Shown: positions 1 through 64,000 of the stretch, piece after piece
Position numbering within the stretch: the stretch's first letter is position 1
Layout of the letters: each line of letters starts with the position of its first letter
Source of the DNA: Lepidodermella squamata
Lineage: Eukaryota; Animalia; Gastrotricha
Direction: 5' to 3'
DNA length: 64,000 nt
NCBI GenBank assembly: GCA_047495785.1
Contig: JBLDXI010000002.1
Span: 1,922,001 to 1,986,000, forward strand
Notes under the pieces: generated by a model
What the model saw: only the letters and a program-made list of their open reading frames with translations
Database searches by the model: none
What the model was told of the DNA's origin: nothing
Translations under genes and position numbers: made by a program

Positions 1-49
1 TTATCTTTTTTTCTCGATTTTAGCATCACTAATTTTTCTATGAAAATGT

Positions 50-805
50 GAAACCTCGAGTTACCCGGCCTATTGTCCGGCCTCTCTAGTCTTTTTTATT
101 GAAATACTTCTGTGAATCCGAGTCTGATGTTCCGATGAGTAAATATTATTTCCCTTTATAAAAGTTTGCTGTAATAATTGCATGAAGCCCATGTCTGTCC
201 TTGGAGGAATTGCGCTCAACTCAGAATCAATGATAATGGATCGATTTTTATCGAAAATGAGAGTGTAATAAAACCATAGGCTCCAGGTATGTTATTATTT
301 GACCAAGAACGTCACAACCCTGCCTTTATTAAATGTGAAACAGAAGTTATAGCGGAAATCTCGCCACCATGTTTTCAAGTTTGATCTGCTCACGTGAAAA
401 TTGCTATTTAACCACCGCAAAAATTATAATACAAAAAGTTCAAAAAAATGTCGATAAATTATTTAATAACGAATATTTACAAAATTATTAAATTATCGCC
501 GAAAATATCCAGAATAAAAAGGAATCGCTCAACTTATTGGACCCTGAAATGGCATTTGATGCAGTGGAAGAAATTAAACTAAAAAAATTCAATGAAGTTT
601 ATAAAATAAATAAAAATTTGGTAATATAAACGTGGAAATATTTGTTTATAGACTGATGTTTCGAAAAACTATTCTCGAATGGTGTTCAGCATAGCATTCA
701 AGCGAAAGCCCGACTACTACGTCGGCACTGTCATTTTGCCCGCCTTTGTGCTTTACGTCCTGCAACTGGTCGGACTCGCCGTCCCGCCGCACATGCCCGA
801 TCAGG
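50..805 (+). pseudogene. Internally deleted copy of the Cys-loop channel gene at 35961-37540
   Basis: 50-470 matches the upstream region and start at ~35580-35982. The match then jumps to ~36907 (about 0.9 kb lost, i.e. the ligand-binding exon). 651-803 matches exon 2 (MVFSIAFKRKPDYYVGTVILPAF...MPD) and similarity stops after M1. Confidence 0.9.
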
Positions 806-1252
806 TGTATATTTTTTCGTCAGCTAATTCCATGTTGTGTCAGCTAATTCCAGTTTTCGTCAGAAATACCATTTTCTGTCAGAAATGACACTTTTTACAG
901 CTAATTTAATATTTAATTTTAATTTTAATTTATAAGTGCTCTGTAACTCTATTTCCTGCCCATTTTCACGAAAATAACGTAGGAAAATGTTGACATCTTT
1001 TTTCAAAATTATTGGCTCTAATATGCTTTCGGATTTTTAATCGCACGACGTCTTAGTAGCACATTTTGGTAGTAAACACCTATAAACGATTGCTACTGTA
1101 GTTTTTCCGTGGCACTACGGTAAAACTACGGAAAAACTACGATAACACTACTGTAACCAGAACGGTAAAGAAATATCAACAAAATATGGATGGGATACCT
1201 TGAAAATCAAGTCACATGCTGTTTACAATTGAAGACGTGACTGTCTCGCCTG

Positions 1253-1787
1253 GGATTGAATGCTCAGTCCAAATCGATTCGACGCGACTGATCGCTTCAC
1301 TCAAGCCGCCGGCTACGAGAAAACTGGCTCCAGCTAGGTTATTTCGATGTTCGCAGTCGAAAACTATGAATCGACTTGGACTCTGAGCGATGATTGCCAA
1401 TGTTTCTAAATCCTTTGTCAGCAACAAAGCGGATGGTCGAAAAACAGCTTCGTTGAATTCTAAATCGTCTAACAAGGCTCATCCGGAGGCTTTTGTCGAT
1501 AGGGAGGGCGTTTTTGTAACGTTCCACTTCGTTGAGAATCTTATCAGGCGAGGCATCGCTCAGGTTCCAGAGTTTTCAGAGCGTGTTTTTAAAATTTCTT
1601 GCAGCAATGATAGCATGGGTTCAACGGTGAACAGGACGCCGATTGAGGTCTTGATTTTGGTTAGGAGGCGGAAACTAGTTTCGCAGGCCAGTAACATACT
1701 TGCCCACCTTGCACTGCCAATGTTCATCAGGCACTCGGTACATTCGACAATATTAGGCGATTCAACCGGCACAAATGAGGAGGCCAT
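1253..1787 (-). pseudogene. Frameshifted, 3'-truncated copy of the VTD-like/RING gene (closest to 40829-41962)
   Basis: ORF pieces MASSFVPVESPNIVECTEC..., MERYKNALPIDK... and ...FIVFDCEHRNN lie in three frames and match the 40829-42001 protein; there is no RING part. Confidence 0.9.
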
Positions 1788-2243
1788 AACATGAATTTAG
1801 GCTATGAAAGCGCTCTCATCTTTCACAGTTGATGGATAGGAGAATCCTTGAGGTCAAAACCTACTGTTCAACCTGGAAAAAGTATTAAACCTATAAGGAA
1901 AACTGCATCAGGAATGAGGGGAACTAAATCCTTTTCTTTCTCAGAACCCTCTTTGCCAAACCCCACATTTCACTTGTCACTTGTCTTGGCTAGGTATATG
2001 TAAAAATAATGTGCTCTTCCAGGTTGATTCATCTTCAGTATTTCAATATGATTCATGATTGAAATAACATTCTATTTAAGTCAATTAATCGCATTAATCA
2101 ACTCGGCATTGTCTACAGTGCTATACCAAAAAGCGAGGTGTCCTAACTTTGGATTCTAATCAAATTCGCGTGCGACTTGATCACTGAAACGAATTTGCGC
2201 GTGCTCGAGTTATTGTTCTGAAATGAAAATCCCTAAAAAAAAC

Positions 2244-5200
2244 GCTCAATTCCGGACCCCGCTTAGTTTCGTGCAGGGCGTTGGGGCTCTCAGATAAAAA
2301 TTTGAATTTTTGCGCAAATTCTTCACTCTTGTATTAAAATTTACAATAAAATATTTTAAAATATATTTATTTTTAATATTCTAAAAAATTAAAATATGTA
2401 TCCAAGAGCTACGTATTGATTGAGAAAAAGAACGAGTTTTCATAAGTCGGTGGCCTAAGTCCTGAAGTCGGCATTCGTTCTCTAGCTTAAATCTGTGAAA
2501 CCGTCCTTCACTATGCCTGAAGTTGAAGTAAGTGATGGAAAATAAATATAAGTACAGCTGCTGTTCCGGGAAAAACATCAAGTCTTTAAGACTAACATTT
2601 GTAAAAAGAGACAGAAAAGATCAAACTCGCCATATCTTTATTAGAGCATCGTATCGGATCATCAGAATAAGACATCAGAAAATGGAAAATAATAATTCTG
2701 TTCATATCACTGAATTTTACGCCGCTTAGCTTTGGCGATGAGATTTGACGCTAACCGCCTCTTTTGACTTTGGCTAGGCATGTGCGTAGTCTGAGGGCCG
2801 TGAAACGGCAATGAAGATCGAGTTAACCGCATTTCGCCCCCTCCTCCCAACTTGTTGAGGTCTGGAGGAGCCGGATGTGAACTTGCGGCGACTAGTTGCC
2901 GTTGGTTGAACTCTTATTCTAGCGCCCAATCGATTTTCATGATGTTTCGACGCACACTTTGCAAGGAAAGATTCCAAAGAAGCAGGACCTGCCATAGCTG
3001 CCTTAGCCAATCGAGTTGCAAATCGTTCAGCTTGTACATTCAACGATTTACTCTTACTAGATTTCAGTAATTCGACCGCTTTATTACAAGCAGCGGTAAA
3101 ACTGCCGACAGTTTCATCAGTTTCCACAATTTCGGGTTCGCATATCTCATCAACGGGACTGCTCAAAGCATTAATAGTTGGTACATCAAACTCCAACGGT
3201 ACCTCTCCATAGCTAGGCTTAAAAACCATTCCATCATTTGGCATGTTATCACTGAAGAAAGTAAGATCAGGTGCACTGCCACATGCGATGATTGAAAGTA
3301 GCTGCAGAACCTCAGGATCAGAATAAACAAGTTGATTCAGCGGAAGTGGAACTGAATGCTCCTCAGCAAGAGACATCTGATGCTTACAAACGCGACCGAC
3401 AGCGCCATATTTGCATGAACAAAGCCAATTCTGTAGATCAACAATGTAGACATCACCATTGCCGGTATTAATTTCGAATCGAAGATCGCCAAGTTGATGA
3501 CAGTATTCGATATCTGCATGACTTCTTCTGAGCCATTCAGTCTTCAGCTCACGGCGTCCAGTGGAAAAGTCAAGCAGTTTATCACGGAAAAATTCAGAGA
3601 ACGGCCCGACCATGTACTCCGCCAAGTCTACGGGATCGTAGGCTCGAACTCTGGACAAGATTACATCCTTAATTAAACCCACACATCGTTCGACGAAATT
3701 ATTGGTCAAATGTCCCATGCAATCAATGCTTCGGAAGGCGGCTACCCACTTTCGGTAGTCTTTCAAGTGCGAACAGAGGTATTCCCGTAACTTGTCGTTT
3801 TCCTGAACAAGGCTGTCAGAAAGAAGTTGAGCCTTGCGAAATTCGAATTCTTCCTTCGTTTGCGAGTATCCAACGCTATGGAAAACTGAAAGAACAAACA
3901 TTAGGTACCAAATAATTAATGGAATAATGAACTCACGTTCGAATATTCTGACCCAGCAATCCTGGGGTATATTATTCTTCCGGTTAATAAGCCATCGCCA
4001 AACGGCTTGTAGTACATGAAAGATGCAGTAGAATAATTTGCTGTTTGGAAAGGCCGCTCTAAGACCCTGTTGTTCCGCTTCGCTCATGTCGGTTAGAAAG
4101 CAAGCCACGTCGTCACCAAGAATAGCTCTCGCTAATTTGAAGACTTGTTTATAGCAATCTGAGTCTTGATTACTGTGTATGGCGACAACACAAGGGAGCG
4201 CTCCAGCGGAAGATGCCGAAACCAGCAGTGTAAGGGTACAATTTGTCAGATCAACACTCGCGGTCGAGTCAGCAAAGAGAAGTTTTTTAGCCTGAGCTAC
4301 AGAGAGAAGACGCGCTCCATCAGAGGCGTTTGGATTACCAATGCCCATTGCTTTCGGCCATCGTTTTCCCATATCTATATAAAACAACAATATAGAACCA
4401 GAAAGACATGAACGAAGTAGTTCGCTAACCTTCAACTTGCAGATCTTTTCATTTTGTTTGGCGAGTTTTCGAGCCTTTCGAGCATTGCATCTTCTGTTCT
4501 CTCGCCGTACAGACTTATAGTTTCCAAATCCTTCAAGTAGTACCAGTCCCGTTTTGTCGGGCAAAGAGACCGGTCCGCAGCTAGCACGGTCGGGTGAACA
4601 TCAGGATATTCAGCTTCAAGCTCGTTCCTGAAGCGCATCGAAGCCTGAGTAACACTTGTAGAAGTCTTCAACATTCTACGCATTCTTTCCTTAGCTTTTT
4701 CTGAGAGGTGCTTCCATCTCAAAGCAGTTCGACCAAAAACGCAGTGATTGTGGTTCCAATCAATCTAAATAAAGTATATCTAATGATTTTCATATCGGAT
4801 CAGAGCTACTCACTTCAAAGATAAGCGGTAACTGCTCATAGAAGCAGTCACGATATAAACGCATATCTCGAGCTCTGCGGTCCAAGCCAGATGTATCTGG
4901 AAGTTCTGTCAGAGTCAGTTTGGTTTTGCAGTTTGTAATTCTCCGCAAATGAAGTTCGACTTCATCGTCATCTTCCTTCTTTTAAGCAGGGGCATTGTTT
5001 TCCGACGCTGCTTTCTTTGAAACATGCTTCCCGGTGTTGTGAGCAGCACGGCTGCACACTCGTTTTACCTTCGCCTCCACCTAGTTTTAACAATTGACAT
5101 ATTTCGTTCGATAGAAGCAATCGTTCACCAACCTTAACACATTTCGGAGGCAGGTTTTGGCTAGTTGCCTCCTTAAACTCGCAATGTAACGATCGTTCGA

Positions 5201-5861
5201 CGTAATTTATGAAGTTGAACAAATCATAACGCCGGAAACGGACCTTGAGCTTCCAAGAAGCACCTTCCTTCTCGAATAGTTCCATGTGACAACCATCAAC
5301 GAGAGAGGGCGGAAACAAGTCTGAGAGCTCTTCCGGCAATGGAACTTTAGGAATGGCTGGTTTGTCTTTAAGCGAAGAGGGTTTAGATTTTGCTTTGTCA
5401 CCCCCAGCACAGCTGGCGTCTTCTTCCCAGATTCTATCTCTTTCTCATGCTTATTCTTAGTTGCCAATTTCTTCTCCGGCTTGAAGTCATCATCAGATTC
5501 AGCGTCGACCAAACTCATCACCAAAATACTAGGATATCTAAAGCAACATGAGCTCTTCAGCCATTTCCTCAATTAAAATTTTTATTACATTCCGCACTTG
5601 ATCGTCAACTCAGATCATCAAGCAGGTTACCAACTAGGTTTCTGCAACGGCTCGTGCCTTCTCTTTCTCCAAGCTTCCAATGGCGGCGCCAAATTCAAAA
5701 TAAAATAATGAAATTGCAAGAATAACTCAAAAATATAAATAATATTTTAAAAATTCAATGTTTTTATTTTCTGGTCAAGTATACATTGCGCGAAATTCAA
5801 ATTTTTCTCCGAGAGAGCCCCCAACGCCCTGCACGAAACTAAGCGGGGTCCGGAATTGAGC
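2244..5861. mobile_element. Mutator (MULE) DNA transposon, probably autonomous
   Basis: TIRs start GCTCAATTCCGGACCCCGCTTAGTTTCGTGCAGGGCGTTGGGG at both ends. 9-bp TSD AAAAAAAAC at 2235-2243 and 5862-5870. Empty site in the paralogous block at ~43128-43137. Confidence 0.95.
2774..5572 (-). CDS. MULE transposase with SWIM zinc finger (multi-exon; 5' exons approximate)
   Basis: MULE DDE motifs FADST / FLTDMSEAE / CIFH / TNNFVE; SWIM CSC-x8-CKH. Candidate short GT-AG introns near 3886-3936 and 4374-4429 join the ORF pieces. Confidence 0.85.
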
Positions 5862-6041
5862 AAAAAAAACTACCATACATCGACAATGCGAATGTTTGAT
5901 TTTCTGGTAGTTGCTACTTTGGCAATTATAGGAGTTTGCGCTGATGTTTATTCAAGAATATGTTTATTGATTATTGATACGTAATTTTCAAGAGACCTCC
6001 AAATATTAGGCGAAACAATAGAATGAATCACATATTTTGCC

Positions 6042-6455
6042 TCTTTGCCTCTTCTACGAGCGCTTCGGTCTTCACTTGTCTAATGAAATGACTGTCTAGC
6101 AGATCAGCAGCCGCAGCTCGTTCAGAAGGGTCTTTAACGAGCATCGAGAGAACAAAGCAATGGTATTCTTCTGAATAGGATCAGTCTAGGTCGAATGGTT
6201 TAGGCTCACTCCTACGAAAGGAAGACCATCATTTATGACAAGATTTAAGAACTGAAATTTTCAAACTGAAAACAGTCAAATTTCTTTCAAGAGCGCAATC
6301 GCAATAGTTCTGACTTACTGGCAAGTAGAAATTCGCTAGTTAGAAGAAAGTAACCCCGAGTGACCACCAGTCGCTAGCCTCTGAATTTGGCTTTTTTGAA
6401 ACGTTTCAGGTGCCCTGTACAATGATGTGCCAACGCCAATCAGTGAGATACTCGC
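6042..6455 (-). pseudogene. Diverged fragment of the tandem-kinase gene (kinase-1 C-lobe exons)
   Basis: Aligns with ~16173-16675 (SLIGVGTSLYRAPETF, MLVKDPSERAAAADLL) with a stop/indels and an internal deletion. Confidence 0.85.
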
Positions 6456-7005
6456 GATAACAATGGCGATAACAAGTTGAATATATCGAAATAGCCAGCA
6501 CTCAGCAATAGTAGAGTTTTGCCGTAATTTTGCCGATTTTCCATTTTCGATTCCCAATCAATATTATTATTATTATTATTATCTTTATTTCGAAAAATAT
6601 TCTATCGTATAAAAAAAAATCGGTACAAAACATTCGTGGTTTCAAAAGGGCACGCAGTGCAACAGAAAGAAGAAGGTGTTAGATCAGAAAATGCTCAATA
6701 GGAATGAAATTAATACGAATATATGTACAAAGGATAATTTGTTTGAACACAATTTGAACACAAAGAGATAGACGCAAATATTAGAAGCCACACACTGTAA
6801 AAAATGACTTCTGTGAAATTACTCCCCAAAGAAATAAAAAAAATTCGAAAAAATTTCGAATATTTAGCAATAAATTATTGGAGAATTCACGAATAATAAG
6901 CGATGGAAAATCACCCGATTTGTTTACTTTTCCAACCACTCGATGCTGATTCATCACAACATCTGGCGCCCATGGCGTTTACAGGCATAGTCAGGAGTAG
7001 GACCT

Positions 7006-7579
7006 CTATCTTAAAACTAGCTCCATGGGATTCACCCATGAGAAATAACGCCATTTTTCAGTCGGAGGATCAAACGCGTTCTCCAGTTTCAATGCTATTT
7101 GAGGTGCAAAGTCCAAAGCATTGATATCTGCTTGAAACTGCGAAGTTAGGAGTCTCACAATATCGACGTGGCTCCAGTAAGCGGCAAGGTGAAAAGGCTT
7201 AGTTCCATCTTCATTATCTACATTAACGTTGCAGTTGAATTCCTCTGGACGATTTCCATGTGTCCCCAATTGAGCAGCAATGTGCAACGGTGACGAGCCT
7301 TTCTTGGCGGAGGCATTAACGTCGCAGTTGAATTCTCCTGCAAGCGTTTTGACTACTTCCGTGTGTCCATTTTGAGCAGCGAAGTGCAGCGGTGTCCAGC
7401 TATCCACATCTGCACATCAGTGGCATTATTGTCGCAGGTGAACTTTCCCGTTACGATTTCTGCGTGTCCATTTAAAGCTGCCATGTGCAAAGGTGTATGA
7501 CCATTTTTATTGGAGGCATTAACATCGCACTTGAACTCTCCTGCAAGCATTTTGACGACTTCCGCGTGTCCGTTTAGAG
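7006..7579 (-). pseudogene. Orphaned, frameshifted 3' end of the ankyrin exon of kinase-ANK gene A
   Basis: WTPLHFAAQNGH... and DINALDFAPQIALKLENAFDPPTEKWR match the C-terminal part of the intact 29029-31824 ORF. Confidence 0.85.
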
Positions 7580-8135
7580 CAGTATGGTCCAAGTTCGAAA
7601 AATTTGGAGTTAGGCGTCGGAGTCAGAAATTGCCGAAGGAGTCAACGCCATGTAATTTACATTATTTCGGTACAAAAAGAGTCAGAAATTGTCGAAGGAG
7701 TCAGTGTCGAAGATGGACCTTTCGCTGAGAGGCGGATAGTAATTTTAGCAACCGCGTGGTACGCTCGCTCGCTTGATTATGTACTCTTATTATCCGATTA
7801 GCAGACCACATTTCATTGAATATAACTAATACAGCGAGCGAAGCGATCTTAGCTGGCGGTATTTTTACGTTACTAGGACTGAAAATGAAACAGGCGTTAC
7901 TCAGATCTCGAAATTAACGTTTGAAATAAACGTCAATTGCAAATTACGAATTCTTTGTGTATTTTCGCAGTCGATGGAGTCACACTTGCCTCGACTTCGA
8001 GTCAGATTTACGGAATGAGTCAAAATCTCATTTTGAAGTCACAAACTGCTCTAACCGCCCCGGAGTAACACCGGAGTCAAACAAAAAATTGGAAAGAGTC
8101 AAAAAGACTCCGGAGTCAACGTTTGGACGACGCTG
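7580..8135. mobile_element. hAT-type MITE (556 bp), copy 1, inside the ankyrin exon
   Basis: Imperfect TIRs CAGTATGGTCCAA / TTGGACGACGCTG; 8-bp TSD GTTTAGAG (7572-7579, 8136-8143); subterminal GGAGTCA repeats. Confidence 0.8.
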
Positions 8136-8624
8136 GTTTAGAGCAGCAATGTGCAAAGGCGTGATGCTATTGCAATGTGCAACGGCGTGAATGATGCTCC
8201 ATTGCGGGATTGAAATGGCAGTGGAATTCACCTGCAAGCATTTTTACGATTTCTGCATGTCCGCTTCGAGCAGCGACGTGTAACGGCGTAAAGCCATTAT
8301 TACTGGTGGCATTAACATCGCACTTGAACTCTCCTGCAAGCATTTTGACGACTTCCGCGTGTCCGTTTAGAGCAGTATGGTCCAAGTTCGAAAAATTTGG
8401 AGTTAGGCGTCGGAGTCAGAAATTGCCGAAGGAGTCAACGCCATGTAATTTACATTATTTCGGTACAAAAAGAGTCAGAAATTGTCGAAGGAGTCAGTGT
8501 CGAAGATGGACCTTTCGCTGAGAGGCGGATAGTAATTTTAGCAACCGCGTGGTACGCTCGCTCGCTTGATTATGTACTCTTATTATCCGATTAGCAGACC
8601 ACATTTCATTGAATATAACTAATA

Positions 8625-11600
8625 CAGGGTGTTCTTTTTAAAACCGAACATCCGCCGCGCGCGTTGGAAAATCGCGTGCTACCGCAAATTTTTATGCACA
8701 AAATTAAATATCCTTTTAAAAATATTTTTATTTTATTATATTAATAATTTTTTTTAAATAAAAATTTTGTTGCTACGGAAAAGCGCGCTGCGCGATGCCG
8801 CGCGTTTTCGCGTTGTAGCCGCTCCGCGCACCGCAAGTTCCCCGGCGCGCAACTTCATCCCCGTAATTCCGCATTTTATCACCGGTGACGACACCTTTGT
8901 TAGTGTTTTTCTGATAGCATTTCAAGCATTTAATAAGGCAGCCGGCGTCATTTTTTCTAAATATGGCTCAATTAGACGTATGCGCTAAGCCTAAACAAGC
9001 CATTTTTATGCCGTTTTTCGCAGATCTTAAGCGTTTAACCCCGGAAACTTTCACCTAAGTGCGGTTATACCTTGCGGAAACAGTGTTTCTAAGTACAGTA
9101 ATGTATTCTCTACAAGATTACCACAGCCGTTTTTGTAGGATGATGGTTATTTTTAGCACGTCTGCCCTAACAGCCAGCCGGTCTTTGAGAGCATAGATCT
9201 CATTATCACCATCTTCAAGGAGGTCTATGCCTTCAAATCACCCGTCAAAAACACTGTCTCTCATTGTTTTCTTGTAAAGCAGAGTAAATACTACTTAGTT
9301 ACCGTTACTTTTTGGAGGGTCACCGCGGTTTTTCACTTGCTGCTGCTATGGATGCATTCTGTCGATAAATGGAGTTTTTCGGGATATTCGGAACATTTAC
9401 AATGTTAGCAAACAATTCAGCGGTCAAATGGGGGCTCAAATGAGTGAATTCACTAGGAGACGTAAATACTTTGACAATGAAACAAGAAAAAGTCGGTGTT
9501 GCCATACTAACTCGTGAGCAGGAGGGACTTCCTTCTGCCATACCTGCTGTGTTAGATCTCATCCTCTGGCCAGATGAACGATCTTCAAGATGGTCCATGT
9601 CATGAATTTTGCTTAATTAGCATTGTTACTCATTGTTTTCTGGTAGAATAGAGTGTAAATTTCTTAGTTACCATGTCTTTTTGGGGGGTCACCGTGGTTT
9701 TTCTCGTTTTACGGCTTAGGATGCATTTAGACGTTAAAATGGAGTTATTCGGGTTTATCGGAACATTTATTGATGCTGGGAAATAATCAACGGTCAGATA
9801 TGGGTAAAATTGGGTGATTTTGCTTGGAGACTATATCAATATGACGACAAAGCAGAAAAAAGCTAGTGTTGCCGCCGTAATTCGAGCGCAGGGTCGACTT
9901 TCGTCTGCCCTACACACTCTGGTTAGACGTCATCATTGAGTCAGATCAGCAACCTTAAGGATAGCCCATTTCATGAAATAATCTGGTAAGAACAATCTTT
10001 CTCATGGTTTTCTTGTAGAATAAACTGTATATTTCTTAGTTACCAATACTTTTAGGTTGGACAACGCGGTTTTCCGCTTTAAGTGGCTTGGTATGCATTT
10101 TTCGGGTTTTTTCGGGTTTTTCGGGATATTTTTGGTCGTAGCAAATAATTTAGCGGTTAAATTTTGGCCAACATAAGTGAACTTGCTAAGAGAAGATGTC
10201 AGTTTGACAATAAAGCAGAAAAATGCTGGTGTTGCCGCCCTAACTCGAGCGCTGGGTCGGCTTTCTGATACCATACCATCCTTGTTAGAGGACGTTTCAA
10301 CGCGTTGTAGCCGCAATCCTTCGTGATTTATGGGGCCATATGACGTCGATGCATGAATTTTAGGCATTGTGTGAATATATTGCTTTAATCGTGTTAAAAT
10401 TCTGCAAAAGACTTTACCCGTTGACACATTTCAGCCGCTGCTACTGGTTTTCAGCGGTCGCATTACGGCTAAGGTTTGAAATTGTTTGTTTTCGCTTATT
10501 CTTCTATTTCTCCGGGAAATTCAGCGGGTGGGGCGCGTTATATTATTGTGATTTATTGCGCTTGAAGTTACATCAATCAAATAGTTTACCACTAAAATAT
10601 TACAAGAAACGTAAAATCTATGCGAGAATGCTGGACTGTTCTTACAGGACGCGTAGAATCAGAGATCAAAGGGATGCATATAAAAGACAAAGACTGGCGT
10701 GGTGTTAAACTTGCTTTGTTACCGCAGTCTCACAAACAGTTACCCCCGCCCGCAACTGCGGTTACCGCAGGGAAATTGATGACAGGACACGGGCATCACC
10801 ACGGAATATTCCCGCCGCTGCCCTGCGCCGCCGCAAACGAGTGATCACTGTCTGAATAAGGTCTCGGTTATCAGTCCTAAGCGTTGTCTCAGTCATCGGC
10901 TGTTTTCAAATCTCCGGCGGATCCAGTGATACCAATGAATTTTTCGCCGAAAATGATGCTAAATTCTCACTCTTAACGACTCACGCCGCGCGCCGGATGC
11001 TGCCAATGATGTTAAAGTTTACATGACGTTTTGTTAAACACTCAACTTGATCTGAATGGTGCAAATAAACGGCTGTTCATAGCCTAGCGATGTTGATTTT
11101 CCATGCTATGGATGTTAAGGATGCATTTATAGATGCTAAGCGCTCTCTTTACTTGAAAGCAATCTTGCTATAAGGAATTCCTTACTAAGGATGTCCTTAC
11201 TAAGCAAGACATCCTTAGCAAGATGGCTTCCAAGTAAGGACGCGGTGTCACTGGTATGCTTGGTAGGAATGGCTTACTCAACAATCCTTACTCAGACTTC
11301 GCCGCTTCAGACTGAGCGATCTAAGGATCTGATCTCAGATGGACCTGTGCACCTTAAAAGACGCGGCGTAGAGTGAAGAGTGAGTGTCCATAGTTATGAC
11401 TATTAAGATGACAGTCCTTACTAAGCACCAAGCTACGCTGACTTGTAAACCACTATCTTTAGTAAGGAACATGACTGATGTTACGAACAGCAGTAAACGA
11501 AATAAACTGAGCGGCTAAACCATCGTAATCTAAAATACCTTGTATTTTTTCTTTTTGATATTATGAACATGTTCTACGAGACAGCTTTGATGATAACAGT

Positions 11601-12383
11601 GGTAACGCCTTTGAGATCAGCTTTGATTAGTCTATAGAAGTTAGCTACGGCATCACTGCGGACGACGAAGTATCACACAAGGATGAGAGAACATCAAGGA
11701 TAAAGAAGGAAGGCAACGTGTCTTCCGCATCAGCAACATCTATGCCAGTAAATTCGACATGTTTCCCCCCAGCTTTCCGTTTATTTACATGATACCACTG
11801 CCCTTTTCATCGTGTAACAGCTAGTTGCATTGCATTTCGCCCAGAAAAGCGTGCGTTTCTCTGATCCGCGGACTGAAACTTGAGCGACAAGTTATCAAGG
11901 CCGCTTGTTATATCATTAGACTCCTCAAGACAGCAGAAAACCACGTTGCACCGCCGTCTTCTTGATTCCAGTGGTGGATTTCAACGGCAAGGAACCGCAA
12001 TTTAAGGCTCTTTTTACCGATTTTGGGTATACCACATTGCGAAAACTGAGACCGAATAAGAAAAACGGCGCGGCTAAAACATTAAGCTCGCTTAACTGAC
12101 TTGAATGATGCGCGGCAAGGAGCCGCGCGCTTGCCGGTTTAACTTAGGAACCAGGCGCGAAAACCCTGATTTCAGGCGTTTTAACCGCTAAAATTTAAAA
12201 ACCGACGCGTCGACGTGGCAACGCGCGCTAAAATTCAAGGGCATCGCGCAATTGAAAATAAAATTAAAAATAATTATTTAAAGTGATAAAAAATTATTTT
12301 AGTAAAATTATTTTTGTAAAATAGCCGGCAAATTTATTTTTCGCGACTACGGCAGGATGTTCGGTTTTAAAAAGAACACCCTG
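8625..12383. mobile_element. Non-autonomous Tc1/mariner-type element (3.76 kb)
   Basis: 29-bp perfect TIR CAGGGTGTTCTTTTTAAAACCGAACATCC; TA TSD; empty site visible at 7830-7831; no transposase ORF. Confidence 0.9.
9259..10330. repeat. Three diverged ~370-bp tandem units inside the Tc1-type element
   Basis: Units start at ~9259, ~9628 and ~10000 (CTCAT.GTTTTC..GTA...CTTAGTTACC...GG.ATGCATT...GTGTTGCC). Confidence 0.8.
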
Positions 12384-12720
12384 TACAGCGAGCGAAGCGA
12401 TCTTAGCTGGCGGTATTTTTACGTTACTAGGACTGAAAATGAAACAGGCGTTACTCAGATCTCGAAATTAACGTTTGAAATAAACGTCAATTGCAAATTA
12501 CGAATTCTTTGTGTATTTTCGCAGTCGATGGAGTCACACTTGCCTCGACTTCGAGTCAGATTTACGGAATGAGTCAAAATCTCATTTTGAAGTCACAAAC
12601 TGCTCTAACCGCCCCGGAGTAACACCGGAGTCAAACAAAAAATTGGAAAGAGTCAAAAAGACTCCGGAGTCAACGTTTGGACGACGCTGGTTTAGAGCAG
12701 CAATGTGCAAAGGCGTGATG

Positions 12721-15700
12721 CTATTGCAATGTGCAACGGCGTGAATGATGCTCCATTGCGGGATTGAAATGGCAGTGGAATTCACCTGCAAGCATTTTTA
12801 CGATTTCTGCATGTCCGCTTCGAGCAGCGACGTGTAACGGCGTAAAGCCATTATTACTGGTGGCATTAACATCGCACTTGAACTCTCCTGCAAGAATTTT
12901 GACGATTTCCACGTGTCCACGCTTAGCAGCGTGGTGCAGCGGTGTCCAGCCATACGCATCAGAGGCATTAACGTCGCACTGGAACTCTCCTGCAAGCATT
13001 TTGACGACTTCCGCGTGTCCTTTTAGAACAGCAACGTGCAAAGGTGTCCAGCGACCCTCACAATTAGAGGCAATTAAATAGCTGTTAAACTCTCCTGCAA
13101 GAATTTTGACAACTTTCTCGTGTCCATTCATAGCAGCGAAGAACACAGCTCTGTAGTCAAATTTATTGGAGGCATTAACGTCGCAGTTGAAATCCCCTGC
13201 AAGCATTCTGACGATTTCCACGTGTCCATGCTTAGCAGCGTAGTGCAGCGGTGTCCAGCCATCCTCATCAGAGGCATTAACGTCGCACTGGAACTCTCCT
13301 GCAATTATTCTGACGATTTCTGCGTGTCCATTTATAGCTGCCATGTGCAAAGGTGTATGACCATTTTTATTGGAGGCATTTACGTCGCACTTGAACTCTC
13401 CTGCAAGCCTTTTGACGATTTCCACGTGTCCACGGTTAGCAGCGTAGTGCAGCGGTGTCCAGCCATACTCATCAGAGGCATTAACGTCGCACTGGAACTC
13501 TCCTGCAAGCATTTTGACGACTTCCGTGTGTCCTTTTAGAACAGCAGCGTGCAAAGGTGTCAAGCGACTCTCACCATTAGAGGCATTTAAATGGCTGTTG
13601 AACTCTCCTGCAAGGATTTTGACAACTTTCTCGTGTCCATTCATAGCAGCGAAGAACACAGCTCTGTAGCCAATTTTATTGGAGGCATTAACGTCGCAGT
13701 TGAAATCCCCTGCAAGCATTCTGACGATTTTCGCGTGTCCTTTAAAAGCAGCGTGTTGCAAAGGTGTACTTCCGTCTACCCCAGAATCATTTACGTCGCA
13801 TTTGAACTCTCCTACCAGCATTCGGACGATTTCTGCATGTCCCATCTCAGCAGCAATGTGCAACGGCGTCAAGGTATTCCGAATGGCGGCATTAGTGGCG
13901 CACTTGAACTCTCCAGCAAGCATTTTGACGATTACCGTCTGTCCATAAGCAGCAGCCAAGAGCAGAGGTGTATGACCATCTTTATCGGAGGCATTAGCGT
14001 TGCACTTGAACTCTCCTGCAAGCATTTTGACAACTTTCTCGTGTCCATTCTTAGCAGCGATGTGCAGCGGTGTCCAGCCATTCGCAATGGAAGCATTAAC
14101 GTCACACTGGAACTCTCCTGCAAGTATTCTGACGATTTCTGCGTGTCCATTTAAAGCTGCCATGTGCAAAGGTGTATAACCATCCTTCCCAGAGGCATTT
14201 GCGTCGCAGTCTGAAATTCTTGCTAGCATTTCAATTACATCCAGGCTGCCTTTCATGGCAGCGAGATGCAACGGTGTTAATCCCGTCACAGTTGTAGTGT
14301 TCACTTTGATGTATACGTTTGCGAGAAGTTTAACCACTTCGGCCTGACCCTCCAAAGCTGCGACATGCAATAAATTCATGCCGCGTTCATCTTGTTTTAG
14401 CACGTTTGCCTTCATCGCACCCGCTAGTAGTCCAACAACTTTGGCGTGGCCGTTCTTGACTGCCGCCCAAATTGGGGTCTCTTCATTGTTTGTCGCAGTA
14501 TCGATGCTTACTTGAGATGTCGTTCCCAGGGTTTCGACCGTACGCAGATTGCCGTTATTCGCGGCTACATATATGGGCGTTCTCCCCAATAGGTCCTTAG
14601 ACAGCGGATTAGCATTGAACCTCGTTACCAATAGTTTTGCAATCTCATCATGTCCTTCTTGCGCAGCTAGAAACAACGGGGTCACACCTTCGCTGTTTTC
14701 GCAGTTAACGTTTAATTTTAAAGCTGCGGTTGATAACAGCGATGCGATTTCTTCGATTTTGTTCAGTCTGATGAGGCGAAAAAGCAACTATAAATGCAAT
14801 GATAGCAAGCTTACTCATGATCAAGGAAGAATTCTCCTTACTTTTTCTCCCGCGCTCAGGTCTGGAATTGCAATATTTCCATCGGAAGCTGTTTTCATGT
14901 GCTGATTGGCAATTTGGTCTTCTGTTAAAGAATTATCCGTTGCGTTAAGCAAAGCTAGTGGAGAGACGCGCCTCGAGGTGGTTTTTTCACGAATCATCCC
15001 CATGATCGCGTTTCGGAATTTAAATGAATAACCACGGGAATCGTCAAAGTCTTTTGGATGATTACTGAATGTATAAGATGGTCAAACGAAGGACGACTTA
15101 TTGATTGAAACTTACAAAATGATTGCCAAAGTAGAGTCAAACTGAAAATTTTATTTTGTATGTAGAGCTTTGTTTCCAGCCAGAAGAAATAGCTTACAGG
15201 CATGAAGGAATTAGCCAACTCGAACAAAGTGACACCCAAAGACCACCAGTCGCTCGCGTTCGAGTGATCTTTCTTCGCGAATAGTTCAGGAGCTTTGTAA
15301 AGCTGATAACTGAGTCCGAATTTTCCAACTGGTTGCTGCTTGCTTCTATGTGAGAATTTGTACATGGCACATCACCTCAAATACGTGTTCAAAAACGATC
15401 CTACCTTTCGTAAACTTTCGCCAGCCCGAACCCTCCAAGTTTGACAGAGGCGCTGTTATGGAGAAAAATATTCTTGGGTTCTATTGCGCGATGCAGGATA
15501 CCGCTTGCGTGCAGCTTTTCCACCGCAAAAGCAAGCTGTCGTGACCATTCCATCAACAGACTTTCGGGAATAGATCCAGCCGATTTTTCCTTATAATCAT
15601 CCAAATTTCCATCCGAACAGTATTCCATTACCAAATGATAAATCGCACCTGCAGAGCCATGCTCTTCAAACAATGAAAAAAAGAAATATAAAAATGAAGA

Positions 15701-17808
15701 CAAACATGGCTTTTGACCAATTTTGAGTTGTTTGTCTTGATTAAGGTGGCAGATAATGATTTGTAGTGTGATTTCACATGGAACGGAGAATATAGACACA
15801 ACTTACGCACTCAAAGCACAGTATTACGATAAACGAAAAGTGCATCCGACTCACCCTCAAATGATCCGAAAACCGATAGGATGTTAGGGTGCAACAAATT
15901 CACGAGTTTAAGATTCTATATGTTAAAACCTCTTTTTACATGCATTTTTGATTAAAAAAAAACGGGGCTTTACCTCGTCTCGGCTTAGCTTGATTAGTCG
16001 TTCTGCAAAATTAGGATCGCTGTCATAACTACGAGGAATTAGGCTTAGTTTGAAAGCCTTGACAACATAACGGGTCACGTCTTTGTATCGCTTGCATTGC
16101 ATTGTCGAGCCGAAGATACCTCTTCCGAGAGTCTTTTCACGCTTGAACTCGTGGATTGAGGAAAACATTAACTTCTTTGCTTCTGCTACGGGCGCTTCGG
16201 TCTTCACTTGTCTAATGAAATGACTGCCCAGCAGATCAGCAGCCATAGCTCGTTCAGAAGGGTCTTTAACGAGCATCGAGAAAGCAAAGTAATGGTATTC
16301 TTCTGAATAGGATCGGTCTTGGTCGAAGGGTTTCGGTTCACTCCTAAGAAATGATAACGATTATTTATGACAAGATTTATGAAACGTTCGATTTTAGCGG
16401 TAATCTTATTGTGATATAAGGGGACCGAAATGTCCGATGCGACACTCCAAACTTACCCTGTGATGTCACCTGGGCAATCAAACTGAAAACAGTTAAACTT
16501 CGTTCAAGAGAGCAATCGCAATAGTGCTGACTTACTGGCAAGTAGAAGTTCGCTAGTTCGAAGAAAGTAACCCCGAGTGACCACCAGTCGCTAGCCTGAG
16601 AATTTGGCACATTATGAAACGTTTCAGGTGCCCTGTACAATGATGTGCCAAGACCAATTAGTGAGATACTCGCTGAACTGCGATATGAAGTTAAAGCTCC
16701 TCAGATACTCTTATTGCATAAAAGCTTACTCGCTTGTAGGGGGTCTAGCCAGACCAAAGTCGCCAAGTTTGACAGTTTTCTCATCGTCGCACAAAAATAT
16801 GTTCTTCGGCTTGATGTCGCGATGCAGTACGCCGAGGCTGTGAACCTTTTTGACAGCCGACACCAATTGACAAGCCCAGTTATGCAAGAGGCACTCGGGT
16901 ATTATCGCCTGGGCATCTTTTTTTCGCCTAATGTAGCCTGACAAATCGCCGTGCGAACAATGCTCCGTCACCATGTAATATATTTGATTCCCAGTCTGCC
17001 AATGGTCGAGCGTTTCAATCGGCTCCTTCAGCGGTTCTGCATGAGCAAATATAACGTAAATAGTGATCTATTGTGTCTTCTAATACTGTCTACCAATTTT
17101 ACAAAAAAACAAATGCCTTCTACACAGGTTTTGCGCTTTACTTCGGTCCTGCTTCATATATATATAGGAATATTTCAGAGAATCTCAGATTGGACTGGTT
17201 TTAATTTGAATTCCGCCATGAGCAGCGGAAATCGTGGTGTCTTGTGTCTTGTCACGCACTATTGTCATCTCTACGATACGATTCCGGCCATGGTGGGATC
17301 GCGTCAAAGGGCGCTTATTCAAGGCGTGATTCATTCACGTAGCATGTCCGTGCCATGACCCATGGCGGAATTCCTTTCTAACCTGCCCAATTTGTCATTA
17401 GCTTAAATCCCTTAATGACCTGCGACATCTAAGGCAAGCTTTTCCAATTGATGCCATCATGTACCTACCTGTAAATGCGCCACGGACAGCGACAATGTTG
17501 TCATGCTTCAAGCTCTCAAGTAGTTTGTGCTGGTGGAAAAAAATCAATAAGCGAATGCAATCGAAAAAGCCCAAGTGGTTATAATACCGTACCTCTTCGC
17601 AGCTCAATTTTATGAGTTTCATTGCGACAGTCGCATCGCCACCTTCTTGTCCATAAGTCATCAGAATCACGTTCAGGTTGACAGCCTTAACCACGTAGTC
17701 AGCTAAATCCCCATCTTTCCGCCGACATAGCCATACAAAACCAAAACCTCCTTTTCCCAGTTGTTGAATTCTTTCAAATTCAGATATAGAGGTGAATTCA
17801 GCCGCCAT
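12721..17808 (-). CDS. Tandem kinase-pseudokinase-ankyrin protein, copy A (3'-truncated; possibly a pseudogene)
   Basis: Multi-exon. Kinase 1: GKGGFG, VVK, HRDIKPKNIFL, DFG, APE (NEK-like). Kinase 2: GRGIFG, HRAIEPKNIFL, GGFG. Final exon 14787-12721 has ~20 ankyrin repeats and ends at a frameshift just before the hAT MITE. Confidence 0.85.
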
Positions 17809-18832
17809 GTCGGGTAAAAGACGTGTAGCGTTCTGAATCTAAAAACACACAACTAAAAAACTTTGCTAATGAAGGATTATTCTATAGTTAGCCAAAGATC
17901 CCCCTTATCTGAAACCCCGAGCGTGTTTGGCGCTTTAGAGTTAGATTCATTTATCTCTATGAAGGCAAGATGTTTCTCTTTGAAAAATTGTCAAGGCGGA
18001 CTTTTTATTTCACGTTTCTATGCTATTTTCACATGGTGTGTCCCTTTAACACCCCAAAAAGTGGATTGTTGGCATGTGGGAATAGAATTACTCTATGGTT
18101 TTCCATGGAGAAGTAAAATTTCCCCCCGATCTTGAACCCGGGTGAGTTTGACACGGATGGCACGAAATACAGACACATTTTTCCTGTACGAATGACCGTA
18201 TGAATCGAGATTGATGGTGAAATTTGAATTTTCCGGTTTGCTGGTGAAAGTGCCTAATGCATGCCTCAAGTTGTGAATAAAACAACATAAAATGCCTAAG
18301 GCTAATGCATACTGATGATGCGCATTGAGCTCCTTATCCGTATAACCAGCATGCATTAGCATTGTTAGGCATTCTATGTTGTTTCATTCACAGTTCAATA
18401 GAACACTTGTATGTGGACAGGCAATATTGGCAACAGCAGTAACTTAGATACTGCAGTATTAGCGCCGGGGAACCTAGATAGACCTGAGACAATTAAACAA
18501 TTAATTTAGCAAAAATTAAAACCAATAACTGATACGTGGCAAGTTCTTTCCGAGGATTACTCGGATTAATCGAATCAGACTACGAGCCCTAAAACCTACG
18601 AATAGGTAACGTCTTTCGGTCAGGCTGTTTTTTATGGACTTGAACGCGTGTCTGCGCGTCGATATTTCTAATGGATGAATGATTGTATAGATCGTCACAT
18701 CAAGTGAAGTTTTGGCTCTTAAATTATAAATTGTAATTTTTGTTTATCTTGTTCCGCAAACCTTTTTGTAAATGGTTGTAACCTTCTTCTGATTGTATCT
18801 TTATAATGTATAATTAGCGAATAGCTCTCACT

Positions 18833-19320
18833 ATTTATTTATTTATTTATTACGAGCATGTGTCCCAAAGTTGAGAACTCAACAACAAAACATGTCAAAC
18901 CGCATACAAAAGTAACAAAAATCAGGTCCAATCAGTCCATTTCAAAGTCCGCAGGTACATGAGTATAAAAATATTATGTTTTTTTAGTTAACAAATGTTT
19001 ATATACAAGTTGTCGACAGATATTAGTACTAGAGCAGATTTGAAGGCCACAATTGCACTTAGGAGGAACAGAGCTGTAAGAAAGAATTTCAATAGGTCGA
19101 TGGTGAGGGCAATGAAAAAAGAGAGGAAGTGAGTTGAATAAAACTGGTCCACGATAAGCTAGACTAGTTTGACCCGTTGCGAGACGCATTCTAGGTACCT
19201 TAAACGTTAGTTGTGCGCTGCGTGTGCGAGTTGTGTGATTTGGTGTAAAAATGGTTTTTATGGCGTCGGGTGCTTCGTCAACAATGCAGCGATAAATTAA
19301 AGTGGCTATAAGTGAACATT
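18833..19320 (-). mobile_element. 3' end of a CR1/L2-like LINE
   Basis: RT C-terminal motif ...FKVPRMRLATGQTSLAYRGPVLFNSLP followed by a (TAAA)n tail at ~18833-18850. Confidence 0.6.
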
Positions 19321-20001
19321 TCTTTTTCCTTCAAGGTCCAACCAACCCAGCTCAGTACGAAGAGTACTGGCATCGGCATTTTTTTGGTTTCAGGCCGCGA
19401 TTTTTTACATCGATAGACATATACAATCGCAAGATTATGTTTTCAGTCGAATTGCGTGGTTCCTTTACGTGGCCTTTCATAAAAATGTGTGGGTGTTATA
19501 AAACGTTTTAAAAGAAAAATGGAACGGAATGAGTGGAAGTAATATTTACGAATCGTGATAAATAGAAAAGAAGAGGAGAGATTGTGATTCGGTTTAGTTC
19601 AGGTATACGCATCTCCAAGTATTTGTGCATGTTAAATGTTAATATTAGTATTGCTATTCATTTTTTTATTTTTCGAGTCGTCACTTTCTTTTTGATGATC
19701 TCACCCTACCTCGCCAAGCCCGAGGACAACTGGTCACCCAGGATCAGCCTCTGCTTGCGCGAAGGCTGCGCTAGCCCACCGGCTGACAACGCATCTTCGC
19801 TTAAGGAGGCTGGTTAGCCCGCTCGGCAGAGACTGACCCTGCATCCCACGCGCCGGGCCCAGGAGAGCGAGTGAAGCCATACAAGTATTATTATTATTTT
19901 TGTTGTTTTTGTTGTCATACATATTTATGAATAGGAGTAGCGTATGCATATATATAAAAAAAAGCAGTTGGCACAAGAGAAGACGAAGAGTCTATTTACA
20001 G

Positions 20002-20778
20002 CATAGATAAATAAAAAAGAGAGATCTGACACGCTAGTACATTTATGTGTGCCGAAATGATTCATCAAGAGTTTTTGCTTTTTGGTCGCGTGACCTGAAA
20101 ATCACTTGTCAACATCACTATAAAAAATACGGCATAATCAACGCAAGTGACAAGTGATTTCGGGTGGCTACTTCAGCTCAATTTATCTCAAAACACACCC
20201 CCTTCGATTTTCTCGAAAAAAATAGGGCATGCAGATCTCACCTTCAACTCAACGCTTGTCAAACTGGAATTTCCGGCCAGGGAAAGGTTTTCGGTAGAAA
20301 AATTATAAAAGATGCACGTTTCCACACAGTGATTATTATTGCTTTTTCTAGCTTTGTGCAAAAATCGCCTGATGAATCACGGCGTCATCTGAAATAATTA
20401 TGATTCACGCCACCAAAAAAACTAGCTACCAGCCCCACGCCATTAAATTGATTGCTGAAATGCGGAAGATTTGAAAAATCCTAGAAAATTAACGGAAGGC
20501 CGGCCGCAAATTCGGAAAAATGTGGATGTAGCTCGAGTTAGATACTTCAAAATAAAATTAGTTCGGAAAAAATCGAAGGGGGTGTGTTTTGAGATAAATT
20601 GAGCTGAAGTAGCCACCCGAAATCACTTGTCACTTGCGTTGATTATGCCGTATTTTTTATAGTGATGTTGACAAGTGATTTTCAGGTCACGCGACCAAAA
20701 AGCAAAAACTCTTGATGAATCATTTCGGCACACATAAATGTACTAGCGTGTCAGATCTCTCTTTTTTATTTATCTATG
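20002..20778. mobile_element. P-element-type MITE with ~210-bp TIRs
   Basis: CATAGATA...TATCTATG termini; 8-bp TSD ATTTACAG (19994-20001, 20779-20786). Confidence 0.85.
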
Positions 20779-21006
20779 ATTTACAGTCGTATTTACAAAG
20801 CATTTTGATGTAGGAAGATAAAAAGTAGTGCGAAGTAGCAAATATATGTTTACCAGAAATCAGCGATATAACCGTATTTCCCATTCATTACTCAATGATC
20901 AATAGTGATTTTACATTACAACAATATGGTTTTCGCGAGATAGTATTTACTCAGTATATTTTATTCATACAGCATTGAGAAATGGACAATAACATAAAGA
21001 ACATGT

Positions 21007-21655
21007 TCAAATAACAGCCGATTCTAGCTGAGACCGGATAGCATCAAAAGGAGACACGATTGATATTCTGGACGCAATGTGAGGAGCTTGTTCTAACAAG
21101 TTTTGGGCCTCAATACCTGCGTCGGTTTGAACCCGTATAGCACGTGTAATTGATTTAATCGTTCTTTCGGTAATGCGCTTTTCGAAGAGATCAACTCGAG
21201 CATCAAGATGAAGTTGTTTGGTGCTGTAGAGGCGAGGTTTTCTCAAACAGATTTTCAGTGCTATATTTTGAGTGCGTTGCAGGATGTTCATGTTGTCAGT
21301 TGATGTTCCGATGTATGCCTCGCATCCGTGCTCCATGGAGGATCTGATGGTGGCTTTGAAGACCGTTATCGCTTGTTTGACGGGCATGTTTATCTGTCTA
21401 TCGCACAATCGACGCAAGCAAGTGATGCGGCTAGAAACCTTGTCCTGAATCATAGAAATATGGCTGTTAAAATTTAATTTTTTGTCAAAGGTGACCCGGA
21501 GATATTTGATTTCGGGAAGCCAAGGCAGCACGTTACCGTCGAACTCGATTTTGATGCTCTCGTCTTCATCGGCTAGGGAGAAGCGAATTGCCTGGGTTTT
21601 ATCGGCGTTTAATTTTAGTTTGTGGCGGTTGTACCACGTTTGGATTATATAGGCT
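21007..21655 (-). mobile_element. C-terminal RT fragment of a non-LTR retrotransposon (Jockey/I-like)
   Basis: KLKLNADKTQAI...IKYLRVTFDKKLNFNSHI...LQRTQNIALK. Confidence 0.75.
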
Positions 21656-21749
21656 TAGAGCGTCTTCCAGGTCAAATTTTACCTTTAAACGTGAAATTCT
21701 TGTTCTTTCGGAGATAGAAAAAATATTGATATCGTCAGCAAGGCCGCTA

Positions 21750-22875
21750 AAGATTTAATATGTGGGATGGTAAAATTATCAAAAATTGAGTTAGTAAAAA
21801 TTATACTACTGGCATCGGCATGTTCAGGCGCGTTCATAATGATGCGCACCGCCTTATCTTGTAGACTTTGCATTCTTTCGAGCGACCCGTCGTTCGCCTC
21901 GGCAATTATCGTATCATAGTAATGCAGGTGGGAGAATATAAGCCCGTTGGCCATAGCTTTCAAACAATTTCGATTGAGGCCATTTTTTGATGCTACAGTT
22001 AATACGAAAAATCCTTTTCTTGCTTTGGTGCATGCCTTATCGACATGTTCCCGATAGTTAAAGCCGTCATCGATAATTACTCCGAGTAGTTTCATTGATT
22101 TTGTCTGATCAACTTTTTTGTCATCAATAGTGATAGTAATTTTTGGTACCGATGAACTATAAGATAAAATCATGACTTGAGATTTCTTTCCATTTACTTT
22201 GAGCGAATTTGATCCCAGCCAAGTCTAAATCTTTTTGTAAAACTGATTCAATTTCGGTGTCATTCTTTGCCGCGAAGTAGATAGTAGTATCGCATCGGCG
22301 TATTGCACATTGCAGGACGGTGGATTTCAAGGAAGCTAGACGCAGTTCGTTAATGTAAATAGTAAACAACAAAGGGCCTAATACCGAGCCTTGCGGTACT
22401 CCGAACTTCAAATCAGCGGTCGATGAAGTTGTCCCGTTTACTTTTGCGATCTGTTGACGATCAGATAAGTAGCTGTTGATCAATTCCAAAGCAGACTCTT
22501 CAAAGCCAGCGCTACGTAAAGATGATAATATGCCATCTGTGCTCAAGGTGTCGAACGCCTTACTCATATCTATGCTTACTATGGCTATCGTCAAGCCGCG
22601 ATCCAATGCGATACGCCAGTCATTAGTCATTTTTGCCAAGCAGGTGTCTGTTGAGTGAAATTTCCGAAAGCCAAATTGAGCCTTAATTTGAGTGGAGAGA
22701 CATCGTTCAAATTTCCGGAATACAGGTGATAGAATGGGTCGATAGTTACCGACTTGGTCTTTTGCACCGTCCTTGAACAAAGGTGTGACTGTTGCCGTTT
22801 TCCATGCTGAAGGAATTTTCTTCTCCGTAATAACCTTATTGTAAATGAGTGCGAGATGCGGTGCTAAAAAATCTG
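21750..22875 (-). mobile_element. Degraded CR1/L2-type RT
   Basis: WKTATVTPLFK, NYRPI, QFGFRKFHST, DMSKAFDT, GVPQGSVLGPLLF, disrupted YADD, KLLGVIIDD; contains frameshifts. Confidence 0.9.
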
Positions 22876-25800
22876 CTGTTTCCTTAATTACCAACATGCG
22901 CGGCGTTTTGACTTCTCGGCTCTCGGGTTGCTATTCGGCTGCCGATATCCGTGCCTATCTGCCCCTTATTAACTATGTGGAAAAGGTTCGCGACCTGCCG
23001 GCGAAGGACCCCCACCGCCCACCCACTCGCGTCATCGTATTCAAGACGAAGGAGGCGTATGAAGATGCCCGACTCAATGGGATGCAGTGGCTGAACCGGC
23101 GCGTACGCCCCATGCGGCCACCCGTGCTGCCCGCTAAGTGTCGCAAATGTAGTCGATATGGCCACGTCGCTATCGACTGCCCCCTGGCTCCTCCGTCACT
23201 TGTGGCCGCTGCGGCAAAGCGCACCTCACAGAGGGCTGCGGCGCTACCCCCGAACAAGCGTTTTGTTGCAACTGCCCTGAAGGCGGCTCCCCGAGACATT
23301 TCAGTACCTGGCGCGGCTGCCCTGCTTTCAAAGCTGCGCAGTCGGCCGAAGTCGCGTCCCGCCACGCCCGTGCTGCTGCCAAGAGTGAGAAGATCGCCGC
23401 GGCAGCCAATGTTCACCACGGCCGAGGCCCGCCGTCTCCTGTGACGCCCGGGCGCAGCTATGCTCGCACTGCTGCACCGACGCCGCCGCCGCCGCCTGCT
23501 CACCCATCGGCACCTGTCTCCGGGCAGCACTCGGCTGCTCAGCTCAGTGTGGCCGTTGCCGGCATATCGTCTCTTCTTCAAAAAATCCAGCTACAGCTTC
23601 ATCACCTCTCGGATGCAGTGGCAGCTGATCGCGCCAAACAGGATGGCTGGCGTGAGAAGTTCGAGTCGTCCGTGGCTGATCTGGCGGATGAGGTCTACGA
23701 CCTGCGCTCTAGCGGTAACAACCAGTCAATGAGTGTCGACCGTGAACGCTATCGCTACGACGACGACAACTGATATCGTAGTACTAATGGAGTGGAATCT
23801 CCAAGGTGCTAACGGAAAGCCTGTTGAAGTTAGTTACTTGGCTGAAAATGTTGATGCGCTCTTTGTTTTTCTCTCTGAACCCTATTTCTTCCCCCTCTCC
23901 TCTGTCTTTTTCCATCGCTACGCCGTGTTTAGATGTGACAGGGAGCAAGCCCCGGACGATCTGCTGTATCGTGGCTCATGTGGCGGCTCTGCTTTCTTAG
24001 TCCGTGAAGGCGTCACCGTCGTTCGTGAACGTAAGATGCCGCTGTCTGGCCGGAGGCGCAGTGAGTGGCTGCGTATTGATGTCATTCACGACCCTCGTTC
24101 TGCTGTGGTTCGATTGGCTACTGGCTATTGCCCGCCATCCTCCGACTTGGATTTGCGGTTCCCAGAGCAGGAGTTTGAGGAGGCCAACACGTCCCGCACG
24201 CCCTGTGTTTTCGGCGGCGATCTGAACGCTAAGTCTCCTCTGTGGAGTGACGCTGACCACTGAAGTCCACACGGTTATCACCTACATCACATGGTTACCC
24301 GGCTCGGTCTCACCATCCTCAAGTCCGCCCCGACTCACATCGATCTCCGCACTGGCTCTCTCTCGACCCTGGATGTTTGGGTGGTCAATGACGCCGCTTT
24401 ACAGTTTCTTAAAGGGGGAGTTACCGTGGGTGACCGCCTCAGCAGCGACCACTTCAGCACTTCGCTACACCTCGAAATACCCGTGATCAGGGCTCGTCGT
24501 TTGCTGCCTCTTCCCGACCCCACCCCTCGGTTCGATATATCTCGGACCGATCGCCGAGGATTTCAACGGACGCTGTGGGACCTCCTGCCTGCTATTCCTC
24601 TTCCGCAGGTTGGCGACCCTCTGGACCGGCTGCTTGCGTACCGCCGTGCCATCAATGCCGCTATCGTCGAGGCGCGTCGCCTTCATGTACCCCTATGTGA
24701 CCGCAGTGAACTAAAGAAGATTTCCATGTCTGCCGATATGCGCTTGATCCTGAAGCAGAAGCGTGTTCTTGAGCGCGCGATTGGCCCTCATTGTGATCCC
24801 CAGTTGGCAGTAGAGATCAAGCGACTGGACGGCGAGTTTCGAGAAGCTAAGCAACAGCACGAGTTCCGCCGCGACGTTGCGAATCTGCGTATGGTTGAGG
24901 CTCTTTCAGGACAACTTCGGTATCGCGAGGCGTGGGTCCGGTTCCGGCGGCTCGACCGACATCAGCCGCGGCGCTCCAGTGGGCACATGAAACTGGACGG
25001 TGAAACTGTTCTGGCACCGTCCGCTTCGCTTGCTGACGAGTTACTTACCCACTTCGCCGATGACGCCCTACTGCGACCCGGCCGCCGACGACGCCCTGCG
25101 CAAGCGTTGGCTCGAGCTTGAGACCCTGATGGCCACCGATCCTGACCTTCAAAGCAAGGCTACGATTCGTCTGCCAGGCCCTGACGACTTCAGTGTCAGC
25201 ATAGATAATAATAAAGATCGGAAGCTTACGATCCTGCCATAGTGTCAAAATTTTAGGGTGCAAAGGTCACCATGTGCAAAGCCACATTTTTGTGCGTTTT
25301 ATTTGAGCCATGTGCGCCTATCTAAATGCATGTAAAATCGACCCATTTTTAAATCGATTTTTTGAACAACGTCATTTTTGTAATTTATTGGTAACTTGTG
25401 CGCTGGAACAACTTTTTCCGCTCTTTCAAACGAGACCAGGCTCGACTTCCTAGGACCTTTGCAAGGCCATCTATATATTCGCAAAGTAGGTCGCAAAATC
25501 CCGAAGATCAAAATTTGTCGATTATGTCGGGGCGGAAAAAATTGTTAAAATTTGATCAGAAAATGTCAGAAAAAATATTTTCTTTATCAGGATGGACTAA
25601 GCTATCGAAATATATAACTTTTATCCCCGTCCGATTTTTTGGGAGTTTTCCAGTAATTGCGGGGAAATTGTTGTAAGATTGCTCAATTAAGAGTTTTATT
25701 CAATTTTCAACTCAAATAAATCCCAGTTTTCAATGTATTAGACCACAAGCCAATCAGCATCCTCGAAGAAGATTATTTTACCTTTCTTAATGCCGATATG

Positions 25801-27330
25801 ATCGCCCTTAGACTCTATGACGCGTCACCAGTGGTACTTGAAAGCGAGCGCCGAATATACGCTAAAAATCAGGCCGCCTAAGTTGTTAAGCGTCAAAACG
25901 CACTGTAGCAGGTGTTCGATCGGTTTATAACTTATAATTGCTTTGAATTGCAATTTAAGACGCAAGTGGTATAGGCTGAAAATGCAGCAAGTTTTGACTA
26001 CAGGCCAGCCGAGCTTGGTTCCCTGGTGTTGCGTAAACAAGCGCGCTTGTACCTATGATTGGGAGGCATATTCACTCATTTAGCGCGTATTCTCTTTTAT
26101 TTTATTTAACTTATAAATAAGGCGTTGAACGCGATAGGAATGGTGAAGTATGATTTCATCGCAAAATATTGTAAATAAACGTATACTTTTGGTGAGCATC
26201 AATATTTTTCTCACCGCGCTGTTCGCTCGTCTTCGCTTTCGTTTCACGCGTGATTTTCACGAAAAATCTTAAAAATTCGTGAAATTCGATTTCATGGATT
26301 CATTCTTAATTAATTAATTGTAGCATGGGAATTTTGAGCATACAGTAGCTTAATACCCCGAATAAAAAGAGATCGACAAGTATAAGGATGCGGACTGCGG
26401 AAAACCGGAATGGAATGGAATATCCTAGGAATTGATTATTCGTATATAATTCCTTTTTATGGGCTCGTTATCTCCCGTTTGGTGTCACAGCCAAGCCAGG
26501 AGATAATTTCTTATGATTGCTGAGATCTACAGTCGCACAGGAAAGCAAAATCATTTCAAAGCACTAATTTCGACGTGCCCATGCAAAACCTAGAAAATTC
26601 CCAAAAATCGGACGGGAATAAAAGTTACATATTTCGATAGCTTAGCCCATCCTGGTGAAGAAAATATTTTTTCTGGAATTTCCTGATCAAGTTTTAACAA
26701 TTTTTTCCGCCCCGACATAATCGACAAATTTTGATCTTCGGGATTTTTGTAGCTACTTTGCGAATATCTAGATGGCCTTGTAAAGGTCCCAGGATGACGA
26801 GCCTAGTCTCGTTCGAAAGAGCGCTAAACGTTGTACTAGGATAGAAATTATGAAAAAATCAGAAAAATGACGTTTTTCAAAAAATCGATTTAAAAATGGG
26901 TCGATTTTACATGCATTTAGCTAGGCGCACATGGCTCAAATAAAACGCACAAAAATGTGGCTTTGCACATGGTGACCTTTGCACCCTAAAATTTTGACAC
27001 TATGGCAGGATCGTATGCTTCCGATCTTTATTATTATCTATGAGTGTCAGCCAACGCATGCTTGCTCAAGAGATCGACCGTCTGCAACCATTTAAGGCTC
27101 CAGGGATCGATGGCGTGGGTAATGTCTATTACAAGTGGGGTGGCGTTCCGTTACAGGCTCACTTTCGGCGCCTCTACAATATGTGTCTCGGTAGCCAATT
27201 CGCCCTGCCCGATTGGAAAGAGGCGGTTGTTGTCGCTGTTCCCAAGCCGGGTAAGACGTCTGACGCCGTTAGCTCTCAACGCCCGATTTCGCTATTGCCT
27301 TCTGATGGTAAGATATTGGAGGCGATCGTC
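22876..27330 (+). mobile_element. Degraded GC-rich non-LTR retrotransposon (ORF1 gag knuckle, APE endonuclease, start of RT), interrupted at 25200-27042
   Basis: CRKCSRYGHVAIDC knuckle; WNLQG, GDLNAKS, LDVW, SDH (APE); KAPGIDG and RPISLLP..KILE (RT) resume right after the insertion; premature stop at 24261. Confidence 0.9.
25200..27042. mobile_element. Non-autonomous P-element-type transposon with ~450-bp TIRs
   Basis: CATAGATAATAATAAAGATCGG termini; 8-bp TSD AGTGTCAG (25192-25199, 27043-27050). Confidence 0.9.
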
Positions 27331-29028
27331 AATAGAATCGGTAATATTTTGACAGGTTGCATAATTTGGCCTTTGGACAACTCAAATTTCAGTCGGTATT
27401 TAGGGTCATAATGTTTCGATCGGTTAATTTTTCAATTTTTGAAATAGAAAATAAGCAGGAAATATTGGCAAATAGGCGCTTTAAGCCTATGAAGTTAAGA
27501 CATTTCAGCCGGGTCAAATCAGCCTGATGTGAAGCGCTTAGTCAAACCCGTAGAAACATGTCATTTTTCAGACTACAATGTGGAAAAACCTTTCACGCAA
27601 TATGAAGTTTTTCTTTTTGGCGACATTTTCGCAGGTGACAAATAAGCAATGCAGCCACACTTATTATAATGTTATCACTATAGTCCGAATCTTCACTGAC
27701 GGCATCGCTTGCATCAATTCCACCTAATTCCCAGTTATTTCAGCCCCGTAAAATCAGTCCACGATGTTAAGGAGGAAATAATTTGTGGACGCTAAAATTA
27801 ATTAATCTTTTGCAAAAGTGTTCGTTCATTCAAGGACATTTCAGCTGGCAACAATGAAGCAATTTAGCCGAAATTTTCATCAAAATTTGATCCGAATTTG
27901 TATTAAAACTGAGCTCGCATTTCGACTGTCAATAAGGCTGATCGGTCCCTTGCTGTTATGTCGCTAGCGCAAATGTCGCCGAATACCGATTACGCACTAT
28001 TTCGCACTCGTACTATTCTCAATTACGAGTCACATAATTTGTCACATAATCGCATCATATAAAAAAAAATGCCTGCGGTTTTGTCCCCTGCTGAAATGTC
28101 GCACGCCCATGAATTAATAGGTTTGCTGCTTGGTATAATGAATCATCAAGCATGACTTGGAGAAAATTAACAAAAAATTAGGTCATTTTCTTTTTTGCCG
28201 TCGCTGGGCTGGGTCTTGATTCGTAGGAATTAGAAAAAATCGCTCCAAGAATGACTCGGCGAGTGGTTGGTAATTTCGGGCAAAAAACATGTTTAATGAA
28301 TGAAACGCCACTTGATTTTGTTAGTAGCTTCAACGATAAACCGAGTAAAGAAATGCGTTCTTGTTGAGCTAATAATTTCAACAAAAATAATGAAATGGTC
28401 TGTTTATCGCTTGTTTTGTTAATAATTTCATCTCTGTTGGAGATAAAGAAACGTACCCCATGACCGTTAAACCTTACGCAGCCGATAATTTCGCTCATTT
28501 GCCTCCCAATAGTGTAGTCCGTGCACTGTCTAAGACAAGCGCGTGTCCCCGTTGTGCCGGCGCCTTATTTGTCATGTCTGTTTGTTGTTGGTTTTATTTT
28601 GCTTTTAAATTTATTAACTGTACATGTCGGATAAGGACAATAAAAAATATGTTCGTTCGTTTTCGTTCGTATATCTTCTTATATGCTGTCTTTTTCTGAT
28701 TTATTATACCTTGTATTGTAAACCGAAAGGTGGGAGGAGTGTGGCGAAGCCACTTGTTGATTAAATGTTTTGAAATTGGCGGTCGACCTTCACCGAACCG
28801 GATAAACTACTTGGAATGTGAATGTAGCGCCAAATGGCGGATTATGATTGGCCGAACACCCGTATAAATATGGTTTGTAAATAATATGTAAGATATCTGA
28901 GAGAATACTGGCAACAACAGACCACGTGATATGAACACTCTCTAGTGGTCCTCTTGCCACAATGAAAAAGGAGAAAAAATAAAAAATCAGAATGAAAACA
29001 TTTATTTTCATCAGATATAGACCAAAAT

Positions 29029-32000
29029 TTACAAAATTGCACCGGCCGCTAAGAGAAACTCCACCGTTTTCTGTTTGTCTTCATCCGACACATCGTCATC
29101 GCAATTCTGGGCTATTAGCAAAGCTGTCCAGCCCGTCGACGGCACTCTGTAATTGACATCAGCGCCGAGCTCACGAATCAGCAAGTCAACAACAGCATGG
29201 CGACCTTTGAAGGATGCAGCCATTAGAACAGAACGCCATTTTTCAGATGAAGGATCAAACGAGTTCCCCAGTTTCGCCGCTATTTTAGGTGCAAAGTCCA
29301 AAGCATTGATATCTGCTGGAAACTGCGAAGTTAGAAGTCTCACAATATCGACGTGGCTCGAGTAAGCGGCAACGTGTAGAGGCGTAGTTCCATCTTCATT
29401 TTCTACATTAACCTGGCAGTTGTAATCCCCTGCAAGCATTCGGAAAATTTCCGTGCTTCCATTTTGAGCAGCGACGTGCAACGGCGTCGATCCTTTCTTG
29501 GTGGTGGCATTAACGTTGCATTTTAATTCCGCAAGCGTTTTGACGAATTCCGCGTGTCCATTATGAGCAGCAATGTGCAGCGGTGTCCAGCCATCCTCAT
29601 CAGAGTCATTGATATGGCAGTTGTACTCCCCTGCAAGCATTCGGAAAATTTCCGTGCTTCCATTTTGAGCAGCGACGTGCAACGGCGTCGAGCCTTTCTT
29701 GGTGGTGGCATTAACGTTGCATTTTAATTCTGCAAGCGTTTTGACGACTTCCGTGTGTCCATTCAAAGTAGCCATGTGCAGCGGTGTCCAGCCATCCTTT
29801 CTAGAGGTATTAACGTCGCAGCTGAACTCTCCTGCAAGCATTCTGACGACTTCCGCGTGTCCATTTAGAGCAGCGTGGTGCAAAGGTGTATCGCCATCTT
29901 TCCCAGAGGCATTAACGTCGCAGTTGATCTCTCCTACCAGCATTCGGACGATTTCTGCATGTCCCATCTGAGCAGCAATATGTAACGTCGTCCAGGTATT
30001 CTTAATGGCGGCATTAACATTGCAGTTGCCAGCAAGCATTTTAACGATTTCCGCGTGTCCATTAAGAGCAGCCATGTGCAAAGGTGTATGATCATGTCTA
30101 TCAGAGGCATTAACGTCGCAGTTGAAGTCTTCTGCAAGCATTCTGACGATTTCCGCGTGTCCTTGTAGAGCAGCAATGTGCAAAGGGGTGTAGCTATTCT
30201 CTGTTGCGGGATTGAAATGGCAGTGGAATTCGCCTGCTAGCATTTTTACGATTTCTGCATGTCCTTTTTGGGCAGCGATATGCAACGGCGTTAAGCCATT
30301 ATTACCGGAGGCATTAACGTCGCAGGTGAACTCTCCTGCAAGCATTCTAACGACCTCCGCGTGACCATACACAGCAGCCATGTGCAAAGGTGTCCAGCCA
30401 GCCTCATTGGAGGCATTCACGTCGCAGTTGAACTCTGCCGCAAGCATTATTCTGACGATTTCTGCGTGTCCATTCATAGCAGCGATGTGCAAAGGTCTAT
30501 GGCCATCTTTATTGGAGGCATTCACGTCGCAGTTGAACTCTCCAGTAAGCATGTTGACAATTTCCGCATGAACATTTTCAGCGGCCATGTGCAAAGGTGT
30601 AAGGCCATCTTTATTGCAGGCATTAACGTCGCAGTCGAATTCTCCTGCAAGCATTCTGACGATTTCCGCGTGTCCTTGTAGAGCAGCAATGTGCAAAGGC
30701 GTATTGCAATCCTTCCCAGAGGCATTTACGTTGCAGTTGATCTGTTCTGCAAGCAATCTGACGACATCCGCGCGTCCAATCTGAGCAGCGATGTGCAACG
30801 GTGTCCAGCCATTCCTTCCAGAGGCATTAACGTCGCACTTGAACTCTCCTGCAAGCACTTTGACGATATCAGCCTGTCCATTTAGGGCAGCCATGTGCAA
30901 AGGTGTATGACCTTTTTTATCGGAGGCATTAACGTCGCACTTGAACTCTCCTGCAAGCATTCTGAAGATTTCCGCTTGTCCTTGTAGAGCAGCAATGTGC
31001 AAAGGTGTCCAGCCATTCTCATCAGAGGCATTGCTATGGCTGTTGAACTCTCCTGCAAGCATTCTGACGACTTTCTCGTGTCCATTCTTAGCAGCGATAT
31101 GCAGCGGTGTCCAGCCATCCTTTCCAGTGGCATTAACCTCGCACTTGAACTCTCCTGCAAGCACTTTGACGATTTCCGCGTGTCCATTTAGAGCAGAGAC
31201 GTGCAAAGGTGTATAACCATCCTTCCCAGAGGCATTTACGTCGCAGTCTGAAATTCTTGCTAGCATTTCAATTACATCCAGGCTGCCTTTCAGGGCAGCG
31301 AGATGCAATGGTGTTAATCCTGCCACAGTTCTTGTGTTCACTTTGATGTATTCGTTTGCGAGCAGTTTAACCACTTCGGCCTGGCCCTCCAAAGCTGCGA
31401 CATGCAATAAAGTCACGCCGCGTTCATCCTGCTTTTGCACGTTAGCCTTCATCGCACCCGCTAGTAGTCCAACAACCTTGGCGTGGCCGTTTTTGACTGC
31501 CGCCCAAATTGGGGTCTCATCATTGTTTGCCGCAGTATCGATGCTCACTTGAGATACCGTTCCCAGGGTTTCGACCGTACGCAGATTGCCGTTATTCGCA
31601 GCTACATATATGGGCGTTCTCCCCAATAGGTCCTTAGACAGCGGATTAGCATTGAACCTCTTTACCAATTGCTTTGCAATCTCATCATGTCCTTCTTGGG
31701 CAGCTAGAAACAACGGGGTCACGCCTTCGAAGTTTTCGCAGTTAACGTTAATTTTCACAGCTGGGGTTGATAACAGCGATTCGATTTCTTCGATTTTGTT
31801 CAGTCTGATAAGGCGAAAAAGCAACTATAAATACAATGATAGCAAGCTCAAGGAAGAATTCGCCTTACCTTTTCTCCTGCGCTCAGGTCCGGAATAGCAA
31901 GATTTCCATCGGAAGCTGTTTTCATTAGCTGATTGGCGATTTGGTCTTCTGTTAACAAATTATCCGTTGCGTTAAGCAAAGCTAGTGGAGAGACGCGCCT

Positions 32001-34914
32001 CGTGCTGATTTTTTCACGAATCATCCCCATGATCGCGTTTCGGAATTTAAATGAATAACCGCGGGAATCGTCAAAGTCTTTCGGATGATTACTGAATGAG
32101 TAAGAGGGTCAATCGAAGGACGGCTTAGTGATTGAAACTTACAAAATGATTGCCAAAGTAGAGTCAAACTGAAAATTTTATTTTGTATGTAGAGCTTTGT
32201 TTCCAGCCAGAAGAAATAGCTTACAGGCATGAAGGAATTAGCCAACTCGAACAAAGTGACACCCAAAGACCACCAGTCGCTCGCGTTCGAGTGATCTTTC
32301 TTCGCGAATAGTTCAGGAGCTTTGTAAAGCTGATAACTGAGTCCGAATTTTCCAACTGGTTGCTGCTTGCTTCTATGTGAGAATTTGTACATGGCACATC
32401 ACCTCAAATACGTGTTCAAAAACGATCCTACCTTTCGTAAACTTTCGCCAGCCCGAACCCTCCAAGTTTGACAGAGGCGCTGTTATGGAGAAAAATATTC
32501 TTGGGTTCTATTGCGCGATGCAGGATACCGCTTGCGTGCAGCTTTTCCACCGCAAAAGCAAGCTGTCGTGACCATTCCATCAACAGACTTTCGGGAATAG
32601 ATCCAGCCGATTTTTCCTTATAATCATCCAAATTTCCATCCGAACAGTATTCCATTACCAAATGATAAATCGCACCTGCAGAGCCATGCTCTTCAAACAA
32701 TGAAAAAAAGAAATATAAAAATGAAGACAAACATGGCTTTTGACCAATTTTGAGTTGTTTGTCTTGATTAAGGTGGCAGATAATGATTTGTAGTGTGATT
32801 TCACATGGAACGGAGAATATAGACACAACTTACGCACTCAAAGCACAGTATTACGATAAACGAAAAGTGCATCCGACTCACCCTCAAATGATCCGAAAAC
32901 CGATAGGATGTTAGGGTGCAACAAATTCACGAGTTTAAGATTCTATATGTTAAAACCTCTTTTTACATGCATTTTTGATAAAAAAAAAACGGGGCTTTAC
33001 CTCGTCTCGGCTTAGCTTGATTAGTCGTTCTGCAAAATTAGGATCGCTGTCATAACTACGAGGAATTAGGCTTAGTTTGAAAGCCTTGACAACATAACGG
33101 GTCACGTCTTTGTATCGCTTGCATTGCATTGTCGAGCCGAAGATACCTCTTCCGAGAGTCTTTTCACGCTTGAACTCGTGGATTGAGGAAAACATTAACT
33201 TCTTTGCTTCTGCTACGGGCGCTTCGGTCTTCACTTGTCTAATGAAATGACTGCCCAGCAGATCAGCAGCCATAGCTCGTTCAGAAGGGTCTTTAACGAG
33301 CATCGAGAAAGCAAAGTAATGGTATTCTTCTGAATAGGATCGGTCTTGGTCGAAGGGTTTCGGTTCACTCCTAAGAAATGATAACGATTATTTATGACAA
33401 GATTTATGAAACGTTCGATTTTAGCGGTAATCTTATTGTGATATAAGGGGACCGAAATGTCCGATGCGACACTCCAAACTTACCCTGTGATGTCACCTGG
33501 GCAATCAAACTGAAAACAGTTAAACTTCGTTCAAGAGAGCAATCGCAATAGTGCTGACTTACTGGCAAGTAGAAGTTCGCTAGTTCGAAGAAAGTAACCC
33601 CGAGTGACCACCAGTCGCTAGCCTGAGAATTTGGCACATTATGAAACGTTTCAGGTGCCCTGTACAATGATGTGCCAAGACCAATTAGTGAGATACTCGC
33701 TGAACTGCGATATGAAGTTAAAGCTCCTCAGATACTCTTATTGCATAAAAGCTTACTCGCTTGTAGGGGGTCTAGCCAGACCAAAGTCGCCAAGTTTGAC
33801 AGTTTTCTCATCGTCGCACAAAAATATGTTCTTCGGCTTGATGTCGCGATGCAGTACGCCGAGGCTGTGAACCTTTTTGACAGCCGACACCAATTGACAA
33901 GCCCAGTTATGCAAGAGGCACTCGGGTATTATCGCCTGGGCATCTTTTTTTCGCCTAATGTAGCCTGACAAATCGCCGTGCGAACAATGCTCCGTCACCA
34001 TGTAATATATTTGATTCCCAGTCTGCCAATGGTCGAGCGTTTCAATCGGCTCCTTCAGCGGTTCTGCATGAGCAAATATAACGTAAATAGTGATCTATTG
34101 TGTCTTCTAATACTGTCTACCAATTTTACAAAAAAACAAATGCCTTCTACACAGGTTTTGCGCTTTACTTCGGTCCTGCTTCATATATATAGGGTGTCCC
34201 ATAAGTAACGCAAGCAAAAAAAAATAAACGGAAAGGGAACAGAAACTCAAAATGAGAGACGAACTCACGTCTCACGATCTCACGGCCAGAAAATGTTTAG
34301 AAAAATTCGAAACATCACGAGAATAGTAATCAAGTATGTGGCATGTTGATGGGATTGAAAACGTCCGGAGAAATTTGGTCCAACCGGGTAAAATACCGAA
34401 AATTACCAGTTACCATCGGGGTGTGCAAGGCGTGATTCATTCATGTAACAAGTCCGTGCCATGACCCATGGCAAAATTCCTTTCTAACCTGCCCAATCTG
34501 TCATTAGCTTAAATCCCTTTTATGACCTACGACATAAGGCAAGCTTTTCCAATTGATGCCAGCATGTGCCTACCTGTAAATGCACCACGGACAGCGACAA
34601 TGTTGTCATGCTTCAAGCTCTCAAGTAATTTGTGCTGATGAAAAATATCAAAATAAGCAAATGCAATCGAAAAAGCCCAAACGGCTATAAAGCCGTACCT
34701 CGTCGCAGCTCAATTTTATGAGTTTCATTGCGACAGTCGCATCGCCACTTTCTTGTCCGTAAGTCATCAGAATCACGTTCAGGTTGACAGCCTTAACCAC
34801 GTAGTCAGCTAAATCCCCATCTTTCCGCCGGCATAGCCATACAACACCAAAACCTCCTTTTCCCAGTTGTTGAATTCTTTCAAATTCAGATATAGAGGTA
34901 AATTCAGCCGCCAT
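29029..34914 (-). CDS. Tandem kinase-pseudokinase-ankyrin protein, copy B (apparently intact)
   Basis: Same exon series as copy A. Final exon 31824-29029 is an open 931-codon frame with ~26-27 ankyrin repeats and a C-cap. Confidence 0.9.
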
Positions 34915-35168
34915 GTTGTGTGTGAATGACGTGTAGCTTCCTGAATGAATCTAAAAACCCGCAACTAAAAACACGCATTGATCACAGCCCTCCTTAAATA
35001 AAGGGAAAGAAGAAGATAGGTAATAATTATGAGCTTTGTGAATGTGGCGTGCTTAGTGAATCTTCAAGAAATTAATCTATTTGGTGAAGGCGTGTAAAGC
35101 TTACACTCTTTTACATAAAAAAGCTTAGATAATGGTAGAGGTTAAGCAGGCTTAAGCTTAACGTCGTA

Positions 35169-35480
35169 CATAGATAAATAAAAAAGATAGATCTGACACG
35201 CTAGTACATTTATGTGTGCCGAAATGATTCATCAAGAGTTTTCGCTTTTTTTGTCGCGTCACTAAATCACTTGTCAACATCACTAAAAATACTGCATAAT
35301 CAACGCAATTGACAAGTGATTTCGGGTGGCTACTTCACCTCAATTTATCTCAAAACACACCCCCTTCGATTTTCCAGTTTTATTTAGAAGTATCAACCTC
35401 GGGTTATATCTACATTGATGCCGGCCATCCGTTATTTTTTAGAATTTTTCAAATCTTCCACATTTCAGCAATCAATTTAA
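35169..35480. mobile_element. Truncated copy of the P-type MITE (one TIR plus internal sequence)
   Basis: CATAGATAAATAAAAAAGATAGATCTGACACGCTAG... matches the 20002-20778 TIR; 35440-35480 is the reverse complement of ~20445-20485. Confidence 0.85.
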
Positions 35481-35960
35481 CACATTGGTCCGTGCTTTAT
35501 CGGACGATCCTGTCCGAACACGAACGGACAAGGAGTAGGGCCGGTAAGGGGTGAAAACTGCTCAAATTTGAAATTAGATGAAACTTCCAGTTCCCCGGCC
35601 AATTGTCCTATTGTCCGGCCTCTCTAGTCTTTTTCATTACTTCTGACATACTTCTGTGAATCATAGTCTCATGTTCCGAGTAAATATTATTTCCCTTTAT
35701 AAAAGTTTACTGTAATAATTGCATGAAGTCTACTCAGAAATCAATGATAATGGATCGATTTTTATCGAAAATAAGAGTGTAATAAAACCATAGGCTCCAG
35801 GTATGTTATTATTTGACCAAGAACGTCACAACCCTGCCTTTATTAAATGTGAAACAGAAGTTATAGCGGAAATCTCGCCACTATGTTTTCAAGTTTGATC
35901 TGCTCACGTGAAAATTGCTATTTAACCACCGCAAAAATTATAATACAAAAAGTTCAAAAA

Positions 35961-37540
35961 ATGTCGCTAAATTATTTAATAATTTTGGCCGCAAGTTCGG
36001 CACTGGTTGCTAGTGATAACATATTTATCCAGAGAAATTCCGCCGCCGAGCAGTTGAGGCAGAAGTTCAACGAAATATGCCCGGCGTCCATGTCGGAAAG
36101 CCTGCCCTCCGACTGGGTGATTGCCAGCAATTACGAGAAACCTCTCTACGTGAAAGGCGTTTTCTTGTTATTCCGATTTGTCGGGATCGACGACCTTGCT
36201 CAAACCGGGTCGGTTTGGGGCCTTTTCACGTTTTACTGGAACTACCCATGCCCGGCACCTTCTTGTTTTGAGCTGTTAGGAAACTCACCTCAGACTTGCC
36301 AGAATCAATCCAAGTACGAACATCTGTATTTCATCCAAAGAAGCAACGATGTTTGGACGCCGAAAATCACGCATTTAAACGCAGTGCAGCAAGCTCGGGA
36401 CGTTGAAGAGCAGTCTGGAGGGGCTGTGATAGTTCGGCCTTTCAAACGGTCCGAAACTGTCGAACAGTCGTCGATTGGTCGCTATGATTCAGAGTGCGAG
36501 TTTCATTTCAAAACGTTCCCGTTCGACGTCGTCCTATGCTCGTTGGTTTTCGATTCAGACGAAGAGACGAACTATGTTCAGTACACTATCGACCAGTTTG
36601 ACATTGATGTCTCGGCGAGAAAGAGGTTTCTAGCTGATAGCGACATTTGGGAGCTACATGGGAATTTGTCATATAAATCCAAGGCAGTCACGCAGGTAAA
36701 AATCTGAAATTCAGAAAAAATTGTAGAAAATATTTAAAAAATATCAAATTTTAAATTTTCGAAAATTCGAATTCAATTTGACTGGAACCCATAATTTACT
36801 GAAGCGGAACCAAATCTTAAAACTTAAAAATTAAAAAATTTATGAGAAGTACCATTTTATTCAAATTATTTCGAAAAATCCCATTTGCCCTAATACCGAA
36901 AATTACCGAATATTTACAAAATTATTAAATTGTCGCCAAAAATATCCAGAATAAAAAAACAGTTGCCCAACTAATTGGACCCTGAAATGGTATTTGATGC
37001 AGTGAAAGAAATTAAAAATTAAAAATTAAAAATTTGGTAAAATGAAGGTGGAAATATTTTTTTATACAGACTGATGTTTCGAAAAACTATTCTCGAATGG
37101 TGTTCAGCATAGCGTTCAAGCGAAAACCCGACTACTACGTCGGCACTGTCATTTTGCCCGCCTTTGTGCTTTACGTCCTGCAACTGGTCGGACTTGCCGT
37201 CCCGCCGCACATGCCCGATCGATCAGCTTTTGGCATCACCGTCGTCCTCGCCTTTATTGTCATCCTCGGCATCGTCTGCAGTGCAATACCGAAAACAAGC
37301 GAGGTCATTTATTTGGTTACTATGATTCTCATCAAATTCGTCTGTGGCTCACTGATCACTGTATACGAACTGGCGACGTGTGCGTGCCAGATTAAGCCGA
37401 GCCATTGTCCCAAAATAAAAATTGCGAAAATCGGCAAAATTTCGGCAATTCGAATGTTTGATTGTCTGGTAGCTGCCATTTTCAGTGTCTTAGGAATCTG
37501 TGCTGATGCCTATTTATTTGCAAGAATGATTCCAAAATAA
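35961..37540 (+). CDS. Cys-loop ligand-gated ion channel subunit (divergent, nAChR-superfamily), ~401 aa, exons 35961-36695 and 37070-37540
   Basis: Signal peptide MSLNYLIILAASSALVAS; loop A VWTPKI; Cys-loop CEFHFKTFPFDVVLC; four TM segments; phase-0 GT-AG intron. Confidence 0.9.
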
Positions 37541-38491
37541 TTTTAGTCTATTAAACTGTTGTTATAGAGGATTTTTAATAAAATATCAATTTTTATGCTG
37601 CCAGGAAAAGAATTGTCTTTCAGAATTTGAAAGTTACAATAAATTCTTCTTATCGAATTAGCTGCTATGACGATATTGAAAATAAAGCGATCGTGTTCAT
37701 TGCCATCCGATGCATCGTCTGCAGGGCTAGAGCATCGCCAGGTATTAGCCGGGTGAATTTGTTGGAAATTTTCGGCAAATACGGGGTTGTATTGGAGTTC
37801 TTGGGCTATCGAATGACGGTTTCCGCCAGGCCGGACAATTTTACCTTAATTTATGGCAGATTTCGCAGTCACCTGGACTCCCAACGAAATTAGGGCACCC
37901 GGCCACCTCATTCAAGTACGGTAATACCTGCAGTTCAGTACCGCAACATTTCTCTCGACAAGGTGACTGTCGAAACTGTCTCTGTTGCTTTACCTGTGAG
38001 CTTGCCCATGCGTGCCCGATTAAAAGCCGAGATATTTTCCTCGAATAAATATCGCTAAAAACTGCCATACATTTCGACAATGCGTATGTTTGATTTTTAC
38101 TATTATATGAATATGCGTTGATTTTTATTTATTGAAGAAGACGTTTACATTGTATTTATTGATTGATTGATTGATGCGCAGTATTTAAGAGACTTCCGAA
38201 TCAATATATAGAGAATAATGATAAAAGGGCGCCCCTATCTGCATATAATTATGTGGTATATTTTAGCTATTTTTACATAAAAAATTCAAAACTTACCTTA
38301 ATCCTGACCCAAACCCAAAGCTAACCAGGAAACCCCCAAAAATGCGTGTAAAAACGAGGTTTGAAAATTATGTACAAATAGTTACAATATATACCACATA
38401 ATTAAAAATAATGCACAAATGGGCACTTCGATATAATAAAATTAAGCGCATATTTTTCAGTCAGTTGAAAAGCTGCGATTTTTGTTACTTG

Positions 38492-39613
38492 TTACACGGT
38501 ATCAAATTGAGCGTGGAAAATAGCAACCACACGGGAATATTCTAAATCGGTTTGGCACACCGTTTCCGCTTCTTTCAGCTCCATGGGTTTGGAGCATCCG
38601 GTCCCCGGGCATCGAGGTAAAATGTCTTTGTCGATGTTTTGGACGAGAATGTATCCGCGAGAACACCCCATACACATGGAATGCTTTATGCAACTTGATT
38701 GCGGAAAAATATCGCCCATCGGAAGATTCTGCTTGCAAACGCTGCAGTAAAACGTCGACGCGCCGCCTGCAGCCTGCAGGCCTGCCGGTCGCACTACCTG
38801 AGACGGTTCCGGCGAATTATTGCTGGAGGAGGCCATTCGGCTGCTTCCCAGCAACGACGATAAGCCGGACAGGATGTCCGATCCGGACCACACCTCGCTA
38901 CGTCTCGCTTCTTCCAGTTTGCCAGAAAATTCTGGGTCCGTTTGTGCTAAACGGTTCGTCAGAGCGGAGACCAGATGTTCAAGGATATTGAATCTAAGAC
39001 GGCTCAAATCCAAATTGGGCAAATTCGGAATCCCGCCATTTTCAGAGGCGATGATATTAAGCCGTGTAACTTGAATCATTTCCTTGGCGGTCGGCTCAAT
39101 CCAAATCGATTCGGTGACGCAACCGATCGCTGCATGCAAGTCAGTGGCGATGTAGCAACATGCGCCCTCGCGATTGGCTCGCTTCTCACAGTCGAAAATC
39201 AGGTATCGGCTTGGGGTCTGAGCGATGATCGCCAGCGTTTCAAGACCTTTAGTCAGCAACAAAGCATGTGGTGTTTCCTTCTGAAAATCGTTGCCAATAT
39301 TGCGCATAACAGTAGCAGCAAAGCTCTTTCGAAGTCTCTCGTCGATTCGGAGAACGCCCCTGTAGCGTTCCACGTTGCTGAGAATCAAATCTGGGGTGGG
39401 ATCAATGAGGTCGAATTTAATTCCAGAACATGTTTGCAGAATGTCCCGCAGCAACGATGGCGTAGGTTCAATTCGAAATACACCAAGTGGAGTCGTTATT
39501 TCGTAGAGAAAACGAACTGCGGCTTCAAATGCGACCAGCTGACCTACCCATCTTGCACTGCCAATATTCGACAAGTAGTCATTACATTCGATAATAATAT
39601 TAGAAGAAGCCAT
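38492..39613 (-). CDS. Putative inactive tegument-like DUB (VTD/C76-like) + RBR-type RING1 protein, copy 1
   Basis: 373-aa intronless ORF; LLLTKGLETLAII...YLIFDCEKR..GACCYI; C-terminal Cx2C-x14-Cx2Hx2Cx2C-x17-CPx3C. The confidence given is for the ORF; the DUB-fold call is less certain. Confidence 0.8.
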   Translation of the reverse strand: MASSNIIIECNDYLSNIGSARWVGQLVAFEAAVRFLYEITTPLGVFRIEPTPSLLRDILQTCSGIKFDLIDPTPDLILSNVERYRGVLRIDERLRKSFAATVMRNIGNDFQKETPHALLLTKGLETLAIIAQTPSRYLIFDCEKRANREGACCYIATDLHAAIGCVTESIWIEPTAKEMIQVTRLNIIASENGGIPNLPNLDLSRLRFNILEHLVSALTNRLAQTDPEFSGKLEEARRSEVWSGSDILSGLSSLLGSSRMASSSNNSPEPSQVVRPAGLQAAGGASTFYCSVCKQNLPMGDIFPQSSCIKHSMCMGCSRGYILVQNIDKDILPRCPGTGCSKPMELKEAETVCQTDLEYSRVVAIFHAQFDTV

Positions 39614-40828
39614 CGTAATATATTCGAGTAATTATGAGATGTTTAGACTATTACCGTGAATACCGGAAGACGAGGTAAGGCAGCAATAAAGCGTAGAAAT
39701 GAAATAGAGGGCAGGTACATGATGTATATAGCATGAAGGTGCCTCTTTATCTTTCGCCGCACGTTATTTGCATCCTTATCATGTCTTTTGCACAGAGCTT
39801 CCTATAGTACCTAATCCGTAATTAGAAATGACCTATAAAAAGAGAAAAAGTGAGATTTTGATATCACTTTAAGGATCAATAAGCGAGGCTATCAACTATT
39901 AAAACGAAACCGATAGCCATCAGAGATGCTAGTGGTAAATGGTGCTTTTATCGAGCTATGACTCATATTATTACTGTGCGGATGAGAATTTCCGGCGACT
40001 CTGTGGGTTTTTCGTCTTTTAACGGGGTCCAAGTATTTGCAATTTTTTATTTCTTCCCTGCTCAGAGATTCCGATGAAACTGTCAGATTAACTTTTCACT
40101 TCAACCACCGGCTCCAACTTGCTATCGAGGTGCGGTTTCGATAAATACGATAGTCTTAAGCCTTAAGCAGAATAGAAACGCAATTCAGTTGAAGCGCAAA
40201 TTAGGAGGTTTGATTGTCTAAATTAAAGCAACACCTTGTGTATACACAAACTGTTCACTGTTCACCTAGCTTTATTTACACTAATATCAGCCAATAGATT
40301 TGAAAGCTCACCAATGATCATCAATCAGAGAAAATTCTTAGCGAAAATAGAAATTGCAAGGTCCGTAAAAATTCATCGACAAGGTCCGTAACAAATTGTA
40401 GTTCAATGAACCGATCGTTGAGATTGAGTGACATCGCCGTAGGCGGGTGGTTGGATATTGTCAACGCGCTGTGACAGATTCATCGGGCTTAATTCGGCAC
40501 GGCTCGTAACAGGCTTATCGCCTTTGTTAGCTGATACGTTTCATCGGCGATCACCGATCACCGCCACATCACCGATGGCAGATGGCCTAGGTGCGCATAG
40601 TGATTGCCTGGTAGCTACCATTTTTAGTGTCATAGGAATCTGCGCCGATGCTTATTTATTTGCAAAAATGATTCCGAAATAATCTTAATCATTCAAGTTT
40701 ATTAATGAGGAAATTCTGGGGATTTTTAATAAAATGACAATTTTTATGCTGCAAGTAAATTCGACGCATCATAATATAACCATAAATCAGATTTGAAAGT
40801 TACAATACATTTTTCATTATATGGAGTT

Positions 40829-41962
40829 TTAGTACGCATTGAAAGCAGCCTGCAACAAGGTAACCTCGTCCTCCAGGCACGCCAATTCCGCTTCTCGTAA
40901 TTCCATTTCTTTCGAACATCCGATGTTTGGAACATCCGTGGTATCAGGCCGATATGCGCACCTAGGCCATCTGCCATCGGTGATGTGGGAAATTACGAAG
41001 GTGCGAGCACACTGAAAACACATTTGATGCTTCGTGCAACTTGATCGTGGAAATTTAAAGTCCATCGCGATAATTTTCTTGCAGATGCAGCAGTAAAAAG
41101 ATGGCCTATTTGTTTGATAGTCAGCTGATATCTGCGATAATGATACAGGCTTATCGCTGTTGTTGGAAGAAACCGTTTCGGTTGATAGAACGGACCATAG
41201 GCCAGACAAGTTGGAACCCTTCAAAAGATCGGCTAGTTGGTTTCTCAGACGGGCTATTTCCGCATCCTTTCCTTGCAGAGATGCCTCAAGTTGAGCCTTC
41301 TCCTCCAGGAGGAATGAGTTATGCAGCCTGTTCAAATCCAAAGCGGGTAACTCTTTTGTCCCATTTTCGAACTCTGGCGCAATATTCAAGCCTAAGACTT
41401 GAATCTCATCCGTTGAATGTCCAGTCCAAATCGATTCGACGCGACTGATCGCTTCATGCAAGCCGCCGGCTACGAAAAAACAGGCTCCATCTCGATTATT
41501 TCGATGTTCGCAGTCGAAAACTATGAATCGACTTGGACTCTGAGCGATGATTGTCAGCGTTTCTAAATCCTTGCTCAGCAACAAAGAACAAGGCCGAAAA
41601 ACAGCTTCATTAAAGCCAGAATCGTCTAATACGCCTTTGAGCTTTGCAAGACTCATCCGAAGTTTTTTGTCGATAGGGAGGCCGCTCTTGTAACGTTCCA
41701 CCTCGCTGAGAATCTTATCAGGCGAGACATCGCTTAGGTTGAATTTGATTCCAGAGCATGTTTTCAAAATTTCTTGCAGCAATGATAGCGTTGGTTCAAC
41801 ACTGAACAGGACGCCGATTGAGGTCTTGATTTTGGTAAGTAGTCGTAGACTGGCTTCGCAGGCCAGTAATATACTTGCCCACCTTGCACTGCCAATGTTC
41901 TTCAGGCACTCCGTACACTCGATAAAATTAAACGATTCAACAGGCACAGATGAGGAGGCCAT
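40829..41962 (-). CDS. VTD-like + RING protein, copy 2
   Basis: Paralogous ORF with the ACG-ATG-GC start context shared by copies 1-4; coiled-coil-like linker LLEEKAQLEASLQGKDAEIARLRNQL; longer last RING loop. Confidence 0.8.
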   Translation of the reverse strand: MASSSVPVESFNFIECTECLKNIGSARWASILLACEASLRLLTKIKTSIGVLFSVEPTLSLLQEILKTCSGIKFNLSDVSPDKILSEVERYKSGLPIDKKLRMSLAKLKGVLDDSGFNEAVFRPCSLLLSKDLETLTIIAQSPSRFIVFDCEHRNNRDGACFFVAGGLHEAISRVESIWTGHSTDEIQVLGLNIAPEFENGTKELPALDLNRLHNSFLLEEKAQLEASLQGKDAEIARLRNQLADLLKGSNLSGLWSVLSTETVSSNNSDKPVSLSQISADYQTNRPSFYCCICKKIIAMDFKFPRSSCTKHQMCFQCARTFVISHITDGRWPRCAYRPDTTDVPNIGCSKEMELREAELACLEDEVTLLQAAFNAY

Positions 41963-42196
41963 CGTAAAATTTTCTGGAATGGGCTGATTATGAGAGTGCA
42001 ATTAGACAATGAAAGCGCGCTTATCTTTCGCCACTTTATCAATAATTATCAAATTTTGATAGAGTTACTTATATTAGCATCTCCACGCCAACCTGAGATG
42101 GTGTCAGACGTCTCGGCGGCTCTGCGGGTTTCTTGTCTGGATGGGAGATGGATGGGAGATGGATGGGAGAATCCTTTAGGTCTAAATCTACCCTTG

Positions 42197-42734
42197 CATT
42201 ATGCTTCCGTATTGCAGGATCAAAGTCCACGTTGTCACGTGGTATGAATAGCTAGTTCTGAGGCGTTATTTTTTTCGTTGCTTCGTCGTTTCGTCGTTTC
42301 GTCACTTCGTCATCTTTTACAAAAAAACTGACGAAAGAAAAAAAAACGGGGAAAAAAGGAGGATTCGAACCCGGAACCTTAAGGATCAGAACCATGGATT
42401 TAAGCCACTATACAATAGGAGGCTTTCTATCTACAACCGGCAAAAAACGCTTTAGTGTAGCGTTCGTTTAGTATATAAAAATGCCGAACGAAGATGACTA
42501 CCATGACCCAGCACTATTGCTCAGTGGTTTCGCCTTGTGCGTCATAACCCAATGGTCCCGGGTTCGAATTCTCCTTTTTCCCCGTTTTTTTTTCTTTCGT
42601 CAGTTTTTTTGTAAAAGATGACGAAGTGACGAAACGACGAAACGACGAAGCAACGAAAAAAATAACGCCTCAGAACTAGCTATTCATACCACGTGACAAC
42701 GTGGACTTTGATCCTGCAATACGGAAGCATAATG
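42197..42734. mobile_element. Palindromic MITE with CA...TG ends, ~170-bp TIRs and 2-bp TSD, carrying tRNA-like sequences
   Basis: CATTATGCTTCCGTATTGCAGG termini; TG duplicated on both sides; empty site in the paralog at ~1861-1876. Confidence 0.85.
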
Positions 42735-43333
42735 TGAACCTGGAAAATTATTACCAACGAGGAAAACTGCATCAGTGCGGATGAGGAGAACTATGAATCC
42801 TATCTCAGCTTTGTCAAACCCCACGTTTCTCTTGTCATCTGTCTTGGTTATGTAAAAATAATTTGCTCATTTTCTCATCATGATTCATCTTCAGTATGCC
42901 GATAGGATTAATGATTGAAATATCATTTTATTAAATTGAATCCATCGCATTAATCAACTCGGCATTGTCGACAATGCTATAACAAAAAGCGAGGTGTCCT
43001 AAGTTTGGATTTTCATCAAATTCGCCTGCGTCTTGCTGATCGCTGATCACCGAAACCAACTTCCGTGCCCGATCCGTGCGATCCGTGCCCGACTTTGTCG
43101 AGCTATTGCCCTAAAATGAAAATCCCTAAAAAAAAACTGCCATACATTTCGTCAATGCGAATGTTTGATTTTCATGGTAACTGCTATTTTGGCTATTAGG
43201 AATCTGCGCTGAGCTTTTTTATTCAAGAGTATGTTTATTGATACGTAATTTTCAAGAGACCTCCAAAAATTAGGCGAAACAATGAAATGAAGCGCATATT
43301 TTTCAGTCCATTGAAAAGCTGCGTTTTATGGTG

Positions 43334-44416
43334 TTACATGGTATCAGATAGAGCGTTGAAAATAGCAACCACACGGGAATATTCTAAATCGTCTTGGCAC
43401 ACCAACTCCGCTGCATTGGCCTCCATGAGCTTGTAACATCCGTGCTCCGGGCATCTAGGTACTTCGCCGTTGTTGATGCAAGACATAACAAATTTGCGAG
43501 CACACTCCATACACATGTGATGCTTTATGCAACTTGATTGTGGAAAAATATCACCCACGTGAACAGTTTTTTTGCAAATGATGCAGTAAAACGTCGACGC
43601 GCTGCATTCTGCTCGCATTCGCTGAGAAGGCGTTGGCGAGTTATAGCTAGAAGACGAGATTCCGCCATTTCCGATCAAATCCATTTCCGATAAGCCGGGC
43701 AGGCTCCCCGACACATCGTCAATTCGTTCAACGCGAGGAAATTCGGGATCTCTTTGTATTAAACGGTTCGTCAGTTTGATGACCAGAAATTCAAGAGACA
43801 TTATATGAAGGTTTCTCAAATCCAAATTGGGAAAATTCGGAATCCCGCCATCTCCAATGGCGATGATATTAAGCCCAGTAACTTTAATATCCTCGGCGGG
43901 CTGCTCGATCCAAATCGATTTGACGCGCCGGATCGCTGCATCTAAGTTAGTGACGATATAGCAACACGCTCCATTGCGATTGGCTCGCTTCTCACAATCG
44001 AAAACCAGACATCGGCTGGGACTCTGGGCGATGATTACCAGCGTTTCTAGACCGTTATTCAGCAGCAATGCATAAGTTGTTTCCTTTTGGCGAACATTGC
44101 CAGTACCGCGTATTAGAGCAGCAAAGCTCATGCGAAGTGCTTCGTCGATTCGGAGAGCGGCCTTGTAGCGTTCCAAGTTGCTGAGAATCAAATCTGGGGT
44201 GGGATTATTTAGGTCGAACTTGATACCAGAGCAAGTACTCAAAATGTCCCCTAGCAACGATGGCGTGGGGTCAATTCGAAACACACCAAGTGGGGTCGGT
44301 ATTTCGCACAGAAAACGAAGTGCGGCTTCAAATGCGACCAGCTGACCTGTCCATCTTGCGCTGCCAATATTCGACAAGAAATCGTTGCATTCGATAATAA
44401 TATTAGAAGAAGCCAT
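43334..44416 (-). CDS. VTD-like + RING protein, copy 3
   Basis: Paralogous ORF from MASSNIIIEC; FDCEKR; CIIC...CIKHHMCMEC...CPEHGC. Confidence 0.8.
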   Translation of the reverse strand: MASSNIIIECNDFLSNIGSARWTGQLVAFEAALRFLCEIPTPLGVFRIDPTPSLLGDILSTCSGIKFDLNNPTPDLILSNLERYKAALRIDEALRMSFAALIRGTGNVRQKETTYALLLNNGLETLVIIAQSPSRCLVFDCEKRANRNGACCYIVTNLDAAIRRVKSIWIEQPAEDIKVTGLNIIAIGDGGIPNFPNLDLRNLHIMSLEFLVIKLTNRLIQRDPEFPRVERIDDVSGSLPGLSEMDLIGNGGISSSSYNSPTPSQRMRAECSASTFYCIICKKTVHVGDIFPQSSCIKHHMCMECARKFVMSCINNGEVPRCPEHGCYKLMEANAAELVCQDDLEYSRVVAIFNALSDTM

Positions 44417-45292
44417 CGTAATACTTGAGAAGAGTCTTATTATAATGACCGTGTAGTTCGAGGTATTAAAGCAGCAATAAATGGCAGAACTGAAATGGGG
44501 GGTGGAAAGGGGCAGGTATTTAGGCGCGCCCTTATCTTTCGGCTTACGCATCTTACGCCTTGTCATGTCTTTTGCACAGAGCCTTCTATTATAATTTATA
44601 ATCCACAACTAAAAATGACTGTTCAAAAAAAGAAAAAGGTGTTGGTGATGGTGGTCTAAACATCGAAAATTGAAATTTTGTAAAAGCTAGAAAATTGAAT
44701 TGATACTTTCCAAGTCCTTACTTTCAGCAAGCATCGAAAAATTTGCTAAACCCCACTTTTCACTTGTCTTGTTTAAAACAAGATAATTTTCTTGATTCAT
44801 ATTGCAATAATTTCATGATTTATCTTCATATTATTCCAATATGATTCATGATTATAAGAGCATTATTTGATGATATCAATCGGCAAAAAATGAGCAGGCT
44901 TTAAAAATACCACCGGCCGGTTATCAAACGGTTATCAGGTCTGGGCCTTATTTTCAACTAATGATGTTGAAAATGGTAATGGTAAGGCGTCGTAGGCTAG
45001 CTTCAGAGGCTATAGCCTCTTACCAACCTGATGAATATAGGCGGGCAGGGCAATAGTAAATTACTTTTGGCAACCTTGCACTGCCAACGTTCATACTACC
45101 ACCTTGGATGTAGCTGATTAGAACAAGTTGCGGAATTTGCTGAAGAACAAATATCCAGCGAAGTAATCCGGCGACCGGCGACAGAAATAATCAAATCCGG
45201 ATAAAAATTCAATAATTGAATTCTCAATCAATTAGAAGAATAATAAAATTGAGAGTAATGCGTGAACTTTCAATTAAAATTGAAAGCATGCG

Positions 45293-47148
45293 TTACATGC
45301 TAGCAGGCTGGCTATCGAAAATATCTTTCAAGCGGTTTATTTGTTCAAAATTCTGACATCCCGTTGCCGCTTCATTGTACTTCAATCGCGTTGAACAGTC
45401 AAGACCCGGGCATCTAGGTACAACGCGTTTGTCGATGTGAGGCGGAATGTACTGGCGAGCACACTCCATGCACATATCATGGTGCAACTTCATGCAACTG
45501 ACTCGCGGAAAAATATCCCCCACCTTAACATATTGTTTGCATTTGCAGCAGTAAAACGTCGGCGCGGCAGCTCGCATTACCTGAGACGGTGTCGGCGAAT
45601 CACTGCTGGAAGACGCCATTTTTATATCTCCCAGTAAACCCATCGACGATATGGCGGACTGGATCGACGATGCGGTCAACACCTCGCCACGTAGAAAGCC
45701 GGAAAATTCCGCGTCTTTTTTTTCAATTGTTTTGCCAGAGTGACGACCAGATGTCCAAGGGACGTGACGTTTAACGTTTAGCTACAGTGGATTCACCAAT
45801 CCAATCGACGATGGCGAACTAACACGGTTTGTATACCATTAAATTTGATTTGACCCGCTTCATTTTCGAAATTGGAAATCCTGTAATTTTTCAAAATTCA
45901 TTAGAAAAATAATTTCTATCTCATGCTACTCGTATTTTTGTTACAGGTCGATTGCCATCGAGTGCTATCAGCGGCTGGCTGACCGCAATGTCGCCATCAT
46001 TCGCGACTTTTTTGTAAGAGATTATAAACATCGGCGCCGTAGCCGGAACAGATACCATCTGATAAAAGGTCACCCGTCCACCCCGGATATGCCGCGCCCC
46101 AAGCGCCGGCAATTGCTAGAATAAATTCGAAATTCGGAATTCGCATGTCGTTAACATTGGATAACATTGGATTTTTTCTATTAATTTTGTTAATCGCTCA
46201 ATTTACTCAGTACTCTCATACTCAACTAGGGCGAGAAAATGTAAATATTTCAACAAATTCAGCAAAAGCCGTGAGTCGCGCGCAAAACTGCATCGCATTG
46301 AATAATAAAATCGAGCAATAAAACGATAAAATTTCATTTTTCAATAAATTTGATTTGTAGTGTGTGTGCGCGTGTGTCTCATAAATGCTCCGCAGTTTGT
46401 CAAAAATGTGCGCAAGTTTGTCACAGAAAGGGATGGCCCAAAACGCAGTACATTCATGTTAACTATCTAGTTTGTCACAAATGTGCGCGATATCATATAC
46501 AAATCTGTTACAAGTTTAACATCGGTGTCTCGCCTTAAGGGGGCTCAACTCCAAATCGGGTAAATTTGCAATACCATTTCCATTGGCGATATTAAGCCCA
46601 GTAACTTAGATATTCTCTGCGCGCTGGCCATTCCAAATCAATTTGACGCGACTGATTGCTGCATCCAAGTCAGTGACGATGTAGCAACAGGCTCCAAGGC
46701 GATCTGCTCGCTCCTCACAGTCGAAAACCAGAAATCGGCTCGGGCTCTGAACGATGATCGCCAGCGTTTCTTGGCCGTTATTCAGCAACAAAGCGTGAGG
46801 TCGAAAAGCTGTTTCATCGATGTCGGTATTGCCAAACTCGCTTATGAGCTCAGCTAAGCTCATTCGAAGTGCTTTTTCGATTCGAAAACCGCGCCTGTAG
46901 CGTTCCACTTTGCTGATGATCAAATCAGGCGTGGGGTTCTCCAGGATGAAATCAATTCCAGGGCAAGTTCGCAAAATTTCCTGCATCAGCGATGGCGTGG
47001 GTTCAACGAAGCGTTTTCGCAATAAAGTTGTTATGCTGGGGAGAAAACGAAGGCTGGCTTCAAACGCGATAATTAGACTTGTCCATTTTGCTATGCGAAG
47101 GCTATGCAGACAATCGTCGCATCGAATAATAATATCATAAGTAGCCAT
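45293..47148 (-). pseudogene. VTD-like + RING copy 4, disrupted
   Basis: N-part 47148-46606 ends in a premature TAA; ~0.77-kb unrelated insertion at ~45771-46538; RING part at 45293-45682. Confidence 0.8.
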
Positions 47149-48453
47149 CGTAATATTTTCGAGCAGAGGCTTTTATATTATATAATGAGCGTGAACTAAT
47201 TTTATGAGATGTTTAAACTAACGAAATTATCCCTAATATAGGTACATGTGTTTAGTATGAAGGTGCTTCCTTATCTTCGCCGCATGTCTCTTACGTCCTT
47301 ATCACGTCTTTTGCAAAGACAGTTACATATATAATTTGCTGGTAACTTTCCAAAAGTGCCTTGCCTCTCCAAACCAGCTAAAAGAGGTTTTCTCATCTTC
47401 TTTTTTCTATCTGGAAGCAGAGCTCGAAATTTTAAAATTTCTAATAAAACCTGAAATTCATTTTTTCAAGTCGTCAAACTTTTCACTCGTAATTCGAGAA
47501 ATTTACTAAGCTCCGCTTTTCACTTGGCAAGTCTTGGCTCTTGGCAAGATAAATTTTCATGATTCATCTTCGTTGCGCTTTAAAATGATTCAAACTCGAA
47601 CCTACAACAACTATATGTCGCTAATATACAGGGTGGTCAAAAAAATTGGGCAGAAGGCGAATTCGATGCGCGTCAATTTAACACTTTACGCGCCGGGGTC
47701 CTAGCGAGAAGCCATTCCTGTATCGCCGGGGTATTTTCGACGTGCCGACCAAAAAATTCGACCCCCATATTATGATACTTTCTGGCAGAGGACAGAATTC
47801 TAAGACCATTGGTCGATGTCCCGAATTTTTTTGACTCATCCTTATTACGTAATGTTCAAAAAACCATTACGCACATTTGCGTATGCGGCGCCAGGCGGTA
47901 GAACGCATACGCACATGTGCGTATATGGCTATTTGCTTCAAATTGTGTTTACGCACCTATGCGTATACGGCGCTAGGTTGAAGACTGTGATTACGCATAT
48001 TTGCGTATGCGGCGCCACGCAGATGTTGCAGCTAGCAGGTGTGGGAGAAAGCATACTTTTTTAATTTCACTCATTTCTCTCTACTATTTCGAATAATGTC
48101 ACGCGTCAAACAACTTAACGCCATCGCTACTGCATCTCTTGAACTTAGTTCATCCTCCAAGAATGATGATAAGGAAAGTGATCCTGATTTTGTCACTGAG
48201 CGAATACCCCGACGGCAGCCCCAACGGCGACGAGCCGCATCTGTTGCTTTTGATCAAATTTGATCGCCTTATTGTTTTCCAATTTTTTGCTGATCGCAGC
48301 TGGTTTGTAAAAATGTGAATCATCATTGATTTCATATTTTGAAATATGGCGAATCAGATAGTTCAGTGAGGAAATGAAAACCCGAGTCGGGTACAGATTA
48401 ACCAAAAAAGAGAGCGACACCAAGTTGCTTCTGATTACAACTTTATTTATAAC

Positions 48454-48494
48454 GTGCGACGTTTCGGTCCTTGCGTGGACCATCATCAGGCTAC
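48454..48494 (-). ncRNA. Minimal hammerhead ribozyme, inverted pLTR
   Basis: Reverse complement of 50020-50060. Confidence 0.8.
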
Positions 48495-48580
48495 AACAAA
48501 AGAAAACACAACAAGAAATTATTACAGTAAAAGACAAAAGCACAACAAGGTATCAGGATGAAAATAGAAACTAGAAACTG

Positions 48581-49959
48581 TCAAAATAGCTTTAATTTTA
48601 TTGAGTCGGACTGCACGTTCAGGCTCACAGCAATCTTTGTCTGCTTGATGAGTAGACTTTCGTGGACCAAGCAGTCCCACCTGTTGCGACACTTGCGTAA
48701 TACTTTGAAGTGAGCATTGATGTCAAAGCTATCAGGCAGTTTGTGTGTGGCCAGATGTTTGCCAATTGAACTCGAAGCGAGCTTGTGTTCCTCGACTCGT
48801 TGATGTAGGTGCCGCGTGGTCATCCCGACATAGCCAGCGTCACACTGGCCACATGAAAAACGATATACGACGCACTGGCGGTTTACGAGTTCAGGCTTGA
48901 TCTCCTTCGCTCCGAAATTTTCGATGATTTTCCGGCTTGTGAACATGGCCTGAACCGCCACCCGGAGTTTTCCAGAAAGATCGTTGAGCCTCATCTTGAC
49001 TTGTCGAGCAATTTTCCCGTCTTTGTAGGGTAACACAAAGCGTACAGGTTCGATCTTCGTCTCCTCAGTTTTTATACCATTGGGGTAGACTTTGTCAACA
49101 AATGATGCCAACAGCTTCTCAAACATGGCTAAAGGGTATTGAAGATTCAAAAAAGTTTTTCGCAGATGATCAACTTCCCTGCTGAATCCGAGCCATTCAC
49201 TGTTAAGCCGGTAGGCGCGATACAGCATGGTCTTGATGAGGCACGTCTTATACTTGGTGTCGGTGTGACTCTGGAAGTGCAACAACAGCCCGGTGTCCGT
49301 TGGTTTGTGGTACACCTCAGTCTTCAGAACCGACCCAGTTGTCTTCACGAGGGCACCGCAGAAAGCGATCTGGTTGTTCTGTTCAATTTCCATGGTGAAT
49401 TTCACCGACGGATGAAGACCGTTGAGTACTTCGAGGAAATGATTCGCTGCAGTTACGCCTTTCATGATAGTCAGAGTATCGTCAACAAACCGACGATAGA
49501 AAGCGGGCAGTTGTTTGCTCTTGCTCAGGCGTTCTTCCAGCATGCTCATGAAGGCATTGGCCATTAGTGGTCCAAGTGGCGAGCCCATCGCGACGCCTTC
49601 GACTTGGATGTATAAGGAACCATTGTAAGTGAACAGCTGATCCTTGACTGCTAGATTTAGCAACGTTCGCAGGTTGTCCTTAGTCAACTTGAGTTTATAT
49701 TTTCGGTTGAACCATCCGCCTCTGAAGGCTTTGTCCACGAGATACTCGATGGTTTCGGCAACCGGAACGTTCGTGAAGAGTGAAGTCACGTCGTACGAGA
49801 CCAGAATTTCTCCAGGATTCAGTTTCAAACCGTTAACTTCTTTCTCGATGAAATTCAGGATATCAGGTATCATCCTGTCATTCGAAGCGAGTGGCTTGAG
49901 AAGTTGATCCAGCCATGCAGCCAATTTGAAGTTGTAGGTGCCAGTCGCCGACAAGATCG
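48581..49959 (-). repeat. Inverted duplicate of the 3' ~1.4 kb of the Penelope ORF
   Basis: Reverse complement of ~51149-52526; identical protein from ILSATGTYNFK onward. Confidence 0.95.
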
Positions 49960-50019
49960 CCGACCTTGTTGTGCTTTTGTCTTTTACTGTAATAATTTCT
50001 TGTTGTGTTTTCTTTTGTT

Positions 50020-50060
50020 GTAGCCTGATGATGGTCCACGCAAGGACCGAAACGTCGCAC
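50020..50060 (+). ncRNA. Minimal hammerhead ribozyme in the Penelope pLTR
   Basis: CTGATGA-t-GGTCC-acgcaa-GGACC-GAAAC-GTC core. Confidence 0.8.
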
Positions 50061-52526
50061 GTTATAAATAAAGTTGTAATCAGAAGCAACTTGGTGTCGC
50101 TCTCTTTTTTGGTTAATCTGTACCCGACTCGGGTTTTCATTTCCTCACTGAAACGCGACAAAGATCTGGAACTGTTTCGGAGCATCGAGAACACGAGCAA
50201 GAAGCTGACCAACTGCATGCTCGCTATCGATTTCAACCGTTTGTGCCAAAACTTCGCCGTCACTCCGACGTATGCGCGGGTTTCAAGCGATAAAGCGGAG
50301 AGGTGGACTCAATCAAGTGCTACGTACGAACGAAACTGCATACAGGAAGAATTACAGTCGAAGCTCGAAACACTTCAAAGTCTCAGGACAGAATTTACAT
50401 CATTATTCAAAGTTGCTCGGAAGCGATGGAAGCCCTTCAGATACATGGTCTGCCTCGCTGTGATCAGCCGGCTACATTGGAAGCATTATTCAGATGCATC
50501 AGAAACGAACATCGAAAAATTTTCCAGATTAATTGAGCCGAAAATTGACGTCGACAAGCACATTGTGAATTTGTCAAACTACAGACTCTCCTTCTTCGAG
50601 AAACTGGCGTTATGCAGAGGCCTCAACTTCTCACTACCAACGAAAGTCACAAAACAGGAAGTGCTGGCCGCCTTCGAGAAAGGATACTGGCAACTGGACA
50701 AGCAACTAAACGACGAAAAGCGCCCCCTAGCTTCTTCTACGGTGAAGTCGATTGCATTGCACTATGCTGATGCGAAGTCCGACGCGGGCCCGCGATCCCT
50801 TCATCGCGCAATCCAACGACTGGCGAAACGTTCAGATATTGTCATAACGGAACCCGACAAAGGATCCGGAGTGGTGATTATGAATGCAGACGACTATCAC
50901 CGCCTTCTGCATGAAGCTTCAGTGGCCGATACGTCGAAGTTTGTTCAAATCAGCAGTGAACGACCTAGAATGCCCGGAAAACCTCCGAAGTATTATCATC
51001 CGCTGTTGGACCGTGAGAAGGAGCTCAATGAAGCAGTTGGTAACATTCTTCCAAAGGTCTTGGCAGAACAAGTAAGGAGCAAAGGTGCTAGGCTAGCTCA
51101 CCTCCGCGGGCTCCCGAAGATTCACAAGAATCCAACTGCTATGAGACCGATCTTGTCGGCGACTGGCACCTACAACTTCAAATTGGCTGCATGGCTGGAT
51201 CAACTTCTCAAGCCACTCGCTTCGAATGACAGGATGATACCTGATATCCTGAATTTCATCGAGAAAGAAGTTAACGGTTTGAAACTGAATCCTGGAGAAA
51301 TTCTGGTCTCGTACGACGTGACTTCACTCTTCACGAACGTTCCGGTTGCCGAAACCATCGAGTATCTCGTGGACAAAGCCTTCAGAGGCGGATGGTTCAA
51401 CCGAAAATATAAACTCAAGTTGACTAAGGACAACCTGCGAACGTTGCTAAATCTAGCAGTCAAGGATCAGCTGTTCACTTACAATGGTTCCTTATACATC
51501 CAAGTCGAAGGCGTCGCGATGGGCTCGCCACTTGGACCACTAATGGCCAATGCCTTCATGAGCATGCTGGAAGAACGCCTGAGCAAGAGCAAACAACTGC
51601 CCGCTTTCTATCGTCGGTTTGTTGACGATACTCTGACTATCATGAAAGGCGTAACTGCAGCGAATCATTTCCTCGAAGTACTCAACGGTCTTCATCCGTC
51701 GGTGAAATTCACCATGGAAATTGAACAGAACAACCAGATCGCTTTCTGCGGTGCCCTCGTGAAGACAACTGGGTCGGTTCTGAAGACTGAGGTGTACCAC
51801 AAACCAACGGACACCGGGCTGTTGTTGCACTTCCAGAGTCACACCGACACCAAGTATAAGACGTGCCTCATCAAGACCATGCTGTATCGCGCCTACCGGC
51901 TTAACAGTGAATGGCTCGGATTCAGCAGGGAAGTTGATCATCTGCGAAAAACTTTTTTGAATCTTCAATACCCTTTAGCCATGTTTGAGAAGCTGTTGGC
52001 ATCATTTGTTGACAAAGTCTACCCCAATGGTATAAAAACTGAGGAGACGAAGATCGAACCTGTACGCTTTGTGTTACCCTACAAAGACGGGAAAATTGCT
52101 CGACAAGTCAAGATGAGGCTCAACGATCTTTCTGGAAAACTCCGGGTGGCGGTTCAGGCCATGTTCACAAGCCGGAAAATCATCGAAAATTTCGGAGCGA
52201 AGGAGATCAAGCCTGAACTCGTAAACCGCCAGTGCGTCGTATATCGTTTTTCATGTGGCCAGTGTGACGCTGGCTATGTCGGGATGACCACGCGGCACCT
52301 ACATCAACGAGTCGAGGAACACAAGCTCGCTTCGAGTTCAATTGGCAAACATCTGGCCACACACAAACTGCCTGATAGCTTTGACATCAATGCTCACTTC
52401 AAAGTATTACGCAAGTGTCGCAACAGGTGGGACTGCTTGGTCCACGAAAGTCTACTCATCAAGCAGACAAAGATTGCTGTGAGCCTGAACGTGCAGTCTG
52501 ACTCAATAAAATTAAAGCTATTTTGA
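50028..52526 (+). CDS. Penelope RT + GIY-YIG endonuclease (start codon uncertain)
   Basis: SYDVTSLFTNVP, GVAMGSPLGP, RFVDD; VVYRFSCGQCDAGYVGMT..R..EH; uninterrupted frame. Confidence 0.95.
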   Translation: MMVHARTETSHVINKVVIRSNLVSLSFLVNLYPTRVFISSLKRDKDLELFRSIENTSKKLTNCMLAIDFNRLCQNFAVTPTYARVSSDKAERWTQSSATYERNCIQEELQSKLETLQSLRTEFTSLFKVARKRWKPFRYMVCLAVISRLHWKHYSDASETNIEKFSRLIEPKIDVDKHIVNLSNYRLSFFEKLALCRGLNFSLPTKVTKQEVLAAFEKGYWQLDKQLNDEKRPLASSTVKSIALHYADAKSDAGPRSLHRAIQRLAKRSDIVITEPDKGSGVVIMNADDYHRLLHEASVADTSKFVQISSERPRMPGKPPKYYHPLLDREKELNEAVGNILPKVLAEQVRSKGARLAHLRGLPKIHKNPTAMRPILSATGTYNFKLAAWLDQLLKPLASNDRMIPDILNFIEKEVNGLKLNPGEILVSYDVTSLFTNVPVAETIEYLVDKAFRGGWFNRKYKLKLTKDNLRTLLNLAVKDQLFTYNGSLYIQVEGVAMGSPLGPLMANAFMSMLEERLSKSKQLPAFYRRFVDDTLTIMKGVTAANHFLEVLNGLHPSVKFTMEIEQNNQIAFCGALVKTTGSVLKTEVYHKPTDTGLLLHFQSHTDTKYKTCLIKTMLYRAYRLNSEWLGFSREVDHLRKTFLNLQYPLAMFEKLLASFVDKVYPNGIKTEETKIEPVRFVLPYKDGKIARQVKMRLNDLSGKLRVAVQAMFTSRKIIENFGAKEIKPELVNRQCVVYRFSCGQCDAGYVGMTTRHLHQRVEEHKLASSSIGKHLATHKLPDSFDINAHFKVLRKCRNRWDCLVHESLLIKQTKIAVSLNVQSDSIKLKLF

Positions 52527-52612
52527 CAGTTTCTAGTTTCTATTTTCATCCTGATACCTTGTTGTGCTTTTGTCTTTTACTGTAATAATTTCTTGTTGTG
52601 TTTTCTTTTGTT

Positions 52613-52653
52613 GTAGCCTGATGATGGTCCACGCAAGGACCGAAACGTCGCAC
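52613..52653 (+). ncRNA. Minimal hammerhead ribozyme, 3' pLTR
   Basis: Identical to 50020-50060. Confidence 0.8.
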
Positions 52654-53364
52654 GTTATAAATAAAGTTGTAATCAGAAGCAACTTGGTGTCGCTCTCTTT
52701 TTTGGTTAATCAGATAGTTCAGAAATAAAAAATTCAGCGATAACAGAAAATCGATAACCGATAATCGATAATCGATAATCAGTGATTTCTTGAGTGAAAA
52801 TGCATTTTTTGGTGATTATGACAACAAATTTGAAAACTAAAGGTGTGAATTGACTTTGGACTACTGTTAACTAATTTTTCAAAGCGATGGGTACGGCAAA
52901 AAAAAAATCGCAAAGAAGCCTCACTCATGGATACGCACATTTGCGTATATGGCTATATTCTGCAAAAATCTGCATACGCACATGTGCGTATATGGCTATT
53001 CTCTGCAAATTTTCGTATACGCAAATGTGCGTATACGGCGCGTAAAGTGTTAATGAGAAATTTTAAGAAGTTGAAGAATTTCAAGCCTTCTTTTGCCAAT
53101 GGAACTCCTTAATTTCTTGAAACTCGTCATTAAATTGATACGCATCGAATTCGCCTTCTGCAAAATTTTGTGGCCACCCTGTATTGATTTTGATTACGCC
53201 GAGTCTAAAATGAACAACTATCTGAAAGCGCGACGTAAACCAAATGCCTAACTTATCACTCATCTTCGCAATATACGTAACTTGCTTTTCTCATCAATTC
53301 ATGATTTACAAGAGCATTTTATTATTAAAATCAATCGGCAAAAAATGAGCAGGCTTTAAAAATT

Positions 53365-54734
53365 TCAGCGGCCGGTTATCAGATCGGCATTATTTTCAAC
53401 TAACGAATTTGCTGGGGTACTGCCACCTTCGATGTAACTGATTAGAACAGGCGGTGCAATGGGCCCAGGGCACACCATTTCGCGAAGGTCGCCGAGCATG
53501 TTTCCACAGCAGCCGTAAAAAGTCGGTTGCTCACGGGTTCGCCAAACCTTTTCCTGGCAATGAAGCGTGTAGACACCCTGCGAGGATTGCAAGGGCGGGC
53601 TTGAAGTCGACTTCGCAATCAACCGTGGCTGCGGCTTTCGAACAGCTGGAGCTTCTTTTTCCTGAATCTCCAAACTTTCTTCAAATTTCCGCTGCTTCTC
53701 CCGCTCGATTCTTAGATACTGACGATAGTGGCGTCGCAAATTTTCGATTTGTTCACTGCTTAGAGATTCCGATGATGAACCTGTCAGATTATCTCTCGTT
53801 TCAACAACTGGCTCCAACTTGTGCAGTTCAGGTATTTCTTCCACCGGCGTGACAACCTTTAAACCAGCTTGTAATAACTGGCTTTGTTGACTGCCTCGAA
53901 CATTTAACTGAGGGGTCGGTGTAGACATTGACTGTGAGCTCAAATTTCCAGCATCTTCATCAGTTTTCCTCCGAATAATTCGATTTTCGTGACATTTCAG
54001 ATGCCGAGTATTAAAAGCTCGATCTCCGCAGCAAGAAATAAATTCAGCCTATATTAAATTAGTAATTAATATCGCTTCTATTTCAAGGGATGAAAACTGA
54101 CCTCGTCATTCGTAGTCGCAAAGGTCCGTTTTTGGCACTTTGCCAACCGAATTCCATTACCCAGTCCAGCTGGTCCAATCAATTCGGGCTTTGAGCCGCC
54201 ATCTTTCGAATTCACCTCCAGCGAGTAATCATCTTCATAAGATGCCAAGCCTGGTCTATTGATTTTCGCAAATACCTGGTTCGGCATGTTAACAAGATCC
54301 ACCCCGGGTATTTTCCGGTTATTATTCCCCTGAAATTTCCTTGGTTTCACAATCGGCCGGTCGTAGCCCTGGTGCTGAACCATGCCAGGTCGGTAGTACA
54401 AGTGTTGATACCGGTCATTCGTCGTCATTTGACCCGGCCGTGCTACGACCGGGTTCAATCGATGAAACTGCGGGTATAGACTGGTCTGCCGGCCTAATTG
54501 CACCCGGTAGGCCGGTTGGGGCACCTTCGCCGCGTGAGGTGCGGCATGAAAAACGGCTGATTGGCGCGGTTGGACCGCGTGCGGCCGCATCGCCGCCGCG
54601 ACCACCTGCCGAGGCTGGTTATAAGCCGCCCGCGGTGGTACCATCGGCCTGTTGTTGTTCCGGAACCCATGCAACGTGCCTACGTTCAAGATTAGGCCCA
54701 ACACGGCGGTTAAAATTAAATAGTAATTTTTCAT
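53365..54734 (-). CDS. Secreted low-complexity protein with two CCG-containing (galaxin-like) Cys modules; exons 54734-54102 and 54048-53365
   Basis: Signal peptide MKNYYLILTAVLGLILNVGTLHG. A phase-0 53-nt GT-AG intron joins the ORFs to give CQKRTFATTNDE|AEFISCCGDRAFNTRHLKC; second module CQEKVW...GCCGN...VCP. Confidence 0.7.
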
Positions 54735-55453
54735 GCGAATCTATACATAAAAAATAATGAATTTTATATAAAAAATATTTAAAAAATATATTAAAATATT
54801 AGTGAATTTTGATTAATTAAAAATTTGGCAAGGGTTATTTTCTAATTAATTTTGCGAAAAGCTGGTGGTATAAGATATTTAGCATGGTTGTTAGCGAATA
54901 TTTTTTTTCGGCCCAGGCAAAACAACCGGCCGCGTTATTTCAAATCCCGACAGCTTTCACTTCTACGCGAATAAATGATGGTAGGTATATTGCAGGTATA
55001 CGTAAATACTCATTCAAGCCCGTGCCGTCTATTCATTATTTTCGCTGTTCTATCTTTGATGTTTATTAATTGCTGTAGAAAAACGCAGAGGTGCAAACAA
55101 ACAACAAAGCGTTTGTTCAGTTTCACTGGATTGTTCACCACTGTTGTGTGTTATAATATTATTTTTATAATCATTATCATCTCTCATCTTCAGCAGGTAA
55201 TGATAACATGCTGTAAAACAATCCAGTCGGATATTTATACTCAAGTTTTTAAACATGGAAAAAGCGAGCCGCTAGCGAAATGCCAAATTTATTCATCAAC
55301 AATCTTAGGAAGACTTGGATAAAAATAAATTTAATCGATTTTTTCACGTGAAAATAATGATTGAAAAAAATAATAAAATCGCGTGCTCACTTATATATAC
55401 GAATTTGTTTTCGAATAAATGACGTAAAATAGTTTTTTTTGGAAATTTAAGCA

Positions 55454-56653
55454 ATGAAGCGATCGAATTTGAAATCAGCCTTATCAGCCTTAATTTCCGT
55501 TTCGTTAATCGCTTACTTCGCATTTTTCTCCCAAGAAAATAGTTTCATCTCGAAATCGGCCAGTTATATTGGTTCCAGCCATTATGAGCCCAAAACTATT
55601 TTGTTATGGACCCATTGGTTTAAGGATCCTTTGTGGTCTGAATTCTTCGTCAAGTACAACAATTACAGCCTGGTCTGGCCGAGTGATAGCGACCCAGCAA
55701 AAACTTGTATTCTAACTATCAATAGGGCTATTTGGCCTGGAGCTTCAGCTATCGTATTTCATGGAGCTAATTTCGAACTGGACATCAAGCTCCCCTCGAA
55801 AAGATCCCCCGACCAGCCATGGGTTTATTTCCTGATGGAAGCTGAACCTAAAAGTGGGATGAACCAGTCGAAATATGATTTGGCCAATGAAATTGGCTTC
55901 AACTGGACGATGACCTACAGACCAAGGGCTGATATTTACTTACCATATGGCGAAATTGTTAGACGAAAACAGCCTCTAACCGAACGCGAAAAGTTGGAAA
56001 TCGACGAAAGGATTCGCAAATTCACCCATGGATTTTCGAACCGTTCAATGGCTGCTTATTGGGCGGTTTCCGACTGCAAAACTCAGGGCAATCGGGAAGA
56101 TTTGGTTCATAAGCTGAAGCGTTTGATACGTATTGACAAATGGGGAAGCTGTGCTAGGTACAAAAAGTTCAAACGGCCTCAAAATGTGTGGCGCAAACTT
56201 GGCGTCCCTAACTTTTTCTCGAAGTATCGATTTTATTTCAGCCTCGAAAATGCGCTATGCGACGATTACATCACCGAAAAGGCATACCTTGGCTATTACA
56301 CGAGTTTGAAGTTCGGCCTTATTCCTGTGGTCTACAATTGGGCTACAGTCGAGGCGATTTTACCTCCTGGGTCTTACATCGATGTTTTACAGTTCAAAAG
56401 TGCCGATGAATTAGCGAATCGATTGATCGAGATTTCTAGATATCCACCTGAGAAACTGGCTCAATTTTACGCCTGGCAATACGATTATGAGTTGAAGTAC
56501 CGCGAAGTCGATGGTTTCTATCAATACTATTATTCGCTCAATCGGGGTTGGTCGACCCTTTGCGATCGATTGTGGACCGGTAACTACGGGCCGAAGACCA
56601 TTCGCAATTTGCGAAAAGAACTTGGCGAATGTCATGAACCACCTCAATTTTAG
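55454..56653 (+). CDS. Alpha-1,3-fucosyltransferase (GT10)
   Basis: Type II TM anchor; FNWTMTYR; YRFYFSLENALCDDYITEK motif; intronless. Confidence 0.95.
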   Translation: MKRSNLKSALSALISVSLIAYFAFFSQENSFISKSASYIGSSHYEPKTILLWTHWFKDPLWSEFFVKYNNYSLVWPSDSDPAKTCILTINRAIWPGASAIVFHGANFELDIKLPSKRSPDQPWVYFLMEAEPKSGMNQSKYDLANEIGFNWTMTYRPRADIYLPYGEIVRRKQPLTEREKLEIDERIRKFTHGFSNRSMAAYWAVSDCKTQGNREDLVHKLKRLIRIDKWGSCARYKKFKRPQNVWRKLGVPNFFSKYRFYFSLENALCDDYITEKAYLGYYTSLKFGLIPVVYNWATVEAILPPGSYIDVLQFKSADELANRLIEISRYPPEKLAQFYAWQYDYELKYREVDGFYQYYYSLNRGWSTLCDRLWTGNYGPKTIRNLRKELGECHEPPQF

Positions 56654-56870
56654 CGGTGATAATTAGAATCAAAATAATAAATTAATAAATTAATAAATTT
56701 CCGTCTTTTTTGCTATGTCATTATATGCATTTTTTTATTTTAGCGGAAAATTGATTCATTAAAGGAAAAAAACATGTCGCGTGCTCCTAAAAAAATGTTT
56801 CACGTGGAATTTTCTCCAGTGAAGGGTGAAAACAAAAATAACGCTCTAATTTCTCTGAAAATTATCGAAA

Positions 56871-58097
56871 ATGAGAGCAGTGCGGCGGTCTTATTTCATC
56901 CCAATTTCAGCTCTAGCTTCGGCTTTAATAATTTTGTATTTCATAATATTTCCAACAAATAATGGTTTATTTCCACGGCCTGATGTTGCTACATCGATTT
57001 CGACGAAAAATGTCGCTGTTATTCGCCATCAGCCGAAATTAATTTTGCTGTGGACCCAGTGGATGTCGGACCCCTGGTGGTCCGAGTTTTACATGTACAA
57101 CAATTACAGCATGATCTGGCCGAGCGATAGCGACCCGGCAAAAGCCTGTATCTTATCGATCAATCGACCTCTTCTTCCTGGAGCTTCGGCCGTTGTCTTC
57201 CATGGTGCTGATTTTGAGCTGGACATCAAACTCCCGGCGCAAAGATCGCCTGACCAGCCTTGGGTTTTCTTCCTCATGGAATCTGAACCTCAAAGTGCGA
57301 TGACTAAGCAGAAGTATGATTTGGCTAATCAAATAGGATTCAACTGGACGATGACCTACAGACCAAGTGCCGATATTTACCTACCATACGGTGAAATTGC
57401 GAAACGGAAGCATCCGTTAACCAAGTTGGAAAAGTTGGAAATCGATGAAAAAATTCGTAAATTCACTCATGGATTTTCGAACCGATCATTGGACGCTTAT
57501 TGGGCAGTTTCTCACTGTGAAACTCAAGGCAAGCGTGAAGTTCTGGTTGAAAAGCTGGCGAAATTAATAAAAATCGAGAAATGGGGACGATGTGCTGGCA
57601 ATGAGTCATTTCGAAAACCTCAAGTTGCGTGGCAAAATTCCGGAGTTGCGAACTTTTTCTCGCGATATCGCTTCTATTTCGGCCTCGAAAATTCTCTTTG
57701 CGATGATTATATCACCGAGAAGGCTTACCTCGGTTTTTTTACAAGTTTGAAGTTCGGCCTTATTCCTGTGGTCTACAATTGGGCTAAAATGGATACTATT
57801 CTACCCCCTGGGTCGTACATCGATGTTTTGCAGTTCAAAAGCGCCGAAGCATTGGCTGATCGATTGATTGAGGTTGTGAATTATCCGCCGGAAAAATTGG
57901 CCGCTTTTTACGCCTGGCATTACGACTACAAGATAATTTACCGCGAGGTAGATGGCTTTTATCAGTACTACTATAATCTCAAGTTTGGCTGGTCAACACT
58001 CTGCGATCGCCTGTGGCAGCTTGGAAACTATACGACGAAGACGATTCGCGATTTACGAAAAGAACTTGGCGAATGCCATGAACCTCCTCAATTTTAG
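56871..58097 (+). CDS. Alpha-1,3-fucosyltransferase (GT10), tandem paralog
   Basis: YRFYFGLENSLCDDYITEK; same architecture. Confidence 0.95.
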   Translation: MRAVRRSYFIPISALASALIILYFIIFPTNNGLFPRPDVATSISTKNVAVIRHQPKLILLWTQWMSDPWWSEFYMYNNYSMIWPSDSDPAKACILSINRPLLPGASAVVFHGADFELDIKLPAQRSPDQPWVFFLMESEPQSAMTKQKYDLANQIGFNWTMTYRPSADIYLPYGEIAKRKHPLTKLEKLEIDEKIRKFTHGFSNRSLDAYWAVSHCETQGKREVLVEKLAKLIKIEKWGRCAGNESFRKPQVAWQNSGVANFFSRYRFYFGLENSLCDDYITEKAYLGFFTSLKFGLIPVVYNWAKMDTILPPGSYIDVLQFKSAEALADRLIEVVNYPPEKLAAFYAWHYDYKIIYREVDGFYQYYYNLKFGWSTLCDRLWQLGNYTTKTIRDLRKELGECHEPPQF

Positions 58098-59116
58098 CGC
58101 TGAGTCACAAATAAATAAATCATTCATTAATTTTTCTATGTCTTTTTAATATTTTAAAATTGTTTAATCAAGCATTGGCCGAGCTAACTTACTCGGAAAT
58201 ATTTTTTTCGTTTTTTTTCATCTTTATGGCGTGTGTGTGAAGACCTCTATAGTGGTCATCTTACGTGTTCTTGGCTTCACCAAAGCATTATATTTGACAT
58301 GGAAGAAAAAACTTGGCAAAGGGATAGCAATTTCCGTGTTTCGACACTCGCCGCCGCCGCGGTGTCAAAAAGCGAGTCTAAAGTTCATCGCCTACCTCAT
58401 CTTTTAATGAATTCGCGTGATACACGTGAATGCATTAACGTGTGACATATAGCGCCTGGTCGTCATAGTTTTTACGACACGTCATTATAATAAAACTACA
58501 AAACGGACGCAACAAAAAATTGATGAACACATCACACATAGGTGCGAGTGATGATGATGAAATAAAAAACTTCAACTCCATTACCACAACGTGTCCATTT
58601 TTATTAATGATTCGCCTCACTGGCGACGAAAATTGTTCATATGATTTTTTTAAAGATCTTGGTGTGTGCAAATTGTGAAAGCCAGCGGTAAAAAAAAATG
58701 GCCGCGCGTTCGCCTCGAAAGTTTTGACAGCAATATTTGTATACAATAACTTTTAATTGTTTGAAACATTGACCATAACAATATTGATAAGAGGATAAGT
58801 TATATGTAAGGGCCGCTTGAATATCTCGGATATGTTTCTGACTATTTTTTCGGGGAAAAACTATAACGGATCAATGTTTCCGAAAAGGCGAGACGCGTTA
58901 TAGTGAAGTAGCGGCCGGTATTAAGACAGAAAAATGATGTGCCAATTAAAAAAGGTGAAAGGTTATAAACACACTAAGCGTTATATAATTAATTAAATGT
59001 TTGTATGAGTCATTATTTTCCATGTTCCAAACCAGGCCGTGACAAATGATGCGTAAATCCTATCGAAAGTTGACTGATTATACGCCGCAAATTTCCTGTC
59101 CTCCATTGTTATACTA

Positions 59117-60267
59117 CTAGTACGCAAGTTGAAGCCGTTGAACGTGATGGCCGCTCTCCTCGGCCAGGAATGATGAGATGGCCATAAGTGAGAGGCGCCG
59201 CTCGCGGTGCATGATGCACAGTGAAGAGCGTTCGATGACGGCGCTCAACAGGTGCAGGAATACGCACTTGCGCGTGTCGAACGGCTCGAAATGACTGCGC
59301 AGGTAATTGTCCACTTCGCGCATCTGGTCTTGCAGCCCCATAAAATCGATAAAATACCTGAAAAAATTTAGTTTTATTAAAAATAAAAAATCCGCCTTAA
59401 TAATTACCGAGTACAAATTGACTGTTCGATTTTCGTAAATTCGTTGTTGCTCATCGATGGGCGGTAGCCTTTCGAAAGCAGATCACAGTATCGCAACAAG
59501 CCGCCGCCGCGGATGCGCTCCGGCTCTTGCGTTGATATCAACTTTTGATGCAAATCATTTATAGCCTGGCTGAAATCGCCGCTCGAGCAATCAGCCATAA
59601 CGTCGACGCTTTCGGACAACTTCTCGTCCAGCAACGCGTTACCCGTCAAATCCAGCAGTGGGTTTACGATGATTTTGAACGAATCAACCGAAAACTGGTA
59701 CGGCCGAGCCATTCTACTGACAAATTTCAGGTCAACATTCCGCCGCGATTCGCCGAGAGAAACCAAGCTCCATCGGTTCTTTTCGTCCCAAACTTTGACC
59801 ATTTTCGAAATGAAGCGGCAGGCGATTCGCTTCAGGTTAGCTAGGTCGGCATTCGACAGCGGCTTGTCAATCGCTGTTGATTTTCTTGACGATCGCAGCT
59901 TTGTAGCAAGGTGGTTGCGAATGCAGTTGAGCACGCATCGCCGGATCGTGTCGAAATCAGCCTCGGTAACGTCGTCGCCGAGTTCGAAGACAAAATCGAG
60001 GTCATTGAAATCGGACTGGCTCATGTCCTTGCTAAGGACATAACTCGCCGCGCCACCCGTCAGGCACACATCGGTGATGTTGATGCCGTGTTTGACGAGT
60101 GAATTTCGCACGGAAATTACCAGCGAGTGGATATCGAAGCCGATCTCGAGCATAGCCGGCGGCTGGTCGCCGAGGCTTAACCGCCGCACGCCGATCGGGT
60201 AGATGCCGAATTTGCTTTTCAGGAGTTTAACGAGCTTCTCCAGTGACTCATTTGATAGCTTTTCCAT
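59117..60267 (-). CDS. TENT5: Terminal nucleotidyltransferase 5 (FAM46 family); exons 60267-59408 and 59357-59117
   Basis: GGAASYVL, DLDFVF, RWSLVSL, DLKFV, FSVDSF, GGGLLRY; splicing gives CTRYFIDF. Confidence 0.9.
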
Positions 60268-60909
60268 TTATTGCCACGTTTTGAATTAGGACGTGAAATA
60301 GTGATAATTTCGGTAAAAATTCAATTCACCATATTTCGCTACACGGTCAAATATTTTTATATCGAGTTGGCCTTTAAAAAAAAATGGTAGATTTTAATCG
60401 TCTCTCTCGTGCGAAAAAATTATTATACTACTGCTGTTCTCAAATACAGTTGAGTTGCTTTGTTATTTCGCCTTAATATCAAGGTTTTTTTTATTCGTTA
60501 CTTGTATACACGCGCATGTGGCGACTATACAAAAAAGTCGCGCTTACAACAGTCCACCTCTCTCTCTCTCGCTCAGTGCCTCTCTCAAGCCGCGATAGCA
60601 AACCTCATCAACATATATGAAGGTGACCATATACATATATGCACGAGAAACAGGTCCTGCGTATAACGGCCGGCGCGCGTATAGTAGTTAAGTGATATAG
60701 AGTTATAGTTTAGACGGCGGGAGTGCAACAGGCCATTTGACGGGTGCGCAATTAACGCGTCGACCGCCGCCACCGCCGCTGCCGCCGATAAAGGCGTTGA
60801 CGACGTTTTCTAGTCTGAGAGAAGAGCAAGGATTGACTTTGCAGACAGATTGCGGTTTACGAGACGGCGTTAACCGGGAAAATTATTTAGGCACCTGGGA
60901 TTATGCCAG

Positions 60910-61088
60910 ATTATACTTCGGTTTTTTTGCATTATCAAAGTACGCGTGCCCACGTGACATGGGTAGATAGCTATATAGCTTTTGAGGCTGTGAATGACGA
61001 GGTGACGAAGTAGAAACCATCAGCTTTAGCTATTGTCTCGTGTCACGTGGGCACGCGTACTCTGATCCTGTAAAACCCGAAGTATAAT
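60910..61088. repeat. Small inverted repeat (MITE-like)
   Basis: ATTATACTTCGG...AGTACGCGTGCCCACGTGACA is mirrored at ~61041-61088. Confidence 0.7.
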
Positions 61089-62867
61089 TCCCTCACGTGA
61101 CCCCACGTGACCCCACCTTGGACCATGACCGTGACCAAAAAAAAACATTTATCTATTCGTCATTTTCCTCAAATATTGTAAAAATTAAGTTCGGAAGATG
61201 AAATTGAAATTTTGAAATTGAAATGGGAAGAAAAAGAGAAATATCTCCGATTTACAATAATCTGAATTTCTCTCATTTGAAAATGCCCAAACTAGGCTGA
61301 AATATACGATAATGTTACGGTAAAAATTAAATATTCAAAAATGCCAGTGTTTTCGCTTTCTTCAAAACCTGAAACAGCATCAGACGTTCAGCTGCGAATA
61401 AATAATGCTATTATAAAGATAATTGCATAAATTATCGAAAGAGAGCCGATTCGAAGCGAAAATAAAAGAAATTGAAGTACAATTGTTCAGAATTTTTCCT
61501 AATTTTAGAGAAGTGGGGTTTGGCATCAATATTGTCAGCATCGTGGGATTTTGATTTCTCTTTCAAGATCGGTGAACGCAGAGTCGAACAAGGCCAGCAA
61601 AAAAGGGTTTCAAAGCTTGAGGAAATATTTTAAAAAATATTTTAAAATATTTTAAAAAATACGCGCTTCAAAAATTTTGAATTTATCGGTTTTAATAATC
61701 CGCCATACTACAAATGTCAAAAAAACTTTCCTAATTTCAGTCGATACATCTTCTGGGTATTCCGAGGTGATGAATCTCGCTCTGATAATCAGAATTTTCA
61801 TTAGGATCATGCTAGTTTTCATGTTTTAACCAGACTTTTCGGCGACACTGGGGTTTTCCACCTTTTAAGGAGGATGGGACCACCCCGTACGAGTTCTGAA
61901 GTTAAAAATTAGAAATCTGCAAGACAGACTGAATATCATTGATCCCGAGAATCGCCTTTGTTCAACCCAATGACTGAGATTTTATGGAAAATTCAGACCA
62001 AACCCCACTTTTCACTTGTTAATAGGCATTATCCTTTAGCCGGTCAAAAAATGGCCTTTGGCTAAAATGAGTACACTCGATTTCCAGTCTTTACCTCCCC
62101 CACTAAAACCCTTTCTTTCAACATTCTTTGTCTGTTTTTTAATGGGCTTTTTAAATTACGTTTTTTATATGACTATTAATAACCAATAAAACCCCCAGTT
62201 TATTGTAGTTTGAATATTCTTTTAATCCTCATTTACCTAGATAATGCCATAAAACTTTAAGATGCATATCACGAGGACACTTAATTATCAACTGGCCGTA
62301 TTTTCGGAGGCCACTTTACAACTTGTTATACATATGCCGTTACTGCTTCTACCTATACACTGACTGACCACTTGTTGGCGTAAACCGCAGCAGATGATGA
62401 TGACTAGGTATATTTCACCGGCGGTGTGTACGTATGAGACAAAGAGCATCACCATCATTATCATCGTCGTCAGCAATAGAATAAGAAAAAAACGCGCACC
62501 AAGGTGAAAAAGCAACCGGTTTATTGTTATTACCAAGCAGCAGGGCAATTAGCGAGAAATTGCGAACGGGTCACGTGTCTGCGTTCTGACCTGATAGCAA
62601 TAAAAATTCAAACCAGAGTTTTATAGCGTATATAATAATTTTTCATCATGAAAAAAAGTACAACGATAAATTTGGCCGGCCGGCTATTGCGTGCAAGTGT
62701 GGAGGTGTGGATTGGCGCACCCCACCCCCTGTTGACACTTACACCTTCAATAATACAAAAACGTGAACGGGATTGGCACAAATTGTACAAAAAAATACGT
62801 TACGCAAAAAATACAACAGAGCAGAGCTGCTTATAGCCGCTTGGGCACACCTCTCAAGAGTGCAATG

Positions 62868-64000
62868 TTAATCGAGTTTAAAACGGGCAACAATTCGTCA
62901 AAAGACGGCCTGCAGTTGCGATCAGCCACCCAGCATCGCATTATAACGTCGTTGAACCTGAAAAAAACAATTGAAATTAAAAAAAAAATGAAAAAAGGCG
63001 CGAATTTTCTTTACATTTCATCTGGGCAGTTTTCAGGTTTCTCCAGTCGTTGGTTCTGATGGCAAACATAGTCGATAACTTCTTCATTGCTCAAGCCTCG
63101 ATACGGCTCGGTCTTGCACTCTGGAAAATTCCAGAAATTATATCAAAATTAAACAAAAAATAATAGCAATACTCGTGAAAATTTCCCAGCAAACGACACC
63201 AAAGCTCCAAACATCTGATTTCTCCTCGAATTTTCGTTGTAGAATCGATTCAGGTGGATGCCAACGAACTGGCAAAGGTCGCGGGTTGGCTGATGACCAG
63301 TAATAGCTGCCCTCGTGTAGGTCCCTCGCGAGGCCGAAATCGGCGATTTTCAGAACGCCATCATGCGAAACGAGCACATTTCTCGCGGCTAAATCGCGGT
63401 GAACACATTTTTGCGTTGTCAAATACTCCATGCCGCAGCAAATTTGAAGGCAAAAATGAACCAAGGCGACGTTGGCGATATCAACGGGATGATCGCGTAG
63501 ATACGCCCGTAAATTTCCGTTTCTCATGTAGGCGAACATGATGAATGGCTGGTCTTCAATGACTGAAATTCCGATAAGGCGCAGAACATTAGGATGGTCC
63601 ATGTTTTGCATGATGTGGGCTTCTTTCAGAAAAGCGACAACGTTGACGTTATCCGTTGACTTAACGGCTTTGATCGCGACCTCCTCGTCCGGACTGCCGT
63701 TGCCACGTTTAATGACGCCGTAGTAAACGACCCCGAAATTACCCTCGCCGATCTGATCGCCAACATGGACCTTTGAGGCATCGATTCGAAGGCGTTCCAA
63801 CATGACACCCATTTCGTCGTTTCCGGAAATTTCAGCGACGAGAGCTCGAAAACTGTGCGAAGGAGTGATGTACTTGTCGAGATCTGACGAAGATTCACTC
63901 AGATTTTGCAAATTTCCTTTCTTTTTCCAGACAAATTTCCAATATCCTAGACCGACCAAGGCTATCGAAGCAATACAGCCAACAGATGCGATGGTTGCTA
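62868..64000 (-). CDS. Receptor tyrosine kinase, 3' part (TM + kinase; extends beyond the window)
   Basis: TM ...IASIALVGLGYW then KKK; GEGNFG, VAIK, HRDLAARNVL, DFGLAR, SDVWSFGV; two further small exons (~63120-63013, ~62957-62868) complete the C-lobe. Confidence 0.9.

Follow-up and report, generated by a model that had tools for sequence, protein, structure and literature searches.

A kinase-pseudokinase-ankyrin gene from a large gene family of the gastrotrich Lepidodermella squamata

Introduction

Proteins that join a kinase to ankyrin repeats and proteins that carry a kinase and a pseudokinase in tandem are each already known. RIPK4/ANKK1 and DAPK1 have a single kinase, of RIPK (TKL) or CAMK type, and 8–11 ankyrin repeats; in RNase L and ILK the ankyrins (5–9) are N-terminal and a dead kinase fold, without an active kinase domain as partner, serves as scaffold or regulator. 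In JAK kinases and GCN2, a maintained pseudokinase regulates the active kinase of the same polypeptide. Plant tandem kinase proteins have a genetically proven immune role; they belong to receptor-like kinase lineages and usually lack long repeat arrays, and for those of cereals it is debated whether they arose through duplication or through the fusion of different kinases. NEK kinases function at cilia and centrosomes, and organisms with complex ciliature have expanded sets of them. The structure of the GCN2 pseudokinase has been described (PMC12867742). In Giardia lamblia, 133 of the 198 Neks carry 1–26 ankyrin repeats and the majority are pseudokinases; deleting an ankyrin repeat alters localisation, and this Nek-ankyrin expansion was described as unique to that parasite (PMC3218828).

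Here we describe a gene of the gastrotrich Lepidodermella squamata, copy B, that unites a kinase-ankyrin fusion with a kinase-pseudokinase tandem; we found no described protein that does so. It lies in a 64,000-nucleotide stretch of contig JBLDXI010000002.1 (GenBank assembly GCA_047495785.1, positions 1,922,001 to 1,986,000), which we call the window and in whose coordinates all positions are given. Its two kinase domains are named K1 and K2 in N- to C-terminal order.

Like the Giardia Nek-ankyrin/Protein 21.1 proteins, the copy B family places an N-terminal, often dead, NEK-like kinase before a variable ankyrin array, and both families are very large, lineage-specific and quick to turn over. 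The likeness between diplomonad and animal is nevertheless known as one of layout and shared domains: Giardia repeats are of TALM type, whereas those of copy B are of TPLH type with a 34-aa period, and the copy B head has two kinase domains, a layout of which the Giardia paper makes no mention (the word 'tandem' occurs 0 times; PMC3218828). As in JAKs and GCN2, an active-looking kinase adjoins a maintained pseudokinase in one polypeptide, and the K2 core counts TYK2 and GCN2 among its best solved matches; copy B differs in placing the active domain first, the reverse of their order, in being NEK-like and in having no FERM/SH2 or tRNA-synthetase-like parts. With the cereal tandem kinase proteins (Rpg1, WTK/Yr15, Pm36 class) it shares two tandem kinase folds, one of them degenerate, and the question of duplication versus fusion, but the resemblance is in layout only, and no plant receptor-like kinase chain is among the best 60 solved matches listed. 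RIPK4/ANKK1 and DAPK1 are likewise soluble animal proteins with an N-terminal kinase and C-terminal ankyrins; copy B, however, has two kinase domains and ~26 repeats, and neither a RIPK nor a DAPK chain is among the best 60 solved matches of the K1 core. With RNase L and ILK it has in common an ankyrin domain and a catalytically dead kinase fold.

Results and Discussion

We reconstructed copy B from the sequence as a minus-strand gene whose coding sequence runs from an ATG at 34914 to a stop at 29029 and comprises 12 exons, 4,635 nt and 1,544 codons (Table 1). All 11 introns have GT..AG borders, and the frame is continuous. In the predicted protein of ~1,544 aa the kinase starts at residue 9, and the N-terminus has neither signal peptide nor membrane segment; a Pfam search placed pieces of the Pkinase domain in exons 3, 4, 6, 8 and 9. 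Spliced contigs from one public RNA run matched the joints of intron 1 (34699/34634) and intron 9 (32225/32168) exactly and that of intron 8 approximately, at sites where copy B and a second copy in the window, copy A, are identical or 97% alike. We conclude that copy B is real and intact and encodes a soluble protein. The 12-exon reconstruction supports the initial annotation in that it yields one plausible gene with an active-looking kinase, an open pseudokinase and a long ankyrin array.

Table 1. Features of copy B and related elements in the window.
Feature	Position	Strand	Remarks
Exon 1: start Met and K1 N-lobe (GKGGFG, VVK; alpha-C Glu is the last residue)	34699..34914	-	Met start kept in paralogs
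Exon 2, 61 nt: K1 helix C to beta-4 (HKLLESLKHDNIVAVRGAFT)	34574..34634	-	Length and phase as exon 7
Exon 3: K1 core, HRDIKPKN and DFG	33757..34063	-	Pfam Pkinase 2.4e-18; closest solved relative NEK1
Exon 4: K1 activation segment, APE, helix F; ends FELANFYLP	33563..33704	-	Pfam Pkinase piece
Exon 5: K1 micro-exon, 26 nt	33484..33509	-	Size and phase as exon 10
Exon 6, bridging: K1 C-terminal end, ~15-aa linker, K2 N-lobe	33001..33370	-	Pfam Pkinase piece
Exon 7, 61 nt: K2 helix C to beta-4	32882..32942	-	Length and phase as exon 2
Exon 8: K2 core, HRAIEPKN and GGFG (dead catalytic loop and Mg site)	32432..32690	-	Pfam Pkinase 1.5e-15
Exon 9: K2 activation segment, APE, helix F	32225..32372	-	Pfam Pkinase piece
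Exon 10: K2 micro-exon, 26 nt	32143..32168	-	Size and phase as exon 5
Exon 11: K2 C-terminal end and linker to ankyrin array	31869..32091	-	Single-kinase sA genes have counterparts
Exon 12: N-cap, 24 contiguous 34-aa ankyrin repeats, 2 C-terminal repeats with family C-cap, stop	29029..31824	-	Pfam Ank_2 5.8e-190
AATAAA polyadenylation signal, 23 nt past the copy B stop	29001..29006	-	Direct reading of sequence
Copy A: 12-exon layout as in copy B; ankyrin ORF stops early at 688 aa (680 aa from BLAST anchor), without C-cap	12721..17808	-	
Putative conversion tract in copy B; counterpart 15116..17036 in copy A	32143..34063	-	1 nt differs, introns included
Remnants of further copies: stop-containing kinase exon fragments (5986-6455); ankyrin pieces and degenerate C-terminal tail (7006-8385)	5986..8385	-	

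K1 keeps every catalytic motif, as had been claimed: GKGGFG, VVK, the alpha-C glutamate (E72), HRDIKPKN, DFG and APE. With all the motifs of an active kinase in place, it is predicted to be one. K2 reads HRAIEPKN and GGFG (HRA for HRD, GFG for DFG); missing are the catalytic Asp, the Lys of the catalytic loop and the Asp that binds Mg. Still present are the glycine loop (GRGIFG), VVK with the VAIK Lys, the alpha-C Glu and APE, in a domain that Pfam still recognises as Pkinase (1.5e-15). The HRA, K>E and GFG changes and the open frame had been reported for both copies in the window, and both carry them; the two are, however, not independent witnesses of the state of K2, because the tract concerned is identical apart from a single nucleotide, introns included. 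Independent witnesses are the 10 tandem paralogs besides A and B, all of which have HRAIEPKN and GGFG, making 12 of 12 tandem-paralog K2 cores. Among tandem paralog pairs with dS > 0.5, dN/dS was 0.15–0.32 for K2 and 0.17–0.36 for K1; purifying selection on K2 equals that on K1 in strength across the 12 tandem paralogs. Because both motifs recur in all 12 and dN/dS is ~0.2, we regard K2 as a maintained pseudokinase.

With the family profile, the core exon matched NEK1 at 82.7 bits, NEK7 at 79.9, GCN2 at 78.3 and PKR at 77.3, and the N-lobe matched NEK1 at 34.6 bits, with the next match at 29.5; with the single K2 core sequence, TYK2, GCN2 and CHK1 came ahead of NEK1. The top solved matches among the best 60 listed were NEK, GCN2, PKR, ULK and CHK1. 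A derivation from NEK kinases, proposed at the outset, holds to the extent that human NEK1 tops the profile matches, but its margin over NEK7, GCN2, PKR and others is just 3–5 bits; as judged from these matches, the NEK-like character of the family is weakly supported.

The ankyrin array of copy B, first estimated at ~26 repeats, was indeed parsed into 24 + 2, and Pfam found 21–22 Ank units in the 931-aa last exon. These TPLH-type repeats (T-P in 18 of 19, L-H invariant) vary most at positions 1, 2, 4, 9, 12, 13, 27, 33 and 34: the scaffold is conserved, and variation falls on the face with which ankyrins usually bind. A crude comparison of copies A and B gave dN/dS of 0.52 for the face and 0.35 for the scaffold, with no excess over 1, a weak test because the repeats are shuffled. 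Across family copies the ankyrin exon spans 691–1,375 aa and repeat number varies. In only 5 of 12 tandem genes does this exon reach the conserved C-cap, so decay may affect much of the family.

At least 150 kinase cores of NEK-like kinase-ankyrin genes are present in the 121-Mb Lepidodermella squamata genome, along with 13 full-length copies of exon 6. This K1-K2 junction exon had no relative among 1.84 billion proteins, in a search sensitive only to fairly close relatives and over a set without this genome's proteins. The family is large, fast-changing and lineage-specific, found only in this genome so far; its many copies and restriction to one lineage rule out a single-copy housekeeping ortholog. 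It mixes active and dead kinase heads, and broken copies, conversion tracts and transposon insertions attest to fast turnover. A similar style of tandem junction arose again in other subfamilies, in at least two further independent layouts. The C43 gene has a tandem head in another subfamily, arranged dead-active-ANK7; in the C19 gene the two kinase cores are sisters (100/100 in the core-exon tree).

The equivalence of introns in K1 and K2 is real, and stronger than originally described (paired exons of 61/61, 307/259, 142/148 and 26/26 nt, with identical phases). The internal duplication that was argued from it does not follow: all family members examined, the single-kinase genes among them, have introns at the same places, and because these positions run through a family of at least 150 genes, their match is no evidence for such an event. 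In three exon trees K2 grouped with the single-kinase sA genes, away from K1 (core exon 80/79, N-lobe exon 100/97, C-lobe exon 98/97); the placement of K1 relative to other single-kinase genes differed between trees. AU tests against K1 and K2 as one clade gave p = 0.073, 0.076 and 0.20, individually non-rejecting and ~0.03 combined. The sA genes have a Met right before the N-lobe, retain HRDIKPKN and DFG, and share with the tandem genes an exon-11-like linker and an ankyrin N-cap (61–70% identity). Since the unit of K2, linker and ankyrins matches whole, active-looking sA genes and K1 is a more distant member, the tandem head most likely arose by paralog fusion, or by an old duplication with subsequent loss of K1 in the sA line. 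A fusion would have joined a K1-type gene in frame to the start of an sA-type kinase-ankyrin gene within a head-to-tail array. By either route, catalysis by K2 would have been lost after the tandem head had formed.

We consider it probable that copy B is an intact gene of this NEK-like kinase-ankyrin family, with its head derived from fusion or old duplication, K2 regulatory and the ankyrins docking. The ankyrin solenoid would dock the protein on a partner or a cell structure, phosphorylation would fall to K1, and K2 would act beside it as a non-catalytic regulatory or scaffolding module, by analogy with the pseudokinase domains of JAKs and GCN2.

The five kinase exons might instead have been duplicated in place in an ancestral kinase-ankyrin gene, the sA genes arising later by loss of K1, before K2 degenerated. 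Such a history would fit the match between the two halves in exon size and phase, the C-lobe exon tree, which unites K1, K2 and sA against the other singles (72/86), the survival of a K1+K2 clade in each single AU test, and the C19 gene, which demonstrates in-place duplication in this family. We find it rather unlikely, however: intron positions are family-wide and hence uninformative, sA is nearer to K2 than K1 is in 3 of 3 exon trees, as the combined AU test also suggests, further singles fall between K1 and K2 in the core-exon tree (98/91), and by BLAST the nearest single-kinase genes of K1 are its own (e.g. C74:835-836k) and differ from sA. For the head we still prefer fusion, or an old duplication after which the sA line lost K1. 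It is very improbable that the kinase part and the ankyrin exon are transcribed as separate units, or that copy B is a young pseudogene still open by chance. No contig shown from the single, fragmentary public RNA run spans intron 11, at the kinase-to-ankyrin junction, and 7 of 12 tandem paralogs appear truncated; yet this intron is 44 nt long, in phase 0 and with consensus splice sites, neither a stop nor a polyadenylation signal lies between the two parts, the ankyrin exon is open from its splice acceptor and has its first Met only after ~190 residues, and the passage from exon 11 to exon 12 is kept in tandem genes and sA single genes alike. In a pseudogene, a 4.6-kb frame and dN/dS of ~0.2 in both kinases would be unexpected.

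As to function, ours is not the only proposal. The family could serve cytoskeletal or ciliary targeting, its ankyrins tethering NEK-like kinases and pseudokinases to the elaborate locomotory ciliature of the gastrotrich and the tandem head being one variant of several. Among solved kinases the best matches are NEK1, NEK7 and NEK2, and NEKs act at cilia and centrosomes and have expanded in organisms with complex ciliature. Active and dead heads are mixed here as in Giardia, where Neks are mostly pseudokinases and loss of an ankyrin repeat changes localisation (PMC3218828). We nonetheless judge this reading unlikely, given the narrow NEK margin (3–5 bits), repeats that are ordinary TPLH-type and not TALM-type, and a Giardia resemblance that is one of layout. 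Less likely still is an intracellular immune sensor, as an extension of the sensor first suggested for copy B, convergent with cereal tandem-kinase proteins, in which variable ankyrins would bind pathogen ligands and the pseudokinase would be a decoy or regulator that releases the kinase. In its favour are a large, lineage-specific family in tandem arrays, fast turnover, varying repeat number and variability concentrated at the usual binding face. But nothing in this sequence analysis connects the family with infection, its kinases are not of plant receptor-like type, dN/dS at the face stays below 1 in the crude A/B test with its shuffled repeats, and the same population-genetic hallmarks fit the Giardia Nek/Protein 21.1 expansion, which its authors tie to subcellular targeting (PMC3218828). 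An immune role for copy B would be a guess. It is similarly a long shot that this microscopic animal possesses a large, rapidly reshuffled intracellular recognition repertoire, with NEK-like kinase/pseudokinase heads, DARPin-like variable ankyrins and tandem heads assembled several times by fusion of neighbouring paralogs in either order (K-dead, dead-K). Such a repertoire would parallel, in an animal, the tandem-kinase immune receptors of plants, and would provide a natural series of transitions from kinase to pseudokinase.

Active-looking single-kinase genes, their dead counterparts within tandem genes and no fewer than two other independent tandem layouts occur together in this one genome, which therefore lends itself as a natural experiment on the path from a redundant catalytic domain to a conserved pseudokinase. 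The locus also carries two cautions: in large paralogous families, common intron positions alone are insufficient to show internal duplication, and agreement between adjacent copies may come from gene conversion alone.

From exon 3 to exon 10, copies A and B differ by 1 mismatch in 1,921 nt, and their flanks are 73–97% identical; this 1.9-kb tract looks like gene conversion. Continuing conversion and module exchange probably still reshuffle the copies. Divergence is mosaic: between copy B and C2:1222k or C7:2296k, dS is ~1.0 in K1 but 0.17–0.28 in K2.

A kinase, a pseudokinase and an ankyrin array in one gene

The gene under study, copy B, can be joined from 12 exons on the minus strand, from an ATG at 34914 to a stop at 29029 of the window. 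Every intron is bounded by GT..AG, the frame is unbroken, and an AATAAA lies 23 nt 3' of the stop; the coding sequence spans 4,635 nt, or 1,544 codons and a stop codon. Pfam placed kinase pieces in exons 3, 4, 6, 8 and 9; in the last exon (931 aa) it recognised 21-22 ankyrin units. The kinase N-lobe stands at the very start of the protein, so no signal peptide or membrane anchor precedes it. Searches and trees alike treated each exon separately.

A public run from 2015 (X1) contains spliced contigs. Two of their joints, 34699/34634 and 32225/32168, coincide exactly with introns 1 and 9; another lies close to intron 8. These contigs are short and leave exon 3 uncovered, and around the confirmed joints copy B and its neighbouring copy A show full or 97% identity. 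Among the joints within the repeats, several on the "opposite strand" resemble assembly artefacts, and a second public run (X2) is genomic. The crossing from kinase to ankyrin exons (intron 11) appears in none of the short X1 contigs shown. Intron 11 is 44 nt long and in phase 0, the stretch joining the kinase part to the ankyrin part is free of stops and polyA signals, the last exon is open from its splice acceptor, and all paralogs share this arrangement. On these structural grounds, the kinase and ankyrin exons are likely to belong to a single transcript.

The neighbours of copy B are ordinary animal genes, interspersed with LINE and MULE elements (table). The assembly comprises 121.2 Mb in 151 contigs; the published Lepidodermella squamata assembly has 122 Mb in 157 contigs, in a paper that mentions neither kinases nor ankyrins (PMC11660948). 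The retrotransposon pair at 48.6-52.5 kb is one reverse transcriptase ORF duplicated head to head in inverted orientation.

Features surrounding copy B (window positions)
Feature	Position	Strand	Remarks
Cys-loop ligand-gated ion channel (receptor) gene	35883-37540	+	immediately upstream of copy B; ligand-binding part and membrane part on different exons
Two GT10 fucosyltransferase genes	55454-58097	+	tandem, intron-less
TENT5/FAM46-like nucleotidyltransferase	59404-60267	-	NTP_transf_7, 2.9e-59
ORF with tyrosine-kinase-type catalytic domain	63138-63959	-
596-aa ORF	2774-4564	-	MULE transposase domain and SWIM-like CxCxnCxH motif
Retrotransposon ORFs	21007-25121 and 48581-52526		reverse transcriptase, endonuclease

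The second kinase domain is a maintained pseudokinase

Direct reading of motifs and of exon sizes and phases confirmed the initial annotation's observation of an intact first kinase, a dead second one and equivalently placed introns. The first domain, K1 (exons 1-6), has GKGGFG, VVK, the alpha-C Glu, HRDIKPKN, DFG and APE. The second, K2 (exons 6-11), keeps GRGIFG, VVK, the alpha-C Glu and APE but reads HRAIEPKN and GGFG, so that the catalytic base, the catalytic-loop Lys and the Mg-binding Asp are lost. The two domains agree in intron positions and phases (paired exons of 61/61, 307/259, 142/148 and 26/26 nt), and exon 6, the bridging exon, runs without interruption from the K1 end through a short linker into the K2 N-lobe. 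Among solved structures, single exons and family profiles match human NEK1 first, with NEK7, GCN2, PKR, NEK2 and ULK3 within a few bits; the K2 core alone first matches TYK2, GCN2 and CHK1. "NEK-like" is a fair family label; the narrow spacing of these scores leaves the proposed descent from NEK kinases unestablished.

Searches of the genome against itself revealed at least 150 kinase-core exons of the copy B type and 13 full-length bridging exons, 12 of them in tandem genes (K1-K2-ankyrin). These genes lie on contigs C2 (five and a fragment), C42 (three), C7, C32, C74 and C24. Exon for exon, the two at C7:2295-2305k and C32:105-115k (k, kb position) are almost the same, the last 15 codons excepted; they may be uncollapsed haplotypes (haplotigs) or a very recent segmental duplication. 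All 12 tandem genes read HRAIEPKN...GGFG in the K2 core, and their K1 cores keep HRD...DFG, except for one HHD and broken copies. In pairs with dS > 0.5, dN/dS ranges over 0.15-0.32 in K2 and 0.17-0.36 in K1, which makes K2 a maintained pseudokinase and not a decaying remnant. The ankyrin exon reaches the conserved C-cap in only 5/12 tandem genes (691-1,375 aa), and some of the apparent truncations could be assembly errors, the assembly having been built from amplified DNA.

Origin of the tandem head

Matching introns had been taken initially as evidence that K2 arose by internal duplication. This argument fails: the exon ends that bound these introns are the same in every family member examined, single-kinase genes included (N-lobe exon ending ...L[SC]..E, C-lobe exon FELAN...P), and thus show only that K1 and K2 both belong to the family. 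Separate trees were built for three homologous exons (core, N-lobe and C-lobe), none of them joined. In all three, the tandem-gene K2 falls together with 17 single-kinase ankyrin genes (set sA; contigs C15, C36, C73, C4, C10 and C42), with support of 80/79, 100/97 and 98/97, respectively. By their motifs (HRDIKPKN, DFG) the sA genes look catalytically intact; they begin at a Met immediately ahead of the N-lobe, and they have in common with the tandem genes the ankyrin N-cap and a linker resembling exon 11. A tree constrained to unite K1 and K2 in a single clade is worse by 18.5, 16.3 and 8.7 log-likelihood units for the three exons (AU p = 0.073, 0.076 and 0.20; Fisher combination 0.034). By BLAST, the single genes nearest to K1 differ from sA (for example C74:835-836k; core 63%, N-lobe 55%), and it is these BLAST scores that place the donor lineage of K1. 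Further K1-like single genes include one at C43:321k and one on C61.

These trees suggest that the K2-linker-ankyrin unit corresponds to a whole sA-type gene to which K1, a more distant module, was added, unless sA lost K1 early. We somewhat favour such a fusion over duplication followed by loss. It would require one in-frame deletion within a head-to-tail array, removing what lay between an upstream kinase's end and the following gene's start codon. An old duplication followed by one loss of K1 in sA would yield the same grouping of K2 with sA, and we consider it possible though not probable. A plain in-place duplication leaves a different trace: in the gene at C19:1968.9-1975.0k the two cores are mutual sisters at 100/100, which makes this gene a genuine case, and K1 and K2 of copy B do not resemble it in the trees. 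The first core of the C19 gene is degenerate (HRDIKPRR, DFS) and about 3 ankyrin repeats follow.

The C19 gene belongs to one of two other subfamilies with tandem heads of their own and a bridging exon of the same style. The other is represented at C43:138.3-143.2k, where the order is reversed: a dead kinase (LLRNIEPKH, GNFA) precedes a kinase with active motifs (HRDIKPKN, DFG) and about 7 ankyrin repeats. This tandem head is independent of that of copy B.

The ankyrin array and possible function

The copy B array starts with an N-cap, continues through 24 contiguous repeats of 34-aa period and ends in a conserved C-terminal cap that holds 2 further repeats. Repeat positions 5-8 (TPLH), 10-11, 14, 22, 28 and 31 are nearly fixed, and positions 1, 2, 4, 9, 12, 13, 27, 33 and 34, which form the usual ankyrin binding face, vary most; ankyrin proteins generally show such a pattern. 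Between copies A and B, dN/dS is 0.52 for the face and 0.35 for the scaffold, values computed over repeats that are not orthologously aligned, as the unequal synonymous divergence (1.31 vs 0.42) indicates.

We propose that the ankyrin solenoid would dock the protein on a partner or structure, that K1 would carry out phosphorylation, and that K2 would act beside it as a non-catalytic regulator or scaffold. The target may be microbial, ciliary or cytoskeletal, or something else; we regard a ciliary or cytoskeletal target as unlikely and a microbial one, which would make this an immune protein, as more doubtful still.

The closest described parallel to this kinase-ankyrin family is the Nek expansion of Giardia, in which most Neks are pseudokinases and ankyrin repeats, 1-26 in number, occur in 133 of 198; its authors tied the expansion to subcellular targeting and called the association unique (PMC3218828). 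We found no literature description of a kinase-pseudokinase-ankyrin protein in animals. An exhaustive search of 1.84 billion proteins (a library without this genome's proteins) with the 123-aa bridging exon, a query that picks up only fairly close relatives and so makes absence limited evidence, gave two matches, both rejected: a diatom multi-kinase protein (30% identity over the N-lobe) and an unrelated 337-aa protein. A word search with the N-terminal 170 aa of the ankyrin exon returned only generic ankyrin proteins (27-41% identity), and the kinase-bearing matches P0003 (oomycete), P0029, P0085 and P0108 were set aside as unrelated kinase-ankyrin proteins.

Sequence exchange and decay among the copies

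Copy A (17808..12721, minus strand) has the same exons as copy B, and over exons 3-10 and the introns among them the two differ by a single mismatch in 1,921 nt; on either side, exon and intron identity is 73-97%. Such a tract points to gene conversion, or to a patch exchanged very recently. That both copies have the dead K2 motifs, as cited in the initial annotation, is therefore not independent evidence. Against C2:1222k or C7:2296k, copy B has a dS of ~1.0 in K1 and 0.17-0.28 in K2, and the K1 and K2 trees disagree in line with this mosaic.

The ankyrin frame of copy A stops early, its array being cut by ~4.1 kb of foreign non-ankyrin sequence (8386-12510), bracketed by a ~430-bp direct repeat (7957-8385 and 12511-12939). 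Further copies have left degenerate remains of ankyrin and kinase sequence at 5986-8385. A short element with the ORF "MELGVGVRNCRR..." recurs within ankyrin debris at 7604-7801 and 8397-8594.

Follow-up and report, generated by a model that had tools for sequence, protein, structure and literature searches.

Within the window, by which we denote the whole stretch of 64,000 nucleotides of the Lepidodermella squamata genome analysed here, a cluster of related genes is found which, on balance, we regard as a young, lineage-specific branch, arranged in tandem, of an active VTD-RING1 family. Its features are given below in window positions, all on the minus strand.

38492..39613, minus strand: copy 1, intact ORF of 373 aa plus stop, comprising pseudo-VTD domain, linker, RING1 and C-terminal helix; RNA-like contigs at 38608-39390
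39044..39613, minus strand: predicted VTD-like (peptidase C76 fold) domain of copy 1, residues 1-190 (AF2 model, Foldseek, Atlas, family profile)
39542..39544, minus strand: Gly24 of copy 1, aligned to the catalytic Cys position of the active paralogs (SAC-T)
39185..39193, minus strand: Asp141-Cys142-Glu143 of copy 1, in place of Asp-x-His (motif definition from PMC9741609)
38762..39043, minus strand: linker of copy 1, residues 191-284, a short helical stretch and then Ser-rich sequence which includes a MASSS
38591..38752, minus strand: C3HC4 RING of copy 1, of the RBR RING1 type, residues 288-341, with eight zinc ligands
38495..38590, minus strand: C-terminal helical tail of copy 1, residues 342-373, then stop; matches the RBR RING1-to-IBR linker helix
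40829..41962, minus strand: copy 2, intact ORF (377 aa, counted from the conserved MASS); Ser in place of the nucleophile, FDCEH, last RING loop lengthened by a 10-residue insertion
43334..44416, minus strand: copy 3, intact ORF of 360 aa from MASS, 68% identical to copy 1
45293..47148, minus strand: copy 4, broken; N-domain at 46609-47148, premature TAA at 46606-46608, insert, RING part at 45293-45682 in another frame
1256..1787, minus strand: remnant (fifth copy), derived by duplication from the 5' half of copy 2 (85% nucleotide identity), frameshifted and without a RING

The preliminary description of this DNA had counted four tandem intronless paralogs and a fifth remnant. This holds for copies 1 to 3, which are intact, but not for copy 4, which is interrupted by an in-frame TAA located within conserved sequence, by an insert of about 841 nt and by a change of frame. 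The insert occurs only once in the genome, which rules it out as a repeat. The remnant was found as expected and can now be specified as the frameshifted duplicate listed above; the duplication which gave rise to it also takes in the upstream DNA at 1870-2179. Since two of the five copies are broken, the family is partly decaying. The cluster is surrounded by transposons (MULE, reverse-transcriptase ORFs, MITE). An origin as a transposon-borne VTD of the Helitron/Helentron type was rejected as the cluster is devoid of a Rep/helicase ORF and the adjacent MULE and reverse-transcriptase ORFs are separate elements. What links the cluster to the neighbouring kinase-ankyrin genes is their adjacency alone.

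The N-terminal part of about 190 residues has the papain-like fold of VTD / peptidase C76. When the AF2 model of the copy 1 N-domain (pLDDT 65.8, pTM 0.72) is compared with the PDB by means of Foldseek, all of the six best matches are VTD/M48 structures (8ADC, 8ADB, 2J7Q and 8ADD; E 3.5e-5 to 6e-3), headed by 8adc_B with an E value of 3.5e-5 and a TM score of 0.52. The structure match in the ESM Atlas places a Herpes_teg_N cluster first (TM 0.61), the runner-up reaching at most 0.32. In addition, a family profile built from 10 members, active paralogs included, matches Wc-VTD1 (8ADB) with E 8.1e-5, and the window copies are tied to the active paralogs by E 1.6e-29 to one of them, L005, over residues 25-371. 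No significant match was obtained with copy 1 as sole query in a PDB sequence search, and a Pfam scan of all window copies left the N-domain without a match and the RING with sub-threshold matches only; Herpes_teg_N is weakly matched in one paralog (E 0.026). The motifs from which the preliminary description had assigned the domain to C76/VTD (the A.EA..R.L helix, SLL..IL, LLL...ETL.II, FDCE and GA..Y) are all present, and the agreement of Foldseek, Atlas and family profile bears this assignment out.

Within this fold, the window clade lacks both the catalytic Cys and the catalytic His. Six residues before the EA motif, copies 1 and 3 carry Gly and copies 2 and 4 carry Ser. This position, proposed earlier to be that of the expected nucleophile, corresponds in the alignment to the SAC-T Cys of seven Cys-keeping paralogs of the same genome, which confirms the proposal; the family profile pairs SAC with the KSAC of Wc-VTD1 in a stretch which is not significant alone. 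The Asp-x-His motif reads FDSH or FDPH in the active paralogs and FDPH in Wc-VTD1. In the window clade its Asp is kept while the His is replaced by Glu, so that FDCE, as previously claimed for every copy, is seen in five of five. The surroundings of the active site are invariant across the aligned dead and active clades (E30, A31, D141, R145, G150, A151). A complex prediction for the copy 1 N-domain and the genome's own ubiquitin, computed with the alignment unused and controls absent, gave a score of 0.00, which speaks neither for nor against binding. This ubiquitin differs from the human one at three positions, and the host may belong outside the animals.

The C-terminus is an intact C3HC4 RING resembling RBR RING1, followed by a trailing helix, with a putative ability to bind E2. 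All eight zinc ligands are kept in every RING-bearing copy, and the CPxxxC reported for copies 1, 3 and 4 is confirmed, copy 2 carrying its 10-residue insertion at this site. The AF2 model of the copy 1 RING (pLDDT 91.8) contains helices at 67-71 and 77-92, and Foldseek places RING1 of RNF144A first (1WIM, TM 0.73), followed by HOIL-1, ARIH2, ARIH1 and HOIP; the best structures after 1WIM are 8EAZ, 7OD1 and 5TTE. At the sequence level, tblastn relates the RING to the RING1 modules of RBR proteins of the same genome (E 6e-7), and the family RING profile matches RING1 of ARIH1 with 37 bits, the alignment spanning profile positions 3-77, and that of HOIL-1 with 34 bits. These three approaches together support the likeness to RBR RING1 and its linker helix noted before. 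A RING profile made from the window copies only retrieves nothing significant from the PDB (TRIM32 E 0.035, RNF144A E 0.12); the RING1 assignment therefore rests on homology within the genome and on the fold. The C-x-[VI]-C position of copies 1 to 3 is occupied by Val/Ile, the E2-contact residue in RINGs generally, and directly behind the last zinc ligand there is Ser or Tyr instead of an Arg/Lys linchpin. The ORFs end about 30 aa beyond RING1.

The family comprises 13 members in this genome, laid out as a VTD-type deubiquitinase domain, a short coiled-coil/Ser-rich linker and an RBR-type RING1 with trailing helix, followed by the stop. Two other contigs, C32 and C15, carry seven paralogs which retain the catalytic Cys together with Asp-x-His, and each of these paralogs adjoins a complete RBR ligase gene; a further member, L029, has lost the Cys alone. 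In L009, the VTD and RING1 exons are joined by a GT..AG phase-0 intron and followed by a stop, the RBR gene having its own ATG. The preliminary description had called the window proteins “double-disarmed”. This goes too far, as the active paralogs already consist of VTD domain, coiled coil, single RING1 and stop; since the lone RING1 is thus also present in active paralogs, the DUB half alone is disarmed in the window clade. In the tree, the dead clade is monophyletic (100/100) with a stem branch of 1.63 substitutions per site. In the last ancestor shared by the window copies, Cys would have given way to Gly/Ser and His to Glu, tandem duplication taking place afterwards.

Contigs of run X1, which is presumed to be RNA, cover the window with at least 99% identity in three gene bodies exclusively and leave the intergenic DNA uncovered. 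No splice joint is present in these contigs over the three genes, although rare spliced forms could escape such contig data. The dN/dS ratio of the dead domain amounts to 0.31-0.36 with a bootstrap CI of 0.19-0.54 which never reaches 1. Purifying selection thus acts on the dead domain. In the active clade the ratio is 0.11-0.36, the values of the window clade being about twice as high; the linker shows 0.55-0.72 and the RING 0.37-0.41 for copies 1 versus 2 and 2 versus 3. The copies had been described as diversifying. The RING of the youngest pair, at 0.95 (CI 0.49-2.1), is indeed close to neutrality, but values stay below 1 elsewhere. As copies 1 to 3 are intact and seemingly transcribed without splicing, and as their dead domain is under selection, we take them to be functional non-enzymes. 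Judged from sequence and models, we lean towards the view that these lineage-specific dead VTD-RING1 proteins act as adaptor, sequestering factor or competitor of the active VTD-RING1/RBR pairs. The dead VTD fold would still hold ubiquitin or a ubiquitinated client, and the RING1, having its zinc ligands and hydrophobic E2-contact residue but neither the Arg/Lys linchpin nor a RING2, would hold E2 or E2~Ub undischarged.

It is improbable that the copies are merely decaying, functionless duplicates of active VTD-RING1 genes whose intact ORFs reflect nothing but their youth. Loss of the catalytic residues, the broken state of copy 4 and the remnant, a dN/dS above that of the active clade and the transposon-rich surroundings would all fit such decay. 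Yet copies 1 and 2, separated by a dS of about 1.1, keep full ORFs and zinc ligands along with a dead-domain dN/dS of 0.31 whose CI excludes 1, and the RNA-like coverage is confined to gene bodies. A somewhat more serious, though still doubtful, alternative assumes working E3 ligases in which the lone RING1 activates E2~Ub directly while the dead VTD recognises ubiquitin or a substrate (chain-directed E3/E4). The invariance of the eight zinc ligands, the Val/Ile at the E2-contacting position of copies 1 to 3 and the selection acting on the RING between copies 1 and 2 and between 2 and 3 are consistent with it. RBR RING1 domains, however, keep E2~Ub in an open, non-reactive state, and it is these domains which constitute the nearest matches both in structure and in sequence. 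The Ser/Tyr found where active RINGs carry the linchpin probably argues in the same direction, as does the insertion in the last RING loop of copy 2.

Two further alternatives carry even less weight. That downstream IBR-RING2 exons are joined by splicing to yield full RBR ligases appears exceedingly improbable. Paralog loci do have RBR genes directly downstream, and RING2/Rcat occurs in these paralog-linked genes (L005 2628-3554; L015). In contrast, a tblastn search with four RBR proteins of the same genome detects neither IBR nor RING2 within the 64-kb window but RING1 positions only, and the weak hit to Pfam IBR given by the RING part of copy 4 (E 0.019) falls on the RING itself. The RNA-like contigs of copy 2 (40706-41845) and copy 3 (43227-44402) run 123 nt and 107 nt, respectively, beyond the stop without any joint. 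Moreover, the stop is placed as in L005, which ends with TAG TGA and has an AATAAA about 20 nt downstream. The earlier claim of a lone RING1 without IBR or RING2 is hence upheld, for the ORFs and for the window alike, and the contigs show no splicing to such exons. Lacking IBR and RING2/Rcat, the window proteins cannot alone perform RBR transthiolation. Very unlikely, too, is a hydrolase whose active site has been rebuilt around the clade-specific, conserved cysteines Cys10, Cys142 and Cys152 (of GAC), even though Cys142 occupies the x of Asp-x-His in five of five copies. The N-domain contains no histidine conserved among the window copies, FDCEH being restricted to copy 2 and its remnant, so that the FDC cysteine, considered in the preliminary description for an alternative Cys-His pair, has no conserved histidine partner. 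Ser is present at the nucleophile position of two copies only, and any single triad mutation abolishes activity in M48, DrT1-VTD2 and Wc-VTD1 (PMC9741609).

Compared with described systems, the gene family is a variant within the known VTD family and not a new kind of system. Fungal and protist VTDs belong to the subfamily of Wc-VTD1 from Waddlia chondrophila (8ADB/8ADC; Erven et al. 2022, PMC9741609). With VTD/C76 enzymes such as Wc-VTD1 the window copies share the papain-like fold and the motif order, i.e. a helix with the Cys position and a strand with Asp-x-His. They differ in carrying Gly/Ser for Cys and Glu for His, the active paralogs of this genome having the full triad, and in the absence of a Herpes_teg_N match at the Pfam threshold. 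The inactive VTDs of insects (iVTD), e.g. Drosophila CG32436 and CG4669, have likewise lost at least one catalytic residue, and their hosts retain them as genes of their own, often in several copies (PMC9741609). They are, however, of Helitron-type VTD origin and possess tandem domains per protein without a RING (PMC9741609), whereas the window copies contain one dead domain per protein, fused to RING1, with Wc-VTD1 as closest among solved structures. Agaricomycete fusions such as Si-VTD of Serendipita indica, in which an active, K6-directed VTD is combined with a complete RBR (PMC9741609), are the sole published VTD-RBR association. Both they and the window copies couple a VTD domain to zinc fingers of RBR ligases, but in the latter the VTD is dead and merely RING1 plus linker helix are present; complete RBRs, fused to the VTD in Agaricomycetes, are here separate genes adjoining active paralogs. 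In view of these published insect and fungal cases (PMC9741609), and of a host which may lie outside the animals, the novelty originally put forward, namely that no animal family of this architecture had been described, is weakened. RBR ligases (ARIH1/HHARI, ARIH2, HOIL-1, RNF144A, HOIP and parkin) share the C3HC4 pattern with its long second loop, the CP motif that follows ligand seven, and a trailing helix, but differ in possessing an IBR and a RING2/Rcat with its catalytic cysteine. Pseudo-DUBs, e.g. of the JAMM family, serve as scaffolds or allosteric partners (review, PMC10919355); like the window copies they are DUB folds devoid of catalytic residues and retained under selection, yet none of those described is of the VTD class and fused to an RBR RING1.

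Beyond this genome, no homologs were found in a set of 5.8 billion proteins with copy 1, the active paralog L005 or the family profile as query, and an exact-protein look-up gave no record. An exhaustive HMMER run with the N-domain against 1.84 billion representatives returned solely a low-complexity repeat protein (P0001, E 1.3e-4), rejected as spurious. A feature search of the ESM Atlas with full-length copy 1 gave a lead below 0.9 to Basidiomycota RBR proteins, which we do not count as evidence.

It was not until 2022 that VTDs were established as a DUB class, and we know of no cellular role for them outside herpesviruses. It is conceivable, though we consider it rather unlikely, that the dead VTD-RING1 proteins serve specifically to regulate, in trans, paired “erase/write” modules, each consisting of an active VTD-RING1 gene beside a poly-RING RBR gene. 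Ubiquitin- and E2-binding surfaces, perhaps together with coiled-coil pairing, would then be kept without the chemistry, and the active pairs would face competition or be capped. If so, a dominant-negative layer on a VTD/RBR circuit would have evolved naturally, and the VTD-RBR partnership, known only from mushroom-forming fungi, would represent an older, functionally obligatory coupling. The family itself offers a natural series, from active VTD-RING1 beside RBR genes via loss of the Cys only to the selected, seemingly expressed loss of both Cys and His. This series carries the VTD-RBR association beyond Agaricomycetes, and its matched active and dead proteins provide material for studying the roles of a non-cleaving VTD fold and of a stand-alone RBR RING1.

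Five minus-strand open reading frames (ORFs) between 38.5 and 47.1 kb of the window represent four gene copies of the family which, together with a remnant, are arranged as follows:

38492-39613, minus strand: copy 1, 373 aa, uninterrupted
40829-41962, minus strand: copy 2, 377 aa, uninterrupted
43334-44416, minus strand: copy 3, 360 aa from the shared MASS start, uninterrupted
RING part at 45293-45682 and N-domain ORF up to a TAA at 46606-46608, minus strand: copy 4, broken
1256-1787, minus strand: remnant, a frameshifted duplicate of the 5' half of copy 2, 85% identical to it, no RING

Pairwise identity among copies 1, 2 and 3 amounts to 46-68%. All of the sequence motifs listed in the preliminary description are found in the window copies. 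Its treatment of copy 4 as an intact gene has to be abandoned, as the premature TAA interrupts conserved sequence, the homologous frame extends 27 codons to a second stop beyond which an insert of about 841 nt without any other occurrence in the genome is present, and the RING-encoding part lies in a frame different from that of the N-domain ORF. In the remnant, part of the upstream DNA of copy 2 has been co-duplicated. Just upstream of the RING, copy 1 (38780-38830) and copy 4 (45610-45660) contain an internal Met-Ala-Ser-Ser-Ser which resembles the MASS N-terminus of the window genes as well as the starts of RBR (RING-between-RING E3 ligase) genes (MASR.., MASSG..). The motif may have been left behind by a gene fusion, or it may serve as an internal start from which a RING1-only product arises.

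The surroundings of the cluster are rich in transposons and harbour ankyrin-kinase genes, two GT10 fucosyltransferases and a TENT5-like nucleotidyltransferase. The following elements flank the family:

2774-4564 and 48581-52526: MULE transposase ORF and two overlapping reverse-transcriptase ORFs

A MITE-like element about 540 bp long (42197-42734) lies between copy 2 and copy 3; its 182-bp terminal inverted repeats are 98% identical, and the co-duplicated DNA upstream of the remnant lacks it. A genome search reveals 107 matching places, many of which are due to cross-matching of the inverted arms; since full-length copies at 100% identity are present on contigs C7 and C34, the element has been recently active.

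Pfam and single-sequence searches with the N-terminal domain proved uninformative, and its identification as a viral tegument-like deubiquitinase (VTD; peptidase C76) domain became possible because the organism's own genome supplied paralogs. A six-frame search of the 121-Mb eukaryotic assembly, in which the window occupies G000:C2:1922001-1986000, yields 13 family members: five of them in the window, a cluster of six at 4.03-4.09 Mb of contig C15, one on contig C32 and a divergent one at 4.00 Mb of C15. A profile built from ten of the members matches Wc-VTD1 from Waddlia chondrophila (PDB 8ADB/8ADC) with an E-value of 8.1e-5, placing the FD-x-H strand opposite FDPH. Searched against the PDB by Foldseek, the AlphaFold2 model of copy 1 (pLDDT 65.8, pTM 0.72) finds its best six matches in Wc-VTD1, the M48 USP of murine cytomegalovirus and the Helitron VTD of zebrafish, below which there is a gap down to noise. 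In an ESM Atlas shape search a Herpes_teg_N cluster ranks first (TM 0.61, all others at most 0.32), while a language-model search using an active paralog as query returns 23 Herpes_teg_N clusters (0.90-0.92). By these four lines of evidence the N-domain is a member of the VTD/C76 family, as initially proposed.

The VTD active site has been defined as a cysteine plus an invariant Asp-x-His, and mutation of any single triad residue abolishes activity (Erven et al. 2022, PMC9741609). The window copies carry Gly/Ser at the Cys position of the SAC-T motif and FDCE in place of FDSH, whereas the seven paralogs on C15 (cluster) and C32 keep both Cys and His. According to the published definition, the window proteins hence possess a VTD fold without two of its three catalytic residues, which bears out the loss suspected from the sequence. 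Around the active site E30, A31, D141, R145, G150 and A151 are invariant across the dead and the active clade, a pattern which is typical of pseudo-enzymes retaining ligand binding.

At the C-terminus the eight C3HC4 zinc ligands are invariant in the four window RINGs and in 16 RING modules from paralog loci, with a near-invariant proline following the seventh ligand. The best single-domain matches of the family profile in the PDB are the RING1 domains of ARIH1 (37 bits), HOIL-1 (34 bits) and RNF144A; a RING profile from the window copies only was too shallow to reach significance. The AlphaFold2 model of the copy 1 RING with its tail is confident (pLDDT 91.8), and its structural matches, nearly all of them RBR RING1 domains, are led by RNF144A (TM 0.73), followed by HOIL-1, ARIH2, ARIH1, HOIP, RNF216 and parkin. 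The final 30 residues form the helix that trails RING1 in RBRs. RBR proteins of the same genome match the window at the RINGs only (best E 6e-7), and their IBR and RING2 parts find no match anywhere in the 64 kb. The assignment of the C-terminus as an RBR-type RING1 without IBR and RING2 therefore stands.

Active-looking genes consisting of VTD, coiled coil and RING1, with Cys and FDSH, are located as follows:

G000:C32:739085-743092: locus L005
G000:C15:4.03-4.09 Mb: loci L008-L013 and L016

The C32 copy and the six clustered C15 copies, all carrying SAC-T and FDSH, are 25-32% identical to copy 1. Since these active paralogs likewise end after one RING1, the lone RING1 is the normal state of the family and not a second disarming, so that the notion of 'double-disarmed' proteins goes too far. 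L005 comprises VTD, coiled coil and one RING1 in a single ORF, a layout as in the window copies; it ends with TAG TGA, AATAAA follows about 20 nt on, and a complete RBR gene (RING1-RING1-IBR-RING2) with its own ATG begins about 185 nt downstream. In the C15 copies a VTD exon and a RING1 exon are joined by a canonical phase-0 GT..AG intron (2134-2433 in L009), the stop closes the RING1 exon, and the next RBR gene starts at its own ATG. An RBR ligase gene, in which two to five RING1-like modules precede IBR-RING2, follows each active-looking VTD gene within about 150-200 nt, and in places the RING1 modules of both genes are near-identical (L016, 1498-1749 versus 2424-2675). What sets the window clade apart is that Cys and His have been lost and that no RBR gene adjoins. 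The divergent C15 paralog, L029 (G000:C15:4001454-4004990; ORF 1333-2730), has Tyr instead of the nucleophilic Cys, keeps FDPH and continues into RING1; it represents an intermediate, 'half-dead' state.

In the tree the window copies are monophyletic (support 100/100) on a stem of 1.63 substitutions per site; a single clade on a long stem implies that inactivation occurred once, before the tandem duplication. The broken copy 4 and the remnant would agree with functionless decay of the family, which we nevertheless hold to be distinctly unlikely, as the dead domain shows a dN/dS of 0.31-0.36 (Nei-Gojobori; bootstrap 95% CI 0.19-0.54; none of 1000 replicates reached 1) in spite of a dS of about 1.1 between copies 1 and 2. 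The corresponding values are 0.11-0.36 for the active clade, 0.55-0.72 for the linker and 0.37-0.41 for older RING pairs. The window proteins are constrained, about twice as loosely as their active relatives. The diversification originally proposed applies at most locally, to the RING of the youngest pair, copies 1 and 3 (0.95; CI 0.49-2.1), and not to the dead domain.

That hidden IBR-RING2 exons complete the proteins is so improbable as to carry hardly any weight: besides the missing match in the window, contigs from X1, a public run of 2015 whose RNA type is only guessed, overrun the stops of copies 2 and 3 unspliced by 123 nt and 107 nt, respectively. Examined over copies 1-3, these contigs (at least 99% identity; 38608-39390, 40706-41845 and 43227-44402) contain no splice joints, rare isoforms being beyond their reach, which speaks against splicing to such exons. 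The intergenic DNA between the copies is devoid of X1 contigs while being covered by the DNA run X2; if X1 is RNA as guessed, this gene-body-only coverage would give the pattern expected of transcripts, and the window proteins are probably expressed. A rewired hydrolase is very improbable as well, since no histidine is conserved in the N-domain across the window copies, leaving Cys142 of FDCE with no partner that is conserved; FDCEH, with its His, is restricted to copy 2 and its remnant. Unlikely, though deserving serious consideration, is a conventional RING E3 carrying a ubiquitin-reading pseudo-DUB. Copies 1-3 have Val/Ile at C-x-[VI]-C, which we take to be the E2-contact position, but Ser/Tyr instead of Arg/Lys after the last ligand, presumably the linchpin position, which would rather fit an E2-binding yet non-activating RING1.

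VTDs, the inactive VTDs of insects and the VTD-RBR fusions of Agaricomycetes have all been described in one paper (PMC9741609), besides which no publication on a VTD-RBR link was found in the literature searched. In contrast to these published proteins, the window family has RING1 as the sole partner of a dead VTD; its nearest solved structure is that of the bacterial Wc-VTD1. Protein-sequence, profile and exact-protein searches found no homologs outside this genome. The ubiquitin of the host genome (polyubiquitin L030, 1495-1722, G000:C19) differs from that of human at three positions (24 Glu to Asp, 25 Asn to Ser, 28 Ala to Gln), which is unusual for a metazoan; on this ground a eukaryote outside the animals would be conceivable as the host.

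Devoid of the catalytic Cys and His, the window proteins do not qualify as DUBs and, devoid of IBR and RING2, they do not qualify as RBR ligases; the family clearly derives from both VTD DUBs and RBR ligases. They combine a selected, catalytically dead VTD fold with an intact RING1. On the most likely reading, ubiquitin or ubiquitinated clients would be bound by the dead VTD domain and E2 or E2~Ub by RING1, both without any chemistry being performed, so that each protein may serve as an adaptor or sequestering factor or may compete with the active VTD-RING1/RBR pairs. Pseudo-DUBs are known as scaffolds and allosteric partners (PMC10919355), to which such an adaptor or competitor role would be a parallel.
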